A stretch of DNA of 64,000 nt from Candidatus Atribacteria bacterium UBA6251 (lineage in GTDB: Bacteria > Atribacterota > Phoenicimicrobiia > Phoenicimicrobiales > Phoenicimicrobiaceae): contig DJVR01000034.1 in NCBI GenBank assembly GCA_002441285.1, forward strand, positions 3,369-67,368, in the 5' to 3' direction. Numbering within the stretch: the stretch's first letter is position 1; the number at the start of each line of letters is the position of its first letter. Below are positions 1 through 64,000 of this stretch, in pieces. The notes beneath the pieces are model-generated. The model worked only from the letters and a program-made list of their open reading frames with translations. It did no database searches and was not told the DNA's origin. Both the position numbers and the translations under genes were made by a program.

Positions 1-1531
1 AAAATTTTAATCCCATCATAACCATTCTAGCTACCCAGAAAAAGATAATGTCAAAACCGGTAACTAGTGTGGAAGTCGGATAAAAACTTTTCAAATCATC
101 GGTTTCTTCAGGCCATCCCAGAGTTGAGAAAGGCCAGAGGGCTGAGCTGAACCAGGTATCTAAAACATCGGGATCCTGAAATAAATTTTGGTTACCGCAT
201 TTTTTACATGAGGAAGGCTCGTATTCTTCTACATTTAAAGTTGAACAATCCTGACAATACCAAACTGGAATACGATGCCCCCACCATAGTTGTCTTGAAA
301 TACACCAATCTTTTATATTTTTCATCCATTCAAAATATACTTTAGTCCAGCGAGAAGGTATAAATTCAATTTTGCCCTCCTCTACCGCTGCAATAGCTGG
401 CTCAGCGAGTTCTTTCATTTTTACAAACCATTGCTTTGAAAGATAAGGCTCAATAACCGTATTACATCTATAACAATGTCCAACAGCATGATGATAATTT
501 TCAACTTTTTTAAGATATCCTTCATTTTTTAGGGCTTCTATTACTTCTTTCCTTGCTTCTTCAATATTTAAACCTTTAAATTTACCCGCCTGTTCATTTA
601 AAGTTCCATCTTCATTTAAAAGATTTATGAATTCAAGATTGTGCCGTTTGCCCATTTCATAATCATTAAGATCATGAGCAGGAGTAATTTTTACTGCTCC
701 AGTACCAAATTCTGGATCAACATAAGAGTCAGCAATAATAGATAATTCTCTTCCTACTAAAGGCAATATTGCAATTTTACCAATTAATCTTTTATATCTT
801 GGGTCATCAGGGTGAACTGCAACTGCTGTATCACCTAACATAGTTTCCGGTCTTACTGTAGCAACGGTAATATACTCACCACTATCTTTAATAGGATAAT
901 TTATATAATATAAATAAGCATCTTCTTCAACCGACTCTACTTCAATATCTGCTAAAGCAGTTTGGCACCTGGGGCACCAATTAATAACATAATTTTCTCG
1001 ATAAATTAAGCCTTCTTTATATAGTTGAACGAATACTTTTCTTACTGCTCGGGAAAGACCTTCATCTAAAGTAAATCTTAGACGCGACCAATCGCAGGAT
1101 GAACCTAGTCTCTTTAATTGATTGACAATATTTCCTCCATATTTCTCTTTCCATTGCCAAATCCGTTCTAAGAATTTTTCTCTCCCTAAATCATGTCTAG
1201 TCTTGTTTTCCTTGGAAATTTCTCTTTCTACTACATTTTGAGTAGCAATTCCAGCGTGATCAGTTCCTGGTAACCATAAAGTATTATATCCTTCCATCCT
1301 TTTCCATCTAATCAAAATATCCTGTAGAGTGTTATTTAAGGCATGACCAATATGTAGAGACCCAGTAACATTAGGAGGAGGTATTACTATCGAATAATTT
1401 TTTTCTTTATCCAATTGAATATGAGCTTTAAAATAATCTTTATCTAACCAGTATTGATACCATTTCTCTTCTAATCCTTTAGGATCATATACAGAGGGAA
1501 GATCGTTATTAAACATTTTTTTCATTTGCAT
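1..1531 (-). CDS. valS: Valyl-tRNA synthetase, N-terminal part (continues beyond window start)
   Basis: Minus-strand frame is open from about 1531 to position 1. Translation begins [29 protein letters not shown] and has the class I HIGH motif [14 protein letters not shown]. An AAGGAGG RBS sits at 1534-1540. Not in the ORF track because no stop lies in the window. Confidence 0.85.
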
Positions 1532-1540
1532 TTCCTCCTT

Positions 1541-1860
1541 AGAAAAAATAAAAGACTCCTTCGTCAAGCAAGGACGAATGGAGCCTTTCCGTGGTACCAC
1601 CTTATTTCCTGTTTTTAAATATAAACTAAAGTAATATTTTAGACAGGCACTTATTTTAGTTTTAACGAAACTACCGTTTAACCTTACTTTTTTATTCGGG
1701 TTAAATTACCAGGGATGACTTTCGGATAAAGCCAACATTTCCTACTCTTCCCTGGATATTTATGGCTATATTTTTTGCTATATTACTATATTTTAAACAG
1801 CATGTCAAAAAATAATCAAATTTTATAATTTAAAAAAGTAATCTCTTTTTTGATGCCGAT
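1541..1860 (-). promoter_or_regulatory. T-box leader (tRNA-sensing riboswitch) upstream of valS
   Basis: Minus-strand RNA contains AAAUAAGGUGGUACCACGGAAAGG, matching the T-box consensus AAUUAGGGUGGUACCGCGG. It is followed by a terminator hairpin (CUCCAUUCGUCC...GACGAAGGAG) and UCUUUUAUUUUUU immediately before the valS RBS. About 320 nt of untranslated leader. Confidence 0.6.
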
Positions 1861-1874
1861 TCATCATAGACAAT

Positions 1875-4232
1875 TTAGAAAGGTGATCTAATCAGTGCAG
1901 TTTTTAATACTTCATCTATATTATTTACTGCAATAAAATTTATTTTTTTTCTAATTTGTTTCGGTATATCCTCAATATTTTTAATGTTCTCTTTTGGTAT
2001 GATTATGTTTTTAATACCTGATTGATAAGCAGCTAGTATCTTTTCTTTTAAACCACCTACTGGTAATACTCTGCCTCGCAAAGTAATTTCTCCCGTCATA
2101 GCTACATCTTTGCGAACCGGAATTTCAGTAAGGGATGATATTAGAGAAGTAGCCATTGTTATTCCAGCCGATGGTCCGTCTTTTGGCGTAGCGCCTTCTG
2201 GAATATGAACATGAATATCATAGTTTTCATAGAATTTATCTTCAATTTTAAATACTTTTGCACGTGAACGAGCATAAGTTAAGGCAGCTTTACCTGATTC
2301 TTGCATTATTTCTCCCAGTTGTCCAGTTAGAGTTAATTTACCTTTCCCCGGCATCACAATTGTTTCCACGGACAGAATTTCCCCTCCTGCTTCTGTCCAG
2401 GCTAACCCAGTAGCTAATCCTACCATATCTTCCTTTTCAGTTAAATTATTTTTATATTTTGGTTTTCCTAAATAATTTTCCAGATTGTTTAAGTTTATCC
2501 TAATTTTCTTCTTTTTATTATGGTAGGCAATATTTAATGCTACTTTTCTGCAAATAGAAGCAATTTCTTTCTCCAAACCCCTAACTCCTGCTTCACGAGT
2601 ATATTCGTGGATTATTTTTTTAATGGCTGGAAGAGAAATATCTATATCTTCTTTTTTAAATCCATGATTTTTTAATTGTTTGGGAAGCAAAAATAAACGA
2701 GCTATACTTATCTTTTCATAATCTGTATAGCCTGGAAGACTAATTACCTCCATTCTATCTCTAAGAGAAAAAGGTATATCTTCTTCTATATTGGCAGTAC
2801 AGATAAACATTGTTTCAGAAAGATCAAAAGGTAATTCTAAATAGTGGTCAACAAAGTTACTATTCTGCTCAGGATCTAATACTTCCAACAAAGCTGAAGC
2901 CGGATTACCTCTAAAGTCCATTCCCATTTTGTCTATTTCATCTAATAAAAAGACTGGGTTTTTTGAATGAGCATTGATAATACCCTTAATAATTCTGCCC
3001 GGCATTGAACCTATATAGGTTTTTCTATGTCCCCTAATTTCTGCTTCATCTCTTACTCCTCCTAAAGATATCATTACAAAATTTCTACCCATTGCTCGGG
3101 CAATAGATTTAGCCAGAGAAGTTTTACCAACTCCCGGTGGACCGACTAAACAGAGAATTGTTCCTTTATTCTTATTCTTTTTTAATTTTTTAACGGCCAA
3201 ATATTCAAGTATTCTTTCTTTTACTTCATTTAAGCCGTAGTGATCTTTATTTAATATTTTTTCCACATATTTTATATCTAATTTTTCTTTGCTCTTTTTA
3301 TTCCAAGGCAAGGATAAAACCCATTCTAAATAATTTAATATTATACCGCTTTCAGCTGATAGCGGTGGAGTCTTTTCTAATCTTTTGATTTCTTTGAATA
3401 GTCTATCTTCCAATTTTTGTTCAAGTTTTAATTTTTTAATTCTTTTTTTATATTCATCTACTTCATTATCTTCTTCTTCATATTCAATATCCTGGATAGA
3501 AAGCTCTTTTTGAATCTCTTTTAATTGTTCTTTGAGATAATAATCTTTTTGTAATTTTTCCAATTTATCTTCAACTTTATTGTTAATTTGTTGTTTCAAA
3601 TTTAAAATTGCTGTTTCTTTTTTTAATAATTTAATTATTTTTTCTAATCTTTTTACCGGGTCAATTGTTTCTAAAAGTTCCTGTTTTTCTTTAATTCTTA
3701 AAAATAGGTTAGCCGCAATCAAATCGGCCAACTTTTCAATCTTTTCTATATTTTGTAAAGAAGAAATTATTTCTACTGGTACTTTATCATTTAGCTTTGC
3801 ATATTTTTCAAATTCCTGAAGAGCCAATCTCATTAGTGCTTCATTCTCTAAGTTTTTACTGGATTTACCCTTAATTTTTTCAATTTTTGCTAGTATTAAG
3901 TTTTTATTCTTTTCCAAATCCATTAATCTTGCGCGATGTAGTCCTTCGATTAACACTTTTATACTATTGTCTGGTAATTTATAGATTTGAATTATTTTAG
4001 CTATGGTACCCACTGTAAAAAGGTTATCCTGCTCTATTTTTTCTATTTCCGGATTTTTTTGAGTTACTATAAATATATGATTATTTGAGCTAATTGCTTC
4101 CTCTAAAGAGTTCAATGATTCTTTACTTTCCTCAAAAAGAGGAATAATCATAGAGGGAAAGATCACTGAATCAATTATAGGCAATAAAGGAAGTGTGGTC
4201 TGATTTGATTTTTTATTTTTTAAATTATTCAT
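1875..4232 (-). CDS. lon: ATP-dependent Lon protease
   Basis: 785 aa. Lon N-domain, AAA+ Walker [11 protein letters not shown]-terminal Ser-Lys proteolytic domain ([11 protein letters not shown]). Confidence 0.95.
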
Positions 4233-4345
4233 TCTTTATATTTGAATTCCCCTTCTACTTCGAACAAATAAAGTAATTAGTAATATAGAGAAATTAATTA
4301 CTTATTTTCTTATTATTAAAAGAATAATCATTATAGATTCTTGAT

Positions 4346-4930
4346 TTATTTTCTATTTTTGATTACTTCATCTATAATACCATATTCCTGAGCTTCAAGA
4401 GCAGTCATATAAAAATCTCGATCAGTATCTTTTTCAATTTTTTTTAATGGTTGCCCAGTATGTAAGGTAAATATCTTATTAATATTATCTTTAATTCTTT
4501 TTAGTTCTTTAGTTTGTATTTCGATATCAGTTACTTGTCCTTGTGCTCCACCCAGAGGTTGATGGACCATAATTCTAGAATTAGGTAAGGCATATCTTTT
4601 TCCCTTTGTTCCACTACATAAGATTAAAGCAGCTCCACTAGCTGCCATACCTACACAAATAGTGGATACCTTCGATTTAATATATTGTATAGTATCATAA
4701 ATGGCAATAGTCGAACTAACTGACCCACCTGGACTGTTAATGTAAATATAGATATCTTTATCCGAATCACTGGCATCCAAAAATAATAATTGAGCAATTA
4801 TAGTATTAGCTGTTGTATCATCAATTTCTGTTCCTAAAAAGATTATTCTATCTTTTAATAAACGCGAATATATATCATAGGACCTTTCTCCCTGAGGAGT
4901 CTGTTCTATTACTATCGGTACTAGGCTCAT
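4346..4930 (-). CDS. clpP: ATP-dependent Clp protease proteolytic subunit
   Basis: 194 aa. Typical ClpP sequence ([23 protein letters not shown]). Confidence 0.95.
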
Positions 4931-4932
4931 AA

Positions 4933-6243
4933 TTATTTTTTCTCCTTTCCAGAAGTGATAATTTTTACTTGTTTACTAAGATAATCGAGCGTTTTTTCTC
5001 TTTTTATGCTTTCTTTTAATGCTTCTAATGTATTTTCTTTTTTAAAACTTGCTTCAACTTTTAAAGGGTCTTGTTTTATTTCCTGAGCTATACTATTAAT
5101 TTTATTCTTTATATCTTCTTCATTTACCTCTAAGTTAAATTGTTTAGTTAACTGTTCTAAAACTAATTCTTCTTTGACTCTCTTTTCTGCAACTTTCTTA
5201 TATTCTTGTCTTACTTTTTCTTCATTAGAATTAATTCTTTTATAATATTCCTCTAAGCTAATATTCTGAGCTTTAAGATCATTTTCCAGGTATTTCATCA
5301 TATAATCAAGTTCTCTCTCGATGAGAACTTCAGGGACCTTTACTTCGCTAATTTCTGCAACTTTATCTAATAATATATGTTCAAAATTAATCTTATTAAT
5401 TCGATTAACTTGTTGTTCTAACCTTTTTCTAATTTCTTCTTCCAACTCATCTAAGCTTTGATAATTACCTATTTTTTTAATAAAATCATCGTTTATTTGT
5501 GGTAATTCTTTTTCTTTGATTTCAAGTACTTTTATTTTATAGGTTATTTCTTTACCAGCAAGATCCTTTTCCTGAGCATTTACGGGAACCTTTATCATTA
5601 TCTCTTTTTCTTCTCCAGGTGAACAGTTTAGTAATTGTTGATTAAATTCTTGAACAGGACTCTTTCCTAACTGGATAAGTTGTTTTTCTAATTTAGTTTT
5701 TTCTAAAGGTTCCCCTTCCAGGTAAGCCTCTGCATCAATAACCAAAAAGTCCCCTTCTTTTGATTTCCTATTTTCGATTACTTTTAGAACAGCTTGACTT
5801 TCTTGCAATCTTTTTAACTCAACCTGTATGTCTTCTTCGGAAACAGTTTGATCTTCTTTATTGATTTCCAACTCTTTTAAATTACCAATCTTTACTTCTG
5901 GTTTTAATTGCACTTTAGCTTCATAAATTAAGGATTTATCCTCTTCAATTTGAATAATATTAATTTCAGGTTGAGTAATTGGTTGAATATTTGATTCTTT
6001 TATCGCTTCACTATAACTTTCTGGAATAATTTCTTCAGCTAATTTTTGATAAAAATATTCTTTACCTAAGTGTAAATTTAAGATATTTTTAGGTACCCTT
6101 CCCTGTCTGAAACCAGGTATTCTTACTTGGTATGATAATTTATTATATAATTTTTCTAATTTATCACTTACTACAGCTTGGTCAATTTCTATTTCTAAAT
6201 TAACCTTGTCCTGCTGCTGTTCTTTTATTTTTAATTTTACCAT
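4933..6243 (-). CDS. tig: Trigger factor
   Basis: 436 aa. N-terminal ribosome-binding signature GFRQGRVP, and the tig-clpP-lon gene order. Confidence 0.9.
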
Positions 6244-6385
6244 TATTAATATTCCTCCGCTATATTTTCTTCAAGTAAATAAGTTAGATATTTATTTATT
6301 TTTTATATTAAATTACAACCGCAAATAAATTTGCGGTTGTAAAACTATCATCATAAATTTTTAAATCTGTTTTAATCATTTTCTC

Positions 6386-6470
6386 TGGTGCGAAGGGCGG
6401 GACTCGAACCCGCATGGTTTTACCCACTGGATCCTAAGTCCAGCGTGTCTACCAATTCCACCACCCTCGC
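6386..6470 (-). tRNA. tRNA-Leu (anticodon TAG), long variable arm, CCA encoded
   Basis: Reverse complement gives GCGAGGGTGG...CTGGACTTAGGATCCAG...GGTTCGAGTCCCGCCCTTCGCACCA. Anticodon loop CTTAGGA. Confidence 0.85.
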
Positions 6471-6484
6471 TATAATAATTTAAA

Positions 6485-6560
6485 TGGTGGGCCGTACAGG
6501 ATTCGAACCTGTGACACCCTGATTAAAAGTCAGGTGCTCTGCCACCTGAGCTAACGGCCC
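6485..6560 (-). tRNA. tRNA-Lys (anticodon TTT), CCA encoded
   Basis: Reverse complement GGGCCGTTAGCTCAGGTGGCAGAGCACCTGACTTTTAATCAGGGTGTCACAGGTTCGAATCCTGTACGGCCCACCA. Confidence 0.9.
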
Positions 6561-6567
6561 ATATAAG

Positions 6568-6641
6568 CGCGCTCGGAGGGACTTGAACCCCCAACCATCG
6601 GATCCGAAGTCCGCAGCTCTATCCAATTAAGCTACGAGCGC
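6568..6641 (-). tRNA. tRNA-Arg (anticodon TCG), no encoded CCA
   Basis: Reverse complement GCGCTCGTAGCTTAATTGGATAGAGCTGCGGACTTCGGATCCGATGGTTGGGGGTTCAAGTCCCTCCGAGCGCG. Anticodon loop CTTCGGA with U33. Confidence 0.8.
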
Positions 6642-6664
6642 TTAAATAAAAGCTTTACTTAAAG

Positions 6665-6740
6665 GGTGAGCGAGGGGATTTGAACCCCCGACCACTGGAG
6701 CCACAATCCAGTGCTCTAACCAGTCTGAGCTACGCCCACC
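6665..6740 (-). tRNA. tRNA-His (anticodon GTG) with the extra 5' G(-1)
   Basis: Reverse complement GGTGGGCGTAGCTCAGACTGGTTAGAGCACTGGATTGTGGCTCCAGTGGTCGGGGGTTCAAATCCCCTCGCTCACC. Anticodon loop TTGTGGC. G-1 and discriminator C are characteristic of tRNA-His. Confidence 0.85.
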
Positions 6741-6756
6741 ATAATAATATAATAAG

Positions 6757-6830
<74 letters not shown>

Positions 6831-6842
6831 AGGTTTAGCATC

Positions 6843-6918
6843 TGGAGCGGGAAACGGGTTTCGAACCCGCGACACCCAGCTTGGAAGGCTGGTGCTCTGC
6901 CAACTGAGCTATTCCCGC
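6843..6918 (-). tRNA. tRNA-Gly (anticodon TCC), CCA encoded
   Basis: Reverse complement GCGGGAATAGCTCAGTTGGCAGAGCACCAGCCTTCCAAGCTGGGTGTCGCGGGTTCGAAACCCGTTTCCCGCTCCA. Confidence 0.9.
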
Positions 6919-6919
6919 C

Positions 6920-6996
<77 letters not shown>

Positions 6997-7057
6997 AAAC
7001 AAAAGTTATTATATAAGAAATATTGAGATAAGTCAATCAAAAAATATGGTAAATATA

Positions 7058-7651
7058 TTATTCTTTCCCCATTAAGTTTTCTAGAATTTGTTTCATTTGT
7101 TTCAAGGCTTTAGCTCGATGGCTAATTTTGTTTTTTATCTCTTCACCTAATTCAGCAAAAGTCCTATTATATTCAGGTACTATAAAAATAGGATCATATC
7201 CAAATCCATTACTTCCTCGCGGTGAGGTAGCAATAATTCCCATGCATTCACCCTCTATTATATAACTTTTTCCTTCTGGAAAGAATAGTGCTAATGCACA
7301 AATAAATTTTGCCTTTCTTCGTTTTTTCGGTACACCCTTTAATAAATTTAAAACTTTTTGAATTCGTTCTTTATCACTTTTCCCCCAGCGGGCGGATAAT
7401 ATTCCTGGTTTTCCTCCTAAATATTCTATTGCTAATCCAGAATCATCGGCTAAGCATATTTTTCCGGTAAGTTTAGAAATAAACTCTGCTTTTTTAAGGG
7501 CATTTTCCTGAAAACTTTGACCATCTTCTTTTATTTCTGGTAAATCATAAAAATCATTTAAACTTAAAATTTTTATATTAGTATTTTTTAAAATATCCTT
7601 TATCTCTTTGATTTTACCAGAATTTTTAGAAGCAATAAGTAATTCTAACAT
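7058..7651 (-). CDS. rdgB: Non-canonical purine NTP pyrophosphatase (RdgB/HAM1, ITPase)
   Basis: 197 aa. HAM1 family signatures (SGKIKEI, FGYDPIF). Overlaps rph as in the usual rph-rdgB operon. Confidence 0.85.
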
Positions 7652-8370
7652 ATATCTTTTAAGATTTCTTTTTCTTTTTCGATTACCATTTCAATACCAT
7701 ATTCACCTAATTTAATTAACTCTAACAAATTTCTTTTAGAAAAAGGTCTTCCTTCAGCAGTCCCTTGTATTTCTATGATTTCTCCTTTTTCCGTCATTAC
7801 CAAGTTTAAATCTACTTGTGCACGAGAATCTTCATCAAAATTTAAGTCTAATAACATTTCTCCATCTACGATCCCCATACTGATCGCTCCCAAATATTCT
7901 TTGATAGGAATCTTCTGTAATTGTCCTTCTGCCTTTAGGTAATTTAAAGCATCATATAGGGCAATAAAAGAACCGATAATAGAAGCAATTCTAGTTCCTC
8001 CATCTGCTTGCAACACATCACAATCTATCCAGATAGTTCTCTCTCCTAATTCTTCTAAATCTACTACCGCTCTTAAAGCTCTACCAATCAATCTTTGGAT
8101 TTCTGAAGACCTTCCATTAATTTTACCTTTTATGGAATCACGGATATTTCTTATCTGATTAGCACGAGGAATCATCGAATATTCTGCTGAAATCCAACCT
8201 TTTTTAGTTCCTCGTAAAAAAATTGGCGTTTTATCTTCTACGGAGGCAGTACAGACTATTTTGGTATCTCCCATTTCTATCAAAACAGATCCCTCAGCAT
8301 ATTTAATATAATTTCTATTTACCTTAATGGGTCTTATTTCATTAAATTTTCGATTATTACTCCTTAACAT
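7645..8370 (-). CDS. rph: Ribonuclease PH
   Basis: 241 aa. RNase PH sequence ([11 protein letters not shown], phosphorolytic exoribonuclease fold). Confidence 0.9.
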
Positions 8371-8400
8371 TTTAGTTTCCTCTTCTTATAAATAATTCCT

Positions 8401-9261
8401 TTATTTTTCTCTAGATAAAATATAGTCTGCTAGAGAATTCAACATTGCAGATTTTTCTCCGAATATTTTTATCGACTTTTTAGCCTCCTGGATCAAATTT
8501 TCTACTATTTTTCTTGATTCCTTTAAGCCAAATTTGTGAGGATAAGTATATTTTTTCATCTCTCTTTGATCTTGCATTAAATCTAATATATCATCAGTTA
8601 TTTGAAAAGACAAACCAATGTTTTGCCCATATTTAGTTAAAGCTTTTAGTTCTTCTTTATTTGCTGCACAAAGTAGAGCTGCCCCACGAATAGTAGCACA
8701 GATAAGAGAGGCAGTTTTTTTCTCATACAGTTTAAAAAAACCTTCTCTGGTAGCATTTTCTTCTTGCATAGTTATATCTTCAATTTGCCCCCCCAATAAA
8801 TTTTCTGTTCCTAAATAATGAGTAAGTTCCTTCAGAACTTTTAAAACTGTTGATTTTTTTATTCCTTTAATTTCTTCATTTTTTAAAATAGCTTGTATAC
8901 CTAAAATCATTAGGGCATCTCCAGTTAGGATCGCAATATCTTCGCCAAACACTTTATGACAGCTGGGTTTACCTCTTCTAAAATCATCATTATCAATAGA
9001 GGGTAAATCATCATGAATTAAAGAAAAAGTATGAATAAGTTCAATTCCACAGGCAAAATAGATTACCTTTTCCCATTTTTCTCCTAAAATTTCTGCAGTC
9101 ATTAAAGCTAAAAAAGGTCTTAACCTCTTCCCTCCACTAAAAACACTATAACGCATCGCTTGATGAATTATAGCCGGTTCCATCCCTTCTTCAGGTAAAA
9201 TTTTATTTAGAGTATTATCAATAATTATCCTTTTTTCTTCAAGATATTTTTCAAGATTCAT
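8401..9261 (-). CDS. ispA: Polyprenyl (farnesyl/geranylgeranyl) diphosphate synthase
   Basis: 286 aa. Two Asp-rich motifs (LIHDDLPSIDNDDFRRG and ITDDILD). Confidence 0.85.
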   Translation of the reverse strand: MNLEKYLEEKRIIIDNTLNKILPEEGMEPAIIHQAMRYSVFSGGKRLRPFLALMTAEILGEKWEKVIYFACGIELIHTFSLIHDDLPSIDNDDFRRGKPSCHKVFGEDIAILTGDALMILGIQAILKNEEIKGIKKSTVLKVLKELTHYLGTENLLGGQIEDITMQEENATREGFFKLYEKKTASLICATIRGAALLCAANKEELKALTKYGQNIGLSFQITDDILDLMQDQREMKKYTYPHKFGLKESRKIVENLIQEAKKSIKIFGEKSAMLNSLADYILSREK

Positions 9262-9520
9262 TATTACTGTTTTCTCCTTTATTTATAGAAAAAGGATTGA
9301 GAGAATATTCTCCTTCGCCTTTGATTACCAACTCTTCAACTCTTTGCTTAGCTTGGTCTAACATTTTTAGACATATCTTTGAGATATTCATACCTTCCTG
9401 GTATAATTCTACTGATTCATCCAGAGTTAATTCTCCTTCTTCCAATTGTTGAACGATCTTTTCTAATTTTTCTAAATAATCTTCAAATTTCATTTTTTGA
9501 TTATCTTTTTTACTTTTCAA
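9251..9520 (-). CDS. xseB: Exodeoxyribonuclease VII small subunit
   Basis: 89 aa. XseB helical signature (FEDYLEKLEKIVQQLEEGELTLDESVELYQEG). Overlaps xseA. Confidence 0.85.
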   Translation of the reverse strand: MKSKKDNQKMKFEDYLEKLEKIVQQLEEGELTLDESVELYQEGMNISKICLKMLDQAKQRVEELVIKGEGEYSLNPFSINKGENSNNES

Positions 9521-10748
9521 GTTTGAGAGCCTCCTTTTGGTTTATTTGTCCGTAAAGCTTTCCGTTACTGATAATTATTTCTATTTGGTTGCCAGACTCT
9601 ACCTGTTCAATTTTTTTAATTATCTCTAAATCTGGGTATCTTCTACAAATACTATATCCTCTTTGTATAACTGCCCAAGGGTTTAGAGCGGTTAATCTCT
9701 GGATATCTTTATTCACTTTTTCATTTAACCACTGAATTTGATAATTCATTTGGTTATTCATTCGGTTAATTATCTCATCTAAATGTTGATAATGTTGGTT
9801 AATCTTATTCTCAGGGTTATAAAAATTGATGGTTTTTTTTAAGGAATTCATATTTTCCTGGTATATTTCCATTCTTCTATTAATAGCTCTATTTAATTTC
9901 CCTACTATTAGATTTAGATGGTAAATTAATTTATCCTTTTCGGGAATTGTCATTTCAGCTGCTGCAGAAGGAGTAGGAGCGCGTAAATCTGCTACAAAAT
10001 CAGCAATAGTGAAATCTGTTTCATGACCAACTGCGGATACAATAGGAATCATTGAACGATAAATACTACGCGCAAGTATTTCTTCATTAAAAGCCCATAA
10101 TTCTTCTAATGAGCCACCTCCGCGTCCCACTATAATAAAATCTAAATCATAAAAGTTTTGATTTAAAAAATCAATTTTTTGGGCAATTTCCCGGGCAGCT
10201 TGAACGCCCTGGACTAAAGATGGTACCACTAAAATAGAAAGATTGGGAAATCTTCTCAGAGAAATAGTAATAATATCACGAATTGCAGCTCCAGTAGGAG
10301 AGGTAATTACCGCAATTTTTTGGGGTAAAAAGGGTAATTTTTTCTTTCTTTCTTCCAAAAATAGACCTTCATTTCTTAGCTTTTCTTTCAACTTTTCAAA
10401 AGCTAAGTAGAGTTCTCCTTTGCCTGATTCAATAATCATCCGAGCATATAACTGATAGTCCCCTTTTCTTTCATAAATTTTTATATCTCCCAGCACCTTT
10501 ACCTTCATACCATCCTGAGGAATAAATTTCAGATTAAAATTATTGCCCTTAAACATTACACATTTAATCTGGCTTTCTTCATCTTTTAAGATAAAGTACA
10601 TATGGCCAGAGGAGTGAAATTTAAAATTAGAAATTTCACCTAAAACCCAAATATTTTGTAAATTATCATCACTTTCAAATAGGGTTTTTAAATATTTATT
10701 AACTTTAGATACGGTATATATATTTTTCTCTAAAAAGTTATTATTCAT
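9510..10748 (-). CDS. xseA: Exodeoxyribonuclease VII large subunit
   Basis: 412 aa. N-terminal OB fold and ExoVII catalytic core. nusB-xseA-xseB-ispA synteny. Confidence 0.85.
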   Translation of the reverse strand: MNNNFLEKNIYTVSKVNKYLKTLFESDDNLQNIWVLGEISNFKFHSSGHMYFILKDEESQIKCVMFKGNNFNLKFIPQDGMKVKVLGDIKIYERKGDYQLYARMIIESGKGELYLAFEKLKEKLRNEGLFLEERKKKLPFLPQKIAVITSPTGAAIRDIITISLRRFPNLSILVVPSLVQGVQAAREIAQKIDFLNQNFYDLDFIIVGRGGGSLEELWAFNEEILARSIYRSMIPIVSAVGHETDFTIADFVADLRAPTPSAAAEMTIPEKDKLIYHLNLIVGKLNRAINRRMEIYQENMNSLKKTINFYNPENKINQHYQHLDEIINRMNNQMNYQIQWLNEKVNKDIQRLTALNPWAVIQRGYSICRRYPDLEIIKKIEQVESGNQIEIIISNGKLYGQINQKEALKLEK

Positions 10749-11161
10749 CTTTCTCTTTTAAAAATACTTTTATTTACCTTGCCTAAAATTCCATTTACAA
10801 AGATAAAAGAATTTTCAGTACCATATTTTTTTGCTAATTCTATTGCCTCGTTAATAGATACACTGCGCGGAATATCTTCTCTATATAAGATTTCAAAAAT
10901 AGCAATGCGAAGAATATTTCGATCAATATGATTTATCCTTTCTAAAGACCAATTATCGGTATGCTCTTTGATAATCGTATTAATTTCAGTAAGGTTTAAC
11001 ATTACCCCTTCAACCAGGGAAAGGGTAAAATCCCATATCTCCTGATTAGGATGATACATCTCCCAAATAAATTTTAAACTTTCTTCCAAATTAGCATTGA
11101 CTAAATCAATTGGAAATAAGACTTGAAGCGCTAACTCTCTAGATACTCTCCTGTTTCCCAT
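10745..11161 (-). CDS. nusB: Transcription antitermination factor NusB
   Basis: 138 aa. NusB sequence (RELALQVLF...RNILRIAIFEILY). Confidence 0.9.
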   Translation of the reverse strand: MGNRRVSRELALQVLFPIDLVNANLEESLKFIWEMYHPNQEIWDFTLSLVEGVMLNLTEINTIIKEHTDNWSLERINHIDRNILRIAIFEILYREDIPRSVSINEAIELAKKYGTENSFIFVNGILGKVNKSIFKRER

Positions 11162-11192
11162 TTTAATCTCCTGCGAATTGAAGTTACTTTTT

Positions 11193-11630
11193 TTATATTA
11201 CTTGAATAGATAGATCTGATAAAATTAAGTCTTTTTTCCTAAAATGATTATTTGGAAAGTAGATACCTTGAATGTGTATATTTATTTCTAAATCGTCTAT
11301 TGCAAGTTTATGTACGATTTCTTCTTTTATTTTACTCTGAATTTCCCAGGCTAAATCTGGAATTCTTATTCCATATAGAATGGTTAAAAATAATTCAATT
11401 AATATGTTTTGCTCTTTGGTTTCTATTTTTATCTCAATATTTTTGTCTTTATTATTTTGTTTTTCCTCTTCTTTTATCATTTCTAGATTAGAAAAATTAT
11501 TTATTTTTCTAATTTTATTTTTTTCTTTCTCTATTATGCCTTTAACCTTCCTTATTTTTAACATAATAAGTTGTTCAATCACTTCATTTTCAATAATTAT
11601 TTTCCCATATTCACTTTTTATATTGAGCAT
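11193..11630 (-). CDS. Asp23/Gls24-family (alkaline shock-like) protein
   Basis: 145 aa. Weak family resemblance. Sits in the Firmicutes Asp23(yqhY)-nusB position. Confidence 0.45.
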   Translation of the reverse strand: MLNIKSEYGKIIIENEVIEQLIMLKIRKVKGIIEKEKNKIRKINNFSNLEMIKEEEKQNNKDKNIEIKIETKEQNILIELFLTILYGIRIPDLAWEIQSKIKEEIVHKLAIDDLEINIHIQGIYFPNNHFRKKDLILSDLSIQVI

Positions 11631-11687
11631 TTTTTATTTCCTTTTCTATTGGAAAAAAGACTTTTCTATAAAACCTTAAGCAAAATC

Positions 11688-12245
11688 TTATATTCTTTCT
11701 ACATATCTTTTTTCTCGGGTATCTACTCGAATAATATCTCCTTCTTCGATAAATAGAGGTACCTGAATAATAGCTCCTGTTTCTAAAGTAGCTGATTTTA
11801 AAGCACCGGATACCGTATTTCCTTTAACTCCAGGAACAGTAGAGATTACTTTTAAATCCATAAAATTGGGTAATTCTGCCCCAATTAAGCTCCCTTTACA
11901 AAAAACTATCTCTACATCTTCTCCTTCTTTGAGAAATTCCTTTACCTCTTCCACCTGTTCAGAGGATAAAGAAATTTGTTCATAGTTTTCCTTATTCATA
12001 AAATGATAATTTTCTCCATCATTATATAAATATTGCATTACCTTTCTTTCCACTATAGCTTGCTCCATTTTTTCTCCCGCTCGAAAAGTTCTATCCAGTA
12101 CATATCCAGTTTTTAAATTCTTTATTTTGGTTCTTACAAAGGCTCCGCCTTTTCCTGGTTTTACATGGAGAAAATCAATAATTACATATATTTCTCCATC
12201 TAATTCTATGGTCAAACCTTTTTTAAAATCACTAGTAGATATCAA
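11688..12245 (-). CDS. efp: Elongation factor P
   Basis: 185 aa. EF-P signature including the KPGKGGAFVRTKIKN loop. Confidence 0.95.
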   Translation of the reverse strand: MISTSDFKKGLTIELDGEIYVIIDFLHVKPGKGGAFVRTKIKNLKTGYVLDRTFRAGEKMEQAIVERKVMQYLYNDGENYHFMNKENYEQISLSSEQVEEVKEFLKEGEDVEIVFCKGSLIGAELPNFMDLKVISTVPGVKGNTVSGALKSATLETGAIIQVPLFIEEGDIIRVDTREKRYVERI

Positions 12246-12274
12246 ATTTTTACCGCCTTTCTATTTCAATTGTT

Positions 12275-13507
12275 CTAATTTTGTATAAATTTTTGACAAA
12301 GGTCATAAACCTTTTTTCTTACTTCTTTTATAATTTCTTGGTTATTAATATTGGATAAAACTTGATTAATCATTCTGGCTATTTCGATCATTTCTTGTTC
12401 TTTCATTCCTTTGGTAGTAACTGCTGGGGTACCTATCCTTATACCACTGGTTATCATAGGTTTTTGAGGATCAAAAGGTATAGCATTCTTGTTAACAGTA
12501 ATTCCTGCATCTTCAAGGGCCTTCTCTGCATCTTTCCCAGTTAATCCCTTATTTCTTAAATCTACCAGCATTAAGTGATTATCTGTTCCTCCGGAGACTA
12601 AATTATATCCTAATTCTATTAATTGCTGGGCTAATGTTTTCGCATTTTTGATAATTTGTTTTTGATATTTTTTAAAATCTTCTCCCATAGCTTCCTTGAA
12701 ACACACAGCTTTTGCAGCAATAACATGCATTAATGGACCACCTTGAATGCCTGGGAAAATAGTTTTATCAATAAATTTAGCATATTCTTCTTGACAGAGG
12801 ATCAGACCTCCTCGAGGGCCTCTTAAAGTTTTATGAGTAGTAGTGGTAACAAAATGACAAAAAGGAATAGGGCTTTGATGTAAACCAGCAACTACTAAAC
12901 CAGCAATATGAGCTATATCGGCCATAAGATAAGCCCCTACCTCATCAGCAATTTTACGAAAAGTAGAAAATTCTATTTCTCTCGAATAGGCGCTAGCACC
13001 ACAGACAATCATTTTTGGTTTACTTTGATGGGCTAATTCTCTTAAAGCATCATAGTCTATTCTTCCCGTCTTTTCATTTACTCCATATGGAACAATTTTA
13101 AAAAATCTTCCCGAAAAGTTTACTGGGCTACCATGGGTAAGATGACCACCATGGGATAAATTCATAGCTAATATAGTATCTCTTACTTCTAATACACTAA
13201 AATACACGGCCATATTTGCCTGTGAACCAGAATGAGGTTGAACATTAGCATGCTCTGCTTTAAATATTTGTTTGGCTCTTTCTATAGCAATATTTTCAAC
13301 TATATCGATATATTGACAGCCACCATAATATTTTTTCCCAGGATAACCTTCCGCATATTTATTAGTTAAAACTGAACCCTGGGCTTCTAAAACTGCGGGA
13401 GAGACAAAATTTTCTGAGGCAATTAATTCAATCGTATTTTTTTGACGATTCTCTTCTCCCCGGATAGCTTCAAAGATTTCTGAATCAACTTTTCTTAAAT
13501 TATTCAT
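12275..13507 (-). CDS. glyA: Serine hydroxymethyltransferase
   Basis: 410 aa. SHMT PLP site ([14 protein letters not shown]). Confidence 0.95.
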
Positions 13508-13701
13508 ATCTTTACTCCTTATTTATTTTTAGAGGTAAATTTATTGCCAACTTCTTAAAGAATAAGATCCCAAGAATATTTTTTACTTTAAAAAATTGAT
13601 TTGAGCTCCTATTTTTATTTATGCCATTTATTTTTATTTATTCCAGCTTGACTGAATTTTTGTAGGATTTAGCTACAGTTAATCTATATTCCTTTTTATG
13701 G

Positions 13702-14784
13702 TTATAGATTAAGCACTTTTGGAAACCAAGTCAAAATTTCAGACCCATCTTCAGTAATTAAAACCGTGTCTTCTATTCTAACTCCTCCAATATCGGGTAG
13801 ATATATTCCCGGTTCAATAGTAATTACCATTCCTGGCAGAAGAATAGTTTCATTATTGAAGGAAATACCAGGTAATTCATGGATATCCAAACCTACTCCA
13901 TGACCTAAATTATGACCAAAATATTTACCATATCCTCTCTTTTCAATGAATTTACGGGCAAGGCTATCTATATCTTTAGCTTTTACTCCTGATTTCAAAG
14001 CCTTAAGCGCTTCTTCCTGTGCTTCTAAAACTAATGAAAATATCTCTTTCTGTTTTTCATTTTCCTTCCCCAAAAGAATAGTACGAGTTATATCAGAATT
14101 ATAATTTTGAAAATAAGCACCAATATCTATGGTAATCAATTCTCCTTCATTAATCTTTTTTTCAGATGGTTTTCCATGAGGTAAAGATCCTCGATGTCCA
14201 GAAACGACAATTAAATCAAAAGCTTCTTTCTGGGCGCCTTTTTTTCTCATAGTATAAGCTATCTCGGTAGCAATATCAAGTTCTCTTACCCCAGGAGTTA
14301 AATTTTCCAGAACTTCTTTCAAACTTTCAGTGGTTATTTGAGCTGCTTTCTTTAGGCTAATTATTTCATCTTTATCTTTAACCATCCTAATTTGTTCTAT
14401 AAAATCTTTGGTAGAAACATATTCTACTAGAGGAAAGTATTTCTGATAATTCTGGAAATCAGAATAATACAGGCTTTCACTTTCGATAGCTATCTTTTTG
14501 ATTTTTTCTTTTTCAATAATCTTTTTTAAAGCCAGCTCTCGAGAATCTTTTTTCCTTGCTTCATCAACGAGAATTTCACTTTCCGGACTTTCTTTTTCTG
14601 CCTGCTCTCCATATCTTGGATCAGTAAATAAATAGAATTTATTTTTGGTAATCAAGCCGTTTCCTTCTCCGTCAAAACCACTTAGATAAAAAAGATTCTT
14701 CCAGTTGCTTACCAAGAAGGCATCAATTTCTAATTTTTCTTGGATAATTTTCTTTCTAAGTTTTTCTACTCTATCCTTACGCAA
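13702..14784 (-). CDS. M24-family Xaa-Pro aminopeptidase/dipeptidase
   Basis: 360 aa. Metal-binding pita-bread motifs (HNLGHGVGLDIHE, ITIEPG). Located upstream of efp as in Firmicutes papA-efp. Confidence 0.8.
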   Translation of the reverse strand: MRKDRVEKLRKKIIQEKLEIDAFLVSNWKNLFYLSGFDGEGNGLITKNKFYLFTDPRYGEQAEKESPESEILVDEARKKDSRELALKKIIEKEKIKKIAIESESLYYSDFQNYQKYFPLVEYVSTKDFIEQIRMVKDKDEIISLKKAAQITTESLKEVLENLTPGVRELDIATEIAYTMRKKGAQKEAFDLIVVSGHRGSLPHGKPSEKKINEGELITIDIGAYFQNYNSDITRTILLGKENEKQKEIFSLVLEAQEEALKALKSGVKAKDIDSLARKFIEKRGYGKYFGHNLGHGVGLDIHELPGISFNNETILLPGMVITIEPGIYLPDIGGVRIEDTVLITEDGSEILTWFPKVLNL

Positions 14785-14829
14785 TTATTTAGCACCTCCT
14801 TTTAAAATTAACCATCATCTGAGTTAAAC

Positions 14830-16197
14830 TTAATAATTAATTACTTTATTATCTTCTTCTATTGGTTCTCCTATCAAATCATATTCCAGGGTAGAAGTGA
14901 TTTTTACTTTTATCATCTCTCCAATTTTTAATTTATCTGATTTAATAATTACTTTTCCATCTATTTCAGGAGCATCAAATGCACTTCTTCCCAAAATAAA
15001 ACCTGATTTCTCTTTAGTAGCTTCCTCCACTAAAACTTCAATTTCTTTACCCAGATAAGTTTGGTTTATCTCTCTGGATATTTCTTGTTGTACTAACATT
15101 AATTTTTCTAATCTTTCAAGCTTTTTCTTTTTGGGTATTCGAGGAGTAAATCTATAAGCAGGAGTCCCTTCTTCTGGAGAAAAAATGAATGCTCCTAACT
15201 TTTCCCATCTTACTTCTTTTATAAAATTAATTAGCTCGGTAAATTTTTGCTTATCTTCACCTGGAAATCCAACCATAAAAGTACTTCTTAAAACAAGTTG
15301 GGGTATTTCTTTTCTTAATCTTTTAATTAAAGTAAGAATCTCTTTTCTGCTTACCGTTCTATTCATCTTACCTAATATTTCATCATTTATATGCTGTAAA
15401 GGTAGATCTAAATAAGGAACAATCTTGGAAGATTCTCCTATTACCTCAATTAATTGAGGAGTATAATGCGCAGGATGAGTATAGAGCAATCTAATCCATT
15501 TTAAATCTTTTAAAGGAAGCGAAGAAATTCTTTTTAACAATTCTGCTAATTTTAAGTCTCCGTATATATCCCAACCATATTTAGTAGTATCTTGAGCAAT
15601 TAAGATAATTTCACGCAATTTCTGTTTTTGGGAAATTATTTCCACCTCTTTGATTATATCTTCAATCTTTCTACTGCGATATTTTCCTCTTATTTTAGGA
15701 ATTAAACAATAAGAACAATTATTATCACATCCTTCTGCTATTTTGATATAAGCATAAGGTAATGGTGTAATAGTAAAACGAGGAAAAGTGGAATTATATA
15801 AAAAGGTTGGTACTGAGCTAATATAATCTATTTTTTTATTTTTAATAAAAATATTATCGATAACCTGGTTTATCTTAATTAAATCTCCTACTCCTATAAA
15901 AGCATCAACTTCTGGAATTTCCTGTTTTAGATGATTTTTAAAATACCTTTGCGGTAAACAGCCAGCTACTACCAACCCTTTGATTCTTCCTTCTTCTTTT
16001 AATTTAATCGCTTCAAATATTTCTTCCAAAGATTCTTCTACTGCATCCTGGATAAAACTGCAAGTATTGATAATTAATACATCAACTTCATCAACATTGG
16101 AGCAAATTTGATGATTATTTTTTTGTAATATTCCACAGATAACTTCAGAGTCTACTAAATTTTTTGGACAACCCAAGGATTTAATCCCAATTTTCAT
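14830..16197 (-). CDS. rimO: Radical-SAM methylthiotransferase, RimO-like (ribosomal S12 Asp88 methylthiotransferase)
   Basis: 455 aa. MTTase N-domain (LGCPKNLVDSE), CxxxCxxC radical SAM motif (CDNNCSYC), C-terminal TRAM domain. Could alternatively be MiaB-like. Confidence 0.7.
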   Translation of the reverse strand: MKIGIKSLGCPKNLVDSEVICGILQKNNHQICSNVDEVDVLIINTCSFIQDAVEESLEEIFEAIKLKEEGRIKGLVVAGCLPQRYFKNHLKQEIPEVDAFIGVGDLIKINQVIDNIFIKNKKIDYISSVPTFLYNSTFPRFTITPLPYAYIKIAEGCDNNCSYCLIPKIRGKYRSRKIEDIIKEVEIISQKQKLREIILIAQDTTKYGWDIYGDLKLAELLKRISSLPLKDLKWIRLLYTHPAHYTPQLIEVIGESSKIVPYLDLPLQHINDEILGKMNRTVSRKEILTLIKRLRKEIPQLVLRSTFMVGFPGEDKQKFTELINFIKEVRWEKLGAFIFSPEEGTPAYRFTPRIPKKKKLERLEKLMLVQQEISREINQTYLGKEIEVLVEEATKEKSGFILGRSAFDAPEIDGKVIIKSDKLKIGEMIKVKITSTLEYDLIGEPIEEDNKVINY

Positions 16198-16224
16198 ACT
16201 ACTAAGCCATTCTTTCCTTTTCTT

Positions 16225-16599
16225 TTATGCTCGATAAAAAAACTTAAATCTATTTTTATTTTCTATATCAATAGCCTGGACATGTTCTTTTACTACTTCG
16301 GGGGGGCTGAATTTTACCAAACCTATTAAACAAAAAATTAAGATTAATAAGTCTTCAAAAAAACCTAAAAAAGGTAATAAAAAATCAGGTAATAAATCAA
16401 AAGGAGAAATAACATATAAAATTGCAGCGTATACTAATAGCTTTAGATAAAAAGAGACTCTTTTATCTCTTATTAAGCGTAAGGATAATTTAATAAAATT
16501 AGGGATATGGAATAAAATTCGTGCAATATATAGTTTTCTTTTTAAACTATTATAATCATTTTGGCTTTCTTCCGTAGACATATTATTTTCTATCTCCAT
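16225..16599 (-). CDS. DUF1232 (YkvA-like) small membrane protein
   Basis: 124 aa. Sequence (YAAILYVISPFDLLPDFLLPFLGFFEDLL) fits DUF1232. Confidence 0.5.
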   Translation of the reverse strand: MEIENNMSTEESQNDYNSLKRKLYIARILFHIPNFIKLSLRLIRDKRVSFYLKLLVYAAILYVISPFDLLPDFLLPFLGFFEDLLILIFCLIGLVKFSPPEVVKEHVQAIDIENKNRFKFFYRA

Positions 16600-16703
16600 A
16601 AAAAATAAAAATTTTCAAATTATTTATATTTTAGAAGGCATAAAAAAGATTTCAATACCTATTAATTTTAACACAATTAAAAGAATATCGTCAATTAAAC
16701 TAA

Positions 16704-16760
16704 AAAAGGGGACAGTCTACTTTTTACAATTACCTTTAAAAAAGTAGCCTGTCCCCTTTT
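16704..16760 (-). terminator. Intrinsic terminator after the small secreted-protein gene
   Basis: Long inverted repeat AAGGGGACAGTCTACTTTTT / AAAAAGTAGCCTGTCCCCTT, with a U-run on the minus-strand RNA. Confidence 0.7.
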
Positions 16761-16788
16761 ATTGGGGGTATAATGAATAATTTTTATT

Positions 16789-17190
16789 TTACCAACACCC
16801 ACGATATCTGCAAAAATGAGTTGTTTCTATATAACCGTTACTAATGATATAAACTTCTGTTTCTCCTTTTTCAAAAGTTGTAACCTCTGCTCCATCTGGT
16901 GCATCTGCAAAATAGATCCTGAAGGTGCCATTTACTTTTATATCCGGGCCAAACTGATAAGTGCCATCACCGAAATCGATAATGATTATCTTAGTATCCT
17001 TGGTAAGGATTCCCGGATCAAATTCAATAGTTACGTTATTTAAACTTACAGATCCACCCTCTTCTGCGCTTACCCACTCTTGTACCATATCTTTCTTCTC
17101 GGCAAAAACAAACGCAGTTAGAGCAAAAAGGGCAAATACAACTATGATAGAGAGTATAATATAGTGTTTCAAAGATTTATTATTTTTCAT
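16789..17190 (-). CDS. Small secreted/membrane-anchored protein of unknown function, riboswitch-controlled
   Basis: 133 aa. N-terminal signal/TM (IILSIIVVFALFALTAFVFA), a beta-rich domain, C-terminal CRYRGCW. An AGGAGGTG RBS immediately follows a GEMM-like aptamer. Confidence 0.6.
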   Translation of the reverse strand: MKNNKSLKHYIILSIIVVFALFALTAFVFAEKKDMVQEWVSAEEGGSVSLNNVTIEFDPGILTKDTKIIIIDFGDGTYQFGPDIKVNGTFRIYFADAPDGAEVTTFEKGETEVYIISNGYIETTHFCRYRGCW

Positions 17191-17194
17191 TCTT

Positions 17195-17290
17195 CACCTC
17201 CTTCGGTAATCCAGCCATCATAGCTATTAAATAGCTTTAGACCTGAGACTTTGCGTCCTACCCTTTCGGATAGTTTGCTATTATCGAGAG
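17195..17290 (-). ncRNA. c-di-GMP-I (GEMM) riboswitch candidate in the 5' UTR of the 16789-17190 gene
   Basis: Minus-strand RNA AUAGCAAACUAUCCGAAAGGGUAGGACGCAAAGUCUCAGGUCUAAAGCUAUUUAAUAGCUAUGAUGGCUGGAUUACCGAAGGAGGUG. This matches the Vc2-type consensus GGCAAACC-N-GAAA-N-GGGACGCAAAGCC-N-GGCCUAAA. The aptamer runs into the RBS. Confidence 0.7.
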
Positions 17291-17405
17291 TTATGCAAGT
17301 TTAGAACCTAAATCCATCATACCCCCACTAAAAAATTATATCATAGATAATCTTTATTTACAAAAAATACCTTAAATTTATAATTCCTATTTTTGCGTCA
17401 TTAGA

Positions 17406-20400
17406 TTATAATTTTATCTCAGCTAAACATTTATTTATCTCTTCAATAAATCTTTTTGTTCCTATCTCATACAATATCTTTCTTGCTTTCTTTAATTTTA
17501 AAGCAGCCTTTTTTAATTCATCCATTCCTTTCAGCATATCTCCCCATTCGTAATAGCTTTCAGCTTCATTAATTCTATCTCCAAATTTTGAATATAGTTT
17601 TATTGCTTGCTGAAAATATAGCTCAGCATCTACATAGTTTTTGCATTCCTTATATAGCCTTCCCTTTAATTTATAAATATCGGCAAAACCTAATTCGTCT
17701 TCTAATTCCTTAAATATTTTTTCTGCCTGGGAAATATAGTATTCCACTTCTTTTAATTCACTTTTTTTTAAATACTCTTCACCTAAATGAATATAATTAA
17801 TTCCTTTATTATAAATATCGCCAATTTTGTCTGCTATCTTTACACTTTCTTTTAAATAATGAATTGCTTTTTCTGAATCTCCTAAGGAAGAGTATGCAAA
17901 ACCAATATTATTCATAATATTAGAAACAACAATAATATTTTTATTCTTTTGAGCAATAGAAAGACTTTCTTGATAAGCTTCAATGGCTTTTTCCCATTTG
18001 CCTAACATATCATAATAAATACCAATGTTGTTTAAAGCCATCGCATAAACATCTAAAGCTTTTATCCTCTGAGAAAGATCAATACTTTCTTTAAGGTAAG
18101 AATATCCGGTAGAGGTATCTCCTTTAAAAATACTGGCTAATCCTATACTTTTCAAAATAATTGCCATTCTTTTTTGGTTATTCATTTCTATAGCAAGAGA
18201 AAGACTTTTTTTGAGATATTCGATTGATTTATCCCATTGTCCCATATCTCCATAAATATTTCCTAAATTAATCAAAATTAAAGATTCATTATCTTGATCT
18301 TTGATTTTCCTACTATATTTTAGAGCTTTATTAAAATTAGTTTTAGCCTCTTTTCTTTTGCCAATAACTGATTGGGAAAAAGCTAATTTATTATATATTT
18401 CTGAAAGTTTTTTTATTTGTTCATTATTCAGTCTATCTTGTGATTCTAGAATTTTAATACTATCTAAATAATAATAAATAGCATTTTTAAAAGCATATAA
18501 AAATTGAGCTTTATCTCCAGCCTTATTTAAGTAAAATAATGCTTTTTGCCAATTATCACTATTTTTAAAATGATAAGCTAATTCTTCTGATTTTGCGTCA
18601 ATCTTGGTAGAATAAATTTCTTCTATAGCTAAACCTATTTTGTTATGCAAATCTTTTCTAACCTCAAAAAGTAGGCTGTTATAAGCTATTTCTTGAATAA
18701 TTGAATGAATAAAAGCAAAATAATTTTTATGGCCAGTTGCAGGAGTAATTTCTTCAATAAACCTATAATTTTGTAATTTCTTTAGCGATTCTAATAAGAT
18801 TTTCTCTTCCTGGTTGATAACCTTTTTTAAAAGTTCTATTTCAATATTTTTTCCTAAAACTGAAGCTTGATATAATATTTCTTTTAAGGCTAAAGGAAGA
18901 AGATCAATTCTTGCGCGAGCAATACTTTGCACTGTATCCGGAATTTCAAAGTGATCAAAAACATCAGAGTATTTGCCTAATTTATCTTTTTCTACTAAAG
19001 ACCATCTTCTTTCCTCTATTCCACTAATAATTTCTTCGATAAACAAAGGGTTTCCATGGGCCATAGAAATTATCTTATCCTTCATTAAAGAAGAAATATA
19101 TTTTTCTTGGTCTAAAAAATTGATTAGCTTTTTAGATTCTTTATTTTTTAATGGTAATAATCTTATTTTTTTAACTTCAAATAAAGATATATTCTTTTTT
19201 AAAGAGTCTTGAAGACTATAAATAATTAAAACAGGATATTCTTTAATTTCTTTGGAAATTTGGGATAAAAATTCTGCAGAAGCAGTATCAATCCATTGCA
19301 TATCTTCAATAATTATAAGAAGAGGTTGTTGTATAGAGAGACTCCAGAATAATTTTTTCATAATCCCGATAAGTAAATCACTTTCTCTTTTAAATTGATT
19401 GGTTATTTTTTCTGTAAAATTAAGATTTGTCGATAAAAATCTTAAGAAATAAGAAGAAGCAAATAATAAGGAAGCATCAACCTCTTTTATCTTATTTTCT
19501 ATTTTCTTTTTAATCTCTTGAGGTTCATCTTCAAATTTTATTTGAAAAATTTTATTAAATATTTCTTTTATAATATAATATGGTTTTGATTCTTCCCAGG
19601 ATGTACAATTTGCTGATAGAAGGATGAATTTTTGGGTGTAAGAATCATTGGTAAGCTCTGAAATTAACCTTGTTTTACCTATTCCAGATTCCCCACTTAT
19701 TTCAACTATTTTTCCTCGCGATTGAAAGGAGTTTTTTAAGACTGCTTTTAAGGTTTTCAACTCTTTTTCTCTACCAATAAATTGAGTATAATATTTTCTT
19801 TTCTGCTCTGACAAAATATCTTTATTCTTTTCTCTCTTTAAAATATAAGCGGTTACTGGATTTTTCTTTCCTTTTATCTTTAATTCACGAGGTTTAGAAA
19901 ATATAAAAAAGTCTTTAATTCTTTGAAAAGTCTTTTCTCCAATTAATATACTACCAGGTGTGGATTTTTCCTGTAAACGAGAAGCCAAGTTTACCGTATC
20001 TCCTATCACCGTAAATTCTTTTCTGCAAGTAGAGCCAATTTCGCCAGAAATACATAATCCAGTATTAATCCCAATCCTTGCTTTCATACTTATTACTTTA
20101 TTTTTATTTTTTATTTTTCCGTTTTTAGCAATAGATTTCATAATCTCCAAACTTGCTCTCGCCGCTCTTTCTGGATCATTTTCATGACTAAAAGGTGTGC
20201 CAAATATAGCCATTAATCCATCACCCAAAAATTTATTAATACTCCCACCGTATTGCTCAATAATTGAAACTATAGGAGCAAAGACACTATTGATTACTTT
20301 GGTAGCCTTTTCGGGATCCATTCTTTCTGCTAAAGTGGTAAATCCATTTATATCAATAAATACTACCGTAGCTTCTCTTCTTTCGCTAGGTAGGCTTTCC

Positions 20401-20495
20401 TTTCCTTCTAATATCCTATAGGTCACCGCTTCTGGAACATAAGGTTTAAACAATTTTAATATTTTATTTTCTTGATTTTGTTTTTTCTTTTTCAT
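17406..20495 (-). CDS. Class III adenylate/guanylate cyclase domain + AAA/STAND ATPase + TPR repeats signalling protein
   Basis: 1029 aa. N-terminal CHD cyclase domain (VVFIDINGFTTLAE...FLGDGLMAIFG...RIGINTG). P-loop ISGESGIGKTRL. Long C-terminal TPR array. Confidence 0.8.
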   Translation of the reverse strand: MKKKKQNQENKILKLFKPYVPEAVTYRILEGKESLPSERREATVVFIDINGFTTLAERMDPEKATKVINSVFAPIVSIIEQYGGSINKFLGDGLMAIFGTPFSHENDPERAARASLEIMKSIAKNGKIKNKNKVISMKARIGINTGLCISGEIGSTCRKEFTVIGDTVNLASRLQEKSTPGSILIGEKTFQRIKDFFIFSKPRELKIKGKKNPVTAYILKREKNKDILSEQKRKYYTQFIGREKELKTLKAVLKNSFQSRGKIVEISGESGIGKTRLISELTNDSYTQKFILLSANCTSWEESKPYYIIKEIFNKIFQIKFEDEPQEIKKKIENKIKEVDASLLFASSYFLRFLSTNLNFTEKITNQFKRESDLLIGIMKKLFWSLSIQQPLLIIIEDMQWIDTASAEFLSQISKEIKEYPVLIIYSLQDSLKKNISLFEVKKIRLLPLKNKESKKLINFLDQEKYISSLMKDKIISMAHGNPLFIEEIISGIEERRWSLVEKDKLGKYSDVFDHFEIPDTVQSIARARIDLLPLALKEILYQASVLGKNIEIELLKKVINQEEKILLESLKKLQNYRFIEEITPATGHKNYFAFIHSIIQEIAYNSLLFEVRKDLHNKIGLAIEEIYSTKIDAKSEELAYHFKNSDNWQKALFYLNKAGDKAQFLYAFKNAIYYYLDSIKILESQDRLNNEQIKKLSEIYNKLAFSQSVIGKRKEAKTNFNKALKYSRKIKDQDNESLILINLGNIYGDMGQWDKSIEYLKKSLSLAIEMNNQKRMAIILKSIGLASIFKGDTSTGYSYLKESIDLSQRIKALDVYAMALNNIGIYYDMLGKWEKAIEAYQESLSIAQKNKNIIVVSNIMNNIGFAYSSLGDSEKAIHYLKESVKIADKIGDIYNKGINYIHLGEEYLKKSELKEVEYYISQAEKIFKELEDELGFADIYKLKGRLYKECKNYVDAELYFQQAIKLYSKFGDRINEAESYYEWGDMLKGMDELKKAALKLKKARKILYEIGTKRFIEEINKCLAEIKL

Positions 20496-20721
20496 TTTTT
20501 CCTTTTCCGAAGCAAATAAATCCGCCCACTACAACATAACTATTTTATAATAAATCAGGAATTGTTAATATTATAACAAAAGCAGGAAATTAAATAAAGT
20601 CCCAATAATAAAAGGGAACAGACTATTCTTTAGTATTTATTTTCTATAGAAATTAGTCTTTCCCCTTTTTATTATTAAATACCCGTAGGACAGGTGTCTC
20701 GCCTGCCAAATGACACAAAAA

Positions 20722-20762
20722 ATAGGCGAGCTATTTTTTTATATAACTCGCCTATTTCTAAT
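20722..20762 (-). terminator. Intrinsic terminator after the PKD-repeat gene
   Basis: Hairpin AATAGGCGAG...CTCGCCTATT followed by UUUUUUG on the minus-strand RNA. Confidence 0.7.
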
Positions 20763-20783
20763 TTATACTCATCAAATTAATAA

Positions 20784-22175
20784 TTATGGTCCAGTTACAA
20801 TAATTGACTGAAATGCATATCCGATATTTTCTTCTGAATCTTCTACTGTCAGCTGTACAAGATAAGTTCCTGCAGTACTGTAAGTATGAGTAGTTACCGG
20901 AGTAGGTGGTGTCTCATCATGTACCTCTATAGGGCTACCATCATTAAAGTCCCAGGTATAGCTGACTATAGTTGCACCAATTACCGAAGTAGTCGATTCT
21001 GATGCATCAAGTCCAACAGTAAAGGGAGCAGTTCCAGTTGCACTTGAAGGAGTAACCTTGATAACTGCATTTACTCCACTATCCACAGTAATGGTGACAC
21101 TTCCATAACCAACATTTCCTGCAGAATCCGTTATAGTTAGAACAACTATGTAAGTCCCAATATTTGTATAAGTATGAGAAGTAGTAACTCCTGTCCCGGT
21201 CGTTCCATCTCCAAAATCCCAACTATAATTAGCAGTCATAACTCCACATCCAGTTTCAAAAGTACTACCCGAAGCATCGAAATAGACTGTAAACGGAGCA
21301 GATCCTGTTGTACTCGGAGTAACCTGGATGTCCACACTTGTGACTCCTGTCTCTCCTACGGTAATTACTACTGTATCATAACCTTGTTTTCCCCAATAGT
21401 CAGTTACCGTTAATTTAACAATATAGGTACCACAACTACTATAAGTATGGGCTGCCGGCATAACTCCCGTTCCGGATGTTCCGTCTCCAAAATCCCAACT
21501 ATAACTGGCAATCCCGCGATCATCAGTAGAATCACTAGCATCGAAGATTACGGTAAAGGGTGCGGTTCCACTTACTCCAGGTATTACTTTAATCACTGCC
21601 TTTGGTGGTGTAAAGTCAATTCCTGGTTCTATAGCAGGTAAATTAACAGTAACCGATTTATTGATATTGTGACCGGCTCCATCGGTACCAAGTAAGGTTA
21701 TAGTACAAGTAAGTTCGGTTATTAAAGGATTCTTTTTTATATAATCTTTGACTTCTTGAAAATACAAAGGCATATTTTTAATTTCAGTAATTGGACCAGG
21801 GGTACCGGGAGTAGTGGATGGTTCAACATAAAAAGTAGCTCCCACCGTTTTAGTTAATGAACTTATTTTAGTATTTTCTTCATAATATTCGTATTTAAAA
21901 CCTGAACCAATAAATTCTACTTCATTTAAAGAATATACTTCCAAACTAATGGTGCCATCTTCTAAGTTAATTTCTGTATAATTCAATCTTATCTGCGCCT
22001 GGGGGTCAAAGATATTAAGAAGTCCAAAAGAAAGCCAGTTACACCCAACTAATGATATTATAAAACCTAACAATATGGTTATAAATAATATTTTATACAA
22101 ATTCTTTTTATTTTTATATTGCAAAGTCTTGTCCTCCTTTCGAATTATAATTTTGTCATTGCGAGCCTTCTGCAA
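20784..22175 (-). CDS. PKD-repeat surface (lipo)protein
   Basis: 463 aa. Lipobox-like LVGC after a hydrophobic segment. Four tandem PKD domains (YSWDFGDGTSGTG repeated three times, plus YTWDFNDGS). The annotated TTG start lies inside a dispersed repeat, so the true start is uncertain. Confidence 0.75.
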   Translation of the reverse strand: MQKARNDKIIIRKEDKTLQYKNKKNLYKILFITILLGFIISLVGCNWLSFGLLNIFDPQAQIRLNYTEINLEDGTISLEVYSLNEVEFIGSGFKYEYYEENTKISSLTKTVGATFYVEPSTTPGTPGPITEIKNMPLYFQEVKDYIKKNPLITELTCTITLLGTDGAGHNINKSVTVNLPAIEPGIDFTPPKAVIKVIPGVSGTAPFTVIFDASDSTDDRGIASYSWDFGDGTSGTGVMPAAHTYSSCGTYIVKLTVTDYWGKQGYDTVVITVGETGVTSVDIQVTPSTTGSAPFTVYFDASGSTFETGCGVMTANYSWDFGDGTTGTGVTTSHTYTNIGTYIVVLTITDSAGNVGYGSVTITVDSGVNAVIKVTPSSATGTAPFTVGLDASESTTSVIGATIVSYTWDFNDGSPIEVHDETPPTPVTTHTYSTAGTYLVQLTVEDSEENIGYAFQSIIVTGP

Positions 22176-22400
22176 GAAGGCGTGGCAATCTCAATTTTAT
22201 TTTTTCAATTATATGCCAACTTAGATTCCCGCTCTGAATTACCGCTTTCGCGGGAATGACATAATCAAATTAAAATGACATTTAATATTTTTCTTATAGG
22301 GGTCGGATTTATCCGACCCGTTTTAATTGCGGGTTCGATGAATCAAACCCCTACATTTCACCCTCACCCTACCCTCTCCCCTCAAGGGAGAGGAAATAGA
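22150..22400. repeat. Composite of dispersed GTCATT-hairpin repeat modules plus GC-rich hairpins
   Basis: GTCATTGCGAGCCTTCTGCAAGAAGGCGTGGCAATCTCA at 22155-22193. A reverse-orientation GTCATTCCCGCGAAAGCGG module at 22226-22262. Hairpins GGGTCGGATTTATCCGACCC and CCTCTCCCCTCAAGGGAGAGG. Related copies at about 27260 and about 32150. Confidence 0.75.
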
Positions 22401-22416
22401 AACGATGACAAAAATA

Positions 22417-24321
22417 TTAGTAATCTAACTTGTGAGCAGTGATAAGGATAATTATTTCTGTTTTCTTGTTTTTGCTATTAGTAAATTTGAATAACTCACC
22501 AAATATAGGTATATCTCCTAATAACGGTATTTTCGTTGTAGTTTTTATCTGTTCTGAAGTAATTAATCCTCCTATTACTACCGTCTCACCCAATTTAGAT
22601 CGAATTATTACCTCCTCTTCTCGAGAATTAATTACAGGATAACCTATATACTGCTCTGTTCCCAGTGAATTTACTGTTACATAAACATCCATTGTTATGG
22701 GCCCATCAGTACTTAAATAAGGAGTAATATTTAAAGTTAATCCTACTTTTTTATAATCAATAGTTTCCACACCTTCAGCATCTCTCTTTTTTATAGGAAT
22801 TTGTTGACCAGTTTCTATTCTAGCTTCTTTCCCATCCAAAGTAAGAACCTTAGGATTAGATAGAATATTAGTCTTTCCTTCAGTTTGCAAGGCTTTTAGC
22901 GTTGCTTCAATTAAACCACTTCTTTCGAAAGAACCCCCTAAAGTTATTTCACCTATAGTAATTTGACCTTCTAATTTAGCATCACCACTCACCCACTTAA
23001 TTCCTAAGTCTTTTTCCCCATCTAAAGTAATTTCAACGACTTTAGCTTCTATCATTATCTGAGGTACACGCTTATCCAGACCAGCAATCATTGTTTCTAC
23101 ATTATCCAATTGTTCTTCTGTACCTTTTACAATAATTTCACTCTGCCGGCTATCAATATTTATTCTTTCTTCTTCAGGAATAATAATGCTGAGCATATTC
23201 TTTATAGCCTCAATTTCATCATCAAAGATAGCATTATTTATCTTAAAGGTTTTAGTAAATAATTGAGAATCAATCCTGGAGATTATCTCTTCAACCTTTT
23301 TTATATCTTCTTTTGTGCCAGAGATGATTAGATTGTTTAATCTTGGATCGGCTACAATATTTATTTTACTTTTTTCTTCTTCTTTTAGATAATTATCTAA
23401 AACTCTTTTAGCTTCTTCAGCGGTTGTATTTTTTAGTTCAAATATTTGAGTAATGGTGGACTGTCTTTCTTTAATTTTATTTTTAGTGGTAATGTAGACC
23501 GTATTCTCGGAAATTTCCATATAATCCAAATCTTTAATTAATAAAATGGCATTTAAGGCTTCTTTAAAGCTAACTTTTTTGGGGAAATTCAGAGTAATGG
23601 TTCCACTTACCGAGTCATCGGTGATAAGATTAATTTCAGCCCTAGCAAATAAAAGATTTAAAATATCTCGAACTTCGGAATCTTTTTTAAAATTAATTTC
23701 CAAAGGTTCCATCTTATTATCCGCTAAATCAATAATTGAAACCTTAGGGGGTTCTTCTTTTTCCAGCTTGACTGGTTTACTAATTACCGGGGTAACTGTA
23801 AATACTTGAGCTTCAGGAGCAGTAAATTCTTCATAATCATAAATATCAATATACAATAGCTTTTTCTCTTCCGATAATTTTACTTCATACTTTGCCTTTT
23901 GAAACAAATCTACCACAAATCTGGTAATAGGTATCGGTTCAGTTTCAAATTGTCCACATCTTACCTGTTTAACTGCTCCCAAATTTAAAAATAAAATATT
24001 TTTAGATAAATCTTGGATGTTATAAATTGCATTCTTTACATCAATTACAATTCTATCCGGAGAATCGAAATAACTAACTTCATAATCTTGGATTGCTCCA
24101 TTAGCTTTAATGGTAAGATGAGTAAAGTTAGGAACTTTTTTATACCAGATATTAGTAAAAGAAATATTATCTGTCTCAGCGTTAGCTATAGCTAATATAA
24201 AGGAAGTTAATAAAAATAATATTAAAACGAAAATTAAATTTTTTATTCTTCTAATTCTTGTAGTTGTTTCAACTGGTGGAAAAATAATCATATCTTTTTT
24301 ATTCATTAGAAGCTTCCTCAC
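22417..24321 (-). CDS. pilQ: Type IV pilus secretin PilQ (AMIN domain + secretin domain)
   Basis: 634 aa. N-terminal AMIN-like region. C-terminal secretin signature (GETVVIGGLI...IPLLGDIPIFGELFKF). Confidence 0.85.
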   Translation of the reverse strand: MRKLLMNKKDMIIFPPVETTTRIRRIKNLIFVLILFLLTSFILAIANAETDNISFTNIWYKKVPNFTHLTIKANGAIQDYEVSYFDSPDRIVIDVKNAIYNIQDLSKNILFLNLGAVKQVRCGQFETEPIPITRFVVDLFQKAKYEVKLSEEKKLLYIDIYDYEEFTAPEAQVFTVTPVISKPVKLEKEEPPKVSIIDLADNKMEPLEINFKKDSEVRDILNLLFARAEINLITDDSVSGTITLNFPKKVSFKEALNAILLIKDLDYMEISENTVYITTKNKIKERQSTITQIFELKNTTAEEAKRVLDNYLKEEEKSKINIVADPRLNNLIISGTKEDIKKVEEIISRIDSQLFTKTFKINNAIFDDEIEAIKNMLSIIIPEEERINIDSRQSEIIVKGTEEQLDNVETMIAGLDKRVPQIMIEAKVVEITLDGEKDLGIKWVSGDAKLEGQITIGEITLGGSFERSGLIEATLKALQTEGKTNILSNPKVLTLDGKEARIETGQQIPIKKRDAEGVETIDYKKVGLTLNITPYLSTDGPITMDVYVTVNSLGTEQYIGYPVINSREEEVIIRSKLGETVVIGGLITSEQIKTTTKIPLLGDIPIFGELFKFTNSKNKKTEIIILITAHKLDY

Positions 24322-24964
24322 CTCCTATTTTCAGAGAAAATTCATAATCTTCTATTTCCAGTATTACTTCATTTTTTCTTATCTCTTTGACAATATATTT
24401 ATCTAATAATATATCGTATAATTTAGCAATAAAAGTATCACCATCTATTTCTATCATAGCTACGCGATTACTTTCATTACCGACTATACCATTTAATTTA
24501 GTATCGGGAGGTAATTCCGGTTTGTATATAGCAGTTTGTTTCCACCAGGCTTCCTCCTCTTCAGTTGGAGCCTCTTCTTCTTTTTTAGAAGAGAAAACAC
24601 TTACTTTTTGAAAAGGATTGCGATAGCTAGGAGGTTCATAAGGTTCATAAGCAAAAATTTTCTCTTCGTAAGCTTGTTTTCTTTTTTCCATTTCAATATC
24701 GAAAGGAGTTTTTTCTTGAACCACAGGTTCCTCTTTTTGCAAGGGAGAAGAAACAGCAGTAGAGGTAGTAGTATTCGTTTTAGTAGAAAAAGTTGCTACT
24801 TTAGGGGTACTTGCCTTTGGTGGAAAAAACATCGGATACCCTAAATAGGCAATTGCTCCTAATAAGATTACTAATATTAAAAACAACCATAACCACCTTC
24901 GGCTACGAGAACCTTGGTCTCTTTCTGTTTTTTTAAAAATATTTTTGAAAGATATTTTTTTCAT
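24299..24964 (-). CDS. PilP-like pilus assembly lipoprotein (putative)
   Basis: 221 aa. N-terminal TM, Pro/Thr-rich linker, C-terminal beta domain. Position between pilO and pilQ. Confidence 0.4.
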   Translation of the reverse strand: MKKISFKNIFKKTERDQGSRSRRWLWLFLILVILLGAIAYLGYPMFFPPKASTPKVATFSTKTNTTTSTAVSSPLQKEEPVVQEKTPFDIEMEKRKQAYEEKIFAYEPYEPPSYRNPFQKVSVFSSKKEEEAPTEEEEAWWKQTAIYKPELPPDTKLNGIVGNESNRVAMIEIDGDTFIAKLYDILLDKYIVKEIRKNEVILEIEDYEFSLKIGGEEASNE

Positions 24965-24967
24965 TTT

Positions 24968-25522
24968 CTATGGCGTACCTTCTTTTCTTAATAGATAAGT
25001 AAGCATACTTATAGAAATATTTAATTTATCGGGATCTTTACCACCTTTACTAATATTTAGAGATTGAACATCAATAATACGAGGTAGGTTTTCCAGTCGA
25101 TCCAGATAGAAGATTAGATCAAAATAATTAGCAGCAAGATTCATAGAAATAGGCATTTTCCCATAGATCCTTTCTTTCTCCCAGATGATATTTTGAGGAG
25201 TAAAGTTGGTAAAATCTACTTTAAACTCAGTCATAGTATCTTGAATCATTACCAATAAATCAGGAATCTCTTTTTCTTTAGGCAACATTACCTCTAAAAA
25301 AGCTAATTTTTCTTTCAAAGCGGCATATTCTGCTTTTAAGGGACCTAATTGAGCAGCAATCTTTTTACCCTGTTCAATCTTTTGAGCAGTAGTTTGAATA
25401 TCTCGATCTAATTGTTCTATTTTTTGCATCCTAGGCTGATAAATATATAAATAGTTAACTCCCACAATTAAGATAGTTAAAAGTAAGAGTAGAAAGATCA
25501 CTATGCCCTTTCTTAATTTCAT
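24968..25522 (-). CDS. pilO: Type IV pilus assembly protein PilO
   Basis: 184 aa. Single TM plus coiled coil. pilMNOPQ context. Confidence 0.6.
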   Translation of the reverse strand: MKLRKGIVIFLLLLLTILIVGVNYLYIYQPRMQKIEQLDRDIQTTAQKIEQGKKIAAQLGPLKAEYAALKEKLAFLEVMLPKEKEIPDLLVMIQDTMTEFKVDFTNFTPQNIIWEKERIYGKMPISMNLAANYFDLIFYLDRLENLPRIIDVQSLNISKGGKDPDKLNISISMLTYLLRKEGTP

Positions 25523-25552
25523 AAACTAAATATTTCCTTTCTTTTTTAGCCT

Positions 25553-26122
25553 TTATGGTTTTACTTTCTTAGGTATAAATATTCCGGATAATTTAAAATT
25601 AACTATTTCTGTTTCTATATCATCTGCTTCACGTAAATTAGTTTTATGAACATAAGCCAATTCGATATTATCAAAAGTGGAGTTATTCTTTAAAGCCACC
25701 ATATACTTGGCAATTAAATAATTGTTATAGGTATTAGCAGTAAAATTAAAGGTTTGATTGGCGCTTAAACTAATGTTATCTACCCAAACTTCATCCAGTA
25801 TAGAAGCGCTGAATTCACCCAGAATACGGGATAAACGAGATTGATTATCGATTAACCCCTGAATAACCATAATCCGATCTTCGATAACCTTTTTATCTTT
25901 TTCTAAATCTTTTACTTCTTTGATGATCTTTTCAATAGCTGCTAGTTCAGCCTTCATTACCTTTAATTGTTGTTCACGACTATCGATTTGAATCTCTAAG
26001 TAATAATAGAGGTAAATAGAGGCCATTATTAAAAAAGAAAAGAATAAAATGATTATAAATCTACTAAATCTAAATTTCTCCTTCTCTTTATATTCGCTTG
26101 GTAATAAGTTAATATTTGTCAT
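25553..26122 (-). CDS. pilN: Type IV pilus assembly protein PilN
   Basis: 189 aa. N-terminal INLLP motif and single TM. Confidence 0.65.
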   Translation of the reverse strand: MTNINLLPSEYKEKEKFRFSRFIIILFFSFLIMASIYLYYYLEIQIDSREQQLKVMKAELAAIEKIIKEVKDLEKDKKVIEDRIMVIQGLIDNQSRLSRILGEFSASILDEVWVDNISLSANQTFNFTANTYNNYLIAKYMVALKNNSTFDNIELAYVHKTNLREADDIETEIVNFKLSGIFIPKKVKP

Positions 26123-26131
26123 CTTGATGGT

Positions 26132-27238
26132 TTACCTTTCTCTTTTAGCTAAACCTATTACTGTAGCCAGGGTGGATTTAATCTTATTTAGCCTCTTTAA
26201 ATCAAATTCAGCCTCATTAATCCTGATTCCTTTCCAAGGGTCACCTATTTTAGTAGTAATTTCAAATTCATTGGTGAGGAATTCTTCAATACCAGAAATA
26301 TTGGCACTACCTCCGCAAAGAATAATTTTACTATATTTTACTTGCTGATTTTGAGTTTTATAATAATTTAATGATTTTCTTACCTCTTTAGCTAATTGAT
26401 CTAAAATCTTTAACATAATTTTTTCAGCTTCATCGCTCTTTTTTTCGCCTGGAGATTCTTCAGAGGGATTAATTATTTTAGTTTCTCTTTTTAGTTTTTC
26501 TGCTTCACTAAAGGTTAGATTTAATGATTTGGCAATTGCTTTGGTAATATCGTTACCTCCGATAAGGATATCTCGGGCAAATTTCAAGTTACCTTTTTCG
26601 GTCAGGGTAAGGATGGTAGTGCTTGCTCCTATAGATAAAATTGCATCAGTAACTGTTTCTATAGATTGTTTTTCTTTTTCTTCTTGGACCTTTTCTTTTG
26701 GTTCATTTTGACTTTTATTTAAATAAAAGTCAAAAGCTCTGATATTGGCAGCAGAGCTTATATCCACTATTTTAGGAATTATCCGTACCTTTTTTAAGGC
26801 CTCCATATAAGGTTGAATAACTGATTTAGGAACCGCAACCAGTAAAACTCTCATCATCTGATTGCCATCCTTTTCGGTAAATTCCTCAATCTTTTCCGCA
26901 TCAATTACCGCTTCATCAAGATTATAAGGGACATACTTAGGTGCTTCCCATAGCACTCCTGGTAATATTTCTTTCTCTTCCATTAAAGGCAGAATAATTT
27001 CTCGAATAATTAATTTTTGTCCAGTAATAGCAATAATCGCTCGATTATCTCTCATTCTAATCTTACTTAATAAATCAGCTAAGGCCTCAGCAACCGCAAT
27101 GGGATTTATAATTTCACCATTAGCCACCGCACCTTCCGGACTAAAATTAGTTCCGAAACTATCCAGTTCATATCCAGCACCAACTTTGTTCAGTTTTAAT
27201 ACTTTAATCGAACGTGCACCAAAATCGATTGCAAACAT
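26132..27238 (-). CDS. pilM: Type IV pilus assembly protein PilM (actin-like ATPase fold)
   Basis: 368 aa. PilM/FtsA-like sequence (MFAIDFGARSIKVLKL...). Confidence 0.85.
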   Translation of the reverse strand: MFAIDFGARSIKVLKLNKVGAGYELDSFGTNFSPEGAVANGEIINPIAVAEALADLLSKIRMRDNRAIIAITGQKLIIREIILPLMEEKEILPGVLWEAPKYVPYNLDEAVIDAEKIEEFTEKDGNQMMRVLLVAVPKSVIQPYMEALKKVRIIPKIVDISSAANIRAFDFYLNKSQNEPKEKVQEEKEKQSIETVTDAILSIGASTTILTLTEKGNLKFARDILIGGNDITKAIAKSLNLTFSEAEKLKRETKIINPSEESPGEKKSDEAEKIMLKILDQLAKEVRKSLNYYKTQNQQVKYSKIILCGGSANISGIEEFLTNEFEITTKIGDPWKGIRINEAEFDLKRLNKIKSTLATVIGLAKRER

Positions 27239-27259
27239 ATCTACTCTTTATTTCCTTTC

Positions 27260-27375
27260 TGTCATTCCCGCGAAAGCGGGAATCCATCTTCTCCGTCATT
27301 GCGAAGAATCCACCCTTTCTGTCATTGCGAGGGTGGCACTCAAGTAATATTGAGTGCCACCCGTGGCAATCTCAT
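27260..27375. repeat. Three tandem GTCATT-hairpin repeat modules upstream of pilM
   Basis: GTCATTCCCGCGAAAGCGGGAATCCATCTTCTCC, GTCATTGCGAAGAATCCACCCTTTCT, and GTCATTGCGAGGGTGGCACTCAAGTAATATTGAGTGCCACCCGTGGCAATCTCA. Confidence 0.8.
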
Positions 27376-27425
27376 ATTACTATATCACATCATTGTAAAC
27401 TTACCATATGAATTTTTTTTTCTAT

Positions 27426-27654
27426 ACTCGATAATTTTCTTTCTTGTTTTATTCTTTCTCGATACTATCTTATGTTGTTTCTTTTCTGTTTTCTTTCTTG
27501 ACGCGATAATGTTCTACTAAATGCCAAAGCTATCTCTTTAAGCTCGTAATTCTTTCCCACACTATAACTATCCGCTATTATTATACGACAACCTACGATT
27601 CAAGCCCTTATCTTCTCTTGGACTCGATACTCGATACTATATGCTCGATACTAT
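27426..27654. promoter_or_regulatory. Array of CTCGATACT direct repeats in the pilM upstream region
   Basis: (C)TCGATA(C/A)T occurs at least five times (27426, 27459, 27623, 27630, 27644) within about 230 bp, 190-420 bp upstream of the pilM start. Confidence 0.4.
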
Positions 27655-27732
27655 TTTTATGCTGTTTTTATACATATTTTCTCCATAACTTCTAAAAATC
27701 CTTCTTTTTATGAAAAATAATTTAAAAATTAT

Positions 27733-28956
27733 TTAATATACCTCTCTCCAGGATGTTTTTTTAAAGAAACGGTCACCGGTAGTTGTAAATTGATTCATAG
27801 ATGTATCATAATTAATTATTGATTTATTACGAACATATACAGTATCTGCAATCACCGAACCGGTAACTTCACATCCATTTTTTAATTCAATAAAACCTTC
27901 AGAATTACCATCAGGTAAAATTGATTGAACTATTCCTTTAAGAATAGATGATTTAGCGTAAATTTTGATATTTCCCTGTGCTACTAAAGCAAGTGCGGTA
28001 ATTGGGTCATCTGCATTAATATAAGTACTGTCATTATTAATATTAAAAGTTGCACCTTCTTTAATTTCCACATTACCAGTAGCAATAATTGCACCATTGT
28101 TAACATTTATTGTTGAGCCATTTTTAGCTTCTAAACTTCCTTCAATATAATGTATTCCCGTCCAATTTTCTATATCACCATTTCCCAGAATAACATCACT
28201 TGTGTGATAATGAATATTGCCTGATGCGGCTTCATCAGCCAAAGCTCTCACTTTTAATTCATCATAATCAACTGTAGGAATAGTCTCTTTTGGAACCCCC
28301 GTATTACTACCATCACTAGTATCATCTAAGTCATTATTTTTTCCGGAAGAAGTAGCGTTTCCATCATAATTTTCATCAAACTTACCCGAAACTAAGATAT
28401 CATCATTAGAATGCACATCACCAGTAATATCAGGCCCAGGAGTGCCCTGGAAAAGAATTATTTTATCAGCAAGAATGGCATATTTATACATCGCTATTAT
28501 TATGTAATCAATTTCCGCGGTTACTTCTATTTTTCGCTTTCCTGAGGAAAATTTACCTCCTAAAACTACTCCAGTTGAAGTAATTTTAATCTTATCAGTA
28601 TCAATATCCTCAATGCTTACTTGATAATATTCGGTAGCTGTCCCTGGGTCAGGTTCATTAGTAGGACGCCACTCTATTCCCTCTCCACCATTTTCAACGA
28701 TTGTATTTAATTTCCATAGAGCGTCTTCAATGCCTGCATCAGCCAAATAAAAAGCTTTATTAGATTCCCGTTGAAGGGTAGACAACTTCGTATCATTATT
28801 AGTCATAGTAAGCAGGGCTACGGCTAAAGTAACTAATACAAAAACAAAGATTAAAGTTGTCAAAAGAGCCATGCCTTTTTGATTTAACAGAATATTTCTT
28901 ATTTTTTTATCTTTAATCTTCTTTTTTCTTTTTTTCATTTCTATCACCCCTCTCAA
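27733..28956 (-). CDS. PilX-like minor pilin / pilus assembly protein with beta-helix-like repeats
   Basis: 407 aa. PilX_N-type N-terminus (QKGMALLTTLIFVFVLVTLAVALL). Repeat-rich C-terminal region (GNVEIKEGATFNINND). Confidence 0.6.
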   Translation of the reverse strand: MRGVIEMKKRKKKIKDKKIRNILLNQKGMALLTTLIFVFVLVTLAVALLTMTNNDTKLSTLQRESNKAFYLADAGIEDALWKLNTIVENGGEGIEWRPTNEPDPGTATEYYQVSIEDIDTDKIKITSTGVVLGGKFSSGKRKIEVTAEIDYIIIAMYKYAILADKIILFQGTPGPDITGDVHSNDDILVSGKFDENYDGNATSSGKNNDLDDTSDGSNTGVPKETIPTVDYDELKVRALADEAASGNIHYHTSDVILGNGDIENWTGIHYIEGSLEAKNGSTINVNNGAIIATGNVEIKEGATFNINNDSTYINADDPITALALVAQGNIKIYAKSSILKGIVQSILPDGNSEGFIELKNGCEVTGSVIADTVYVRNKSIINYDTSMNQFTTTGDRFFKKTSWREVY

Positions 28957-29072
28957 GTGGATTATTAGTCAATTTATCGATTAACTAATTCATCAATTTC
29001 AGTACTTCATTTAACCATTCCGTAAAACAGGCGTCTCGCCTGTCTATAATTTTAATAGAAACAAAAAATCTA

Positions 29073-29645
29073 CTATAAACCATAATTTCTCAGATTAACA
29101 TCCGTATTTAAAGTTATATCAGGTTTGCCATCATCATCAACATCTACTTTTAAATTTATGTGTATTTTAGATATTTTAGGCAATGTAGAGATATCAGGAG
29201 AATCATATTTTACTCCATTAGAATCATAGTATTCAAAAATATCTTCCTCACTTATTTTAAGTACATTATCAATTAAAGGATTGCTGGTTAAATTTTTTAT
29301 TCTTTGTATGGTAGTACCAAATAAAGCATAGGTAACAGAATAAGCGGAACTTCCACCTAAAGGAGGAATATCAACAGTAACAGAAATTTCTGAACCACTA
29401 GATATATTACTACCCTCTCTTATTTCTCTTACCATTCTATCCATAGCCTGACGTGCATTTCTCTGTGCCTCTAATTGACTCTGGCCTGCTACCCAGGATT
29501 TAGCTCCCCCTGTGAAAAAAGTTACCAATCCTAAAACAATTAATCCTAGAATAGCCACTACAACCATCATTTCGATTAAACTAAAACCTTTTTGTTTATA
29601 CTTACAATGAATTATCTTCATAATATTTCCCTTTTTAAATATCAC
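29073..29645 (-). CDS. Prepilin-type minor pseudopilin (PilV/PilW/GspJ-like)
   Basis: 190 aa. Class III signal KQKG|FSLIEMMVVVAILGLIVLG. Confidence 0.75.
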   Translation of the reverse strand: MIFKKGNIMKIIHCKYKQKGFSLIEMMVVVAILGLIVLGLVTFFTGGAKSWVAGQSQLEAQRNARQAMDRMVREIREGSNISSGSEISVTVDIPPLGGSSAYSVTYALFGTTIQRIKNLTSNPLIDNVLKISEEDIFEYYDSNGVKYDSPDISTLPKISKIHINLKVDVDDDGKPDITLNTDVNLRNYGL

Positions 29646-29671
29646 AAGATATTTTTGTAATACAATCTTAA

Positions 29672-32296
29672 TTATTCTACTACTGTTATTGGTACAGTAT
29701 ATTCATATGCTCCAAAATTAGTATAAAAAGTAACTGATAATGATTTACCTTCCATATTTGTGCTAAAGGTCAATCTGATAGTAGATTCACCAGGTAACAA
29801 ATTTGCATTGATATTATCTTCGATATGGGGGCTAGTAGAATTTCCGGTATCAATGATAGGGTCATAATCGTCTGCATTATATGGACTTTTAATTTCGATT
29901 TTCCTTAGTTTCGAAGGATCATAGTCCCACTCAACCTTCATACTACTTAAATTAAGTGTAGGTCCATTAACTTTAATATTAAAAGTGACAATTTTATTGT
30001 TTAACCAATATTTTAACGAATTATCTACTAAGATTAAGTTTATTATATTTACTGGAATATTTACAGTTGAAGATGGCTGTGTAATTATATCACCTGAAGC
30101 TTCTGCTTCTACTATTACTGTACCTGGATTAATAGTCGATTGTAAAGTGACTTCTGCAATTCCATTTTCTACATATACCTGTTTGAAGGAAGTTCCATCA
30201 GAAAATTTTCCTGACGTCTCTCCTTCTGTAATTGAAAAATCGACTACACCTGAATAATCAGGAACTATAATACCAGGTTCATCCACTATTGTTGCAGTTA
30301 TTATACAAGTATCCCCACCTACAAAGATATATGCAGGATTAGCAACCAAATTAATATGATGTGGTGCTGATTTTTTGTGAAATAACACCTCTATTTCTAT
30401 TGGATTGTCAGGATTTCCTGGTGGTCCATCTGCATTAGGTGGTAAATCACTTGAATAAATCTTAATACGTGCAGTAACTGTAGATGTAACTTCATAAGGA
30501 TATAAAGTTGCAGTAGCCATACCCCCGGTTAATGTTATTTCCTGAGTAGATTCACCAGAGGAAAAAGACCCTATTCCATTCGTGATTTTAAATGTGATGA
30601 AATTACCGTAAACTATATCCCCATCTTCAGATTTCATAATAGCCGTAATATCAGAAGGTATTATTGTATCTTCATCTAATTCAATAATTGATGGGTCAAA
30701 AGTAACATCGATATGGTGAGCTACAAGCGGACTTAAAATATTTATTTTTGTAGATCCTGAAATTAATTCCCCCCCACTGTCCTTTGCGCTAATTGTTATT
30801 TCTTGAGGAAACTCTCCAATTGAGGATGCTTTAAAAATACAGGTTTGAGAGTTTTCACCTTTAAATGTTAAATTAATAGAACCTGTACTACCGTTTAAGG
30901 TACCATAATCATCGGGGAAGTCAGTAATTACAACAGTTTTTGGAATACCAGCCTCACCAAAACTAACCGGTTTATTATTTTCATCTACAATAGTTACAGT
31001 TATAGTAGTTTCCTCATTCGGATAAATAGACTTTTTCTTTGTAGAAACTAAGATAGATTTAGCATCTCCAGTAAAGGTTACTTCAGTATATCCCATATCT
31101 AAATCAGGAGCTGATGCAGTTATCCCTACTACTCCAGGAGTTCCAGTGGACATTAAGTTTACAGTTGTTGGATTAGTAGGGTCAGCAGATACAGAATTAA
31201 TAGTTGAAGTTGATAAAGAACCAATGTCAGGGTTAGAAACGTTCAATGTTATTGTTCCTGAATATGCTATAGGAGTTTTATAATCAGCTTTTACTACAGT
31301 TACATTGATAGTTGAATTTTCACCTACAGGAAGAATTCTATCTTCTTCGGTTGCAGGTTCAAGAATTATTCCTACAGCTCCAGTGGTTACTCTAATATTA
31401 ACTGTATCAGTTACATCCTCGGGTCCTCCTAAATTAGCTGAAGCTTGAATCTTTTCTATGCCATCTATAGATTCACCTGGTTCAAATGCAAAAGAGTAAA
31501 ATGTAATTTTAGCTTTTCCATTAGTTGTATGGACAATTATAGTGTCTGGGTCATCTTTAGTTCTTGATGCATTATTTATATATCCAACTGGGTTATAATC
31601 ATCATTTGGAGTAGGGATAATAAAGGAAAAACTAATATCTCCTTCCCAATCTGTTATAGTATTACCATTATTGTCTTTAATTTCTGCAAAAAGTGCAACC
31701 TCAGAATCAGGTATAATAGTATAATAAGGAGAGGCATAAAGAATAATACCAGCAGCATCAGAAACTTTACTTGTATTTGGCTTATTATATAATATCGTTG
31801 AGGCTTCTTCTGTTTTTATATTTCCTTTTCTATCCATCCAACGAACCTGCGTAATTACTTTTTTCAAAGTTACTACTTCGCCTTTTTTTTCTAAGTCTAA
31901 AACAATAGAGCCTCTATGAAATTTTGTGCCAGGGATAAGAGTAATGGGTTCATCTTTTACTTTATTAAAATCCATATTTTTAAAATCTTCTATCGTTTCC
32001 CGCAAATAGTTAGTAGCAACTGTCCGGTCTCGGGCGTCAGCCATTCCCATAAAGCCGGTGCTATAGGCGTAAAAGATTCCCACAATGGCCAGAGCTAAAA
32101 TAGCTACCGCTACCATTAATTCAACTAAGGAAAAACCTTTGAGATTGCTTCCCCTGCTTTCGCTGGTGCAGGCTTGCTTCGCTTCTCGCAATGACAGATA
32201 AGATGGATTCCCTCTTTCGCGGGAATGACAGAAGGGAAACAGCCCTCGCAATGACAGGGAAAATTTTATTTTTTTTGATAATATTTTATTTAACAT
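29672..32296 (-). CDS. Giant prepilin-type protein with Ig-like/Big repeats (putative pilus tip adhesin)
   Basis: 874-aa ORF. Prepilin cleavage/methylation motif NLKG|FSLVELMVAVAILALAIVGIF at about 32135, followed by about 800 aa of beta-rich repeat domains. The annotated N-terminal 55 codons overlap the 32150-32275 repeat, so the true start is probably near 32190. Confidence 0.7.
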   Translation of the reverse strand: MLNKILSKKIKFSLSLRGLFPFCHSRERGNPSYLSLREAKQACTSESRGSNLKGFSLVELMVAVAILALAIVGIFYAYSTGFMGMADARDRTVATNYLRETIEDFKNMDFNKVKDEPITLIPGTKFHRGSIVLDLEKKGEVVTLKKVITQVRWMDRKGNIKTEEASTILYNKPNTSKVSDAAGIILYASPYYTIIPDSEVALFAEIKDNNGNTITDWEGDISFSFIIPTPNDDYNPVGYINNASRTKDDPDTIIVHTTNGKAKITFYSFAFEPGESIDGIEKIQASANLGGPEDVTDTVNIRVTTGAVGIILEPATEEDRILPVGENSTINVTVVKADYKTPIAYSGTITLNVSNPDIGSLSTSTINSVSADPTNPTTVNLMSTGTPGVVGITASAPDLDMGYTEVTFTGDAKSILVSTKKKSIYPNEETTITVTIVDENNKPVSFGEAGIPKTVVITDFPDDYGTLNGSTGSINLTFKGENSQTCIFKASSIGEFPQEITISAKDSGGELISGSTKINILSPLVAHHIDVTFDPSIIELDEDTIIPSDITAIMKSEDGDIVYGNFITFKITNGIGSFSSGESTQEITLTGGMATATLYPYEVTSTVTARIKIYSSDLPPNADGPPGNPDNPIEIEVLFHKKSAPHHINLVANPAYIFVGGDTCIITATIVDEPGIIVPDYSGVVDFSITEGETSGKFSDGTSFKQVYVENGIAEVTLQSTINPGTVIVEAEASGDIITQPSSTVNIPVNIINLILVDNSLKYWLNNKIVTFNIKVNGPTLNLSSMKVEWDYDPSKLRKIEIKSPYNADDYDPIIDTGNSTSPHIEDNINANLLPGESTIRLTFSTNMEGKSLSVTFYTNFGAYEYTVPITVVE
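32150..32275. repeat. Three GTCATT-hairpin repeat modules (reverse orientation) at the 5' end of the giant pilin gene
   Basis: Reverse complement reads GTCATTGCGAGGGCTGTTTCCCTTCT, GTCATTCCCGCGAAAGAGGGAATCCATCTTATCT, and GTCATTGCGAGAAGCGAAGCAAGC...GAAGCAATCTCA. Confidence 0.8.
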
Positions 32297-32479
32297 ACTA
32301 TCACCTCAACAATTAGTCTGCCGGTCGACCAATCTGCCAGTCTAAATAGTCATTAGTAAATAGTGGATAATCGTTAGTAAAGAAAATACAAAAAATAAAT
32401 TCAAAAAAACGTAAACCATACACCTCGTAGAACAGGCATCATTAAGCCCACAATTTATGCCCGAAAGCTAACGACTAAT

Positions 32480-32965
32480 TTACCAATTCTCCGGAGGGTC
32501 TGGACTTATTCTTACTCGGGCAGTTACCGGTGTCATAATCACATAAAGAATCTTTCCTCTTTTATTTTTCAAAGTAACTGTTCCTCCCATACTAGGGACT
32601 CCATTCGGATAAAAATAGACTTTATTGTTTGTAAAATTAGTCTTAAATAATTCTACTCCTTCTAATTTTATTTCTTTATAAAGTTCACTTTCACTTCCTT
32701 TAAGTATTTTATATTTATTTGAGGAAGTTGGCCAATTAAAAGTTGTATAAAATTCTATTTTGTAATATACACCCTCATAAAATGCCCTCGACTGAGTATT
32801 TTTTAATTCTGAACTTAAAAGTGCTGCTGCTGTGTTTAATTTATTCCATTGTATCAAATAATCTAATCCGTTTATGCCAAGACCAAGCAGTAAGGATATT
32901 ATACCTCCTACGACCATTAATTCGATAAGGGTAAAACCTTGTTTAAGACCAGGGCTACGCTTCAT
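32480..32965 (-). CDS. FimT/GspH-like minor pseudopilin
   Basis: 161 aa. Class III signal LKQG|FTLIELMVVGGIISLLLGL. Confidence 0.75.
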   Translation of the reverse strand: MKRSPGLKQGFTLIELMVVGGIISLLLGLGINGLDYLIQWNKLNTAAALLSSELKNTQSRAFYEGVYYKIEFYTTFNWPTSSNKYKILKGSESELYKEIKLEGVELFKTNFTNNKVYFYPNGVPSMGGTVTLKNKRGKILYVIMTPVTARVRISPDPPENW

Positions 32966-33093
32966 ATACTGGTTATTTATCTTTCTATATTTTAAAGGTT
33001 TTGGTTATGGTTATTGGTTAAAAGCTATAAGTTTGATACCACATACACCTATTTTTTATAGCTATATATTACATTTTTTTATTTTCTTAATCT

Positions 33094-33861
33094 TTATCCG
33101 CCTAAGTACCAGAATAGAATTTTATCACCAATTAAAATTGCAATTAACGAGCCTGCTACTATAAATGGTCCAAAGGGTATTGTCTCTCCCCTGTTTTTCA
33201 TTTTTAAGATAATTAAAACAATTCCGGTTAATGCACCTAACAAATAACCAAAAAATAAGGATAAGGAAGTATATCTCCAGCCCAGGAAAGCTCCAATCAT
33301 AGCTGCCAGTTTAATATCACCTCCACCCATTGCTTCTTTTTTAAAGAGCCATTCTCCTATCAAGGCGATGAATAAAATTGCACCTCCTCCTGTTACTATG
33401 CCCAGAGCTGAATCCCACACTGAGATATGCTTTACCAAAAAACTGATCATCAATCCTATTACTATCCCTGGAAGAGAAATCTCATTCGGGATAATCTCTT
33501 CCTTAAAATCGATAAAGGCAATAATAATTAGTGCTGAAGATAAAGCCATATAGACTAAAGTTTGCACCCTAAAACCATATTTTAAATAAAGAAGTAAATA
33601 GATTATGGCATTTAAAAATTCTACCACAGGATATTGGAGAGAGATCTTATTTTTACAATTACGGCATCTACCTTTCAGTAAGAAGTAACTTAATAAAGGT
33701 ATATTGTCTTTGGTGCTTATCCTGGTATTACAGTACGGACAATGAGAAGCAGGATAAACTATCGATTCTTTTCTGGGTAGACGATATATACATACATTAT
33801 TAAAACTTCCTACCACCAGACCGAGAACGATTAATAGAATAATATTTATAACATAGTACAT
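33094..33861 (-). CDS. pilD: Prepilin peptidase (A24 family) PilD
   Basis: 255 aa. N-terminal zinc-binding CPYC...CRNC tetracysteine. Polytopic membrane domain with catalytic Asp motifs. Confidence 0.85.
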   Translation of the reverse strand: MYYVINIILLIVLGLVVGSFNNVCIYRLPRKESIVYPASHCPYCNTRISTKDNIPLLSYFLLKGRCRNCKNKISLQYPVVEFLNAIIYLLLYLKYGFRVQTLVYMALSSALIIIAFIDFKEEIIPNEISLPGIVIGLMISFLVKHISVWDSALGIVTGGGAILFIALIGEWLFKKEAMGGGDIKLAAMIGAFLGWRYTSLSLFFGYLLGALTGIVLIILKMKNRGETIPFGPFIVAGSLIAILIGDKILFWYLGG

Positions 33862-33876
33862 TTATACTCCTGTTAT

Positions 33877-34263
33877 TTATTTTACCACTATATTTAAATT
33901 TAAAAATTCACCATCAGGACCAATCGCATCAATGGTGAAGGTATCTATACTATTAAACTTTACTACTACATCACCGGGGGTACTGAAACCGTTAGCGGTT
34001 TGTACTCCTCGGGTAATGGGATTCTGAATATTTAAAGATTTTATTAGATCATCTATATTATTCCAGATAATTATAGGATGTTTACTGATTAATTCTGATT
34101 TAATTTCACTTACTACCGAATCTAAATTAGCTTTAATCAGTCTTATTTCATTCTGTTCTACATACCAATCATAGAGTTTGGGAACATAGATTATGGCAGC
34201 CCCAATAATCGCTATCCAGATAATTAATGTTAGAACCACTATGCCTTTTTGGTTATGTAGCAT
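33877..34263 (-). CDS. Small membrane-anchored protein, possibly a degenerate pilin-like protein
   Basis: 128 aa. QKG followed by a hydrophobic helix (IVVLTLIIWIAIIGAAI), but no Glu at +5. Confidence 0.35.
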   Translation of the reverse strand: MLHNQKGIVVLTLIIWIAIIGAAIIYVPKLYDWYVEQNEIRLIKANLDSVVSEIKSELISKHPIIIWNNIDDLIKSLNIQNPITRGVQTANGFSTPGDVVVKFNSIDTFTIDAIGPDGEFLNLNIVVK

Positions 34264-34280
34264 CCCTCTTTACCTCTATC

Positions 34281-34466
34281 TTATTCTTCCAGAGTCTCCT
34301 CTTTTTTAATTCTTTCTTCTCTTTTCTTCATACGATTCAACTTCTCTTTAATAGCTTCAGTAACAAAATGATTAATTAATATGCCATGAGATTGACAATA
34401 ATCCTTTAATTCTATAATTATTTCATTCGGTATTCTAGTACCTAATAACTTTTTCGTCATAGTCAT
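34281..34466 (-). CDS. Small ribbon-helix-helix (CopG/Arc-like) DNA-binding protein (putative)
   Basis: 61 aa. A beta-strand/helix-helix pattern (TRIPNEIIIELKDYCQ...NHFVTEAIKEKL). First gene of the pilD operon. Confidence 0.35.
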   Translation of the reverse strand: MTMTKKLLGTRIPNEIIIELKDYCQSHGILINHFVTEAIKEKLNRMKKREERIKKEETLEE

Positions 34467-34723
34467 TATATTTAACCTCTGTTGACTAATGTTAACATAA
34501 GATAACTCATTTTGTCAAACCTAAATAATTTACCAAATCTAAATAAGTAGCAAGGGATAAGTAATGAGTGATTAGTAATGATTAGTGATAAATTATATAG
34601 TTAAAAGCCAATCAATCAACTAACCATCTCACTTTCAACTAAGCTTTAATTACTAACAATTATCCATTTATCCACTAATGATTAAATACTATCCTCTATC
34701 AGTTCATCCTTAATGATTGAATA

Positions 34724-36835
34724 TTATTCTCCTTTTCTATTTTTATCAAGATTCTTAATCTCTTTTTCTATATCTTCAATTATCGGACTGCCTTCCGGTG
34801 CTAATACTAAAGCTTCCAAAAAATATTCCAGTGCCTTGTCCGGCATTTCTTTTTTCTTATACACTATCCCTAAATTATTTAATACAATATACTTATTGTT
34901 AAAATTGGGTTCAATTTCTAAAATCTTATTCCACTGTTCGATAGTATCATCATATTTTTCTTGAGTAAAATATAGATACCCTAAATCATAATATGCCTTA
35001 GTAAATTTCGGGATAAGATAAGCGGCATACCGAAATTCTTCTTCTGCTTTTGAAAATAATCCTGCCTGGCGATAAACTAAACCTAAATTATAAAAGGTTT
35101 TGGCATCAATCCGATATCTGGTAGTCTGCAATAAAACTTCTTCAGCCTTAGTGAGATTTCCCAAATTATAATAAGTTGTGCCAAGGGCATGTAATATCCT
35201 TCCATTATAAGGATATAATGATGCGGCCTGCTCAAAATAAGATAAGGCCTCACTATAATTACCGTCCACATTGTGCCTCATACCCTTAAAATATTTTATT
35301 TCAGCAATATATGGTCTTACTGCTATTAAATTAATAGCCCATATCATAAAGACTAATACAATAATGGTCAGAGTAATTTTTATCCTTTTATTTTTTAATT
35401 TTGATTCTTTTGTTCTATTATCAGAATAAGTTTTGGGTAAATTTATCTTTCTGGCATATATTACAGTTAGTCCTAATAAAGCAAAAAAGGTTACCCCTAA
35501 TGCCGGCACATGAAAAGGAAAAGTAAACAGACAATGTATTAAAAAACAGGTAATACCCGAAACTAGACCAAAGACAATTATTTTTTCTTTGTCACTATCA
35601 TTTTCTTTCCAATAATCTATTATTAAACTATAAAATATCAGAATAATTCCGATAAATATCCCCAAACCGACTATTCCTATTTCCGCCCACATCTGCAGAT
35701 ATTCATTATGGGCCTCCCCTGCCTTTCCGGAATATTGTATATAGTAGGGATTGTTTTTTAAAAACTCTGCCTGATAGTTTAAATAATTCATTTTAAAAGT
35801 GCCAATCCCCGAACCAAATATGGGATTATCCTTAATCATTTCAAGAGTGGTCTTCCAGATTAACAGACGGGTATTGATGGAGGGGTCTTGCTCGTCAAAG
35901 GTGGATAGTGCTCTCTGGGGAACAGTTATGGCGCTTTTGTTGAGAGGATTGTCAGTGGAATAGATAATAGTAATTACCAGAAAAATTAATAAAAGTAAGG
36001 ACAGCCTTTTTTTATTTTCTTGAAATATTTTTAAAAGATTAAATTTAAAAATAATATAAATTGCTAATATTACAGTAAGACTGATGCTAATCCATATTCC
36101 CCGGCTCTGGCAAATCATTAAAGTCGCATAAAGGATAGATAATAAGAAAAAATATTTTATTTTATTTTTTTTGGTTTGCTCTAATAGAAAATAGGAAAAT
36201 ACTACCGGAAAAATCATCGCCAGGTAATTGGAAATCCAATTTTTCTGGCCAATTGTAGAAGTCAAGTTGTGTAAATCACTTAAATAGGGGTCTATACCAT
36301 AATACTGCATAAGGGTGTATATTGAGACGAGTAAGGAGATTATAAAGAATAGATAAATAAATGGATTAAAATCTTTCTTTCTATTTAGATTATTGGTTAT
36401 TAAAAAAAATATCAAAATATAAGATAAGAATATTATAAATTCCTGAAAACTTACTGCCTTTGTTTTGCTGATAAAAAGAGAAAGGAATAATACTAATGAA
36501 AACAAAATCAAAGGTAAGTCCAATTTAGTCCTTTGCAGAGAATATTTTCCGGTATTTATTATTTTCATCAAAAAAATAGCAAATAAAATTACATTGAATA
36601 GTTTAAGAATGGCTTCCTGGTTTACTCGGAAATCATAGACATATTTACTAGCAAATAAGGGAATAGTTATTAGCAATAATTGTAATAATATGGTTAATAG
36701 TTTCTGATAAATATTATCTTTTTCTATCCAGTACTTTTTCACTTTTACGCTTCTTTCGTATTTATTTAAAAATAAAAATAGCTCCAGATACAAATTTATA
36801 CCTGGAGCCATTTGCCTATTTCTACTATTTTGCAA
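34724..36835 (-). CDS. O-antigen ligase (Wzy_C)-family polytopic membrane protein with C-terminal TPR repeats; candidate pilin O-glycosyltransferase
   Basis: 703 aa. About 12 TM helices and a Wzy_C-like loop. TPR motifs in the C-terminal 250 aa. Located immediately downstream of pilA. The annotated first 20 codons overlap the pilA terminator hairpin, so the start is uncertain. Confidence 0.6.
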   Translation of the reverse strand: MQNSRNRQMAPGINLYLELFLFLNKYERSVKVKKYWIEKDNIYQKLLTILLQLLLITIPLFASKYVYDFRVNQEAILKLFNVILFAIFLMKIINTGKYSLQRTKLDLPLILFSLVLFLSLFISKTKAVSFQEFIIFLSYILIFFLITNNLNRKKDFNPFIYLFFIISLLVSIYTLMQYYGIDPYLSDLHNLTSTIGQKNWISNYLAMIFPVVFSYFLLEQTKKNKIKYFFLLSILYATLMICQSRGIWISISLTVILAIYIIFKFNLLKIFQENKKRLSLLLLIFLVITIIYSTDNPLNKSAITVPQRALSTFDEQDPSINTRLLIWKTTLEMIKDNPIFGSGIGTFKMNYLNYQAEFLKNNPYYIQYSGKAGEAHNEYLQMWAEIGIVGLGIFIGIILIFYSLIIDYWKENDSDKEKIIVFGLVSGITCFLIHCLFTFPFHVPALGVTFFALLGLTVIYARKINLPKTYSDNRTKESKLKNKRIKITLTIIVLVFMIWAINLIAVRPYIAEIKYFKGMRHNVDGNYSEALSYFEQAASLYPYNGRILHALGTTYYNLGNLTKAEEVLLQTTRYRIDAKTFYNLGLVYRQAGLFSKAEEEFRYAAYLIPKFTKAYYDLGYLYFTQEKYDDTIEQWNKILEIEPNFNNKYIVLNNLGIVYKKKEMPDKALEYFLEALVLAPEGSPIIEDIEKEIKNLDKNRKGE
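36768..36808 (-). terminator. Intrinsic terminator/attenuator after pilA
   Basis: Hairpin GCTCCAG...CTGGAGC followed by UAUUUUUAUUUU on the minus-strand RNA. Confidence 0.6.
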
Positions 36836-36839
36836 AAAA

Positions 36840-37262
36840 CTATTTCCTCGCAGTTAAAGGATTATCATATACATTACCATTATCATTGGTATTTCTTCCA
36901 TTAATAGTAAAAACATTATTACTATAAGTAACCCATACTTCTCCAGCAACGGCAGCATCCTCACTTGCTGGGCAAGTAGTTTGTGCGTTTCCAGTTACAG
37001 GATTATATATACCAGCATTTGCAAATACTACAGATGATAGTTTATCAGGTGTATCAATATCGGTTACTGGTCTATCAGCTAATTCTGCTTGAATCAAAGT
37101 TTGAATTGTTCCTGCATTGGCTTTAACTATCGCATTTTTTGCTTTATCCTGCTGGCCAGTATAAAGTCTTAATCCTAAGAGTGCTAATACACCGATGATA
37201 GCTACTACGACCATCAATTCGATTAAGGTAAAACCTTTTTTATTCTTTCTAAAATTATACAT
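36840..37262 (-). CDS. pilA: Major type IV pilin PilA
   Basis: 140 aa. Canonical class III signal KKG|FTLIELMVVVAIIGVLA. Short pilin with a C-terminal Cys. Confidence 0.9.
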   Translation of the reverse strand: MYNFRKNKKGFTLIELMVVVAIIGVLALLGLRLYTGQQDKAKNAIVKANAGTIQTLIQAELADRPVTDIDTPDKLSSVVFANAGIYNPVTGNAQTTCPASEDAAVAGEVWVTYSNNVFTINGRNTNDNGNVYDNPLTARK

Positions 37263-37404
37263 TTTTTTATTTCCTCCATTTATTTTAGTTTGTTGCTTAG
37301 CTTATAGGTTAGGAATTAGAAGTAGGTTAAAAAATTATTCCAAAAACTCTTGAATTATTCACCAATTCCTAATAATTTAATAATAATTAAAAATATTTTT
37401 AAAA

Positions 37405-37500
37405 ATCGGTAGTTAGACAGTCATAACCCTTTTTTTGAAGAGATTAAGTTATTAGGTTTTAGACCCTAACTTTGCGCCCCATTCTTTCAAATGGTTTACC
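37405..37500 (-). ncRNA. c-di-GMP-I (GEMM) riboswitch candidate, proximal copy upstream of pilA
   Basis: Minus-strand RNA GGUAAACCAUUUGAAAGAAUGGGGCGCAAAGUUAGGGUCUAAAACC... aligns with Vc2 GGCAAACCAUUCGAAAGAGUGGGACGCAAAGCCUCCGGCCUAAACC. Confidence 0.7.
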
Positions 37501-37597
37501 TTTCTCAATTTTTTTATGACCCTGGATTTGATCACCTCCTGTTTTTCTTTTCATCTGCTAGTACATTTTTGTGTCTTATTTAAATAAATAAAAGGAA

Positions 37598-37700
37598 AGT
37601 CGGTAGTTTGGCAGTCATAGCAATCATAGTAATAATTACTTTAGACCCATAACTTTGCGCCCCATCTTTTCAGATAGTTTGCCTTTTTCAACTTTTAAAA
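37598..37700 (-). ncRNA. c-di-GMP-I (GEMM) riboswitch candidate, distal copy upstream of pilA (tandem)
   Basis: Minus-strand RNA AAGGCAAACUAUCUGAAAAGAUGGGGCGCAAAGUUAUGGGUCUAAAG..., the same consensus. About 200 nt upstream of the proximal copy. Confidence 0.7.
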
Positions 37701-37794
37701 GATTACTTATTCTATTTTCTATTTATATTATTCCATATTTTAAAAAATTTTAGACTAAAGAAGAATTTTTTTTACAATCTACAATATATGAAAA

Positions 37795-37844
37795 AAAGAA
37801 GAAAAAATCTATACTTAAAATTCTTTTTAATTTTAAGTATAGAT
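37795..37844 (-). terminator. Intrinsic terminator after the sigma/unknown-protein operon
   Basis: Hairpin ATCTATACTTAAAATT / AATTTTAAGTATAGAT followed by a U-run on the minus-strand RNA. Confidence 0.7.
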
Positions 37845-37879
37845 CTTTGAGCTGTAAATTAAGGATTTAGCCTTTTAAA

Positions 37880-38332
37880 TCAGGTATTTTCATAAACAAA
37901 GATTTGAAAATCATCACTGTTAAATCTTTGAAATTTTACACTATTTACCGCAGGTTTAACTACAAAGACTCTTTCATTATTATCATGAGGGTCAATTGGG
38001 TAAGCAAAAAAACCTTTTCTCTCTGGATTAAAACTATGGGTAGAACCATAAAAATTTTCGCCATCTTTAAAGATGATGACAATTTTACGTTGAGTAGGAA
38101 TAGGCTGAGGTTGTCCTTCGAAGGTTCTTACTTTTTGATAATCTTTATTCCCTTGATAATCTTTAACAAAAAATACTGCTTTTAATTCATTTACATCTAC
38201 TTCAACTAGTTTATCTCCGTATTCTTCCAAAGGATGAAGGTGAAAAATATCTTTGTTGGGATTAAAGTCAGTAGACCAACCTTTGATGATGGAGCCATCC
38301 TTGTATTTTACTACCATTTTGTTGGGTATCAT
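37880..38332 (-). CDS. Uncharacterized protein with internal tandem duplication (paralog B)
   Basis: 150 aa. Two ~65-aa repeats of the pattern VVKYKDGSIIKGW...F.P / IVIIFKDGENFYG...FFAYPIDP. Paralogous to 38391-38816. Confidence 0.6.
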   Translation of the reverse strand: MIPNKMVVKYKDGSIIKGWSTDFNPNKDIFHLHPLEEYGDKLVEVDVNELKAVFFVKDYQGNKDYQKVRTFEGQPQPIPTQRKIVIIFKDGENFYGSTHSFNPERKGFFAYPIDPHDNNERVFVVKPAVNSVKFQRFNSDDFQIFVYENT

Positions 38333-38390
38333 CTTAATCTCCTTGTCTCCTCTCTAGAATAGAAAGGTTAAAATAAATCCTTTCCTGGTC

Positions 38391-38816
38391 TTAAAAATCG
38401 TTTTCATTAGTTTTTATTTTTACAATAGCTTTACGAACTACAAAAATGCGTTCATTATTATCTTCCGGGTCAAGGGGAAAGACAAAAAATCCATCTTCAT
38501 ATCTTCCAAAATTATAACAGGTGCCATAGATCTCTTCCCCATCTTCAAAAAAAATAACTACTTTTTTTTGACTGGGTGTTACCTTGAATCTTTCATCATC
38601 AAAGTTTCTTACTTTCTGATAATCTTTATTACCGAAAAAATCTTTAACAAAAAAGATTGCTTTTAGGGGAGCAAATACGAGATTAAGAGTCTCCTTTGAG
38701 CTATATTCCATCAAGGGGTAAAGGGTAAAGAAATGACGTTCCGGACTAAAATCTTCTACCCAACCTTTAATAATTTCTCCATTTTTATATTTTACTACTA
38801 CCTTCTTTTTCAACAT
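38391..38816 (-). CDS. Uncharacterized protein with internal tandem duplication (paralog A)
   Basis: 141 aa. Same two-repeat architecture (VVVKYKNGEIIKGW... / VVIFFEDGEEIYG...FFVFPLDP). Confidence 0.6.
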   Translation of the reverse strand: MLKKKVVVKYKNGEIIKGWVEDFSPERHFFTLYPLMEYSSKETLNLVFAPLKAIFFVKDFFGNKDYQKVRNFDDERFKVTPSQKKVVIFFEDGEEIYGTCYNFGRYEDGFFVFPLDPEDNNERIFVVRKAIVKIKTNENDF

Positions 38817-38826
38817 AGCAAATTTC

Positions 38827-39543
38827 CTAAAGCTTAATATTTTTTAATTCCTTTCTTAAGGACTTAATGGCTTCTTTTTTAATGCGAGAAACCTGCTTCT
38901 GAGAAAGATCTAGAGCCTGAGCGGTTTTGGTCTGAGTTAAATCTTTAAGGAAGATATAATTAACCACTTTACGCTGGATATCTTTTAATTTGTTTAGAGC
39001 CATTTCTAAGGTAATTAAATCTTCTATAGGTAATTTAAAGCTCTGATAATGATCATTCTTTATTTTAGAAATAACCGGTAAATCCCGGTAGTCATACATT
39101 CTATTTTCCTGGTCAATAGAAACAGTATGCACTGCTTCCCTAGCCTTTAAAATCTCTTTTACTCCTTCTTCGGTAAGATTGAATTGAGCAGCAATTTGTT
39201 TAAGAGAAGGCATTTGGTTATTTTCTTTTTTGTATTTAAGAATATACTGATCGATTTTTTTATTTAATTCCATTACCCAGTGAGGAATTTTTATAGTTTG
39301 ATGCTTGTCCCGAATATAATGACGAATCTCTCCCGAGATAAGCCAGGAGGCATAAGTTTCAAATTTTACCTTCCGGGCTGGATCATAAAGGTTTAAGGCA
39401 TTAATTAATCCAATATAACCTACCTGCTCTAAATCCTCCAAAGGTTCTCCAGAATTGATAAATTTAGCTGCAATACTACGCACTAAAGGTTTATATTTTA
39501 AAATTATTTCATCATTTATTTCTTGAGTAGTTGACATTACCAC
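38827..39543 (-). CDS. Group-3 sigma-70-family sigma factor (FliA/SigB/SigF-like), paralog 2
   Basis: 238 aa. Region 2 (DLEQVGYIGLINALNLYDP...FETYASWLISGEIRHYIRD) and region 4 HTH (LTQTKTAQALDLSQKQVSRIKKEAI). Confidence 0.8.
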   Translation of the reverse strand: MVMSTTQEINDEIILKYKPLVRSIAAKFINSGEPLEDLEQVGYIGLINALNLYDPARKVKFETYASWLISGEIRHYIRDKHQTIKIPHWVMELNKKIDQYILKYKKENNQMPSLKQIAAQFNLTEEGVKEILKAREAVHTVSIDQENRMYDYRDLPVISKIKNDHYQSFKLPIEDLITLEMALNKLKDIQRKVVNYIFLKDLTQTKTAQALDLSQKQVSRIKKEAIKSLRKELKNIKL

Positions 39544-39594
39544 AAACTCATCATCCTTTTTTAAATTTACCCTTAAAAAAAGATTTTTTGGGGG

Positions 39595-40290
39595 TTATTC
39601 TTTTTCTAATTCTTCCTTTAAATCTTCCAGAGTCCTTTTTTTAATTCGAGAAACTTGCCGTTGACTCAAACCCAGTTTCTGCGCTACTTTGGTTTCGGTT
39701 AAATCCATTTCAAAAAGATAATAAATTACTTTTTTTTGAATATTTTTTAATTTTTGCACTGCCATCTGTAAGGTGATAATATCTTCAATAGGCAATCTAA
39801 AAGTTTGATAGTTTGTACTTTTGATACTACCAATTTTAGGAAAACTATCAGTTAATTCCACATTTCCATCTTTTTGGTCTAGAGAAATAGTCTTTGCAAG
39901 ATTATAAATTTTAAGAATTTCTTTTATTCCTTCTTCCGCAATATTAAATTTTTTTGATATTTCGCTTAAAGAAGGATCAGTTTTATTTTCTTCTTGATAA
40001 AAGAAGATATATTCATTAATTCTTTTATTCAACTTTCTCATCCATTCTGGTATTTTTATAGCTGATTTTTTATCTCTTAGATAATGTTGTATTTCACCAG
40101 AGATAAGCCAGGAAGCATAAGTCTCAAATTTAACCTTCTTAGCAGGATTATAAAGATTATAAGCATTAATCAGACCAATATAACCTACCTGTTCTAAATC
40201 TTCCAGAGGTTCTCCTGTATATTTAAATTTAGCGGCAATTCTTTTAACCAATGGTCGGTATTTTTCAATCTGTTTATCATTTATTTTCAC
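39595..40290 (-). CDS. Group-3 sigma-70-family sigma factor (FliA/SigB/SigF-like), paralog 1
   Basis: 231 aa. Same region 2/region 4 signatures as 38827-39543 (YASWLISGEIQHYLRD, LSQRQVSRIKKRTL). Confidence 0.8.
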   Translation of the reverse strand: MKINDKQIEKYRPLVKRIAAKFKYTGEPLEDLEQVGYIGLINAYNLYNPAKKVKFETYASWLISGEIQHYLRDKKSAIKIPEWMRKLNKRINEYIFFYQEENKTDPSLSEISKKFNIAEEGIKEILKIYNLAKTISLDQKDGNVELTDSFPKIGSIKSTNYQTFRLPIEDIITLQMAVQKLKNIQKKVIYYLFEMDLTETKVAQKLGLSQRQVSRIKKRTLEDLKEELEKE

Positions 40291-40404
40291 CGCTTTTTAC
40301 ACCTTTATATTATCTAATTAATCTCTTTAATTTAAGGCTAGAAAGTTGATATGTTTTTTTAAAAAGTTTATTGCTTTATCAGTATAAAAAATCTTAACCA
40401 ACTA

Positions 40405-41616
40405 TTATTTTATTAAATTAACCATATTAAAGATGGGTAAATACATCGCAATAATCATTACTCCAACTGTACCGCCAATGACTAACATCATCAAAGGTTC
40501 AATAATGGAAGTTAATCTTTCCACACTGCGATCTACTTCTTCGTCATAGAATTTAGAGACATTGATCAACATTTCTTCTAACTCTCCACTCTCTTCACCT
40601 ACTAGAATCATCTGGGTAACCATAGGTGGAAATACACCGCTGGCAGCCAAAGGAGAGGAAATACTCTGACCTTCTTTTATTCTGGTTTTAGCTCCCAATA
40701 CTGCCTTAGAGATAACCAGATTACCGATAGCATTAGAAGAAACGGTTAAGGCTTCAATGATAGGAACACCGCTCTTGATTAAGGTACCTAAGATACGGGA
40801 AAACCTAGAAATAGCACTTTTACGGTTAATATCCCCTATAATAGGAGCATTTAACTTAAATCGATCAAAGTTTTGTCTTCCATTAGGAGTTTTAATATAG
40901 GCATATAAGCCAAAACTTAGAGCAATGATTAAACCAAAAAATAAATACCAGAATTTTCTAAACAAAATGGTTAGGGTTACAAAAAAATTAGTAAGAGCGG
41001 GAAGCTCTCCTCCAAACTGAGCGAATATTCCTACAAATTGTGGCAGGACAAAGGTAAGCATAAAGATAGCCATCAGAACAGCTGCTCCAATGATAAAGCT
41101 AGGATAACTCATTGCGGATCTGATCTTCTGCCTTAGGGCAAATTCTTTTTCCATTAAATCTGCAATCTTATTTAAAATTTCATCCAGAACCCCTCCTACC
41201 TCACCAGCTTTTATCATACTGATATATAATTCGGAAAATACGTTGGGGTGCTTAGCCATAGCATCAGCCAAGGTTGAACCACCTTCTACGTCAGTTTTAA
41301 CTGTGTTGATAATTCTGGACAAGGCTTTATTTTCTACTTGCTCAGTTAATATATTTAAAGAATTTACTAAAGTCAAACCAGCATTAACCATAGTAGCAAA
41401 CTGACGGTAAAAAATAGTTAAATCCCGAAATTTGATCCGATTAAAGAGAGATATCTCAACAGATAGAAATGTACTTTTTCTTTTTTCTTGAATGGAAGAA
41501 ATAAAATAATTCATTTCCCTTAGACGAGAGACTACGGCTGATTTGTTTTCTCCCTCCATTGTTCCGGTAAAAATTTTACCTGATCTATCTCTAACTTTAT
41601 ACACAAAAGTAGCCAT
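40405..41616 (-). CDS. pilC: Type IV pilus platform protein PilC (GspF family)
   Basis: 403 aa. Two T2SS-F repeats, three TM helices, N-terminus MATFVYKVRDRSGK. Confidence 0.9.
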   Translation of the reverse strand: MATFVYKVRDRSGKIFTGTMEGENKSAVVSRLREMNYFISSIQEKRKSTFLSVEISLFNRIKFRDLTIFYRQFATMVNAGLTLVNSLNILTEQVENKALSRIINTVKTDVEGGSTLADAMAKHPNVFSELYISMIKAGEVGGVLDEILNKIADLMEKEFALRQKIRSAMSYPSFIIGAAVLMAIFMLTFVLPQFVGIFAQFGGELPALTNFFVTLTILFRKFWYLFFGLIIALSFGLYAYIKTPNGRQNFDRFKLNAPIIGDINRKSAISRFSRILGTLIKSGVPIIEALTVSSNAIGNLVISKAVLGAKTRIKEGQSISSPLAASGVFPPMVTQMILVGEESGELEEMLINVSKFYDEEVDRSVERLTSIIEPLMMLVIGGTVGVMIIAMYLPIFNMVNLIK

Positions 41617-41832
41617 TTAGTACATATTCACCTCGCTTTTCCTTAGTCTCTAGTAAAGAGTGTCGAGAGAAAATTAAAATAAATAATTTTTTAGATCAAT
41701 CTGAATGATAATTTCTTGATTAATTTTACTACCATTCTAATAGTTAGTGTATTTTAATTTTACAGTTATTTTTAAATCTTTGTGTTTCTTTCTTTACTAT
41801 ATACTGAATATGGGTACTCAATATTATATTAT

Positions 41833-42978
41833 TTATACTTTGATAATTTCTTTTAGAACATTGATTATTTTTGGGTCATATTTTTTCCCGGTAAAAGAGA
41901 AAAATCTTTTTAATGCTTCTTTGTCGGGTAAAGAATTTTCTACATAATTATTCTTGCTATTATTATAAAGTATATTAGTAAAATCTTCAACCACAGCTAT
42001 AATCCGAGAAGCAAGAGGGATTTCTTCTCCTTTTAGCCCCTTGGGATAACCTGATCCGTCATAATTTTCGTGATGATGGAGGATAATGGGTGCTAAATCT
42101 TTGAATAAATGTATCTGTTTAAGCATATTTGCTCCAATTATAGGATGCATACTTATTTCTTTTTGAATTATAGGAGTTAGGTTTTCTCTTGGTCTTGGTT
42201 TGAAGCTAAGATCTATTTTATGGTTAGTTTTTAATTTACCAATATTATGTAAAAGTGCGGCATAATATAAGTTATTATATTCTTTCCCGACTATTCCTAA
42301 TTTATTACCAACCTGGGTAGCTAATCGTGCTACTTGCATAAAATAGCCTTTGGGACCAAGAGGGTCACTCTCTATGGCTTGAATCAATATCTCCATAATA
42401 TTTACAAAATAATTATTTAAATCTCTGATAATATTAGCATTTCTTAAAACGACTACAGCTTGATTAGCAAAAGAGGTTAAGGTCTGTTCATCATTTTTAT
42501 CGAAAAGTTTATTCTCTTTTTTATTGACTACCTCCATTACCCCTAATATTTCTTTCTCTAATATTAAAGGCACACAAATAATTGATTTAGTTTTAAATTT
42601 TGTTTTTTCATCAAATATTTTCTTCCATCGCTTATCTTTGGATACATCATTAACTATCAGAGAAATACCATTTTCAGCAACCCATCCAGCAATTCCTTCT
42701 CCAACTTTAACTTTATAGCCTCTTATTTCCTTGCTCTTTTTACCTAAACTTGCTTGAAAAGATAATTCTCTTTTCTCTTGGTCTAACAGCAATATAGAAG
42801 CAGCTTCTCCTTCTACGATTATAGTGGCATAATTAATTATCTTGTTTAACAAAATATCTAAATCTATAGTATGGGTTAAATCAAAAGTTATTTTATTTAA
42901 GGCATCTAATTGTAATAACTTCTTTTTGAGTTCACTAAATTTGTTATCTTCAACTATATTATTTTTATCATCAATCAT
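41833..42978 (-). CDS. GAF-domain + HD-GYP c-di-GMP phosphodiesterase
   Basis: 381 aa. N-terminal GAF. C-terminal HD-GYP signatures (LLHNIGK, HHHENYDGSGYPKGL). Confidence 0.8.
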   Translation of the reverse strand: MIDDKNNIVEDNKFSELKKKLLQLDALNKITFDLTHTIDLDILLNKIINYATIIVEGEAASILLLDQEKRELSFQASLGKKSKEIRGYKVKVGEGIAGWVAENGISLIVNDVSKDKRWKKIFDEKTKFKTKSIICVPLILEKEILGVMEVVNKKENKLFDKNDEQTLTSFANQAVVVLRNANIIRDLNNYFVNIMEILIQAIESDPLGPKGYFMQVARLATQVGNKLGIVGKEYNNLYYAALLHNIGKLKTNHKIDLSFKPRPRENLTPIIQKEISMHPIIGANMLKQIHLFKDLAPIILHHHENYDGSGYPKGLKGEEIPLASRIIAVVEDFTNILYNNSKNNYVENSLPDKEALKRFFSFTGKKYDPKIINVLKEIIKV

Positions 42979-43000
42979 TTTAATTCACCTCAATTAACTT

Positions 43001-44752
43001 TTAGGAGGTAACTACTCTTAAAACTTCGCTTATGGTAGTAATCCCTGCACAAACTTTTTTTATACCATCCTCCTTTAAGGTACACATACCTTCTTCAAGT
43101 GCAACTTCCTTAAGTTTTTTATTGTTTACGTTCTTAGTAATCAATTCTCTTATAGTGTCAGTGATAATCATTAACTCGAAGAGGGCAATTCTACCCTTAT
43201 ATCCTGTGTGCTTACAATTAGAACACCCTTCACCTTGGTATAAAGTTATCTCCGAACTTCTTATCTCATAGTCATTCATTATTTCTTGTATTTCGGGAGT
43301 TACTTCTAATACTTTTTTACATTGGGGGCAGATTCTTCTTACCAATCTTTGCGCAATAATACCAATTACTGAAGAAGAGATTAGAAATGGTTCAATTCCC
43401 ATATCGATTAATCTTATCACTGAACCGGGAGCATCGTTAGTATGTAGAGTACTTAGCACTAAATGCCCGGTAAGTGCTGCCTGGACTGCAATTTCGGCAG
43501 TTTCTTTATCTCTAATCTCTCCTACTAGCATAATATCAGGGTCCTGACGCAAAAAACTTCTTAAACCTGCCGCAAAAGTAAGTCCTATTTTTGGTTTAGC
43601 TTGAATCTGACTAATTCCCTTTAATCTATATTCTACTGGGTCTTCAATAGTCATAATCTTTTTTTCACTGGAATTCAATAAATTTAAAGCGGTATATAGG
43701 GTAGTAGATTTTCCACTTCCAGTAGGACCAGTAACCAGAATAATACCATTTGGCTTACTAATTAAAGAAACAAATTTGGGAAGAATATCTTTGGACAAAC
43801 CTAAAGAGTCTAAGTCTAATAAAATGCTCGCTGGATCTAAGATTCTTAATACTACACTCTCTCCATTTACAGTAGGGATAGTAGAAACTCTAATATTTAT
43901 ATTTCTTCCCCCCACTTTAACTTGAATTCTACCATCTTGCGGTAATCTTCTTTCGGCAATATCTAAATCAGACATTATTTTTATTCTAGAAATAACAGCT
44001 AAATGTAAATTTTTGGGTAGGGTCATTACATCGATTAATATCCCATCAATGCGATAACGCACTCTAAGGCTTTCTTCTCCAAATAATTCTATATGAATAT
44101 CACTGGCTTTCTCTTTAACTGCTCTCAAAATAATCAGATTAACCAGGGCAATTACTGGCGCTTCTTCGCTTTTACTTACTTCCGCAATATCACTAATTTC
44201 TTTTTCATCTTCTTTTAAAACGGTAACTTGCATATTTTCCAGTTTACCAATTACCTGATCCCATTCTTCCGTAATTCCATATACTTCATCTAAAGCTCGA
44301 TTAATATCTTCACCAAAAGCTAATACCGAATCAATATCATATCCTAATCTAATTTTTAATTCATCATGCGCAAAAACATCTAAAGGGTTTGCCATAGCTA
44401 CCAGTAATCTGTCTCTCTCTTTATCAATAGCAATAAGCTGATGTCTTCTAGACATCTCTTCAGGAATTAAGACTACTATGGTAGGATCAATATTTATTTC
44501 ATTTAAATTTACGTATTTTACCCCAATTTCATCAGCTAAAGCAAGCATCATTTCGTCTTTTTTAAGTATACCCAAATCAATAATTACCTTTTGTAATTCA
44601 TTACCACTATTTTTTTGAATTTTAATAATTCTATCTAATTGCTCATCATTGATTAAATTTCTCTTATATAAGATATCTAACAGGAAATTGCCCGTGATAC
44701 TTTTACTTATGTTTTTTTTCATTCTTCCTCTCCTAATGAATGCAAAGTGCAA
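43001..44752 (-). CDS. pilB: Type IV pilus assembly ATPase PilB (GspE family)
   Basis: 583 aa. N-terminal GSPII_E_N domains, Walker A GPTGSGKSTTLY, tetracysteine CPQC...CSNC. Confidence 0.9.
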   Translation of the reverse strand: MHFAFIRRGRMKKNISKSITGNFLLDILYKRNLINDEQLDRIIKIQKNSGNELQKVIIDLGILKKDEMMLALADEIGVKYVNLNEINIDPTIVVLIPEEMSRRHQLIAIDKERDRLLVAMANPLDVFAHDELKIRLGYDIDSVLAFGEDINRALDEVYGITEEWDQVIGKLENMQVTVLKEDEKEISDIAEVSKSEEAPVIALVNLIILRAVKEKASDIHIELFGEESLRVRYRIDGILIDVMTLPKNLHLAVISRIKIMSDLDIAERRLPQDGRIQVKVGGRNINIRVSTIPTVNGESVVLRILDPASILLDLDSLGLSKDILPKFVSLISKPNGIILVTGPTGSGKSTTLYTALNLLNSSEKKIMTIEDPVEYRLKGISQIQAKPKIGLTFAAGLRSFLRQDPDIMLVGEIRDKETAEIAVQAALTGHLVLSTLHTNDAPGSVIRLIDMGIEPFLISSSVIGIIAQRLVRRICPQCKKVLEVTPEIQEIMNDYEIRSSEITLYQGEGCSNCKHTGYKGRIALFELMIITDTIRELITKNVNNKKLKEVALEEGMCTLKEDGIKKVCAGITTISEVLRVVTS

Positions 44753-44756
44753 TATT

Positions 44757-45518
44757 TTATCTCATTTTTAAAACTAATCCGATAAAAATAGCCAGTGAAG
44801 TATTAATAATTCTTTTTAAATTATATACCTTTTCTATCTTTTCTGCACTTATTTGGTAATAAATAAAGTTAGCTATTATAAAACCTATAAAAATAATGGC
44901 TATATATTTATCATCTAAATATTGAGTTGAGATAGTTAATAATAAACGATAAGATTTATCGATGGTCTGATTTTCTGGTATTTTAATCTTTATTTTTTTG
45001 GGTACTAATGATGTAAGAGATTTATCTGTAATATCTTCTTTTTCTTTAATATGCAAAAGTAAAATAGGAATAAAAAATACTGAAATAATATATCCGCTTA
45101 AATTGATAATAAATATATCATTATTATAAAATTCTATTAAATAATTTAAAAAAGTACTATTAAAGTTATAATTTAAAAAATAATTTTTATTAAAAATAAT
45201 ACTCAGGATAAAAATTATTCCCAGATGCAAGATTTGATCAAATAAAAAAATTCCTATTGTCAGATTATTATCTTTTTTTGAATGTTCTAATTTTACTTTA
45301 TCAATAATAGTATGGGAAATAAAAATAATCATAAGAAGCAAAATATAGGAAAATTCTTCTAAATAGGGAAAGGTTAAGAGAACAGAAAAGATTAATACTA
45401 TCAGACTATGCAGTAAAACTCCCCATTCAGTATTCATTTTTATATTGAATATTTGCTTGGTTTGTAAAGGAAAATCAGCAATTATATGCGCCAATAACAA
45501 TCTATAAAATAGTGACAT
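44757..45518 (-). CDS. Polytopic membrane protein (DUF3307-like)
   Basis: 253 aa. Hydrophobic, with the motif LLAHIIADFPLQT. Confidence 0.4.
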   Translation of the reverse strand: MSLFYRLLLAHIIADFPLQTKQIFNIKMNTEWGVLLHSLIVLIFSVLLTFPYLEEFSYILLLMIIFISHTIIDKVKLEHSKKDNNLTIGIFLFDQILHLGIIFILSIIFNKNYFLNYNFNSTFLNYLIEFYNNDIFIINLSGYIISVFFIPILLLHIKEKEDITDKSLTSLVPKKIKIKIPENQTIDKSYRLLLTISTQYLDDKYIAIIFIGFIIANFIYYQISAEKIEKVYNLKRIINTSLAIFIGLVLKMR

Positions 45519-45816
45519 TTGGCAAATTCTCCAAATTCAACAATTCTATGGCTTTCTATATTGTTACTTATAGTAAGGGAAGTTTAGTAATATAAACATA
45601 TTTAGTTAAATCCACTGGTAATTGGGAATAAATTTTTATTAATTTGATATTAATCTATTACAGCTAGGTTAGAAAATAAATTTAGAATTTTAATAAAATA
45701 TTATTTTGTTTACTCCTCCCTTCCCTAACTAACTGGTTTACAAATTATCTGTGTACTTCTAAAGTAAGGTGTGAAGTGTATATTTTTAAAAATTGTTAAT
45801 GTGATTAACCTAAAAT

Positions 45817-46350
45817 TCATTTAGGCCAGTCACCGTTTTCCAGATTAATTAAATTTCTTTTCAACCAGTAAGAAAGAATAATTCTTTCAAAATTACGCTT
45901 AAAAAATGTTCCTATCGAATCTCTATTGATGATAGGTTTAACTAAAATAGTGGTAAGTTTTAACCTGTTTCCTCCCCAGATATCGGTAAAAATCTGATCA
46001 CCGATTACTACGGTCTCTTTTTTTTCTGTTTTTAATATTTTTAGACCATTTAAAAAAGGTGTATTACAAGGTTTAAAAAATTTTGAATAGTAAGGAATAT
46101 TCAAAAATTTGGCAAATTTCTCGACTCTTTTTGATTTGGTATTAGAAACTATGCAAAGCTTAAATTCTAATTTTTTCGCTTCATTAACCCAATTAATAAC
46201 CTTCTGGTCTATTTTATTACCTCCCCAAGCCACCAAAGTATTATCTAAATCAATAATAATGCCTTTTATTCTCTGCTTTTCTTTTAACTTTTTTAAATCT
46301 ATATTATAAATTGAATTGACATAAACCTTCGGTTTGAATATTTCAAACAA
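45817..46350 (-). CDS. HAD-superfamily phosphatase, YqeG-like (subfamily IIIA)
   Basis: 177 aa. DLDNTL motif I, SNT motif II, GDQIFTD motif IV. Confidence 0.7.
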   Translation of the reverse strand: MFEIFKPKVYVNSIYNIDLKKLKEKQRIKGIIIDLDNTLVAWGGNKIDQKVINWVNEAKKLEFKLCIVSNTKSKRVEKFAKFLNIPYYSKFFKPCNTPFLNGLKILKTEKKETVVIGDQIFTDIWGGNRLKLTTILVKPIINRDSIGTFFKRNFERIILSYWLKRNLINLENGDWPK

Positions 46351-46590
46351 TTCTTTATCCTCTTTTTAGATTTTTATAAATAGTAGCTTGTTTTTAGAAA
46401 ACGTTTTCTAATCTCCTAATAAATAGATTATATTATTTTTGAAAAATTACTTCTCACTTTTTTAGTTCGCTATGGCCTTATAAAAATAAAGGGATGCAGT
46501 ATTATTAAATTATTGCACCATTAAATTTGTAAGGAATTTTGACTATTAGTAAAAGATCATTTGCTGACTTCTAATGATTAGGTGCTAAAA

Positions 46591-47235
46591 CTAGGCGATA
46601 GATTTTATTTTGCTTACAATTATATCAATAGCAACGTCATTTAATCCACCCTGAGGTATAATAATATCTGCATAGCGTTTAGAGGGTTCTACAAATTGTA
46701 AAAACATTGGCTTTACTATATTTAAATATTGGTTAATTACAGATTCCATAGTTCGCCCTCTTTCTTTGGTGTCTCTTAATAATCTCCGAATAAACCGTTC
46801 GTCCTCATCTGCATCTACAAAAATTTTTATATCAAGAAGTTCCCTAATTCTCTCTTCTTCCAGAACCATTATACCTTCCAGGATAATAATATCCTTTGGG
46901 ATTACCTTCTCTACTTCCTTTTTTCTTGTATAATCAGTAAAAGAATAGATGGGTTTTTCAATCTCTTCTTTTTTAATTAGTTTTTTTAGATGGGCTATTA
47001 GTAGGTCATTATCAAAAGCAGAAGGATGATCAAAATTAACTTTCTTTCTTTCTTCCAGAGGAATATGGCTTAAATCTTTATAATAAGCATCTTGTTCTAA
47101 AACTAAAACATTCTTTCCTTTCAAACTTTCATATATTCGATAAGCAACAGTAGTCTTTCCTGAACCAGTTCCCCCGGCAATTCCAATTATTAATGTTTTC
47201 ATATTCCCTCCTATGTAAAAAAAAGTGCCTGGCAC
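46591..47235 (-). CDS. udk: Uridine kinase
   Basis: 214 aa. P-loop [12 protein letters not shown] and uridine kinase core. Confidence 0.9.
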
Positions 47236-47241
47236 TTTTTT

Positions 47242-48189
47242 TTACATCTTGTTTTTGAGATGATCTTCGTAGGTCCTGGAAAAGATATGTTTTCCATCTG
47301 GACCTAAGGTGAAAAAGAGCCATTCAGTTTCAGCCGGCTCCAAAGCTGCCTTAATGGACTCCAAACCCGGGTTACAAATAGGACCAGGAGGAAGACCATA
47401 ATATAAATAGGTGTTATAGGGTGAATCAATATTTAAATCTGTATCACTTAACTTTTCTTTTGGATGACCTAAAATATATTGAATGGTAGCACAAGATTGC
47501 AATTTCATATTAATCTTTAAACGATTATAAAATACAGAAGCTATGATCTTTTTTTCTTCATCATATTTGGCTTCTCTTTCAATCAGTGATGCCATAGTAA
47601 TAACCTCTTCCCAGGACAGCTTATTTGGTCTACTTTTTTGCTGAAGGTCTTCAGTTCTTTGTTGAAAATTTTCTTGCATCAATCTATACATTTTTTCAGC
47701 TCCGTATCCTTTAGGAACTTCATAAGTATCTGGAAAAAGGTACCCTTCTCCCATATTTTTATTCTCCCTTACCAACTTTAAGAAAGATTCCTTTGAAGCA
47801 ATCTCTTTATTTTCCAATAAATCCGCGATTTGTACACAGGTATAACCTTCGGGGATAGTTATTCGATAAACTATTATCTCTCCTTTGATCATTTTCTCTA
47901 AAATCTGGCGTAGATTCATTGCGGGACTAAGATGGTATTCACCATATCTTAATTTATCTTCTAATTTAGATAATCTCAAGAATAGGGGCAAAAAATAAAT
48001 ATTTTTTCGGATAATCTGATTATCTTCTAATATTTTCACAATTTGCCTGGCATTAGCTCCAGGAGGAATAATAATAATCTTTTGTAAAAAAGAATTTTCT
48101 TCCGCAGGAAAGTAAAAAGCAGTAAGCATCAAGATAGTCAGCAATAATATTACTGAAAATAAAAAGAATAGCTTTCTAAAAAAATTCAT
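47242..48189 (-). CDS. mltG: Endolytic murein transglycosylase MltG (YceG)
   Basis: 315 aa. N-terminal TM and YceG-like domain (EGYLFPDTYE). Confidence 0.85.
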   Translation of the reverse strand: MNFFRKLFFLFSVILLLTILMLTAFYFPAEENSFLQKIIIIPPGANARQIVKILEDNQIIRKNIYFLPLFLRLSKLEDKLRYGEYHLSPAMNLRQILEKMIKGEIIVYRITIPEGYTCVQIADLLENKEIASKESFLKLVRENKNMGEGYLFPDTYEVPKGYGAEKMYRLMQENFQQRTEDLQQKSRPNKLSWEEVITMASLIEREAKYDEEKKIIASVFYNRLKINMKLQSCATIQYILGHPKEKLSDTDLNIDSPYNTYLYYGLPPGPICNPGLESIKAALEPAETEWLFFTLGPDGKHIFSRTYEDHLKNKM

Positions 48190-48195
48190 CTTCCT

Positions 48196-48618
48196 TTACC
48201 TGTTATTCATCATTCTTCTATCTAAATAGGATTGTAGGATAATTACTGCTGACATTTTATCAATTACCTTTTTTCTTTTTTTTCGGCTTCTATCCATTTC
48301 AATCAAAAGTCTTTCTGCTTTAGCTGTACTTAATCTTTCATCTTCCAATTCTACCTGAATATCACAAATATTTTTTAGATTATGAGCAAAAGAAAGCACC
48401 TTTTCAGCCTGTTTACCCAAAGTTCCATTCATATTACGGGGTAAACCTAAGACTATCTTTTCTACTCCATAGTGATTGACTATATCTTTTATTTTTTCTA
48501 AATCATCTTTTTCCACAGTACAAAGAACAGTAGGTAGACCCTGGGCAGTTATACCTAATTCATCACTTATAGCCAGACCAATCCTTTTTTCTCCTAAATC
48601 TATTCCCAATATTCTCAA
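48196..48618 (-). CDS. ruvX: Holliday-junction resolvase-like RuvX (YqgF)
   Basis: 140 aa. MRILGIDLGEKRIGLAISDE signature. Confidence 0.9.
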   Translation of the reverse strand: MRILGIDLGEKRIGLAISDELGITAQGLPTVLCTVEKDDLEKIKDIVNHYGVEKIVLGLPRNMNGTLGKQAEKVLSFAHNLKNICDIQVELEDERLSTAKAERLLIEMDRSRKKRKKVIDKMSAVIILQSYLDRRMMNNR

Positions 48619-48688
48619 TCTTTAATTCTCCGCAAGCTCTTTTTAAAATTTTTAGAAAGGAAATATAACTAAAAAATATTTTAATTAT

Positions 48689-51340
48689 TTATTTAAAATA
48701 TGCATATACCTTTTCTAAAACCTGGTTTAATCTTTCAATCTTTGTCCCACCAGCTTGTGCCATTGATTTTTTCCCTCCACCTTTTCCACCAATTAGAGGA
48801 GCAAGATAATTAATGATCTTTACAGCATCAAAACCTTTTTCCACTAAATCATTAGTAACCATTACCAGGAGAATAACTTTATTTTGATTTATTACTGTAC
48901 CCAGCAGGATTACACCTGATTCAATCTTATCTCTTATTAGATCACCCCAGTAACGTAATTCTTCATTATCTGTAGCTTCTATACGTGCGGATACTATCTT
49001 TATTCCTTGAATAACCTGGCTCCTTTTTAATATCTCATTGAGTTCATAAACAGCTAATCTATTTTTATTTACTTTTATCTCTCTTTTTAGATTATTTATT
49101 TCCTCTAAAATTTGGTTCAAACGATGATTAATATCTGCGGGTAGAACATCTAATTTCTGGGCAGCTTGAGATAAAATTTCATCTCTTTCTTGGATATATT
49201 TTAAAGCCTCCTCTCCAGTTACCGCTTCAATTCTTCGTATATTACTTCCAATCCCCTGCTCATTTAATATTTTAAATAATCCTATAGAAGAGGTCTTATC
49301 TAAGTGTGTACCACCACATAATTCTAAACTATAATCTCCAATCTTTATTACTCTGACTTTATCTCCATATTTTTCGTCAAAAAGGGCTATCGCTCCCAGT
49401 TTTTGTGCCTGTTCAAGGCTGGTGATAATCTTCTCAACCGGTAAATCTTCAAATATCTTTTCATTAACTCTTCCCTCTATCCTTTTTAATTCTTCTTTCT
49501 GTAAATAAGTAAAGTGGGTAAAATCAAATCTGAAATGTTTCTCGGTAACCAGAGAACCTGCTTGTCTAACATGTGGACCTAGAACCTCCCTTAAAGCCTG
49601 ATGTAAAAGATGAGTAGAGGTATGATTTCTAGCAATAGCCATTCTTCTTTTTTTATCTACTTGAGCAATTACCGTTTCCTTTGTCCTTATCTCACCTTCT
49701 TCTACAATGCCATAATGAATTATTAAGTTCTCCAGAGGACTCTGGGTGTCAGTAACTTTAAATTTGAAACCTTTTCTATTCAAAGAAACTATTTCCCCTT
49801 GATCGCCAATCTGTCCACCTTTCTCGGCATAAAAAGGAGTTTTATCTAATACAATTTCACATTTCTCCCCATCTGAAGCTAATTCCACCCTTTGGCCTTC
49901 TTTAATAATGGCCAAAACTTGAGCATTAGTTTTATCAGAGTCATATCCGATAAATATTGTCTCTCCTTTTTCCTTCTGGATACTTCTAAATATTTCTTTA
50001 TTTTTCTTATCGTTTTCCAAGTCTATTTTCGAGACAGACCATATTTTTCTTGATTTTTCTTTCTGCAGTTCCATCGCTTTTTCAAATTCTAATTCATTAA
50101 CTGTAAACCCATCTTCTTGAAGTAATTCCTTGGTTAATTCAATGGGAAATCCGTAAGTATCATACAGTTTGAAGGCTTCTTCCCCACTTAAAATTAATTT
50201 ATTTTCCTTCTTCAAGGAGGCTTTCATTGTCTCTAAAATCTGTATCCCAATATTCAAGGTTTCTTGAAACTTTTTTTCTTCACTTAAAATAATCTGACAG
50301 ATTTGATTTTCAGAGGTGGTTAGTTCAGGATAAACATCCTGCATCATATCAATAACCACTGGAGCTATTTCAAAAAGAAATGGGCGGTCAAAATTTAAGC
50401 TCCTTCCATAGCGGAAAGCTCTTCTTAATAACATTCGTAATACATAACCCCTACCTTCATTGGAAGGCATAATTCCATCAGCAATCATAAAGACCAATGC
50501 CCTCATATGGTCAGCAATTACCTTTAAAGCTAAATCTATTTTATGATTCTGTTGATACTTTACTCCTGCATTTTGAGCTACAAAATTGATTATAGGCAAA
50601 AAAAGGTCAGTTTCAAAATCAGTATGAGCCCCCTGCAGGACAGAAGCGATCCTCTCTAATCCTAAACCAGTGTCAATATTCTTTTTAGGTAAAGGAGTAA
50701 GTGATCCATCTTCATTACGATTATATTGCATAAAAACCAGGTTCCATAGTTCAAGGTATCTATCGCCATCTACGCCAACGCCTCCCCCCGTGTTAGAAGC
50801 TCTTTCAGTACCTAAATCAATATATATTTCAGAACAGGGTCCGCAAGGCCCGGTGGGCCCTACTTTCCAGAGATTATCTTCTTCTCCCAAACGAATAATC
50901 TTATGATCCGGAATTCCAATCAGATTGTACCAAATTTCGTATGCCTCTTCATCATCTTTATAGATAGAAACCCATAATTTTTCTTTGGGAAATCCGATAA
51001 CCTCAGTAAATAATTCCCAACTCCACTGAATTGCTTCTTTCTTAAAATAATCTCCAAAAGAAAAATTACCCAACATTTCAAAAAAAGTATGATGGCGGGC
51101 AGTTCTACCTACATTTTCAATATCATTGGTACGCACACATTTTTGACAGGTAGTTGCTCTTTTCATTGCCGATTTTACCTGCCCTAAAAAGATAGGCTTA
51201 AAGGGGACCATACCAGCAATGGTAAGTAAAATAGTAGGATCTGCTGGGATTAGGGAAGCACTGGGAACTATTTTATGTCCTTTACTTTCAAAAAACTTTA
51301 AAAAAAGCGTTCTTATTTCTTTACTACTCATATATTTCAT
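48689..51340 (-). CDS. alaS: Alanyl-tRNA synthetase
   Basis: 883 aa. Class II AlaRS core, editing domain (HTSTHLLH), C-terminal DHHA1. Confidence 0.95.
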   Translation of the reverse strand: MKYMSSKEIRTLFLKFFESKGHKIVPSASLIPADPTILLTIAGMVPFKPIFLGQVKSAMKRATTCQKCVRTNDIENVGRTARHHTFFEMLGNFSFGDYFKKEAIQWSWELFTEVIGFPKEKLWVSIYKDDEEAYEIWYNLIGIPDHKIIRLGEEDNLWKVGPTGPCGPCSEIYIDLGTERASNTGGGVGVDGDRYLELWNLVFMQYNRNEDGSLTPLPKKNIDTGLGLERIASVLQGAHTDFETDLFLPIINFVAQNAGVKYQQNHKIDLALKVIADHMRALVFMIADGIMPSNEGRGYVLRMLLRRAFRYGRSLNFDRPFLFEIAPVVIDMMQDVYPELTTSENQICQIILSEEKKFQETLNIGIQILETMKASLKKENKLILSGEEAFKLYDTYGFPIELTKELLQEDGFTVNELEFEKAMELQKEKSRKIWSVSKIDLENDKKNKEIFRSIQKEKGETIFIGYDSDKTNAQVLAIIKEGQRVELASDGEKCEIVLDKTPFYAEKGGQIGDQGEIVSLNRKGFKFKVTDTQSPLENLIIHYGIVEEGEIRTKETVIAQVDKKRRMAIARNHTSTHLLHQALREVLGPHVRQAGSLVTEKHFRFDFTHFTYLQKEELKRIEGRVNEKIFEDLPVEKIITSLEQAQKLGAIALFDEKYGDKVRVIKIGDYSLELCGGTHLDKTSSIGLFKILNEQGIGSNIRRIEAVTGEEALKYIQERDEILSQAAQKLDVLPADINHRLNQILEEINNLKREIKVNKNRLAVYELNEILKRSQVIQGIKIVSARIEATDNEELRYWGDLIRDKIESGVILLGTVINQNKVILLVMVTNDLVEKGFDAVKIINYLAPLIGGKGGGKKSMAQAGGTKIERLNQVLEKVYAYFK

Positions 51341-51471
51341 CGTCTATCTACTCCTTGCTCAATGAATTGGGTAACCATTTTTAAATTATTTTTTATAGTT
51401 ATATTAATAAAATACATAATTAATATATTATTAATTTTTTATGGTTATTAATAGTTATTAATAGTATAATT

Positions 51472-53187
51472 TTAACCTGCTACTCTTAGAACTTCTTCTA
51501 TAGTAGTAATCCCTTGAAGAGCTTTCTCTAAACCACTTTCCCTCAAGGTTTTCATCCCTTTTTTAATGGATTCTTCCTTGATTATGTCACTGGAAGTTTT
51601 GGATAGAATTAGTGAGCGTATCCTCTCATCTAGCTCCAGGATTTCATAGATAGAAGTTCTACCATAATAACCAGTATCTTTACATAAGGGACAACCTGCT
51701 CCTCTATATAGCTTTACCTGGTTATTCTGATCCAAATCTAATTCTTTTAATATCTCTGGAGGAGGAGGATATTCTTCTTTGCATTTTTCACAAATCACTC
51801 TCACCAATCTTTGGGCTAATACCCCAATTACTGAGGAAGAAATGAGGAAAGGTTCAATGCGCATATCTACCAACCTGGTTAATGCACTGGCTGCATCATT
51901 GGTATGTAAAGTACTTAAAACCAGGTGCCCCGTTAAGGCTGCCTGAATAGCTATCTCAGCAGTTTCTCGATCTCTTATCTCTCCAACCATAACAATATCT
52001 GGATCCTGTCTTAAAATTGATCTTAAGGCATTAGCAAAGTTTAAATTTATCTTCGGTAGAATTTGAATCTGATTAATACGGTTCAGCTTATATTCAACTG
52101 GATCTTCAATGGTAATGATATTTTTCTGTTTATAGTCCATTCTGTTTAAAGCCGCATATAAGGTTGTAGTTTTGCCACTTCCAGTAGGCCCAGTAATTAA
52201 AATAATCCCATAAGATTTGTTAATCATATTTTTAAATTGATTAAGTTGAGGAGTGGAAAAACCAAGTTGTTCTAACTCGATTAAACCTTTACTTTTATCC
52301 AGTAATCGTAATACTGTTTTTTCACCATAAATGGTGGGGATAGTAGAAACTCTAATATCCACCTCTTTACTACCAAATTGAACCTGGAAACCACCATCCT
52401 GGGGAAGCCGCCTTTCTGCAATATCCATCTTGGATAATATCTTTATTCGAGAAACAATAGCGGATTTTACTTTGAAAGGTAAATTTCTGATATCATGTAA
52501 GATTCCATCAATACGAAATCTTACCAGTATCCCTTTTTCATTAGGTTCAAGATGGATATCACTAGCCCGGTCTTTTACCCCTTGCACAATTAACATATTT
52601 ACTAATTGAATTACCGGTGCTTCTCTACTGATAGCTTCTAATTCTCGGAGGTCTTCTTCCCTCTCTTCCTCTTTAAGGATTACCTCGGTATCTAACTTAT
52701 TAAGAATATCATCATATTCTCCTAATTTATAATAACTATTAATGGTATTAATGATATCCTCTTCATCAGATAATACACATTTGACTTTATTTTTCTTAGT
52801 AATGCCTTTTACAAAATCAATGGCATGCACATCAAAGGGATTGGCCATAGCGATTACTAATTCATCTTTATCTACGCTGAGTGGAATTAATTTAAATTGT
52901 AGGGCAATTTTCTCTGGAATAACAGAAATTATTTCCGGATCTATGACCAGTTTGGTTAGATCTACATACTCAGTTTCGTAGATATGCTGCAAGACTTGAT
53001 AAAGCTCTTCCTTAGTTAAAGCTCCCATCTCAATTAAAATCTCCCCTATCTTTTTATTATTTCCTTTTTGTTGAGATTTGAGAGCTTTTTCTAATTGTTG
53101 AGTGGTAATAATTCCTTGGCCAACCAATATTTCTCCCAATTTTTTATTGGAATATTCTTTTCTTATTCTTTCCATAATCATCACCAA
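51472..53187 (-). CDS. Second GspE/PilB-family secretion ATPase (paralog)
   Basis: 571 aa. GSPII_E_N domain, Walker A GPTGSGKTTTLY, CEKC...CPLC. Confidence 0.85.
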   Translation of the reverse strand: MVMIMERIRKEYSNKKLGEILVGQGIITTQQLEKALKSQQKGNNKKIGEILIEMGALTKEELYQVLQHIYETEYVDLTKLVIDPEIISVIPEKIALQFKLIPLSVDKDELVIAMANPFDVHAIDFVKGITKKNKVKCVLSDEEDIINTINSYYKLGEYDDILNKLDTEVILKEEEREEDLRELEAISREAPVIQLVNMLIVQGVKDRASDIHLEPNEKGILVRFRIDGILHDIRNLPFKVKSAIVSRIKILSKMDIAERRLPQDGGFQVQFGSKEVDIRVSTIPTIYGEKTVLRLLDKSKGLIELEQLGFSTPQLNQFKNMINKSYGIILITGPTGSGKTTTLYAALNRMDYKQKNIITIEDPVEYKLNRINQIQILPKINLNFANALRSILRQDPDIVMVGEIRDRETAEIAIQAALTGHLVLSTLHTNDAASALTRLVDMRIEPFLISSSVIGVLAQRLVRVICEKCKEEYPPPPEILKELDLDQNNQVKLYRGAGCPLCKDTGYYGRTSIYEILELDERIRSLILSKTSSDIIKEESIKKGMKTLRESGLEKALQGITTIEEVLRVAG

Positions 53188-53281
53188 GACAATATTAGAT
53201 TTTATTATATACCTTTTTTATCAAGCTTTTTTGTTCCAAATCAAAAATTTAAAAATCTGGGTAAATACCAAGCAGCTAACC

Positions 53282-55288
53282 TTATCTTTTTTTATTCATC
53301 TTATTTTTAAATAAGTCTCCAAATAAATCTTTTAATAATATCTTATCTTCGCTCTGTTTACGGTTATATTCCTTTAAAAATTGTCTTTCTTCTTCCTTTT
53401 CTGCCTTTCTTATACTTAAACTAATCTTTTTCTTTTTGTTATCCAGTTTAGTTACTAGAGTTAATACCTCTTCTCCCTCAGATAGAACATGAGCAGGATT
53501 ATCAATTTTCTGAGGTGAAATTTCGGATAAGGGGACTAAACCATCTACCCCTTCTTCTAGATTAATAAAAGCTCCAAAATCGGTAATTTTAAGCACTCTT
53601 CCTTCAATCAAGGTGCCCACTGGATATTTCTTTTTAACTTCTTCCCAAGGATCGGGGAGTAATCTTTTTTTGCTTAAAGTAATTTGAAGTTTTTCTTGAT
53701 CTATATTCAAAATTTTAAATTCATATTCCTTATCTTTTTTTAATCTCTCGTTGGGATGTTTAACTCTTTTCCAATCAATTTCAGAGAGAGGAATAAAGCC
53801 CTCAATATGGTCCTCTAATTGAACAAAAGCACCAAAATCTTTAATTTTAGTGACCTTCCCTTTTACCACAGCGTCCTTTTTATATCTTTTTTTAATATTA
53901 TCCCAAGGGTTGGGGAGGGTTCTCTTTCTGCTTAAAAAGACTAAATGAGATTCCTTATCGATATTAATCACCTTTAAAGAAAGAACCATATATTTTTTCA
54001 AAATATTTGAAGGTTTTTCGATATATTGCCAGTCTATTTCAGATAAATGTATTACCCCATTCACTCCTGCTTCTAGTTTTACATTAGCACCATAGGAAGT
54101 AACCTGGGTAATTTTACCTTCTACCACTGCTCCAACAGGATATTTCTTTTCAATATCTTCCCAGGGGTCGGGCAACATTTGCTTTAAACCTAAGGCTATT
54201 TTTTTCTTTTCAGGATCTATTTCTAAAATTTTTAATTTCAATAATTCTCCTTCTTTAATTATATCAGCAGGGTTTTTAACATAGGTCCAGGCCATTTCAG
54301 AAACATGTAATAAACCATTAAGACCTTCTTCAATTTCAATAAAGGCACCATAATCCTTAATGGAGATGACTCTTCCTTCGACTTCATTACCTACTGCGTA
54401 TCTTTCTAAGACATTTTCCCAGGGATCGGGAGTGATCTGTTTTATACTCAAAGCAATTTTATTCTTCTCTTTATCAAAATCTATAACCTTTACTCTAATC
54501 TGGTCGCCTAATCTCAATAATTTAGTTGGATCTTTCATTTCTCTGCGAGTAATTTCTGAGATATGTAATAATCCTTCAATACCTCCAATATCTACAAAAG
54601 CACCAAAATTAGTAATATTTTTCACGGTTCCTTCTAATATCTGCCCAACTTGTAAATTATTGAGAGTCTTTTTAAGTAAAGCTTGACGTTCTTTCTCTAC
54701 TATTTTGCGATGAGATAAAATAATTTTATCTTTATTTTTATCTAAATCTATAATTACAAAATCCAATTTTTTACCTATGTATTTATCTAAATCTTTTTCC
54801 TGAATTATATTTGCTTCAATCTGACTACGGGGTACAAATGCTTTTAAACCCAGGTTTACGATTAAACCATCGGAATTCTTATCAATGACTTCTACATTAA
54901 TCTTTTCTTTTTTTCGGTATAGATCAGTTAATTTTCCCCAGAGTTGTACATATTTTGCCCTTTCCTTAGAAAGAATAATCTGTCCGTTCTTTTCATCCAT
55001 ACTATTTATATATACATAAACTTCATCTCCCACCTCTAAGGCATGGGTAATAAGTTTATTTTCTCGGGAAAAAAGAGATTCTTCATTCTTAGGAAGGAAT
55101 CCTTCCATCTTAAAATTTAAATCCAAAAAATAGCCATCTTCATTCGCCTTTACGATCTTTCCTTTTACTATGTCTCCTCTTTTAAATTGTTTCATTTGAT
55201 CTAAAGATTCCTTAAACATTTCCTTAACTTCTTCTTGCTGGTTTATTTTTTCTTCTTTTTTTACTTCAGATTTGTTTTGGTGCTCCAT
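53282..55288 (-). CDS. rpsA: 30S ribosomal protein S1 (multi-S1-domain)
   Basis: 668 aa with six or more S1 RNA-binding repeats. Confidence 0.8.
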   Translation of the reverse strand: MEHQNKSEVKKEEKINQQEEVKEMFKESLDQMKQFKRGDIVKGKIVKANEDGYFLDLNFKMEGFLPKNEESLFSRENKLITHALEVGDEVYVYINSMDEKNGQIILSKERAKYVQLWGKLTDLYRKKEKINVEVIDKNSDGLIVNLGLKAFVPRSQIEANIIQEKDLDKYIGKKLDFVIIDLDKNKDKIILSHRKIVEKERQALLKKTLNNLQVGQILEGTVKNITNFGAFVDIGGIEGLLHISEITRREMKDPTKLLRLGDQIRVKVIDFDKEKNKIALSIKQITPDPWENVLERYAVGNEVEGRVISIKDYGAFIEIEEGLNGLLHVSEMAWTYVKNPADIIKEGELLKLKILEIDPEKKKIALGLKQMLPDPWEDIEKKYPVGAVVEGKITQVTSYGANVKLEAGVNGVIHLSEIDWQYIEKPSNILKKYMVLSLKVINIDKESHLVFLSRKRTLPNPWDNIKKRYKKDAVVKGKVTKIKDFGAFVQLEDHIEGFIPLSEIDWKRVKHPNERLKKDKEYEFKILNIDQEKLQITLSKKRLLPDPWEEVKKKYPVGTLIEGRVLKITDFGAFINLEEGVDGLVPLSEISPQKIDNPAHVLSEGEEVLTLVTKLDNKKKKISLSIRKAEKEEERQFLKEYNRKQSEDKILLKDLFGDLFKNKMNKKR

Positions 55289-55433
55289 AGTTTTTTACTT
55301 CCTTCCCTTTCAAGTATGGTTATATTTTATTATTATATCATATTATAATTTATATTTAATACCATATTCTTAAAAATATATTCTATAATTCATTTCTTTC
55401 TTCAAAGTAAGCTCACAAATTTTATTTAATTTA

Positions 55434-56015
55434 TCAATGTTGCTTTAAGCAGTCTATAATTCTTTTTTCAGTAATTATTTTATGTACTGGAATATCATTT
55501 TCTAAAGCAGGTATATGGTCTACTATCTGTATTTCAAAGGATAAAGCAATAAGGTGGGTGGAAGGATTTATTTTTTTTAAAAAATTATCATAATATCCTT
55601 TACCTCTCCCAATCCGATTACCTCTCATATCAAAAGCAACTCCTGGTAAAATAATAAGTTCTAATTCTTCTGGAGGAGATAAACGAAGATATTCCTGTTT
55701 GGGTTCCCTTATGCCCATACTTCCTCTAGTTAATTCCTGATCATAATTAAGAATTCGGGAAGGTAATAAGTTTACAGAATCTTTAGCAATAATAGGGACA
55801 AAAACCTTTTTCTTCTCTTTTATTGAGGCTTTGATTATCTCTTCGGTTTGAACTTCACTTTTTGTGGATACATAAAACATAATTTTAGAAGATTTAATAT
55901 ACTCGGAAGAATGAAATAAATGATTAAATATTTGTTGGCTCTTTTCTTTTATTTCATTAGGAGTAAGACTTAATCTTTTTTGTAAAATGGTGGTGCGTAT
56001 CTCTTCTTTATTCAT
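55434..56015 (-). CDS. 5-formyltetrahydrofolate cyclo-ligase (MTHFS)
   Basis: 193 aa. MTHFS family sequence (ILPGVAFDMRGNRIGRGKGYYD). Confidence 0.8.
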   Translation of the reverse strand: MNKEEIRTTILQKRLSLTPNEIKEKSQQIFNHLFHSSEYIKSSKIMFYVSTKSEVQTEEIIKASIKEKKKVFVPIIAKDSVNLLPSRILNYDQELTRGSMGIREPKQEYLRLSPPEELELIILPGVAFDMRGNRIGRGKGYYDNFLKKINPSTHLIALSFEIQIVDHIPALENDIPVHKIITEKRIIDCLKQH

Positions 56016-56119
56016 AATTAAATTTTTTTATATTTATTAGTTGGTGGGTATTTTCCTTTAAATTCTAATCAAAATAATATTTAATGTTTATATAATATAG
56101 CATATATATCGTTTTTGTC

Positions 56120-56340
56120 AAAATTATCCTGCTTAAAATGAAAAAATAAAACCCCGCTATGCCGTGTGCTTTAGGTTTTGATACCTGTCCTCAAACAGGT
56201 GGGTATCTACCTAAATGCTTGATGTTTCCGTGTTAACTTAAGCAGTTAACATTTGGTATTTACCAACCTCGCCAGAGGGGTAATGCACCTTAGGCCTACA
56301 TTCCACATTTAGAGATCGATTCCCTATTTAAAATTTGTTG
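56120..56340 (-). ncRNA. Candidate structured ncRNA (possibly 6S RNA/SsrS) upstream of MTHFS
   Basis: A 450-bp gene-free interval, locally GC-richer than its surroundings. Multiple stable hairpins on the minus strand (GUUAACUGCUUAAGUUAAC; GCAUUUAGGUAGAUACC...GGUAUCAAAACCUAAAGC). 6S RNA is frequently encoded immediately upstream of the MTHFS (ygfA) gene. No conserved primary sequence could be verified by eye. Confidence 0.25.
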
Positions 56341-56493
56341 GCTCAAAACTTCATTAGACATCACGAACATAGCAGGGTAGCTTTATTTTGATCTGCTCTA
56401 ATATTAGCATATTTTTATTCTTTTTTCAATAATCCTGGCTATTACACTTGCTCATGAAAAGTAAAAATCATATTATTTAAAAATTATGATAAT

Positions 56494-58326
56494 TTACAAT
56501 TCCATCTTAATATGTAATTCTTTTAATTGTTCAGGTTCAACCTCAGAAGGTGCATCAGTTAAAAGGCAGGTAGCTTTTTGAGTTTTGGGAAAAGCAATTA
56601 CTTCCCTTATAGAGTTTGACCCACTCAGTAGCATAGCTAATCTATCTAGACCAAAAGCTATACCTCCATGGGGAGGAGCACCATACTGAAGAGCCTGTAA
56701 TAAAAATCCAAATTTTTGTTTTGCTCTCTGAGCATCTATGCCTAATAGATTAAAAACCTTAGCTTGAATTTCTGATTGGTGAATTCTAATACTACCTCCC
56801 CCTACTTCGTTACCATTCCACACCAGGTCATAAGCCTTAGAACGAACTTTCCAGGGATAACTTTCTAAAAAATTTAGATCTTCATCTAAGGGCGCGGTAA
56901 AAGGATGATGCACTGATTCATATCTTTTTTCTTCAGAATTAAACACCAAAAGAGGAAAATTGACTACCCAGAGAAAGCAATTCTTTGATTCATTTTTTTT
57001 AATTAATTCAAAATCATTAGCTAATTTAATTCTTAAATTACCCAATGCAGGGTAAAATATTTCGCTTGGTTCAGCCAGTAGTAAAAGATTATCACCGCTT
57101 TGTGCTTTGGTTTTATCCTTTATCCTTTCTAATTCTTCTATCGACAAAAACTTAGCTAATGATGATTGAATCTCCTGTTCATCTTTAAATTTAATGAAGT
57201 AGATTCTTTTTGCGCCATAATTATTTATCCATAAATTCAAGTTATCCTGCATTTTACGGGAAAAGGTTCTGTTTTCTTCTAATTTAATTGCTCCAATTTT
57301 TCCTTTATTTTTTGATATTTCTTGAAAAACAGGGAAAGAACTGTTAGATAATATTTCAGTTAAATCAAAGATTTCCATACCATATCTTAAATCTGGTTTA
57401 TCTGAACCATATTTAGAGATAGCTTCTTGATAATCCATTTTTAAAAAAGGAGTATCAATTCTAATTTCAAATAATTTATCAAATAAATATGCCATCATCT
57501 GTTCAACCAGATTAAATATATCTTCTCGATCGATAAAGGACATTTCAATATCTAATTGAGTAAATTCTGGTGCACGATCAGCCCTTAAATCTTCGTCCCT
57601 AAAACACCTTACTATCTGAAAATACTTCTCAAAACCAGAAATCATTAGTAATTGTTTAAATAATTGTGGTGACTGTGGAAGAGCATAAAATTTACCAGGG
57701 TTTACCCGACTGGGAACAATATAATCTCGTGCTCCTTCGGGAGTACTTTTAGTTAAAAAGGGAGTTTCTATTTCCAGAAATCCTTTACTATCCCAGAATT
57801 TTCTTATTTCCAGACAAAGCTGATGACGTAAGCGAATATTTCTTTGCATCCTCGGCCTTCTTAAATCCAGATATCGATATTTAAAACGTAAATTATCGCT
57901 AATAGTAATTTTATCATCAATCTGAAAAGGTAAAATTGAAGAAGGATTTAATATTTTTAATTCTTCTACTTTTACTTCTATCGCTCCGGTGGATAAATTG
58001 GGATTTTCAGTACCTTTTAAGCGTGATTTTACTATACCTTTTACTGCGATAACATATTCATCTTTAATTTGACGGGCTTTTTGATATGCCTCTAAAGCTT
58101 CTGAAGGATTAAAAACTAGCTGAATAATACCTTCTCTATCACGTAAATTTATAAAAATTAATCCCCCATGATCTCTAACGCTCTGTACCCATCCCATAAG
58201 GATTATCTCTTTACCAATATCATTTTTGTTTAGCTCTCCACAAGAATGAGTTTTTCTCCACTTACCTAAAGTTCCAATACTTTGTTCTGAATTCTTCATC
58301 ATTTTTTTTACTCCTTGTCTGATCAC
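56494..58326 (-). CDS. aspS: Aspartyl-tRNA synthetase
   Basis: 610 aa. N-terminal OB fold, class II motifs, bacterial-type insertion domain. Confidence 0.9.
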
Positions 58327-58371
58327 TTTAGTTATGTAATATAAATATTTTTCTTTAATGTAAATTATTAA

Positions 58372-59667
58372 TTAAGGGTAAATTTTATTTAGCATTCTAG
58401 GAAAAGGAATTGTTTCGCGGACATGATTTAAACCACAAATCCAGGCCACAGTTCTTTCGATCCCCAGACCAAAGCCGGAATGGGGTACAGAACCATATTT
58501 TCTTAAATCTAAATACCACTCATAATCTTTGCGTGGAAGATTATGTTCTTCTATTTTTTGTAGTAATAAGTTATAATCATCAATTCTTTGCCCCCCACCG
58601 ATGATTTCTCCATATCCTTCTGGAGCTATTAAATCAGCACATAATACTACTTCTGGTCGCTGTGGATCTGGTTTCATATAGAAAGCTTTACATTTTGTGG
58701 GATAATGATGAATAAACACTGGCTTATCAAAACTTTGAGAAATAACAGTTTCTTCATCTCCTCCAAAATCATCTCCCCATTCAATCTGCATTCCTTTTTC
58801 TTTTAACATATTTATAGCCTGATCATAGGCTAAACGAGGAAAGGGAATTTGTATTTTTTCCAATTTGGAGATATCTCTCTCTAATACAATTAATTCTGCC
58901 CGTTTATTTTTTAGCACTTGCTTTACAATATAAGTGATTAATCGTTCTTGTATCTGATTATTTTCCTCTAGTTCAACAAAAGCTGCCTCAGGTTCTACCA
59001 TCCAGAATTCCATTAAATGTCGACGTGTTTTTGATTTTTCTGCTCTAAAAGTAGGACCAAAACAGTATACTTTCCCAAAAGCCATTGCGGAAGCTTCATT
59101 GTATAATTGACCACTTTGAGTCAAATATGCTTTATCTTCAAAATAATTGGTCTCAAATAAAGTAGTGGTTCCTTCACAGGCAGCAGGAGTTAGAATTGGT
59201 GCATCTACCAAGATAAAACCTTCTTGATCTAAAAAATTACGAATAGCTTTAATTATCTCTGCCCGAATGCGTAAAACAGCATTCTGTCTAGTTGATCTTA
59301 ACCAAAGATGTCGAAAATCCATTAGAAATCCAACCCCATGTTCTTTTAAAGAAATGGGGTAATCTTTCTGGGCATTATGGATTACTTGTAAATCTTTTAA
59401 AAGTATTTCATAACCTAGGGGTGCTCTTTTTTCTTTTTTTACCCGTCCTGCTATTCTTATAGCAGATTCATATTCTATCTCTCCTATCTTTTCAAATAGT
59501 TCTTTTTCTACCTCACTTTTAATGATAGTAACCTGAATATAGCCAGAACCATCTCGGATAATTAAAAATTTTATACTGCCACTGGACCTTTTATTGTAAA
59601 GCCAACCTTTTATTTCTACCTCTTGATCTGCATAATTACTAATTTCCGATATACGGATGGTTTGCAT
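58372..59667 (-). CDS. asnS: Asparaginyl-tRNA synthetase
   Basis: 431 aa. [21 protein letters not shown] is the AsnRS-type motif 2. Confidence 0.8.
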
Positions 59668-59724
59668 TAATTACCACTCCTTTTGTTACTTTATTTATTC
59701 AAAAATTTCTATGGATTGAAAATT

Positions 59725-60993
59725 TTAGAATTTATTAAAAACTGTTTTAAGTTCATTAATTATTTTTTCGATTTCTACCTCTTTTTGTTCTTTGGTTTGC
59801 ATATTTCTTAAGAGTATTCTATCTCTAGATAATTCTTCTTCTCCCAGTATAATAGTGTATCTAGCCTTTAATTTATCCGCCAATCTCATTTGGCCCTTCA
59901 AGCTACGAAAGGAATAATCCATCTCGGCAGATATACCTGCCATTCTTATCTTCTGGAGTAATTCAAAAGCAAATAACTCTTTTTCTTGATTAATTTTAGC
60001 TACAAAGACTTCAATCCCTGAATCTTTTGGCCATTCAATCTTTTGCTGTTGCATAGCTAGAATAGTTCTTTCTATTCCAGCGGCAAAACCTACTGCTGGA
60101 GTTGGTTTTCCACCAAACTCTTCTACTAGATAGTCATATCTGCCTCCACCACTGACAGCATTCTGGGCTCCAAGCTCTTTACAGATTATTTCAAAGGCAG
60201 TCTTAGTATAATAATCAAAACCTCTAACTAATCTAGGATCTAAACGGTATTCTATATTTAATACCTTCAGATATTTTTGCACCTCTTGAAAATGTTCCTG
60301 ACATTCCTCACATAGATATTGGGTAAGGGCCGGAACTTTTTTAATAATACTCTGGCAGCTAACATTTTTACAATCTAATATTCTTAAAGGATTTTTATAA
60401 TATCTTTTTTTACAATCCGTACAGAGGTTATCTATCTCTTGATGAATAGAGCTTTTTAATTCTCGAAGATAAAGGGCACGACATTTTTTACACCCTACAC
60501 TATTGAGTAAAACTTCTAAATTTTTTAAACCTAATTTACGAAATATTTCCAGACAGAGTAAAATAATTTCCGCATCGACTTGTGCCGAAGAAGTTCCAAT
60601 TATCTCAGCACCGTATTGGTGAAATTGCCTAAACCTACCTGCTTGAGGTTTTTCGCTACGGAACATTGGTCCAAGATAGAATAGCTTGGTTACTGGAAAT
60701 AAACGATCCATTCGTTGCTCAAGATACGCCCTTACTACCGGAGCAGTACCTTCCGGTCTTAAGGTAAGGCTTCTTTCTTTCCGATCTAAAAAGGTAAACA
60801 TTTCTTTAGTAACAATATCGGTTGATTCTCCAATTCCTCTTGCAAATAACTCAGTATATTCAAAAATAGGAGTTCTTATTTCCCTATATCCGAATCTATT
60901 AGCTACTTCCTTAATAATCTTTTCCACATAATTCCATTTTTCTATGTCTTCTGGTAAAATATCTTGTGTCCCCTTCGGAATTCTAATGATCAT
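59725..60993 (-). CDS. hisS: Histidyl-tRNA synthetase
   Basis: HisRS motifs (RIPKGTQD, class II core). The ORF track starts at 61065, which overlaps the pilT stop by 47 nt. The internal Met (MIIRIPKG, at 60993) is the more likely start. Confidence 0.85.
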   Translation of the reverse strand: MIIRIPKGTQDILPEDIEKWNYVEKIIKEVANRFGYREIRTPIFEYTELFARGIGESTDIVTKEMFTFLDRKERSLTLRPEGTAPVVRAYLEQRMDRLFPVTKLFYLGPMFRSEKPQAGRFRQFHQYGAEIIGTSSAQVDAEIILLCLEIFRKLGLKNLEVLLNSVGCKKCRALYLRELKSSIHQEIDNLCTDCKKRYYKNPLRILDCKNVSCQSIIKKVPALTQYLCEECQEHFQEVQKYLKVLNIEYRLDPRLVRGFDYYTKTAFEIICKELGAQNAVSGGGRYDYLVEEFGGKPTPAVGFAAGIERTILAMQQQKIEWPKDSGIEVFVAKINQEKELFAFELLQKIRMAGISAEMDYSFRSLKGQMRLADKLKARYTIILGEEELSRDRILLRNMQTKEQKEVEIEKIINELKTVFNKF

Positions 60994-61018
60994 ATCTTCT
61001 CCCCCTTGTAGTATATTT

Positions 61019-62083
61019 TTAGTAGTTATAATTATAATGTTCTTTTTCAAATACTTTTTTATCAATTGCTTTTCTTAAGGCATCTTCTCGACTAATCTTT
61101 CCCTCCATTAACAAGTCTTTCAAGGATTGATCCAGGCTTTGCATACCATCTTTTTTACTAATTTGAATAATTGATTGAATCTGATAGGTCTTATTTTCTC
61201 TAATCAAGTTTTTTATAGCTGGAGTAGCAAACATTATCTCCAAGGCTGGGGCTCTTCCTTTTTCATCTAGAGTAGGCAAAAGGGTTTGAGCTACTACACC
61301 TAATAAAGCACCAGCTAATTGCATTCTTACTTGATTCTGTTGATGAGGAGGAAATACGTCAATTATTCTATCGATAGTATCTGATACACTGATAGTATGT
61401 AAAGTAGAAAATACTAAATGACCAGTTTCAGCAGCAGTAAGAGCCATAGAAATAGTTTCAAGATCCCTCATCTCTCCTACCAGTATTACATCAGGGTCCT
61501 CTCTTAATGCACTACGTAAAGCATCAGAAAAGCTTTTAGTATGAGCCCCTATTTCTCTTTGAGTAATTAAACAGTTTTTATGTTGATGAATAAATTCAAT
61601 AGGGTCTTCAATGGTAATAATATTATCATAACGTTGAGTATTAATTATATCTATTAAGGTGGCTAGGGTGGTAGATTTTCCACTTCCCGTAGGTCCAGTG
61701 ATTAAAACAAATCCTTTATCTTTTTCACAAAAATTAGCTAGAACAGAAGGTAATCCTAATTCAGATAGAGATTTAATCTTTTCCGGAATTAATCGAAAAG
61801 CTCCTCCTTCTCCTCTCCGGTGCTTAAATAAATTTACTCGAAAACGGGCAACACTCTCTAATTCATATGACAAATCTAATTCCCCATTAGTTTCGAAATC
61901 TTTTTTTTGATTTTCATCCAAAATACTATAAATTAAACGGTGCACCTCTTCTTTAGTTAATTCGGGGAACTTCAATTTATTTAGTTTTCCATTAATTCTT
62001 ATTACTGGGGGTATACCAACATTAAGATGTAAATCAGAAGCATCATTTTCTTTGGCAAGAGTTAATAAATCATTTAAAATCAT
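61019..62083 (-). CDS. pilT: Twitching-motility retraction ATPase PilT
   Basis: 354 aa. DASDLHL, Walker A GPTGSGKSTTLA, PilT AIRNLIRE motif. Confidence 0.9.
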   Translation of the reverse strand: MILNDLLTLAKENDASDLHLNVGIPPVIRINGKLNKLKFPELTKEEVHRLIYSILDENQKKDFETNGELDLSYELESVARFRVNLFKHRRGEGGAFRLIPEKIKSLSELGLPSVLANFCEKDKGFVLITGPTGSGKSTTLATLIDIINTQRYDNIITIEDPIEFIHQHKNCLITQREIGAHTKSFSDALRSALREDPDVILVGEMRDLETISMALTAAETGHLVFSTLHTISVSDTIDRIIDVFPPHQQNQVRMQLAGALLGVVAQTLLPTLDEKGRAPALEIMFATPAIKNLIRENKTYQIQSIIQISKKDGMQSLDQSLKDLLMEGKISREDALRKAIDKKVFEKEHYNYNY

Positions 62084-62124
62084 ACATTAATCACCTTTCT
62101 CTAAAAACTTGGTTAAATTTCTCC

Positions 62125-62598
62125 TCATTTAAAGAGTAAATCTAAGGACTCATTAATATTTTTATAAGAAGCCAATACAATCCTTATCTTTTTACCGAAA
62201 ATCTGTTGGATGACCATCTTGGCTTCCTCATCGGTGGGATCAGCCATAGCTATAGTAATTTCGTTATCTAACTTAATTAAAGGTAAAAAATTAAATTTTC
62301 TCATCGTATATTCTGGTACTTTCCTGGACAATTCATGATCAATACTCTCTAAATTAATATGCATATAAGGAAGATCTAACTGTCTTCCTAAAGTCCAGTT
62401 TATTTCATCCTGGCTCACCCATCCTTTTTCCATTAAAATTTCTCCTATTCTTTTTTCGGTACTCTTTTGAATGTCTAGAGCTGCTTTTAACTGTTGGGGT
62501 GTGATTATTTTATAATTAATTAAAATCTCGCCTAATTTTGGTACCTCTTTGTTGATCTTTTCTATTTTTTCCATCCGATGATATCCTCCTGTTATCAA
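62125..62598 (-). CDS. Stand-alone GspE N-terminal (T2SSE_N / MshEN-like) domain protein
   Basis: 157 aa. The only similarity is to the N-terminal domain of GspE/MshE ATPases (KLGEILINYKIITPQQLKAALDIQK...RIGEILMEKGWVSQDEI). No ATPase domain. Confidence 0.6.
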   Translation of the reverse strand: MITGGYHRMEKIEKINKEVPKLGEILINYKIITPQQLKAALDIQKSTEKRIGEILMEKGWVSQDEINWTLGRQLDLPYMHINLESIDHELSRKVPEYTMRKFNFLPLIKLDNEITIAMADPTDEEAKMVIQQIFGKKIRIVLASYKNINESLDLLFK

Positions 62599-62649
62599 AG
62601 TATTTTATCGATAGATATATCCACAAATGACATTTTTATATCTTTAACA

Positions 62650-62684
62650 AAAAACCCTGATAATGCTTTTTAGCATTATCAGGG
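62650..62684 (-). terminator. Intrinsic terminator after the second pilT paralog
   Basis: Hairpin CCCTGATAATGCT...AGCATTATCAGGG followed by UUUUUUG on the minus-strand RNA. Confidence 0.7.
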
Positions 62685-62986
62685 ACGAGTTTATCTCGCG
62701 GTGCCACCCTGTTTGAAGGATATTTTTATCCTTCCACTCCATAGCTTTTTAACAGAAGCCAATCGAATAAGTTTACTTTTTTAGAAAACAATATAGTTCA
62801 ACTTATTTTTTCTTCAGGGGTCATTGGAAGATTTTTCCAGCAAGTAAAATCTTCTACTTTCCTGATTTTTAATTAACTAAATTTTGATGTTTAAATATAT
62901 TTTATCTAATTAACTATTAAAAATCAATCTCTATAGATAAGGATTAATAATTTTAAAAATTTCACTTCCTCTCATTTTTTAAAAGA

Positions 62987-64000
62987 TTACTTTTGGTAAA
63001 ATTCTTTTTTATCTATCGCTCTTAATATAGCTTCATCTCGACTAATTTTCCCTTCAATAAGCATACTTTTTAAAGATTGATCTATACTGATCATTCCATC
63101 ACTTCTACCCATCTGAATAATAGAAGCAATCTGATGAATTTTATTCTCTCTGATAATATTACGGACAGCTGGAGTAGCTATCATTAATTCAATAATAGGC
63201 ACCCTTCCTCCTCCATCAATAGTGGGTAATAGAGTCTGAGCAACAATACCTAAAAGTGATTCGGCAATTTGTGTTCTAATTTGATTTTGCTGGTGGGGTG
63301 GAAAGACATTAATAATTCTTTCTACGGTTTCTGCGGCATTATTAGTATGCAGGGTAGAAAATACTAAATGACCAGTTTCAGCGGCAGTAACCGCCATCGA
63401 GATAGTTTCTAAATCTCTCATTTCACCTACTAAAATAACATCTGGATCTTCTCTTAATGCGCTACGCAAAGCGCTGGCAAAAGAATGAGTATGTGATCCA
63501 ATTTCTCTTTGATCTATAACACAATTTTTATGTTGATGAATAAATTCTATAGGATCTTCGATAGTAATAATATGTTTATATTGTTCTTTATTAATCATAT
63601 CGATTAAAGTAGCCAAGGTAGTAGTTTTACCACTGCCAGTGGGACCGGTAATTAAGACAAAACCTTTGGGCCTTTTAGTTAAATAACTTAATTCTTTCGG
63701 TAGATTTAATTCTTCCAGTGTCTTTATCTTTTCTGGAATCAATCTAAAGGCAGCTGATTCTCCATTACGGGTACGAAAAATATTCACTCTAAAGCGAGCA
63801 ACATTTTTTAATTCGTAAGAAAAATCTAATTCATAATATTTAATATATTTAGTCAGTTGTTCTTTATCCAGGATACTAAAGATCATTTCGTGAACGTCTT
63901 CTGAAGTTAATTCGGGTAGGTTTAGTTTTTTTAAATCACCATTAATACGGAGAATTGGAGGTACTCCTACTGAAATATGCAAATCGGAAGCGTCTCTCTC
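62987..64000 (-). CDS. PilT/PilU-family ATPase, second paralog (N-terminus beyond the window end)
   Basis: Walker A GPTGSGKTTTLA, AVRNIIRE. The frame stays open to position 64000 (...ERDASDLHISVGVPP), so the gene is truncated by the window edge. Confidence 0.85.
   Translation of the reverse strand, partial: ERDASDLHISVGVPPILRINGDLKKLNLPELTSEDVHEMIFSILDKEQLTKYIKYYELDFSYELKNVARFRVNIFRTRNGESAAFRLIPEKIKTLEELNLPKELSYLTKRPKGFVLITGPTGSGKTTTLATLIDMINKEQYKHIITIEDPIEFIHQHKNCVIDQREIGSHTHSFASALRSALREDPDVILVGEMRDLETISMAVTAAETGHLVFSTLHTNNAAETVERIINVFPPHQQNQIRTQIAESLLGIVAQTLLPTIDGGGRVPIIELMIATPAVRNIIRENKIHQIASIIQMGRSDGMISIDQSLKSMLIEGKISRDEAILRAIDKKEFYQK

Follow-up and report, generated by a model that had tools for sequence, protein, structure and literature searches.

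Introduction

REP/BIME repeats are short extragenic palindromes found in mosaic clusters, and together with RAYT they form a system in which a small dedicated nuclease, encoded between inverted copies of the repeat, recognises a single-stranded DNA hairpin. The NTS/SRM repeats are partnered by the small GIY-YIG nuclease Ssn (cd10448), which binds the hairpin and, in single-stranded DNA only, cleaves a few nucleotides 5' of its head (Chenal et al., Nat Commun 2025, PMC11893778). In Neisseria, this cutting lowers the integration of repeat-bearing transforming DNA; only ~2% of the NTS copies of N. meningitidis lie inside genes, and Rickettsia is ranked among the genera richest in SRM copies (PMC11893778). 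Two further systems are relevant here, namely the dRS3/NIME arrays, reported to be Neisseria-specific (Bentley et al. 2007, PMC1797815), and the Rickettsia palindromic elements (RPEs), which are ~150 bp long and code for a conserved peptide within mature proteins (PMC10969869).

The 64-kb stretch of DNA analysed here, referred to as the window, belongs to Atribacterota (~31% G+C) and carries hairpin modules of two types, A and B, beside its type IV pilus (T4P) genes. We read these modules, with a probability of about 0.72, as oriented DNA hairpin repeats of the Ssn-related class (NTS/SRM), set in mosaic arrays like the NIMEs of Neisseria. The finding is thus mostly accounted for by known biology, although a first-pass annotation of this DNA had not recognised the known family; the questions that remain concern type B rather than type A.

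Hairpin modules at three pilus sites

Eight GTCATT-headed modules were identified in the window, all confined to 22155-22260, 27261-27374 and 32140-32255 (loci 1 to 3), against ~0 expected by chance. Exact matches to GTCATTSCSRG numbered four against 0.03 expected in the window, the 23-nt core of type A gave three matches with up to three mismatches allowed (0.00 expected), and GTCATTGCGAG gave five with up to one mismatch allowed (0.27 expected). No additional module copies were detected elsewhere in the 64-kb window or in the ~6 kb of extra contig recovered. The modules described by the first-pass annotation are therefore real, with counts far above chance and positions as claimed, subject to the corrections below.

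Type A has the form TGTCATTCCCGCGAAAGCGGGAATCCAT, and type B consists of TGTCATTGCGAG, a covarying hairpin and CGTGGCAATCTC. Both follow the same layout, in which a fixed 5' head, (T)GTC, precedes a stem opened by ATT and closed by AAT, with a trailing C. The short B forms are 5' half-modules, and ladders of half-modules adjoin full modules of both types in other sequences (L128, 14231-14384; L095, 3027-3140). Separately from the modules, true REP-like hairpins headed by GTAG occur in the window at 20685-20707 and 29022-29044. The features of the three loci are as follows.

22155-22193, plus strand: full type B, locus 1 (GTCATTGCGAG, hairpin CCTTCT-GCAA-GAAGG, CGTGGCAATCTCA; core-sequence matches)
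22222-22260, minus strand: type A with enlarged loop (GTCATTCCCGCGAAAGCGGTAATTCAGAGCGGGAATCTAA; 1 mismatch to the 23-nt core)
22299-22409, minus strand: three more GC-rich hairpins belonging to this mosaic
22299-22320, minus strand: hairpin GGGTCGGATAAATCCGACCCC
22325-22352, minus strand: hairpin GGGGTTTGATTCATCGAACCCGC
22359-22409, minus strand: "type C" module GTCATCGTTTCTATTTCCTCTCCCTTGAGGGGAGAGGGTAGGGTGAGGG
27261-27290, plus strand: type A, canonical NTS/SRM, locus 2 ((T)GTCATTCCCGCGAAAGCGGGAATCCATCTT; 0 mismatches to the 23-nt core)
27295-27320, plus strand: B-short, a 5' half-module (GTCATTGCGAAGAATCCACCCTTTCT; analogous half-module ladders occur elsewhere)
27321-27374, plus strand: long type B (13-bp distal stem GGGTGGCACTCAA / TTGAGTGCCACCC)
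27375-27410, minus strand: promoter-like block (AAGTTTACAATGATGTGATATAGTAATAT, with extended -10-like TGTGATATAGT), conserved across Atribacterota
32230-32255, minus strand: B-short, locus 3 (GTCATTGCGAGGGCTGTTTCCCTTCT), the first array module inside the pilin leader coding region
32200-32229, minus strand: type A with one stem substitution (GTCATTCCCGCGAAAGAGGGAATCCATCTT)
32140-32195, minus strand: long type B (GTCATTGCGAGAAGCGAAGCAAGCCTGCACCAGCGAAAGCAGGGGAAGCAATCTCA)
29672-32296, minus strand: giant type IV pilin-like gene, with the N_methyl motif at residues 52-75

At locus 1, type B lies antisense to the PKD gene, ~20 nt 5' of its GGAGG ribosome-binding site, folds with -16.1 kcal/mol and belongs to a set of 20 same-length sequences with a covarying distal stem. 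The type A module next to it is inverted, so that the two face inward; the reversal of locus 3 had been recognised before, but the inverted orientation of this minus-strand type A copy within locus 1 had been overlooked. Relatives of the type C module are found upstream of pilM in two other sequences (L132, L136), and the GGGTCNGATAAATCNGACCC hairpin is seen again next to ssn cassettes (L243). An overlap between a module and the 5' end of the PKD gene, claimed earlier, proved to be an artefact of ORF extension. Gene callers place the start 17 codons further in, at TTG 22124 with GGAGG 7 nt upstream (a product of 446 aa), so that module B of locus 1 is non-coding 5'-UTR.

At locus 2, the type A module folds into an uninterrupted 8-bp stem with a GAAA loop (-13.6 kcal/mol); it runs antisense to pilM and lies closest of all modules to the pilM ribosome-binding site. 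The long B module (-32.5 kcal/mol) adjoins with its 3' end the promoter-like block, and the array starts 5 nt past the -10-like hexamer. The same hairpin variant occurs at different sites in other species (L135, position 7508, and L140). This block is kept in seven species despite diverged neighbouring intergenic DNA, always with a module directly next to it, and it may act as a promoter; a generic promoter scan of the AT-rich window gave no signal above background. The pilM arrays sit between the block and the ribosome-binding site, and their content varies by species (one B, one A, B plus A, or longer arrays). At least one GTCATT-headed module, of differing type, is present at this site in 12 of the 13 relatives retaining the upstream sequence. 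PilM of the window is 62-68% identical to that of Atribacterota MAGs.

At locus 3, the claimed overlap with the giant pilin leader is real and stronger than had been stated, as the whole array is read in frame as part of the leader peptide. From ATG 32296 the reading frame runs through the 116-nt array into the mature part, which begins at GGT 32137, and the leader is 53 codons long; the 3' end of the long B module continues directly into AAA GGT TTT, encoding K, G(-1) and F(+1) of the prepilin. In orthologues free of the array, the leader is 11 codons long and reads MLKINKxLSKx|GF (L128, L132, L140). One other species shares an in-leader array (L133), with B-short, A and long B modules, a 48-codon leader and an identical junction between B-long and prepilin; a B-short much like that of locus 3 is carried by L129. 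Compared with the empty sites of orthologues, the arrays are insertions, and the module content of the same site differs between species.

Type A and the ssn gene

Type A is the repeat described as NTS/SRM by Chenal et al. (2025). Within the window, only positions 27260-27287 match the published SRM pattern exactly; they differ from the 28-nt NTS at just the two end positions, and their core is identical to that of the Neisseria NTS. Relatives within Atribacterota carry a single-domain GIY-YIG (Ssn-like) gene of 103-104 aa that is enclosed by type A copies, in an NTS-ssn-NTS arrangement. For example, a MAG of Ca. Phoenicimicrobium oleiphilum (L128) carries a 104-aa ORF matching PF01541 GIY-YIG (E 1.7e-16), with one type A copy 33 nt upstream (sense) and another directly past the stop codon (antisense). 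The Ssn-like protein has at least 7824 close homologues in the protein collection. Across 80 metagenome ssn loci, chosen as homologues 64-100% identical, the density of type A was 4.9/kb within 100 nt of the gene compared to 0.04/kb at 2-5 kb, an enrichment of more than 100-fold.

The ssn cassette is variably present at syntenic sites among relatives, and the two positions that bear it there are empty in the window. Neither the window nor the 70-kb source contig contains an ssn gene, and an Ssn-type nuclease resident in the source genome is therefore hypothetical.

Type B

Type B is very widespread, occurring in at least 120 IMG/VR stretches, with 166 distinct sequences, and in plasmids. Its distal stem covaries: 92.5% of cells were paired, compared to 25-55% when partner columns were slid, and 37 cells were changed on both sides against 13.7±2.7 after shuffling, a value reached in none of 500 shuffles. 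In 81% of copies position -1 is a T, and the 5' flank is G-poor.

Type B does not match the published SRM pattern, no copy lies within 100 nt of the 80 ssn genes, and an Ssn-like protein is encoded in none of the 120 viral loci that carry type B. The treatment of A and B as a single family thus did not hold, as type A is linked to an ssn gene and type B is not. Nevertheless, the head, stem base and trailing C of type A recur in type B, and both come with half-module ladders. Divergent Ssn genes have GTCATTGCCGGGCTTGACCCGGCAATCC on their flanks, with the ATTGC/GCAAT stem base also seen in type B, and B-bearing contigs also hold other GTCATT-headed hairpins. Type B is most likely a sister family of type A that is handled likewise.

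Comparison with described systems

The NTS/SRM-Ssn system (PMC11893778) shares with these loci the core GTCATTCCCGCGAAAGCGGGAATCC of type A, the oriented layout of GTC head, palindrome and trailing C, an intergenic and clustered distribution, the NTS-ssn-NTS cassette of the Atribacterota relatives and, as in Neisseria, clustering near pilus genes. It differs in its host, in the absence here of an ssn gene from 70 kb of the source genome, in the mixing of type A with type B and other hairpins, in the location of one array within a coding region, and in that type B falls outside the published motif definition and is unlinked to ssn.

Like the arrays described here, NIMEs (PMC1797815) consist of hairpins, ATTCCC(N8)GGGAAT, interleaved with other short repeat families, occupy syntenic positions with repeat numbers and array lengths that vary between genomes, adjoin fast-diverging surface genes including pilin loci, and have genes inserted in them (here a hicBA pair in L133 and, by shared upstream sequence, L135). 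The spacers here are 4-10 nt, whereas those of NIMEs are 50-150 bp RS elements, and here the modules themselves are the units. RPEs (PMC10969869) resemble locus 3 as in-frame palindromic insertions that leave the ORF open, here in a prepilin leader of two species; unlike RPEs, the three modules of 26-56 nt lengthen a leader that is cleaved off.

Alternative explanations

The hairpins could instead be host cis-acting RNA elements, that is, 5'-UTR stem-loops kept because they act on the pilM, PKD and pilin transcripts, by stabilising or regulating them, or because they insulate operons. The placement of the pilM arrays exactly between promoter-like block and ribosome-binding site in many species, the similar position of B at locus 1, the 12 of 13 occupied pilM sites with differing module types, and the covariation of the type B distal stem, as from selection on structure rather than sequence, all speak for such a role; covariation, however, is expected equally from a DNA hairpin. 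The modules run in mixed directions with respect to transcription (antisense at pilM, sense at the pilin, both at locus 1), no terminator-like T tract follows A or B modules, no Rfam match was obtained, the same modules occur in unrelated contexts in viral contigs, proteobacterial plasmids and many phyla, and type A is concentrated at ssn genes. We consider this explanation unlikely, although an RNA role can be compatible with the Ssn-related reading as a secondary, exapted effect. The earlier suggestion of transcription insulation or termination is unsupported. The supposed operon boundaries are 5'-UTRs (pilM, PKD gene) and the coding region of a leader peptide, and none of the A or B modules coincides with a terminator-like site.

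It is quite improbable that type B is an unrelated system, with its own dedicated protein or none, merely co-accumulating with type A in permissive intergenic DNA. Its separation from ssn, its departure from the SRM pattern and its abundance in phage-like contigs devoid of any Ssn-like gene would fit, but A and B have in common the GTC head, ATT/AAT stem base, trailing C, pyrimidine-rich 5' flank and half-module ladders, a fixed A-to-B composite junction recurs at several Atribacterota sites, and hairpins flanking some Ssn genes have the ATTGC stem base. Mobilisation of the modules as REP/BIME-type elements by a RAYT (IS200/IS605-like Y1 transposase) rather than by a GIY-YIG nuclease is very improbable. 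The mosaic arrays of short palindromes are indeed BIME-like, and a relative in Atribacterota encodes a Y1_Tnp protein (L245, 3654-4181; PF01797, E 1.1e-8). That gene, however, is bracketed by a different repeat, GTAGGACAGGCGTCTCGCCTGTC, with the canonical REP head GTAG, copies of which lie elsewhere in the window (20685-20707 and 29022-29044); A and B modules are headed by GTCAT rather than GTAG, and type A brackets ssn, a GIY-YIG rather than an HUH Y1 gene. The modules are REP-like in a broad sense, and their earlier exclusion as CRISPR and as IS or MITE ends is borne out. The proposal that they are binding sites of a dedicated protein applies to type A, the motif bound and cut by Ssn, but type B lacks the link to ssn; a restriction of the modules to these three loci clearly does not hold, as both types are widespread.

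Implications for pilus genes

Under the Ssn-related reading, the repeats may have spread and been reshuffled via single-stranded DNA intermediates handled by an Ssn-type nuclease, accumulating at places where they would be tolerated, namely the stretch from promoter to ribosome-binding site and a leader peptide that can be dispensed with. Should the genome encode Ssn, the repeats would mark the pilus genes for cleavage when single-stranded, for example in incoming transforming DNA. Side effects, which the host may or may not exploit, would be the stable 5'-terminal hairpins of the pilM and PKD mRNAs and the five-fold lengthening of the prepilin leader. The occupancy of the pilM site in 12 of 13 relatives could mean that the host selects the modules for a role at the RNA level, instead of their persisting selfishly.

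Placement of the modules within the pilus cluster

The modules that the first-pass annotation had described, GTCATT-headed hairpins of type A and of type B (the latter in long and short forms), were present at all three of the sites it named:

22155-22260, locus 1, at the PKD gene
27261-27374, locus 2, upstream of pilM
32140-32255, locus 3, inside the leader-peptide coding region of the giant pilin gene (29672-32296, minus strand)

In the window, the pattern GTCATTSCSRG occurred four times against 0.03 expected, the 23-nt type A core three times with at most one mismatch (0.00 expected), and GTCATTGCGAG, also with at most one mismatch, five times (0.27 expected). No further A or B copies were found elsewhere in the window or in the rest of the source contig (ENA ERZ27315056 k141_432385, 70,153 bp), which is longer than the window by approximately 6 kb. 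Of intergenic gaps 80 nt or longer, the window has about 23; the modules are found at three sites only, all confined to a 10-kb stretch of the pilus cluster. They stand out as G+C-rich islets against a background of about 31% G+C, where the minus strand carries nearly all genes. Pfam searches identified the surrounding genes as those for a PKD lipoprotein, the PilQ secretin, PilM, a PilX-like protein, several N-methyl pilins, an 874-aa pilin-like protein and a prepilin peptidase.

The description of locus 1 required revision. The modules already listed there stood, and three additional hairpin modules were recognized at 22299-22409; the inverted orientation of the two types had been missed, type A lying on the strand opposite type B. 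The reported overlap with the 5' end of the PKD gene proved to be an artefact of ORF extension: gene callers place the start at TTG 22124, which is 17 codons downstream of the extended start and is preceded by GGAGG 7 nt upstream.

Rfam searches of the whole window at gathering scores, and of 20400-32500 at permissive E-values, gave no match on the modules. A generic promoter and terminator scan, which the AT-rich DNA of the window renders uninformative, returned sites no more numerous than in shuffles. Structured RNAs were observed at other positions of the window:

6386-6996 (-), seven-gene tRNA cluster
17202-17289 (-), c-di-GMP-I riboswitch aptamer, 84 bits
37405-37510 (-), c-di-GMP-I riboswitch aptamer, 60 bits
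37599-37693 (-), c-di-GMP-I riboswitch aptamer, 77 bits
56147-56381 (-), 6S RNA, 97 bits

Two of the aptamers are in tandem upstream of a pilin-like gene with an N_methyl motif (36840-37262), and one is upstream of a 133-aa ORF that has no Pfam match.

The A/B repeats break short-read metagenome assemblies. Independent Logan assemblies of the same strain terminate within the pilM-upstream array (L001, positions 1-26; L002, positions 1-102), and many contigs of Atribacterota MAGs start just upstream of pilM. The strain of the source contig recurs in SRR13427971, SRR13427964, SRR5323235 and JGI 3300001592. For annotation, the repeats create spurious ORF extensions and small 'hypothetical proteins'.

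Identity of the type A modules

A full-text search for the type A sequence led to the work of Chenal et al. 2025 (PMC11893778), which defined the NTS (Neisseria Transformation Sequence) as CGTCATTCCCGCGMAVGCGGGAATCYRG and a broader Ssn-related motif (SRM) pattern as HGTCWYN(0-2)YYVSBRHN(0-5)WNVSBRGN(0-2)RNCYNB. According to the same work, SsnA, a 94-aa single-domain GIY-YIG protein (Ssn, cd10448), binds the NTS hairpin and cleaves just upstream of it, on ssDNA only and on one strand only; binding and cutting of ssDNA were demonstrated with proteins from Neisseria and Wolbachia, NTS copies bracket ssn genes across many phyla, and integration of NTS-flanked transforming DNA is reduced in N. meningitidis (PMC11893778).

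Type A is identical to the NTS in its core. The copy at 27260-27287 matches the SRM pattern exactly and is unlike the NTS at positions 1 and 28 only; the other two copies in the window have one stem substitution or an enlarged loop and are not matched by the strict pattern. The exactly matching copy folds into an 8-bp stem with a GAAA loop (-13.6 kcal/mol), and all three copies have GTC before the stem and C directly after it, that is, oriented and non-palindromic flanks. Type A was also found in plasmid and chromosome records of sphingomonads, Azospirillum, Neisseria and Legionella. The type A modules are a known kind of repeat in a new phylum, Atribacterota, and the main puzzle raised by the first-pass annotation is answered by Chenal et al. 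2025.

Ssn-like genes in related genomes

The window's PilM is 62-68% identical to the PilM of Atribacterota MAGs, amongst them Candidatus Phoenicimicrobium oleiphilum (L128). In this MAG a 104-aa ORF with a GIY-YIG domain (13849-14241; PF01541, E 1.7e-16) is located 7 kb downstream of pilM. It is bracketed by type A copies 33 nt upstream (sense) and right after the stop codon (antisense), with 7.7 tandem 20-nt half-modules beyond the latter copy. The assignment of this and the other relatives' genes as Ssn-like is based on Pfam PF01541 and a single-domain size of about 100 aa. Nearly all of the 80 metagenome loci fetched with the L128 protein (homologues 64-100% identical) showed the same type A bracket around the gene. 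In these loci 73 A copies lie within 100 nt of the ssn gene, a density of 4.9/kb against 0.04/kb at 2-5 kb, or more than 100-fold above background. The Ssn-like gene family is very large and conserved, with at least 7824 close homologues and 64-92% identity across hosts of 26-56% G+C.

No GIY-YIG gene was detected in the 70-kb source contig. Searches by tblastn with GIY-YIG probes that recovered the L128 gene gave no match in the window, nor in the 120 type B-bearing viral loci. No ssn gene could be tied to the source organism; three Ssn variants from Logan stemmed from other samples.

Several Atribacterota carry the ssn cassette (the gene with its bracketing repeats) in a neighbourhood like that of the window, comprising a cyclase, a 133-aa protein, DUF1232 and a MiaB-like gene. 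In the interval from the 133-aa gene to the MiaB-like gene, the cassette occupies one of two positions, which lie on either side of the DUF1232 gene. The syntenic comparison included the following:

Window 16197-16225, empty cassette position
Window 16600-16788, empty cassette position
L128 13728-14613, cassette locus
L243, L244, L245, L153 and L170, further loci compared

The presence of the cassette in relatives, with both positions empty in the window, indicates that the ssn cassette is itself polymorphic.

The Atribacterota cassettes also appear to be bounded by longer inverted sequences outside type A, e.g., AGCGAAAAGCGCAAAACCATA... and its reverse complement. The fetched loci contain two more small GIY-YIG genes (L178 2561-3384 and L217 2699-3558), of a different, UPF0213-like clade; one is bracketed by another hairpin repeat, consisting of GGTCGTTGAGTAG, a hairpin and CGTATCGAAACGAC, and the other adjoins a tRNA-like sequence with repeated GTCCCGA... 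hairpins. These two genes hint at further nuclease-repeat pairs.

Distribution and structure of the type B modules

An exact-pattern scan found type B in at least 120 IMG/VR stretches, and intergenic copies were identified in replicons of Halomonas, Methylosinus, Methylocystis and Novosphingobium. Amongst 166 distinct copies the insert ranged from 7 to 58 nt, and 89% folded better than versions with shuffled inserts. The constancy of GTC, ATTGC...GCAAT and C in these copies is not independent evidence, since these flanks were set by the search pattern. The distal stem covaries: in 20 copies 38 nt long, 92.5% of distal-stem cells were paired, and 37 cells had two-sided changes, compared with 13.7±2.7 in shuffles, none of 500 shuffles reaching 37. 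Pairing was 25-55% in controls in which partner columns were slid. The base at position -1 is T in 81% of copies, and G is scarce in the 5' flank. Type B is an oriented hairpin: GTC forms the head, and a C trails the stem.

The GTC head, a stem opening with ATT and closing with AAT, and the trailing C are common to types A and B, as are ladders of 5' half-modules, which adjoin full A and B modules:

L128 14231-14384, ladder of 5' half-modules
L095 3027-3140, ladder of 5' half-modules, with type B
Many of the 80 ssn loci, ladders of 5' half-modules

The repeating unit consists of GTCATT, about 5-7 nt of stem and a pyrimidine-rich linker of 9-10 nt, with a period of 20-23 nt. The occurrence of such ladders beside full modules of both types suggests one shared generating mechanism, and the 'short B' forms of the window are single half-module units. 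Type B also co-occurs with other GTCATT-headed hairpins, and the repeat that brackets more divergent Ssn genes, GTCATTGCCGGGCTTGACCCGGCAATCC, has the ATTGC/GCAAT stem base of type B.

Type B can thus be described as working like an SRM, but it is not filed here as a member of that class because it fails the pattern and showed no ssn link, no Ssn-like ORF and no recurrent partner gene in the loci searched. The SRM pattern matched no B copy in the window; in the 120 viral loci with type B it matched 15 times, never at a B module. Within 100 nt of the 80 ssn genes, which represent one Ssn clade, there were 0 copies of type B, with background density elsewhere. No Ssn-like ORF was found in approximately 1 Mb of B-bearing viral loci; clustering of the ORFs neighbouring type B for a recurrent partner returned only phage structural families from related contigs, the genes between inverted B pairs included no consistent gene, and the annotation of plasmid settings in Methylosinus, Halomonas and Methylocystis showed no nearby nuclease. 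Neither the type B sequence nor its would-be encoded peptides led to a relevant paper in full-text searches, and type B is not covered by the searchable literature.

Arrays upstream of pilM and in the giant pilin leader

Seven Atribacterota species have in common, upstream of pilM, a block (AAGTTTAYRATGRTGTGATATAGTAATAT) with an extended -10-like sequence, followed at once by modules antisense to pilM and then by AAGGAG and ATG. The modules consist of one B in L127 and L128, one A in L139 and B plus A in L134; the arrays are longer in the window and in L129, and L138 has no module at this site. This variation in content between species marks the site, where transcription presumably starts, as a dynamic hot spot. 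In L133, a hicB-hicA pair (9345-9765; PF15919, E 5.6e-10; PF07927, E 2.2e-18) is inserted in the module array that separates pilM from the conserved promoter-like block, which indicates that other genes use the arrays as landing sites. L135, whose upstream sequence is near-identical, probably carries the same insert.

Giant pilin orthologues in L128, L132 and L140 have leaders of 11 codons, MLKINKxLSKx|GF in form. The window and L133 share an array of B-short, A and B-long between those leader codons and K-G-F, and it is in frame in both, with 159 nt (window) and 144 nt (L133) from the ATG to the G(-1) codon. In the window the leader read from ATG 32296 would have 53 residues. By manual count, indels of 21 nt and 6 nt separate the two leader arrays; that both are multiples of three weakly suggests that translation begins at the ancestral ATG. 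None of the three frames is closed within the array, and the last leader module contains an in-frame TTG that could be an alternative start. The in-frame insertion of an array into a leader is not covered by the searchable literature.

Amongst 245 loci, the A-to-B junction GGGAATCCATCTTNNCYGTCATTGCGA was found only in these Atribacterota pilus loci. The A-to-B composites at 27261-27374 (+) and 32140-32255 (-) are mutually inverted and enclose the pilM promoter-like block together with the genes for the PilX-like, pilin-like and giant pilin proteins, an arrangement also found in L133. They could serve as a substrate for inversion or gene conversion; no variant of either kind was seen between them.

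Between species, the giant pilin (window 29672-32137 compared with L128, L132, L133 and L140) is 33-38% identical, against 62-68% for PilM in the same comparison, so that a fast-evolving giant pilin gene lies beside the repeat arrays. This resembles the pattern reported for NIME-adjacent genes in Neisseria.

Proposed mechanism and alternative explanations

Insertion and presence/absence polymorphism were observed for the arrays and the ssn cassette, and in relatives ssn is bracketed by type A. We propose that the repeats spread and reshuffle via ssDNA intermediates processed by an Ssn-type nuclease, and that they would last where harm is small. If an Ssn is present, the flanked pilus genes would be open to cleavage when single-stranded. 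The hairpins might alternatively have a primary function in RNA; under the proposed mechanism, RNA-level effects, through 5' hairpins on the pilM and PKD mRNAs, would be plausible by-products.

REP/BIME elements with RAYT are a functional analogue, and a reading of the modules as members of that system was rejected. The canonical REP head is GTAG, and neither A nor B modules have it. A separate GTAG-headed REP-like hairpin family, GTAGGACAGGCGTCTCGCCTGTC, was observed as follows:

Window 20685-20707 (+), GTAG-headed REP-like copy
Window 29022-29044 (+), GTAG-headed REP-like copy
L245 3700-3730 and 4183-4209, GTAG-headed copies bracketing a Y1_Tnp (IS200/RAYT-like) gene

The REP-RAYT reading is weakened by the fact that the Y1 gene of L245 is bracketed by this different repeat, and the occurrence of GTAG repeats and a Y1 gene beside SRM-Ssn indicates that the lineage has both repeat systems. 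As to MITEs or IS fragments, each module by itself is one hairpin of 26-56 nt, comparison of empty and filled pilin leaders revealed no clear target-site duplication beyond an ambiguous A run, and no transposase was found among the selected window ORFs scanned. A CRISPR array was rejected, as each site has two to three modules of differing types with linkers of 4-10 nt and a repeat search of the window gave no such family.

Amongst the systems closest to the arrays are NTS/SRM with Ssn and the Neisseria dRS3/NIME arrays. The latter, reported as Neisseria-specific, vary despite being syntenic and adjoin pilin loci (PMC1797815). The likeness to Rickettsia palindromic elements is in the in-frame insertion (PMC10969869).

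Implications

Considered jointly, these observations could mean that type B is an undescribed, very widespread class of oriented ssDNA hairpin signal, with its own cognate nuclease or as a second class of Ssn substrate, and that A/B arrays have been recruited into the Atribacterota type IV pilus locus; we regard this reading as a whole as improbable, at roughly one chance in five. If true, the arrays at the pilM transcription start and inside the prepilin leader would couple pilus/competence genes to Ssn-mediated control of incoming ssDNA, or would be 5'-UTR/leader modules, and the inverted A-to-B composites around the minor-pilin genes (27375-32139) could be a recombination substrate.

Two leads follow from this work. 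One is type B, a strongly covarying hairpin repeat outside the published motif and with no known protein partner, of which phage-like contigs and several phyla have abundant copies; the other is an array retained in frame within a prepilin leader peptide in two species. Altogether, the Ssn/NTS system is extended to Atribacterota, an uncultivated subsurface phylum, and NIME-like mosaic arrays, once thought to be Neisseria-specific, recur at pilus genes in syntenic but dynamic positions.

Follow-up and report, generated by a model that had tools for sequence, protein, structure and literature searches.

Modular type IV pilins have been surveyed across over 1,200 proteins and 264 architectures, with one 860-residue multi-repeat example (Raynaud et al. 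2021, PMC8179133). In Streptococcus sanguinis PilB and PilC, a small class III pilin module is fused to bulky modules that are presumed to be displayed at the pilus tip (PMC8179133). The large minor pilins CofB and TcpB of type IVb systems, built from a pilin domain with beta-repeat and beta-sandwich domains after it, are tip-located, initiate assembly and dock an effector (PMC8179133, PMC10191384). Short repeats inside coding sequence also have precedents: Rickettsia palindromic elements and in-frame MITE or REP insertions are tolerated and leave the folded protein undisturbed (Ogata et al. 2000, reviewed in PMC10969869). What is new here is a further member of the modular pilin family together with an unusual in-frame repeat insertion, into the signal peptide.

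The gene occupies 29672..32296 on the minus strand of a 64,000-nucleotide stretch of Atribacterota DNA (hereafter the window). In the list of open reading frames it runs from an ATG at 32296 to a stop codon at 29672-29674 and encodes a prepilin-type modular minor pilin of 874 amino acids. The leader coding region (32135..32296, minus strand) has 54 codons, a net charge of +8 and Gly54 as its last residue; the leader is hydrophilic and ends in ...SNLKG/FSLVELMVAVAILALAIVGIF (the slash marks predicted cleavage), as in type IV prepilins. At the predicted prepilin peptidase site, G/FSLVE (32120..32137, minus strand), Phe is residue 55 and Glu falls at mature position 5. The canonical class III signal, NLKG/FSLVELMVAVAILALAIVGIF, that the initial annotation had recognized is borne out by this motif and by matches to Pfam N_methyl at residues 52-75 (26.8 bits, cutoff 21.2) and to TIGR02532 (21.5 bits, cutoff 16.3); F1, L3, E5, L6 and M7 are invariant in 90 orthologs. 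The distance from the annotated start to the cleavage site had been given as 55 codons and is 54, while the description of this leader as made of GTCATT modules stands. A mature part of about 820 residues rich in beta structure had also been proposed, and we find 820 residues (Ile 11.3%, Thr 10.9%, Ser 8.4%, Val 7.6%, Gly 7.3%, Asn 6.7%), nearly all beta after an N-terminal helix.

An AlphaFold (AF2) model of the full protein (pLDDT 87.7) places a helix at residues 3-52 and a sheet at 62-116 ahead of six sandwiches. For the N-terminal 115 residues the prediction is a pilin fold: the module, of GspI/PilV type (31775..32134, minus strand), consists of alpha1 (mature residues 3-52) and a four-stranded sheet (62-116), and an AF2 model of it has a pLDDT of 87.1. 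In the full model it is followed by five tandem Ig-like beta-sandwich domains (mature residues 121-697; 30044..31774, minus strand; pLDDT mostly 85-95) and by a C-terminal beta-sandwich of no assignable family (mature residues 698-820; 29675..30043, minus strand), so that the Ig-like or beta-sandwich domains anticipated for the C-terminal region are what structure prediction returns. Residues 647-744 (D5) match Big_1, Invasin_D3 and GH2_C5, and D5 is the only domain to reach Pfam significance as Ig-like, its scores lying below the Pfam thresholds (Big_1, 26.3 against 34.9; Invasin_D3, 27.9 against 33). D3 and D4 have weak Big_1 matches, and D1 and D2 have no profile match, so the Ig-like assignment of these two comes from the structure model. 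A Foldseek search of the PDB with the full model retrieved generic multi-Ig or MG-domain proteins only (alpha2-macroglobulins, complement, ciliary proteins and the S-layer protein SbsB), which confirms a string of beta-sandwiches and nothing more specific. With the pilin module by itself Foldseek gave no significant match, and a PDB profile search reached nothing but pilin alpha1 helices, with E above 0.1. Pfam and PDB profile searches recognized no ligand-binding family in the distal domains; the best PDB profile match of the C-terminal domain, an ABC-transporter binding protein (E = 0.008), is taken as chance. A Pfam cohesin assignment for the C-terminal domain (E 0.03) was rejected, as it appeared in one of 26 orthologs and had no credible PDB profile match. 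With a predicted pilin fold and about 700 residues of C-terminal beta-sandwich that is not pilus-specific, the protein qualifies as a modular pilin.

A scan of a genome collection with a single protein returned only two loci, and a scan of metagenomes at least 21. More than 100 full-length orthologs of the Atribacterota type, 760-875 aa long, have the same plan. The pilin module is their most conserved part (70-78% identity), and identity declines from 0.78 at the N-terminus to 0.51 in D1 and 0.35 in the distal D5, an apparently adhesin-like pattern that we count in favor of such a role.

The genomic setting is that of a minor pilin operon. Directly upstream of the giant pilin gene lies a GspH/ComGD-like minor pilin gene (32480..32965, minus strand), and directly downstream a prepilin gene in the J/PilW-type slot (29073..29645, minus strand). 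A GspK/PilX-like large minor pilin (27733..28956, minus strand) lacks Glu5 (G/MALLT, with Thr at position 5) and has a PilX_N match and a weak GspK match. The PilD prepilin peptidase/methylase is encoded just upstream (33094..33861, minus strand; A24_N_bact 4.3e-36, Peptidase_A24 1.8e-22). The gene order, which runs H, giant, J, K (no Glu5) and PilM, is kept in one Atribacterota MAG (L001) and in JGI loci. The cluster is of the T4aP type, with PilM/N/O, an AMIN-secretin, PilB-like ATPases and shorter PilT-like ATPases of the T2SSE family, and contains no gene for PilY1 or another adhesin. The best NCBIfam matches, in 24-26 of 26 orthologs, are ComGE, GspI, XpsI and PilV, all below cutoff and covering mainly alpha1 (GspI/PilV/ComGE scores of 17-23 bits, 17-18 for the protein itself, against cutoffs of 44-52). 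A profile of the module finds stand-alone prepilins of 113-160 aa in end-to-end alignments (E 1e-13 to 1e-9); their best matches are the PilV and GspI models, with one relative exceeding the PilV cutoff, and the whole length of the module is homologous to stand-alone PilV/GspI-type minor pilins of 121-131 aa. The weak models and the synteny together lead us to read the giant protein as a modular core minor pilin that fills the GspI/PilV position of an H-I-J-K operon. The initial annotation suggested a minor pilin of very large size, anchored by its pilin part and potentially able to prime the fiber and display adhesive domains, and this agrees with the synteny, the predicted pilin fold and the Ig-like string.

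How does such a protein compare with its described counterparts? It shares the general plan of S. sanguinis PilB and PilC, but here an I-type core minor pilin, part of an H-I-J-K set within a T4aP cluster of diderm type, would be the carrier, and the cargo is about six Ig-like sandwiches with no nameable ligand-binding domain instead of a single vWA or lectin module. CofB and TcpB resemble it in layout but belong to T4b pili without an HIJK complex, and no sequence relation to them was detected; CofB is a trimer, whereas the giant pilin would be expected in a hetero-complex with H, J and K. With GspI, PilV (of the FimU-PilVWX set), PilI and ComGE it has in common the operon position, Glu5, alpha1 with a small four-stranded sheet, the commonest model matches and the whole-length homology of its module to stand-alone relatives of about 125 aa. 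Known members of that group, however, are about 100-140 aa long and have no C-terminal extension, and the giant pilin scores below every curated cutoff. The role expected of it, that of a large adhesive protein presented by a minor-pilin tip complex, is the role of the PilY1/PilC tip adhesins; the giant is itself a pilin, has no Pfam or NCBIfam match to the PilY1 beta-propeller domain and is modeled as all beta-sandwich, and could be a functional analogue at most. Its tandem Ig-like domains (Big_1/Invasin_D3-like) recall the extended stalks of invasin and intimin, a likeness at the level of fold only: the anchor here is a pilin helix, there is neither an outer-membrane beta-barrel nor a C-type-lectin-like domain at the tip, and no more than one domain comes near the Pfam thresholds.

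The second unusual feature of the gene is the repeat array in its leader. This in-frame REP-like array (32140..32263, minus strand), which reads FSLSLRGLFPFCHSRERGNPSYLSLREAKQACTSESRGSNL, consists of half a B module followed by an A module (TGTCATTCCCGCGAAAGAGGGAATCCA) and then a complete B module (TGTCATTGCGAG...GCAATCTCA) and has a GC content of 52%, compared with 32% for the window. The motif TGTCATTSCSNG occurs four times in the window against 0.04 expected. The repeat family forms three arrays in the window and further arrays in at least 15 related loci. One of the other two arrays, in reverse orientation to the genes, lies directly 5' of the pilM ribosome-binding site (27247..27375, plus strand), a site that is also occupied in L004, L006, L009 and L014; the third lies between the secretin gene and a PKD-domain gene (22154..22274, unstranded). 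No Rfam family matched the repeat region, and the repeat core GTCATTGCGAG, when looked for in the literature, turned up in unrelated primer sequences only. In intergenic B modules an ATTGC/GCAAT clamp encloses inner stems whose sequences are unrelated, and these modules form hairpins of, for example, -33.5 kcal/mol (z -7.3) and -16.8 kcal/mol (z -3.1); judged by inspection of the stems, the hairpin appears to be kept through compensatory changes. The difference in hairpin strength between leader and intergenic modules is not clear enough to claim.

Comparison of filled and empty sites places the insert point between the codons for Lys(-2) and Gly(-1), with flanks about 95% identical and no obvious target-site duplication at the junction. 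The site is polymorphic: 54 homologs are filled, with one to four REP-like modules and leaders of 21-72 aa, and 53 are empty, with leaders of 10-15 aa. To our knowledge, leaders of 54-78 residues would far exceed those of characterized prepilins. The B modules of leaders are 27, 33, 54 or 60 nt long and all multiples of three (12 of 12), compared with four of nine intergenic copies. Leader modules are read in the basic frame LSLRGAKRRSNLS, and with a net charge of +4 to +11 the long leaders conform to the positive-inside rule that applies to leader peptides (PMC10191384). We dropped the idea that 'RRSNL', which the B module encodes, is a Tat-like signal: it is a poor match to the motif, and the window's copy has no twin arginine. 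Like the Rickettsia elements, these are short palindromic interspersed repeats lying in frame within protein-coding genes. Unlike them, they sit in a class III leader that is predicted to be cut off, so that the mature protein would lack them, and their site is a hot spot, occupied by one to four modules in about half of the orthologs.

Whether the repeats are translated depends on the start codon. The ATG at 32296 has a Shine-Dalgarno sequence, GAGGTGA, four bases upstream (32301..32307, minus strand), and an equivalent GGTGGTGAT or GGAGGT stands 3-14 nt 5' of the same ATG in 21 orthologous loci, whether insert-bearing or empty. The Shine-Dalgarno sequence, the ATG and the MLNKILSKK that follows are common to orthologs with and without the insert, the empty ones having canonical 12-aa leaders. 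At the DNA level the frame from the ATG to the G/F junction is open and free of stops in 12 of 13 insert-bearing loci, at eight different lengths (87, 114, 141, 147, 153, 162, 174 and 231 nt from ATG to Phe), an observation to be read with the caveat that it is partly non-independent, since the lengths of common module subtypes are fixed and gene callers determined which proteins entered the set. An open frame across so many lengths would not be expected if translation began inside the repeats and so disfavors the internal TTG near 32190 that the initial annotation had taken for the true start. That TTG (codon 36; 32189..32191, minus strand), or the TTG of the first module, would give a 19-aa leader, MREAKQACTSESRGSNLKG, and turn the upstream modules into untranslated 5' leader RNA. 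It is in frame, a B module read from its TTG encodes a basic leader of canonical length, such a TTG is present in every insert-bearing ortholog, and very long prepilin leaders are unusual. Yet it has no Shine-Dalgarno-like purine run 5-10 nt upstream, whereas the ATG has a strong and conserved one, and both the MLNKILSKK of insert-free orthologs and the open, in-frame stretch between ATG and TTG speak against it. We consider an internal start unlikely; most likely, translation starts at ATG 32296 and reads through the repeat modules. The mature protein is identical whichever start is used.

Most likely, then, the in-frame repeats are translated and subsequently removed by prepilin peptidase. 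Since the repeat peptide would be absent from the mature protein, a mobile repeat could be tolerated here and come and go among orthologs. These considerations lead us to a joint model that we regard as somewhat probable. Translation from ATG 32296 would proceed through the approximately 124 nt of modules inserted between Lys(-2) and Gly(-1), and the basic, hydrophilic 54-residue leader would stay in the cytoplasm. PilD would cut after Gly54, so that the repeat-encoded peptide would never form part of the mature protein. The mature giant would then join the H, J and K subunits in a complex that primes and caps the pilus, with its Ig-like rod of about 700 residues projecting from the pilus tip as an adhesive or contact element and taking the place of a PilY1-type protein, absent from the cluster. 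A function as tip adhesin is inferred. It seems distinctly unlikely that the giant is not at the pilus tip and instead uses alpha1 as an inner-membrane anchor for an Ig rod across the periplasm, or belongs to a short secretion-type pseudopilus. An 820-aa subunit would have to pass, or sit under, the secretin, and the I-type assignment rests on weak model scores and synteny; on the other side stand the T4aP type of the cluster, the invariance of Glu5 and the alpha1 assembly interface in 90 orthologs, and the fact that other modular pilins are built into filaments (PMC8179133). If the joint model is correct, a core I-type minor pilin can itself carry a long adhesive rod, and uncultured subsurface Atribacterota have PilY1-independent pilus-tip equipment. 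The family would also be a conserved and structurally well-predicted addition to the modular pilins. A cleaved signal peptide would likewise be a safe harbor for mobile repeats inside coding sequence. Prepilin leaders that range naturally from 10 to more than 70 residues, on proteins that are otherwise nearly identical, would then form a panel ready for testing the influence of leader length and content on prepilin peptidase recognition and targeting.

The array could also be a functional switch and not a passenger, with hairpins, rapid gain and loss of modules and slippage in an A-run tuning or phase-varying the tip subunit. Such a reading is compatible with translation from ATG 32296. It draws on the finding that insert state is unrelated to gene relatedness: 27 changes are needed on the tree against 30 for random, nearest neighbors are in the same state in 48 of 90 cases, and pairs at 85-91% identity differ. 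The repeat family also holds its second fixed site just 5' of the pilM ribosome-binding site in several loci, and the 5' region of the gene folds better than shuffles (z = -2.75). In addition, the leader ORF contains an A8 run (TCAAAAAAAATAAAA; 32269..32276, minus strand), and a one-A difference in this run distinguishes the near-identical loci L004 and L030 and puts the ATG out of frame in L004, the one frameshifted locus among the 13 insert-bearing loci. However, this frameshift is a single homopolymer case that could be a sequencing error, the B module in the window's leader is degenerate, with folding no better than that of shuffles (z +0.84), half of the orthologs are without any insert, and functionless polymorphism at hot spots is common for REP-like elements. 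On balance we judge a switch improbable. A broader version, in which the 5' end of the gene is a dedicated variation hot spot where rapid gain, loss and reshuffling of REP-like modules within the leader codons set or switch the amount of tip adhesin, is quite improbable; contributions would come from the mosaic 100 nt upstream and from slippage in the neighboring A-run. Were it true, selfish repeats in the discarded part of a protein would have given rise to an on/off or dosage switch at the population level.

A repeat inside the 5' end of a gene also raises the question of whether this is an annotation artefact or a decaying gene, that is, a pilin pseudogene broken by a mobile repeat, and some public calls (P0002, P0004 and P0016) do begin at an internal Met of alpha1. 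These starts are caller artefacts, because the upstream frame is intact. The reading is effectively refuted by the 874 codons that stay open in a genome of 32% GC, by the identical protein on 9 public contigs, and by the full-length orthologs with a conservation gradient typical of a functional protein. For annotation this is a caution: several public gene calls of this giant pilin family start at an internal Met inside alpha1 and thereby lose the prepilin motif.

The giant gene (29672–32296, minus strand) comprises 874 codons in the ORF listing of the window and begins with ATG. The initial annotation had ascribed to its product a class III prepilin signal and a very large mature part, and both features held up. 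Residues 50–75 read SNLKG followed, after the cleavage point, by FSLVELMVAVAILALAIVGIF, with Gly at −1, Phe at +1 and Glu at +5; this prepilin segment matches Pfam N_methyl above threshold as well as TIGR02532, and the mature protein has 820 residues, with Ile, Thr, Ser, Val, Gly and Asn abundant. An AlphaFold2 model built with the family alignment (mean pLDDT 87.7) predicts a pilin fold and then a rod of sandwiches: a helix (mature residues 3–52), a four-stranded sheet (62–116), five beta-sandwich domains, D1–D5 (roughly 121–252, 253–357, 358–468, 469–588 and 589–697), and a final sandwich (698–820), with a pTM of 0.49 that makes the arrangement between domains uncertain. The Ig-like or beta-sandwich C-terminal region that structure prediction had been expected to reveal is present in the model, and Foldseek matched the model in the PDB solely to strings of Ig/MG-type domains. 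At the sequence level D5 matches Big_1, Invasin_D3 and GH2_C5, D3 and D4 match Big_1 weakly, and the domain-profile scan returned no match for D1 or D2. No credible family emerged for the C-terminal domain in a PDB profile search, whose best hit (E=0.008) we took as chance; a cohesin identity, suggested by a single match not common to orthologs, was rejected.

Models of GspI, XpsI, ComGE and PilV match the giant protein below threshold and over alpha1 only, and are the most consistent matches across orthologs (24–26 of 26). A profile of the 125-residue pilin module, run against 1.84 billion representatives, recovered the giant family at E below 1e-19 together with stand-alone prepilins of 113–160 aa that align over the whole module (E 1e-13 to 1e-9). 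The best match was PilV, GspI, ComGE or XpsI in all 10 stand-alone relatives scanned; several span the full GspI profile and one exceeds the PilV cutoff.

The window, a chromosomal stretch, carries a type IVa pilus cluster on the minus strand besides genes for tRNA synthetase, Lon and S1. In minus-strand order the cluster begins with two PilB-type ATPases, one more, shorter PilT-like ATPase and PilC; the two PilB-type genes (MshEN plus T2SSE) are at 43001–44752 and 51472–53187, and the shorter T2SSE-family gene, confirmed by Pfam, is at 61019–62083. The ORF at 62987–63982 has DNA repeats in common with the window's ATPase genes (DNA repeat families D2–D4 and D7). Two tandem c-di-GMP-I riboswitches (37405–37510 and 37599–37693; 60.4 and 76.8 bits, gathering score 35) precede a 140-aa prepilin gene (36840–37262), probably that of the major pilin. 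Between response-regulator-sized ORFs and this pilin gene lie two paralogous DUF6982 genes (37880–38332 and 38391–38816, minus strand; 141 and 150 aa) whose DNA is ~80% identical in stretches, and a stretch at 17243–17292, upstream of the ORF at 16789–17190, weakly resembles the riboswitch region (repeat family D8). There follow genes for an O-antigen-ligase/TPR protein, PilD (33094–33861), a GspH/ComGD-like prepilin (32480–32965), the giant protein, a 190-aa prepilin (29073–29645) and a 407-aa PilX_N/GspK-like protein (27733–28956) with mature N-terminus MALLT, lacking Glu5, and finally PilM, PilN, PilO and an AMIN-domain secretin. Because the giant gene stands between the H-like gene and the 190-aa prepilin, with the K-like gene without Glu5 beyond, it occupies the 'I' slot of an H-I-J-K core minor-pilin operon. 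Together, the products of such operons make up a complex at the tip; it primes the assembly of the filament, and a subunit without Glu5 caps it (PMC10191384).

Profile matches and synteny make it likely that the pilin module is I-type; that it is I-type and the giant protein also sits at the tip we regard as somewhat probable. The pilin module, operon slot and sandwich rod bear out the earlier reading as a large minor pilin, and we hold with high confidence that the giant protein is a modular minor pilin. It fits the modular-pilin concept, in which effector modules are grafted onto a carrier pilin module (PMC8179133), surveyed in over 1,200 proteins including one of 860 residues (PMC8179133), and is a new, well-conserved member of this known class, by itself of moderate interest.

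A search with the mature protein matched 249 proteins; the best 120 comprise ~100 full-length proteins (roughly 760–875 aa) and shorter fragments; their sources are metagenomes from sediment and the subsurface, and the few that are named are Atribacteria. An identical protein, with the long leader, is encoded on 9 contigs, and the closest species-level genome match, an uncultured Atribacterota MAG, has 55% identity and keeps the gene order. A 54%-identical fragment of the family lies on a 5.4-kb contig (NJBH01000071.1, our locus L002) that binning assigned to 'Promethearchaeota archaeon Loki_b32'; the contig probably belongs to Atribacterota and was mis-binned. Across 90 aligned members F1, L3, E5, L6 and M7 do not vary, and identity to the window protein declines along the chain: 0.78 in alpha1, 0.70 in the pilin sheet, 0.51–0.56 in D1–D2, 0.35–0.38 in D4–D5 and 0.42 in the last domain. 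An anchor that is conserved and distal parts that vary are what one would expect of an exposed adhesin, a function for which we judge the odds roughly even. We envision a scenario in which the giant protein assembles with H, J and K into a tip complex and displays a rod of roughly 20–25 nm as a contact or adhesive element, which might stand in for a PilY1-type protein; domain scans and gene annotation found no PilY1-type gene in the window.

The added value of the giant gene is its leader, one of a set of natural prepilin leaders built of repeats. As the initial annotation had recognised, repeat modules precede the cleavage site, making up most of 54 codons (55 in its count). From ~32263 to 32140 lie half a B module, an A module (TGTCATTCCCGCGAAAGAGGGAATCCA) and a full B module (TGTCATTGCGAG...GCAATCTCA). 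The window has 4 copies of the core repeat motif (0.04 expected), related intergenic arrays lie at 27247–27375 and 22154–22274, and GC is 52% in the leader repeats versus 32% in the window. A modules carry a GCGAAAGC-type hairpin; intergenic B modules have a conserved ATTGC/GCAAT clamp enclosing inner stems of unrelated sequence, with folding energies of, for example, −33.5 kcal/mol (z −7.3) and −16.8 kcal/mol (z −3.1). These modules behave REP/MITE-like; no Rfam family matches the leader repeat region, and a literature search on the core sequence returned nothing relevant. The window's leader B copy is degenerate, and its fold is no more stable than that of shuffled sequences, as would suit a passenger better than a structured regulator. 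What comes closest among described cases is the way Rickettsia palindromic elements and other MITEs insert in frame into coding genes (PMC10969869). The insert here differs in lying in a cleaved signal peptide and in its high site occupancy; we regard it as an unusual form of such insertion.

The sequence GAGGTGA ends four bases before ATG 32296. Of the 108 homologs whose cleavage motif is recognisable, 53 carry a canonical leader of 10–15 aa, for example MLKINKKLSKKG before FSLIELM, and 54 start with MLNKILSKKIK / MLKINKILSKKIK as the canonical group does, continue through 1–4 repeat modules and then reach Gly-Phe, giving leaders of 21–72 aa. Predicted proteins are biased to open frames, and we therefore checked the DNA, located via motifs of the mature part. 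In all DNA-level loci, filled or empty, a GGTGGTGAT-like Shine-Dalgarno sequence lies 3–14 nt ahead of the same ATG. The frame is open from that ATG to Phe+1 in 12 of 13 independent insert-bearing loci (lengths 87, 114, 141, 147, 153, 162, 174 and 231 nt), and the window is one further case (162 nt). In three of the 12 (L024, L025 and L027; proteins P0002, P0004 and P0016) the public call begins at an internal Met of alpha1 (MVAV...), which is why these entries lack an N_methyl annotation; upstream the frame is intact, with Shine-Dalgarno sequence, ATG, repeats and Gly-Phe. Leader B modules (27, 33, 54 or 60 nt) are multiples of three in 12/12 cases versus 4/9 for intergenic ones (Fisher's exact test, about 0.006, with copies not fully independent). 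The leader repeats are read in their basic frame, which gives LSLRGAKRRSNLS, the other two frames giving CHCEERSDEAIS and VIARSEATKQSQ. Long leaders carry a net charge of +4 to +11 without a long hydrophobic run, compatible with a cytoplasmic location under the positive-inside rule for leader peptides (PMC10191384).

The initial annotation had instead favoured an internal TTG near 32190 as the true start. Either codon yields the same mature protein, but sequence inspection found no Shine-Dalgarno site upstream of TTG 32191 comparable to that at the ATG, and an internal start leaves the preserved ATG-to-Phe frame unexplained. With the shared N-terminus as well, these data led us to abandon the TTG proposal, which we consider unlikely, and to correct several public gene calls. 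The simplest reading is initiation at ATG 32296, read-through of the repeats and removal by prepilin peptidase, and we think it quite probable that this ATG is used and the repeats translated. The 54-aa leader would then stay in the cytoplasm until removed by PilD. Natural prepilin leaders reach 72 residues in start-checked gene calls, and 78 in one uncorrected call.

Setting filled and empty leaders side by side (P0039 against P0043 and P0042; proteins 90–91% identical, post-cleavage DNA ~95%), we find a 111-nt insert located precisely between the codons for Lys(−2) and Gly(−1); the junction shows no obvious duplication of the target. Insert presence is essentially uncorrelated with mature-protein relatedness: the tree of mature proteins requires 27 changes of state versus 30 when labels are shuffled, 48 of 90 proteins have the same state as their nearest neighbour, and pairs with 85–91% identity differ. 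Because, in addition, the ~100 nt upstream of the giant gene's Shine-Dalgarno sequence are mosaic between loci, the leader appears to be a hot spot of frequent gain and loss, or of recombination. Chiefly insert lability, together with a single frameshift, hints weakly that the hot spot might switch expression or phase of the tip subunit, which we consider unlikely. The frameshift is a one-A difference (A7 vs A8) in a leader homopolymer between L004:150–165 and L030:420–440 (window 32269–32276), loci otherwise nearly identical over Shine-Dalgarno sequence, ATG and leader (97% mean, 200-nt alignment); in the A7 version the conserved ATG is out of frame and a stop is reached, which could be sequencing error or slipped-strand variation.

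The repeat family has another conserved hot spot in the pilus operon: at several loci (window 27247–27375; L004:4740–4960, L006:5450–5730, L009:6390–6660, L014:8420–8540) it is fixed immediately 5' of the ribosome-binding site of pilM, running opposite to the genes. In the window and these four loci the arrays stop ~10–20 nt from the pilM Shine-Dalgarno sequence. AT-rich short direct repeats fill the ~100 nt upstream of the giant gene's Shine-Dalgarno sequence, CTCGATACT/ACTATATACT at some loci and (A/C)AGATTGGT/AATTGGT at others, the repeats differing between loci despite ~95% identical coding sequences; such regions occur at 32300–32345 and 27555–27650 in the window and upstream in L007, L008, L011, L020, L024, L010, L016 and L025.

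Follow-up and report, generated by a model that had tools for sequence, protein, structure and literature searches.

Tandem c-di-GMP-I riboswitch aptamers in the predicted leader of the major pilin gene pilA of an uncultured Atribacterota bacterium: a proposed serial OFF switch

The pilA locus and the pilus gene cluster

The stretch of Candidatus Atribacteria bacterium UBA6251 DNA analysed here (64 kb; hereafter the window) carries a type IV pilus gene cluster, the major pilin gene of which, pilA (36840-37262, minus strand), encodes a 140-aa type IV prepilin with a GFTLIE motif. The N-terminal methylation motif of the product was recognized by Pfam (N_methyl, 2.1e-10) and by NCBIfam (IV_pilin_GFxxxE). 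The Shine-Dalgarno (SD) sequence of pilA, GGAGG, is located at 37273-37277 on the same strand, and relatives keep AAGGAGG 7-10 nt before the ATG. A terminator scan identified an intrinsic terminator with a 17-pair stem and a T-run 3' of the gene (36766-36813, minus strand), which indicates that pilA is a one-gene unit. The identical pilin together with the identical leader was found in metagenome contigs only.

Genes located 5' of pilA on the minus strand encode PilB with an MshEN domain (43001-44752), a protein with GAF and HD-GYP-type domains (41833-42978), PilC (40405-41616) and two SigB/SigF/SigG-like sigma factors (39595-40290 and 38827-39543), and two DUF6982 genes lie between the sigma factor genes and a hairpin at 37791-37844. 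The preliminary description had placed a terminator at 37795-37844, and one was indeed recovered there: an A/U-rich 20-bp stem at 37844-37807 (minus strand; RNAfold, -19.4 kcal/mol) is followed by UUUUUUCUUCUUUUUUU, a U-rich tail that extends to about 37791, and this structure closes the upstream operon of sigma factor and DUF6982 genes. A simple terminator scan that needs three G-C pairs made no call at this hairpin, which has too few of them.

The GAF and HD-GYP-type protein, described earlier as an adjoining phosphodiesterase, does adjoin the pilus genes and keeps the HHExxDGxGYP motif, but its HD dyad reads HN (LLHNIGK), and its sequence would suit a degenerate enzyme or a sensor of c-di-GMP as an alternative to an active phosphodiesterase. 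Multiple retraction ATPases had also been assigned to the locus; two PilT/PilU-family ATPases are encoded (61019-62083 and 62987-63982, minus strand), but about 24 kb away. A stand-alone 157-aa MshEN protein is encoded between these two ATPase genes (62125-62598, minus strand) and a second MshEN-bearing ATPase of the PilB/GspE type at 51472-53187 (minus strand), which brings the MshEN domains in the 64-kb window to three. No GGDEF motif is encoded in the 64-kb window.

Sigma factor genes of the SigB/F/G-like type and DUF6982 genes lie inside the pilus cluster not only in the window (37880-40290, minus strand) but also in two related loci, L006 (11292-12465) and L008 (1248-3757). Their copy numbers match, with two of each in the window and in L008 and one of each in L006, which suggests that DUF6982 is a partner of these sigma factors, perhaps an anti-sigma factor; NCBIfam and the PDB sequence and solved-structure search returned no match for it. 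Directly 3' of pilA, and syntenic in relatives, is a gene (34724-36835, minus strand) whose Wzy_C, O-antigen ligase-like product carries TPR repeats at the C terminus and may O-glycosylate the pilin. The TTG listed as the start of this gene overlaps the terminator of pilA, and the true start is probably further downstream. Genes for PilD, minor pilins, PilM, PilO and the PilQ secretin follow in minus-strand order.

Identity, ligand and fold of the two aptamers

The whole 64-kb window was scanned on both strands against all Rfam families at their curated gathering thresholds. Two matches to RF01051 (c-di-GMP-I; gathering score 35) were obtained on the minus strand, at 37599-37693 (aptamer 1; 76.8 bits, E 2.4e-13) and at 37405-37510 (aptamer 2; 60.4 bits, E 2.5e-9), and both are full-length, covering model positions 1-87 of 87. 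A more permissive scan of 37200-37900 returned the same two matches and nothing else, related clan families scoring lower. The preliminary description, which had proposed two Vc2-type GEMM elements on the sense strand of pilA and expected two RF01051 matches above the gathering threshold, is thus borne out; the motif that it quoted, GG(U/C)AAAC...GAAA...GGGGCGCAAAGUUA(U)GGGUCUAAA, was found as written in the sequence, and its dimensions (about 95 nt each, 200 nt apart) are close to those measured, 95 and 106 nt with starts separated by 183 nt. The two aptamers are separated by 88 nt, end to start, with no gene between them, and two full-length aptamers of one class within a single predicted leader make up the arrangement of a tandem riboswitch. 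With a covariance model of our own, aptamer 1 scored 131.4 bits and aptamer 2, despite being held out of the seed, 75.4 bits.

The bases of the ligand pocket are canonical in both aptamers, with G, A and C at the positions that we take, with the help of the Rfam alignment, to be equivalent to G20, A47 and C92 of Vc2. The G20 and C92 equivalents are located at 37683 and 37603 in riboswitch 1 and at 37500 and 37409 in riboswitch 2 (minus strand). In an alignment of 76 related aptamers from the clade, the G20 equivalent is G in 73, the A47 equivalent is A in all 76 and the C92 equivalent is C in 75. The role of the G/A selectivity position has been confirmed (PMC9481103). The signature of the GEMM-Ib (c-GAMP) class is absent from both pilA-leader aptamers, which have G and not A at the G20 equivalent, and since both are canonical at the pocket bases the predicted ligand is c-di-GMP. 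By their sequence, both elements appear to be genuine c-di-GMP-I aptamers on the sense strand of pilA, and both are predicted to bind the ligand.

A third aptamer of the c-di-GMP-I fold was found elsewhere in the window (17202-17289, minus strand, 84 bits) and has A instead of G at the G20 equivalent, which, judged from the sequence, is a signature of c-GAMP-sensing or promiscuous GEMM-Ib aptamers. Its 3' end runs into the SD sequence (ACCGAAGGAGGUGAAGAAUG) of a gene for a 133-aa signal-peptide protein (16789-17190) that had no Pfam match, and a gene with adenylate/guanylate cyclase, AAA and TPR domains (17406-20495) is located just upstream. This aptamer looks like a translational switch, and it may respond to a different ligand. 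The window also contains a 6S RNA (56147-56381, minus strand, 97.2 bits) with a 63-nt insertion in the terminal region relative to the Rfam model.

The aptamers fold as three-way junctions, and the helix that closes each junction, P1, is weak, consisting of a 4-bp core and A-U pairs. A hairpin with a GNRA tetraloop, GAAA in both window aptamers, stands beside the longer P2; P2 of aptamer 2 has one deletion and one non-standard pair relative to RF01051. Insertions in the aptamers of relatives are confined to the distal P2 loop, a distribution compatible with an intact tetraloop receptor. G+C-rich palindromic repeats (for example gtcattgcgagg...gaagcaatc and gtcattcccgcg..gcgggaat) occur in many distal P2 loops and spacers of relatives (L008, at 7440-7560 and 7690-7770, and the leaders of L094, L105, L125, L135, L153, L181 and L188); they appear to be small mobile repeats that are tolerated only where the aptamer fold allows.

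P1, which is absent from the Rfam model, was added to our own model. It begins directly 3' of the ligand-pairing C; an A-run followed by GUUG forms the 5' strand, with C(G/A)(A/G)(C/U) and then a U-run on the 3' side. With P1 included, riboswitch 1 extends over 37596-37696 and riboswitch 2 over 37401-37515 (minus strand); AAAAGUUG at 37696-37689 pairs with CGAC plus UUU at 37602-37596 in the former, and AAAAAAAUUG at 37515-37506 pairs with CGAUUUUU at 37408-37401 in the latter. In the alignment of 76 aptamers, which was fitted to our own model and is therefore support and not proof, standard pairs occupy 98.0% of the cells over 29 pairs, and two-sided changes were found at 20 of the 29 pairs, compared with 8.5 +/- 1.4 in shuffles and 4-9 when the partners were slid. 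P1 itself is paired in 98.9% of cells. One of its positions is G-C in 51 aptamers, G-U in 18, A-U in four and C-G in one, two others alternate between U-G and U-A, and P1 of the two window aptamers differs by a compensated change from G-C to A-U. Folding of the whole leader gave a z-score of -0.53, no better than shuffles, the global minimum free energy being uninformative in this A/U-rich RNA.

Promoter, leader and conservation among relatives

A promoter-like block, GTCTAA-N14-TGGAAT, is located 5' of aptamer 1 on the minus strand (37730-37755, with GTCTAA at 37755-37750 and TGGAAT at 37735-37730); its 16-mer occurs once in the window and the block is conserved in relatives. We take it to resemble a sigma-B/F-type promoter, the sigma-B consensus being GTTTAA-N12-15-GGGTAT, and a sigma-B-like promoter block would fit the SigB/F/G-like factors encoded next door. 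The block is kept in L004, L006 and L008, relatives retrieved by their PilC, a search in which the leader played no part, and the block shared 5' of aptamer 1 in these relatives reads GTCTAA-N14-GGGAATAATATAAATAGAA. Further relatives were metagenome contigs fished with the promoter 18-mer and then searched with our own model, all from one closely related clade. Conservation of the 18-mer itself is circular in this set, as it served as bait, but GTCTAA was not part of the bait and was found at the fixed distance in 51 of 52 aptamer-linked leader clusters as against nine of 58 occurrences of the 18-mer without an aptamer, which supports a promoter 5' of aptamer 1.

The earlier claim that the aptamers belong to a long pilA leader accords with this conserved block 5' of aptamer 1 on the pilA sense strand and with the terminator hairpin that precedes the block. 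We infer from the sequence a transcription start between the block and aptamer 1, so that both aptamers most likely lie within the leader. We also considered an additional promoter 3' of aptamer 2: a TGGAATAAT at about 37340 resembles the -10 block found 5' of aptamer 1, but it is absent from all relatives and is probably a chance match, although an internal start is conceivable. Also between aptamer 2 and the SD sequence, UUAGGAAUU...AAUUCCUAA (37309-37372, minus strand) can pair in a 9-11-bp stem that encloses a smaller hairpin; in relatives, the stretch from aptamer 2 to the pilA SD sequence is highly variable in length, at 47-317 nt, and is often made up of repeated ACCGG-rich units.

PilC of the window is 78-79% identical to PilC of Atribacterota/Caldatribacteriota metagenome-assembled genomes and 59-65% identical to that of other Atribacterota. 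Of the loci found through PilC, L008 has two RF01051 matches directly before the pilA orthologue, L006 has one, and L004 has one at a contig end. No aptamer was found in the DNA fetched for the more distant PilC loci (L009-L019, 59-65% identical), several contigs of which end before the expected place. The layout of promoter, two aptamers and pilin ATG was found in 32 leaders (about 25 clusters at 95% identity), that of L008 among them, whereas six leaders have one aptamer before the pilin.

The same promoter with one aptamer precedes non-pilin genes in about 13 leaders. In each of 13 related contigs (L083, L092, L097, L113, L121, L126, L129, L139, L150, L156, L180, L187 and L191), the promoter block, a single c-di-GMP-I aptamer and a U-tract stand before a surface-protein gene, the products being either lipoproteins (about 420 aa) or larger secreted proteins (760-930 aa). 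From these sequences, this looks like a regulon of surface proteins under c-di-GMP riboswitches that share one promoter type. Some relatives have two successive pilin genes, each with its own promoter block (L102, at 3388 and 4314; L142, at 1755 and 2681; L100, at 955; L124, at 646). The first leader of such a pair is short or lacks an aptamer and only the second carries riboswitches, which implies that the pilin paralogues are controlled differently.

The spacer between the aptamers contains an SD-like sequence, AGGAGGUGAUC (37530-37540, minus strand), which occurs once in the window and is not followed by a usable start codon. Most tandem leaders keep AGGAGGUGA or AAGGAAGUGA at the same relative place, and a perfect anti-16S AGGAGGUGAUC (AAGGAAGUGAUU in one subgroup) is present about 25 nt 5' of aptamer 2 in L006, L008, L088, L160 and others. 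This motif could be a ribosome-binding stabilizer of the mRNA or a relic of a fused leader. Two peptides were considered and rejected: translation from the conserved AGGAGGUGAU would find no start codon at a usable distance, the GUG overlapping the SD sequence, and a 31-aa open reading frame (37459-37554) placed by a gene caller on the identical metagenome contigs overlaps aptamer 2, has no SD sequence and has an ATG that is not conserved.

Expression platform and proposed direction of switching

Helix P1 of aptamer 1 is followed directly by a U-rich tract, UUUCCUUUUAUUUAUUU (37582-37598, minus strand), with nine U in the 12 nt after CGAC, which is proposed as the first termination site. In first or single aptamers, nine to 11 of the 12 nt after P1 are U in 48 of 48 cases, while the background of at least nine U in 12 nt is 0.45% in the window; the tract of the window's own aptamer 1 (UUUCCUUUUAUU) is the weakest of this class. 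Aptamer 2 is followed by a stretch of U5, A5UA and U5 (37386-37405, minus strand), the first U-run of which doubles as the 3' strand of P1; its U-run is short and largely matched by its own A-run, and it is proposed as a second, weaker termination site. Second aptamers (n = 21) have five to nine U in the 12 nt after CGAU.

No alternative hairpin abutting the U-tracts and no separate terminator hairpin was found in the leader. The simple terminator scan, with its threshold of three G-C pairs, made no call at the P1/U-tract sites either. Six tandem leaders have their pilin ATG 47-52 nt from the end of aptamer 2, too close for a separate terminator to fit between. Moreover, in four non-pilin leaders (L121, L126, L180 and L187) the SD sequence stands directly after the U-tract, and in such compact relatives, which consist of aptamer, U8, SD sequence and AUG, no other element is available as a platform. 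When the RNA was cut at CGAY, mimicking a U-tract that is still inside the polymerase, folding programs, in which the ligand is not modelled, gave the P1 core a probability of 0.05-0.2. In many relatives the 5' strand of P1 can be held by an upstream palindrome, AACUUUUAAAAGUU, which would then serve as an anti-terminator.

In GEMM-I aptamers, P1 forms solely when the ligand is present (PMC9262584). This ligand dependence, a U-tract adjoining P1 and the lack of any other hairpin lead us to propose an OFF switch. The leader would be transcribed from the conserved sigma-B/F-like promoter, about 35-40 nt 5' of aptamer 1. Binding of c-di-GMP would lock P1, whereby the whole aptamer takes on the part that a hairpin plays in intrinsic termination, and RNA polymerase would halt in the U-tract right after P1. 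Without ligand, the 4-bp core of P1 would be too slow to form and the polymerase would read through. Both sites would have to be passed, making read-through the product of two, and a rise in c-di-GMP would then repress pilin synthesis more tightly and more steeply through two switches in series. We consider this whole reading, in which the aptamer serves as terminator, the tandem sharpens repression of the pilin and the direction is deduced from the leader's architecture, to have slightly better than an even chance of being correct. The direction agrees with C. difficile class-I switches, which are uniformly OFF (PMC6200980). Counting against the reading as a whole, P1 has only its 4-bp core and A-U pairs and so differs greatly from the G+C-rich stem of a canonical terminator.

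The steep or digital response of pilin expression that had been suggested is a reasonable inference by analogy with published tandem systems. The c-di-GMP-I class is the most numerous class of tandem riboswitches, 347 doublets and 12 triplets being known (PMC9481103). Control becomes more digital when c-di-GMP-I switches are arranged in tandem (PMC4759541, PMC9481103), as was shown for one triplet (PMC4759541).

It is also conceivable, although unlikely in our estimate, that the same two riboswitches are ON switches in which c-di-GMP increases pilin expression, by averting termination or by some other route. The published examples that are pilin-associated or tandem, namely the C. difficile pilA1 riboswitch, the tandem class-I Bc3-5 and Geobacter pilM, are ON switches (PMC6200980, PMC4759541, PMC9262584) and speak against the OFF direction. 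The MshEN c-di-GMP-binding domains in PilB and in the second PilB-like ATPase suggest that c-di-GMP favours piliation; elsewhere the MshEN domain of PilB activates pilus assembly on c-di-GMP, and an OFF switch on the pilin would, by this analogy, act oppositely. Furthermore, the 3' strand of aptamer 1 can pair with the 5' strand of aptamer 2 in some relatives, which provides alternative folds. An ON switch, however, needs a terminator hairpin with its 5' half over the aptamer 3' strands and its 3' half downstream, and no such partner was found; the U-tract starts immediately after the 4-nt core of P1; and the coupling helix between the aptamers is not supported for the window, where 0.0 pairs are expected (0.4-8.7 in relatives).

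A further explanation, which we find more doubtful still, is that one aptamer works and the other is a drifting duplicate or has a role in RNA stability or folding, the response being no sharper than that of a single switch. Aptamer 2 has the lower score (60.4 against 76.8 bits), the P2 deletion, the non-standard pair and the weaker U-run; a single aptamer stands before the pilin in L006, L151, L199 and L202, and aptamer 1 is truncated, with its 3' half lost (82-89 nt, 34-42 bits), in L085, L131, L145, L189 and L197. These single-aptamer derivatives of both kinds indicate that each copy can be dispensable. Both window aptamers, however, are full-length and above the gathering score and have the three pocket bases and P1, and the two-aptamer state is the commonest, found in 32 of 41 pilin leaders.

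That the U-tracts are pause or protein-binding sites, with the output exerted through Rho, RNase or translation and possibly through the spacer AGGAGGUGAU, is improbable: as a terminator stem P1 is weak, and termination does not account for the conserved anti-16S spacer motif, which has no start codon, but the pilA SD sequence is at least 120 nt from aptamer 2 in the window and has no complementarity to the aptamer strands, the compact relatives leave no other element, and the universal U-tract directly after P1 has the geometry of an intrinsic terminator.

The serial OFF switch proposed here shares features with several characterized systems. Like Bc3-5 of Bacillus thuringiensis (PMC4759541) and the tandems of PMC9481103, it combines several complete class-I aptamers with a surface or adhesion gene downstream. 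In those tandems each aptamer has its own platform; here the candidates for such platforms are the U-tracts, with nine to 11 U in 12 nt for the aptamer-1 class and five to nine in 12 for the aptamer-2 class. Bc3-5 is ON, and its terminator is a separate element further downstream, in competition with the C92, P1 and P3 strands, whereas here P1 abuts the U-tract and OFF is predicted; in addition, the present tandem comes from an uncultured member of the Atribacterota and has the major pilin as its target. Cdi-2-4, upstream of C. difficile pilA1 (PMC6200980), is likewise a c-di-GMP riboswitch in the leader of a major type IV pilin gene and acts on transcription read-through, the level predicted here, but it is a single ON switch of class II, which has an unrelated fold, in contrast to the two class-I aptamers and predicted OFF direction of the present leader.

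Cd1 of C. difficile flgB (PMC9262584, PMC6200980) is a class-I switch that causes premature termination when ligand-bound, as is predicted here. The platform of Cd1, however, is long and includes both a distinct terminator (T+H) and an antiterminator, and no P1 is detectable, whereas here P1 is the only helix beside the U-tract and a dozen nucleotides make up the platform. The GEMM-Ib switch of Geobacter metallireducens pilM (PMC9262584) also places a GEMM-I fold before a type IV pilus gene, and its P1 forms solely on ligand binding (PMC9262584), which is the behaviour proposed here for P1; it differs in having A at the selectivity position, sensing c-GAMP and being ON, while both pilA aptamers have G. 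A separate terminator hairpin is present in all of the characterized class-I switches compared (Cd1, Bc3-5 and pilM), and the minimal platform proposed here, with the aptamer itself serving as terminator hairpin, is possibly unusual.

We also advance, tentatively and with less confidence than the OFF switch, a broader reading in which the aptamer is its own platform: a class-I c-di-GMP sensor of about 105 nt, with a ligand-locked P1 and a U-tract as the whole terminator and neither a terminator nor an antiterminator hairpin besides, would be used repeatedly in this Atribacterota clade behind a shared sigma-B/F-like promoter and would form a circuit with the MshEN ATPase. Such a self-contained circuit would place two of these modules in series before the pilin gene and one before each of several surface-protein genes, with the matching sigma factors and the HD-GYP-type protein encoded in the cluster; c-di-GMP would repress the supply of pilin and possibly activate the MshEN-bearing assembly ATPase.

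The class of element, its tandem arrangement and riboswitch control of a pilin are already known, and it is the phylum that is new; none of the literature searched links Atribacterota with c-di-GMP riboswitches. Atribacterota are abundant in anoxic sediments and digesters and are almost entirely uncultured. If the compact combination of aptamer and U-tract terminates as proposed, it would amount to a natural OFF switch of minimal size that could be of use in designing reporters, and it would be a counter-example to the pattern of C. difficile, in which c-di-GMP turns pili on. In conclusion, the locus points to the use by Atribacterota of predicted c-di-GMP RNA sensors on the genes of their major pilin and of further surface proteins, together with a predicted regulon that has one common promoter type.

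Follow-up and report, generated by a model that had tools for sequence, protein, structure and literature searches.

The 64-kb window, by which we mean the whole stretch of DNA analysed here, carries a type IV pilus cluster on its minus strand, and ORF calling located four consecutive genes within it: sigma1 (39595..40290; 231 aa, GTG start), sigma2 (38827..39543; 238 aa, GTG start), unkA (38391..38816; 141 aa) and unkB (37880..38332; 150 aa). Both the order and the coordinates agree exactly with the first-pass annotation. The intergenic gaps measure 51 nt (sigma1 to sigma2), 10 nt (sigma2 to unkA) and 58 nt (unkA to unkB). The upstream part of the cluster (40405..44752, minus strand) holds pilB (43001-44752; Pfam T2SSE and MshEN), a GAF-HD-GYP gene (41833-42978; Pfam GAF and HD_5) and pilC (40405-41616; Pfam T2SSF), an order that is kept in Atribacterota loci. 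On the same strand, downstream of unkB, lies the major pilin gene pilA (36840..37262; 140 aa, Pfam N_methyl 40.1 bits). The locus had also been described as rich in c-di-GMP components and free of flagellar genes. No flagellar genes were present among the scanned window ORFs, and the c-di-GMP parts comprise three riboswitches, one GAF-HD-GYP protein and two MshEN-domain ATPases; the description is corrected in that 'rich' refers to these parts, GGDEF and EAL genes being absent from the scanned ORFs. Literature searches returned nothing specific on pili, sigma factors or c-di-GMP in Atribacterota.

The two sigma genes are paralogous, as had been proposed (63% identity, E 6e-99). Judged by regions 2 and 4 of their sequences, both proteins are members of the sigma-70 family: Sigma70_r2 scores 63.3 bits for sigma2 and 58.7 bits for sigma1 (Pfam cutoff 24), and Sigma70_r4 scores 56.9 and 44.1 bits, respectively (cutoff 24.1). 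Sigma70_r3 gives 22.8 and 22.5 bits for the two proteins, slightly under its cutoff of 25.3, and residues 8-231 of sigma2 align end to end with the 256-aa sigma chain 8x6g_H, spanning the expected region 3. In our judgement, proteins of 231-238 aa leave no room for region 1.1. The top NCBIfam model for both is TIGR02980 (SigB/F/G; 186.6 bits for sigma2 and 164.4 bits for sigma1), but neither reaches the curated cutoff of 234.35 bits and they are therefore SigB/F/G-like, not members by NCBI's rule. The earlier designation as group-3 sigma factors is consistent with the best match and qualified by its score, and we refer to both as SigB/F/G-like sigmas of group-3 type. The second-best NCBIfam model for both is the cyanobacterial SigF model NF005644, while the σ28 FliA/WhiG model (TIGR02479) yields 108.8 and 102.7 bits against a cutoff of 189.6, so that neither belongs to that family. 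The nearest solved structures to sigma2 are 8x6g_H (E 9e-29) and SigF 1l0o_C (E 3e-25). By our reading of the alignment, regions 2.4 and 4.2 appear nearly identical between the two proteins. sigma1 belongs to a clade, s1, which is kept across Atribacterota, and sigma2 belongs to a second clade, s2. F.LPIED serves as a sequence signature of these sigmas.

A single transcript for the four genes had been suggested and is plausible, given the short gaps and a strong terminator that follows unkB with none inside. This intrinsic terminator (37786..37848, minus strand) consists of a 20-bp perfect stem followed by UUUUUUCUUCUUUUUUU, a U-rich tail, and has an MFE of -21.3 kcal/mol (z -5.0; none of 200 shuffles fold as well), which agrees with the earlier placement of a terminator downstream of unkB. 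It is AT-rich and was missed by a generic terminator scan. No coding-strand terminator was found inside the sigma1-unkB cassette, and the interval between pilC and sigma1 has no terminator-like fold, so the transcript may start upstream of sigma1. We predict one transcript that runs from sigma1 (or pilC) to the terminator at about 37790. A generic sigma-70 promoter scan returned 22 sites against 22.9 expected by chance. A conserved hairpin, GGGGTTCGATTCATCGAACCC, located upstream of the first sigma gene in related loci, was considered as a regulatory element and rejected, since it turned out to be a REP-like palindrome scattered over many intergenic sites; the window itself does not contain it.

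Between the terminator and pilA lie two tandem predicted c-di-GMP-I aptamers on the minus strand, the first at 37599..37693 (RF01051, 76.8 bits) and the second at 37405..37510 (60.4 bits), both covering model positions 1-87 and well above the gathering score of 35 bits. pilA had been called riboswitch-controlled, and its leader thus holds two such elements, not one. Tandem aptamers also occur in four related loci (L008, L010, L012 and L020). An A/G-rich conserved part of the leader was examined as a binding site for Sm proteins and set aside, as only promoters of the riboswitch-bearing class have it and orthology alone may account for it.

Behind the terminator that follows unkB, and upstream of the riboswitch leader, pilA has its own promoter-like motif, GTCTAA-N14-(G)GGAATAATATA (window 37755-37730), which reads GTCTAA-N14-TGGAAT(AATATA) at 37730..37755 on the minus strand and has a σB/F-like architecture. 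The motif occurs once in the 64-kb window, directly upstream of the riboswitch-pilA unit; no further coding-strand intergenic copies were found in the window, even with two mismatches and with the sigma operon and the other pil operons included. A search for group-3 promoter elements upstream of the pil operons had been suggested, and in the window the motif is confined to pilA. Across nine loci both blocks are invariant and the spacer is fixed in length and variable in sequence. We collected 30 distinct copies, almost all from related loci, and wherever the gene behind a copy was checked, a pilA-like gene or a riboswitch follows the motif. Within related loci the motif stands in front of every pilA paralog, and only one promoter type was seen. 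The σB consensus is GTTTAA-N15(+/-2)-GGGTAT, with N14 optimal (PMC9847131). The window motif matches it at 5/6 and 4/6 positions, its -10 block being TGGAAT instead of GGGAAT, and the version found in most related loci, GTCTAA-N14-GGGAAT, matches at 5/6 positions in both blocks with the optimal spacer, resembling GTTTAA-N14-GGGTAT (PMC9847131). This pattern of conservation is that of a promoter and makes the motif a candidate target of sigma1 and sigma2, with transcription predicted to start roughly 7-10 nt after GGAATAAT. It is possible that the housekeeping sigma uses this promoter instead, reading it as TTGTCT-N19-AATAAT, but the spacing would be poor.

A comparable arrangement was found outside Atribacterota. 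In 17 GC-rich loci of other phyla (one of them labelled Actinomycetes) a related SigB/F/G-like sigma gene directly follows pilC, and these out-group sigmas score 167-172 bits with TIGR02980, also below the cutoff. Seven of the 14 GC-rich loci that were scanned carry GTCTAG-N13-(G/A)GG(T/C)AGTATAG and then a c-di-GMP-I riboswitch after the sigma gene, with pilA directly next in five of the seven. The GC-rich motif can also be given as GTCTAG-N13-GG(G/C)(T/A)AGTAT. We found neither DUF6982 genes, the family to which unkA and unkB belong (see below), nor HD-GYP genes in these out-group clusters.

These observations favour the earlier proposal that the sigma factors control type IV pilus genes, with pilA as the predicted target: a conserved σB-like promoter precedes the riboswitch-pilA unit, and the order sigma, promoter, riboswitch, pilA recurs in GC-rich phyla. 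We regard control of pilA by the sigmas through a dedicated promoter as well supported and probable, because the motif precedes pilins and because the GC-rich phyla repeat the sigma-motif-riboswitch-pilA order without DUF6982. As the first step of the proposed mechanism, sigma1 and sigma2 would probably direct RNA polymerase to GTCTAA-N14-(G)GGAATAATATA at 37755-37730. As the second step, the transcript would open with two c-di-GMP-I aptamers, whose function is taken from the known family, so that pilA output would need both an active sigma and the right c-di-GMP level. Such a leader would make a two-layer gate, with initiation set by the sigma and read-through or translation of the leader set by c-di-GMP.

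The closest known counterpart of this part of the circuit is found in cyanobacteria (Synechocystis and Nostoc punctiforme), where expression of pilA depends strictly on SigF, whose regulon is very small (PMC6495340). In both cases a SigB/F/G-type group-3 sigma appears to serve mainly the major pilin gene, NF005644 is the second-best model for our two proteins, and the motif is found only at pilA in the window. The present system differs in that the sigma genes are duplicated and located between pilC and pilA within the pilus cluster, that DUF6982 genes follow them, and that the target transcript bears c-di-GMP riboswitches; sigma dependence is inferred here. In Clostridioides difficile the major pilin gene pilA1 likewise lies behind a c-di-GMP riboswitch, Cdi-2-4, in its 5' UTR (PMC6200980), but this is a single class II aptamer, whereas the leader described here has two class I aptamers in tandem and an alternative-sigma promoter.

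The two genes downstream of sigma2 had been left without any named family. Both products match Pfam DUF6982 (PF22478), with 96.8 bits for unkA (residues 3-134) and 95.3 bits for unkB (residues 4-133) against a gathering cutoff of 24.5 bits and a model of 134 positions, and this is their sole Pfam match. On sequence grounds they are members of this uncharacterised family, for which we found no paper naming it. unkA (type d1) and unkB (type d2) are 50% identical (E 3e-43), consistent with the earlier view that they are paralogous, and type d2 is kept across Atribacterota. An internal duplication had also been reported for both, and comparison of the N-terminal with the C-terminal half supports it (z = 7-13 above shuffles), as does an AlphaFold model (pLDDT 84, pTM 0.82) with two five-stranded, all-β barrels. 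In the model both barrels are small and SH3/Sm-like, and no solved structure is close to them; a search of the DUF6982 profile against PDB sequences returned noise only (best E 0.014, to NCAM Ig domains). Neither protein has a Pfam PilZ match, and the RxxxR and [D/N]xSxxG motifs are both missing. A motif search likewise found no I-site pair and no RsiG or BldD c-di-GMP motif in unkA or unkB.

As a third step we propose, tentatively and with somewhat less than even confidence, that unkA and unkB are cytoplasmic proteins, co-transcribed with the sigmas, which would act as a lineage-specific modulator of the sigma/c-di-GMP circuit. Most likely they would do so as an anti-sigma factor or adaptor that contacts the sigma or the holoenzyme and couples it to c-di-GMP signalling; they would form an accessory layer and not an obligatory one-to-one partner of each sigma. 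Atribacterota-type loci were collected by way of DUF6982 or of pilC, and in every one that has enough sequence the DUF6982 genes come immediately after the sigma gene or genes. Roughly 45 loci were recovered that could supply paired sigma and DUF6982 sequences. No HATPase_c (RsbW/SpoIIAB) or STAS (RsbV/SpoIIAA) domain was found in any scanned window ORF, unkA and unkB included, and the absence of such a partner speaks for a modulator role. So does the fusion of DUF6982 to the signal-receiver domains PilZ, REC and FHA, as would be expected of an output domain. Against this role, the sigma-promoter-riboswitch-pilA module of other phyla lacks DUF6982, and the copy numbers of sigma and DUF6982 genes are not one-to-one. 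Co-occurrence of unkA-like genes with sigma factors, a link that the first-pass annotation had implied, holds in the pilus loci of Atribacterota but not elsewhere: outside the phylum a DUF6982 gene was never seen beside a sigma gene in the contexts examined, so that conserved gene order in a single phylum could account for the link to sigma genes. Taken together, the sigma and DUF6982 genes may form a pilin-expression control cassette inside the type IV pilus cluster of this Atribacterota genome; for the full explanation, with all three steps, we consider the case to be evenly poised.

The wider family offers a different reading of DUF6982. A profile search recovered 1,413 DUF6982 family clusters at 50% identity. 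The genome scan was run with alignment A1, as the diverse alignment A2 proved too divergent for it. PilZ lies N-terminal to DUF6982 in 22 of 54 long members, and a large subfamily of 430-490 aa has the architecture PilZ-linker-DUF6982. The PilZ part of these relatives is a separate N-terminal domain that carries RxxxR and DLSxGG. Three loci lay on long contigs, and in each of them 4-21 bp separate an HD_5/HD-GYP-family gene from the fusion gene downstream of it. These neighbours, like the fusions to PilZ, REC and FHA, link DUF6982 to signalling, especially to c-di-GMP. The protein could accordingly be an adaptor or effector of the c-di-GMP pathway that acts on the HD-GYP phosphodiesterase, the MshEN-type PilB ATPase or the pilus machine, its adjacency to the sigmas arising only from the common pilus cluster. 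The window cluster does hold a GAF-HD-GYP gene and an MshEN PilB, and the out-group clusters lack HD-GYP and DUF6982 alike. We nevertheless consider this reading unlikely. Members of a deep Atribacterota lineage (L066, L063 and L065) keep sigma and DUF6982, and L066 has no HD-GYP gene between pilB and pilC, a region that is covered there. The DUF6982 genes of Atribacterota always come directly after a sigma gene and not after the HD-GYP gene, unkA and unkB have none of the c-di-GMP-binding motifs sought, and stand-alone DUF6982 members of other phyla had no c-di-GMP neighbours in the contexts examined.

The predicted fold also raises the prospect of an Sm/Hfq-like RNA binder that acts post-transcriptionally, for example on the structured pilA leader or on the sigma mRNA. 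The folds closest to the model are those of the RNA binders Hfq/LSm and of YaeO (Rof), an Sm-like protein that binds and inhibits Rho. All of these scores are weak, however, similar to those of the 53BP1 tandem Tudor domains, and suit Tudor, SH3 or KOW protein-binding barrels equally well. DUF6982 also lacks sequence-level membership of the Sm/LSm/Hfq and YaeO groups, as neither the LSM nor the Hfq model of Pfam matches unkA or unkB and no solved Sm protein is significantly similar to them in sequence, and it differs from Sm/LSm/Hfq proteins in being a tandem fusion of two barrels whose model has no N-terminal helix. The two proteins are near neutral (pI 6.4-6.6), which does not favour RNA binding, although pI ranges from 5.0 to 10.9 across the family, so that charge is not diagnostic of RNA or protein binding. 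The A-rich leader occurs with one promoter class only, and its conservation may simply be that of orthologous leaders. RNA-related neighbours of DUF6982 genes are anecdotal. We judge an RNA-binding role fairly improbable.

The first-pass annotation had viewed the four genes as cognate pairs, each sigma with its own modulator, perhaps anti-sigma-like or signal-binding. The genes are adjacent and probably co-transcribed, most Atribacterota loci carry two sigmas and two DUF6982 genes, and both duplications appear to be old, having occurred early in the phylum. Strict pairing is nonetheless improbable, since single-copy loci mix the types (s1 with d1 in L016, s2 with d1 in L009, s2 with d1 and d2 in L013), counts are uneven (one sigma and three DUF6982 genes in L049, two and three in several loci), the promoter-recognition regions of the two sigmas read as nearly identical, only one promoter type is seen, the out-group module lacks DUF6982, and DUF6982 has no sigma neighbours outside Atribacterota. 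A mirror-tree analysis controlling for pilC gave partial correlations of 0.82 for s1-d1 and 0.70 for s2-d1, but it is not discriminating because the HD-GYP gene correlates as strongly (0.67-0.82); d2 correlated with nothing, probably owing to mixed orthology in loci with three DUF6982 genes.

What survives of the earlier proposal is a possible anti-sigma-like or signal-linked role of unkA and unkB, as in the modulator reading that we prefer. That reading has two points of reference among known systems. In the partner switching of σB and σF (RsbV-RsbW-SigB and SpoIIAA-SpoIIAB-SigF), the sigma belongs to a similar subfamily, that of the nearest structures 8x6g_H and 1l0o_C, and candidate regulator genes likewise lie in the sigma operon. 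The rsbW and spoIIAB genes lie upstream of their sigma, whereas here neither an RsbW/SpoIIAB kinase nor a STAS antagonist is found in the scanned ORFs, all-β DUF6982 proteins are encoded downstream of the sigmas, and both sigmas score below the TIGR02980 cutoff. In Actinomycetota, the RsiG-(c-di-GMP)-WhiG switch targets type IV pilus genes in Rubrobacter, with E(X)3S(X)2R(X)3Q(X)3D as the c-di-GMP-binding signature of RsiG (PMC12871210). As proposed here, an alternative sigma tied to c-di-GMP controls pilus genes, and the switch provides a conceptual model for a small partner that couples c-di-GMP to sigma activity. RsiG is helical in fold, whereas unkA and unkB are predicted to be all-β and lack the RsiG signature, and WhiG belongs to the σ28 family, whose FliA/WhiG model gives only 103-109 bits here against a cutoff of 190. 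The anti-sigma factors known to us are for the most part helical or resemble kinases, and none of them has a tandem Sm/SH3-like β-barrel fold, so that in such a role DUF6982 would represent a new fold. A bolder and rather doubtful extension is that DUF6982 constitutes a new class of sigma modulators, anti-sigma factors or adaptors built of tandem Sm/SH3-like barrels, serving as the output domain of a c-di-GMP branch that in Atribacterota gates a pilin-specific sigma.

Atribacterota is, as far as we are aware, a widespread subsurface phylum of which hardly any members have been cultured and for which genetic tools are lacking. The locus offers a concrete candidate circuit for pilus production in this phylum, in which a defined promoter motif, candidate sigmas and tandem aptamers would act on one target gene. 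The promoter-like motif upstream of the pilA riboswitch leader is new here, and we found no published description of the sigma-promoter-riboswitch-pilA module in literature searches. Its presence in unrelated GC-rich bacteria suggests a general wiring of pilin expression. For DUF6982, which spans many phyla with at least 1,400 clusters, the analysis provides a first clue to function: fusions to PilZ and adjacent HD-GYP genes connect the family with c-di-GMP signalling, and in one phylum it is also linked to an alternative sigma. Binding to sigma or RNA polymerase would establish DUF6982 as a new regulator fold, and binding to RNA would make it a new family of bacterial Sm-like proteins. Should it prove to be a general c-di-GMP output domain, this would explain its PilZ, REC and FHA fusions and its HD-GYP partners, and, with DUF6982 acting alongside the tandem riboswitches, c-di-GMP would gate pilus production coherently at two levels.

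The four minus-strand open reading frames (ORFs) predicted in the first-pass annotation were recovered with exactly the same boundaries: sigma1 (39595–40290, 231 aa), sigma2 (38827–39543, 238 aa), unkA (38391–38816, 141 aa) and unkB (37880–38332, 150 aa), separated by gaps of 51, 10, and 58 nt. The claimed paralogy also held up, with 63% identity between the two sigma factors and 50% between the two unknowns, both members of Pfam family DUF6982 (PF22478), as did the internal repeats of the latter (N-terminal half against C-terminal half 7–13 standard deviations above shuffled controls). Directly 3' of unkB, where a terminator had been proposed, a perfect 20-bp hairpin ends in a U-rich tail (-21.3 kcal/mol, z = -5.0) and resembles a strong intrinsic terminator. 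Nothing similar was found between pilC and sigma1, so the transcript may begin further upstream than sigma1. Homologs place the source in Atribacterota (Ca. Caldatribacteriota). The cassette is embedded in a complete type IV pilus cluster. It is preceded by pilB with an MshEN domain, a GAF-HD-GYP gene, and pilC, and the terminator is followed by a promoter-like motif, two riboswitch aptamers, pilA (36840–37262, minus strand), a Wzy_C/TPR protein, pilD, minor pilins, pilM/N/O, and the pilQ secretin. Outside the cluster, the window is taken up by housekeeping genes. As previously reported, flagellar genes were not seen among the window ORFs scanned, and neither were GGDEF, EAL, RsbW, or STAS genes.

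Several other genes were recorded in the window, all on the minus strand apart from the PKD-repeat protein, which is listed without a strand. The GAF-HD-GYP protein (41833–42978) has LLHNIGK in place of the LLHD[IV]GK seen in four of six orthologs checked (the other two had no pattern match), and its GYP motif HHHENYDGSGYP is intact. The altered HD dyad might affect catalysis, and the protein could be a sensor and not an enzyme. The 703-aa Wzy_C (O-antigen ligase-like) and TPR protein (34724–36835), a candidate pilin glycosyltransferase, starts 4 nt after pilA, a position conserved in related loci. MshEN is a c-di-GMP-binding type of domain, and a second PilB-like ATPase carrying it (51472–53187) is encoded away from the pilus genes, flanked by alaS and an S1-domain gene. 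A 1029-aa protein with adenylate/guanylate cyclase, AAA_16, and TPR domains (17406–20495), which may provide second-messenger input, sits at the cluster's distal end beside a 463-aa PKD-repeat protein (20784–22175). A 6S RNA gene (56147–56381, 97 bits) and seven clustered tRNA genes (6389–6996) are also present in the window.

In both sigma factors, matches to Sigma70 regions 2 and 4 exceed their Pfam cutoffs, and the match to region 3 falls just short of its own. The best NCBIfam model for both was the SigB/SigF/SigG subfamily (187 and 164 bits), with far lower scores for FliA/WhiG. Since the curated cutoff is 234, their sequences mark them as SigB/F/G-like group-3-type sigma factors that are not members by NCBI's rule. 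The nearest solved structures are SigF (1l0o_C) and 8x6g_H (deposited as "RNA polymerase sigma factor"), which its chain length and a companion entry suggest is Staphylococcus aureus SigB. The presumed regions 2.4 and 4.2, whose borders are our own reading of the pairwise alignment, are nearly identical in sigma1 and sigma2, suggesting that both should read the pilin promoter class.

DNA upstream of the riboswitch was aligned from nine loci, revealing two invariant blocks, GTCTAA and (T)GGGAATAATATA, separated by a spacer of variable sequence and constant length (14 nt), the kind of conservation that promoters are expected to show. The window copy (GTCTAA-N14-TGGAAT, 37755–37730, minus strand) is the only one in 64 kb; with two mismatches allowed, coding-strand intergenic sequence yielded no others. 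Across all fetched loci there are 30 distinct copies, and each copy with a downstream gene checked precedes a pilA-like gene, directly or via a riboswitch leader. The motif resembles σB/σF promoters: it matches the Bacillus subtilis SigB consensus, GTTTAA-N15(±2)-GGGTAT with N14 optimal (PMC9847131), at five of six positions in each block with optimal spacing in most related loci (the window copy reads TGGAAT, with four of six in that block). Of the group-3-type promoters sought upstream of the pil genes, a candidate lies at pilA. The riboswitch annotated before pilA is present, but according to Rfam it is a tandem pair of c-di-GMP-I aptamers (37599–37693, 76.8 bits, and 37405–37510, 60.4 bits, both minus strand). 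Tandem aptamers also occur in four other fetched loci (L008, L010, L012, and L020), and for some of these the top-scoring model is the c-di-GMP-I-GGC variant (RF03167). A third c-di-GMP-I riboswitch (17202–17289, minus strand, 84 bits), upstream of which the pilin promoter motif was not found, lies ahead of a 133-aa ORF (16789–17190, minus strand) without a Pfam match and with a hydrophobic segment at the N terminus.

Our first set of loci was found entirely through DUF6982 and is therefore a biased sample, so a second set of 80 metagenome loci was fetched through pilC and then annotated. In Atribacterota-type loci (pilC 60–89% identical, GC 32–38%), sigma genes followed by DUF6982 genes were present in every locus with enough downstream DNA, except L068 (1.4 kb downstream of pilC, lacking a sigma gene) and L040 and L053 (inverted pieces). 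Most have two sigma and two DUF6982 genes, several have 2+3, one has 1+3, and one has 1+1. In 17 distant loci (pilC 43–49% identical, GC 49–69%), a related sigma gene directly follows pilC, and DUF6982 and HD-GYP genes are absent from all 17. These sigma factors have the same profile as those of Atribacterota (best NCBIfam model SigB/F/G, approximately 170 bits), all carry the signature F.LPIED, and one sigma cluster is labelled "Actinomycetes bacterium". A c-di-GMP-I riboswitch was detected downstream of sigma in 7 of the 14 distant loci scanned (directly before pilA in five), and all seven have GTCTAG-N13-(G/A)GG(T/C)AGTATAG approximately 37 nt before the aptamer. These sequences indicate a module of sigma, promoter, c-di-GMP riboswitch, and pilA that is present in more than one phylum. 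This recurrence is the strongest evidence that the sigma factors drive pilA and, together with the dedicated promoter, it supports for pilA the earlier suggestion that they control pilus genes. We consider it quite likely that sigma1 and sigma2 are pilin-specific initiation factors.

The out-group loci (L075–L110; e.g., L086:1302-2900, L097:8226-9400) have pilB, a second pilB-like ATPase (probably pilT), pilC, the sigma, the motif (also rendered GTCTAG-N13-GG(G/C)(T/A)AGTAT), the riboswitch, and pilA. In some related genomes, pilC is separated from the first sigma gene by a pair of inserted small ORFs (L008:1057-1748, L015:3463-4371, L017:2979-3486), which by eye look like a candidate antitoxin/toxin pair. 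These insertions suggest that the junction is an insertion hot spot and that a separate promoter probably drives the sigma operon in the genomes concerned. A dispersed perfect palindrome, GGGGTTCGAT(T/G)(C/A)ATCGAACCC, is found in intergenic DNA of related Atribacterota (L005–L072; e.g., L008:1713, L012:4446), often contiguous with the first sigma gene's ribosome-binding site, and is missing from the window. It is accompanied by the repeats GTCATTGCGAG...GCAATCTC and CCTCCCCCTTGAGGGGGAGG and looks like a REP or MITE-like element. In deep-branching Atribacterota (L018, L019, L063, L065, L066) the first sigma is truncated to approximately 180–190 aa and scores weakly; by tree, L018 and L019 have the DUF6982 order swapped, with the unkB type (d2) first.

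The DUF6982 family is large, with 1,413 clusters at 50% identity, and has members in Acidobacteriota, NC10, Nitrospirota, Syntrophales, Elusimicrobia, and Clostridia. Fusion proteins make up approximately one third of the 150 top representatives. An N-terminal PilZ domain is present in 22 of 54 proteins scanned, and REC, FHA, or DnaJ in single cases. DUF6982 is usually C-terminal in fusions, behind a Pro/Ala-rich linker in those read, which is usually how the output domain of a signalling protein looks. In all three long-contig loci, the PilZ-DUF6982 gene follows, at a distance of 4–21 bp, an HD-GYP-family gene whose product is membrane-anchored and carries the variant motif HHDKFDGSGYHP; the pair looks like a conserved two-gene c-di-GMP module. 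Through its PilZ fusions and HD-GYP neighbours, DUF6982 is linked with c-di-GMP signalling in two or more phyla. At L032:5030-7401, L033:5040-7374, and L034:5053-7407 the fusion is a 430–490-aa protein (PilZ, helical region, Pro/Ala linker, DUF6982) with relatives labelled Acidobacteriota.

In Atribacterota, DUF6982 genes accompany the sigma genes, the deep lineage included. The predicted co-occurrence of unkA-like genes with sigma and pilus genes holds for Atribacterota loci but not for the DUF6982-free distant modules or for stand-alone members elsewhere, whose surroundings are variable and mostly housekeeping, with no sigma or pilus genes beside them in the neighbourhoods examined. The most likely reading, which we advance tentatively, is that unkA and unkB would form an accessory layer specific to this lineage, acting on sigma or the holoenzyme and connecting it to c-di-GMP signalling. 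A less likely possibility is that DUF6982 is an adaptor for HD-GYP, PilB, or the pilus machinery; an HD-GYP gene was not found between pilB and pilC of the deep lineage where that interval was covered (L066), and this lineage has kept sigma and DUF6982. It seems unlikely that DUF6982 acts on the leader by binding RNA in the manner of Sm proteins. Strict cognate sigma/modulator pairs, as originally proposed, are improbable: the sigma (s1/s2) and DUF6982 (d1/d2) duplications are both old, and the copies mix (s1+d1 in L016, s2+d1 in L009, s2+d1+d2 in L013, and 2+3 in others), which argues that the pairing is not one-to-one.

The individual parts resemble known systems. Cyanobacterial SigF, for which pilA is nearly the only stringent target (PMC6495340), is a precedent for a sigma factor devoted to a pilin gene; RsiG-WhiG is a sigma switch armed by c-di-GMP that in Rubrobacter acts on pilus genes (PMC12871210); and pilA1 of C. 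difficile is under a c-di-GMP riboswitch (PMC6200980). In the literature searched, we found no description of a sigma gene embedded between pilC and pilA, of class I c-di-GMP aptamers fed directly by a dedicated sigma promoter in more than one phylum, or of DUF6982 attached to a sigma-pilA module in Atribacterota. In the proposed scheme, whose steps are each directly testable, the sigma factors and the tandem riboswitches would together impose a two-layer gate on pilA.
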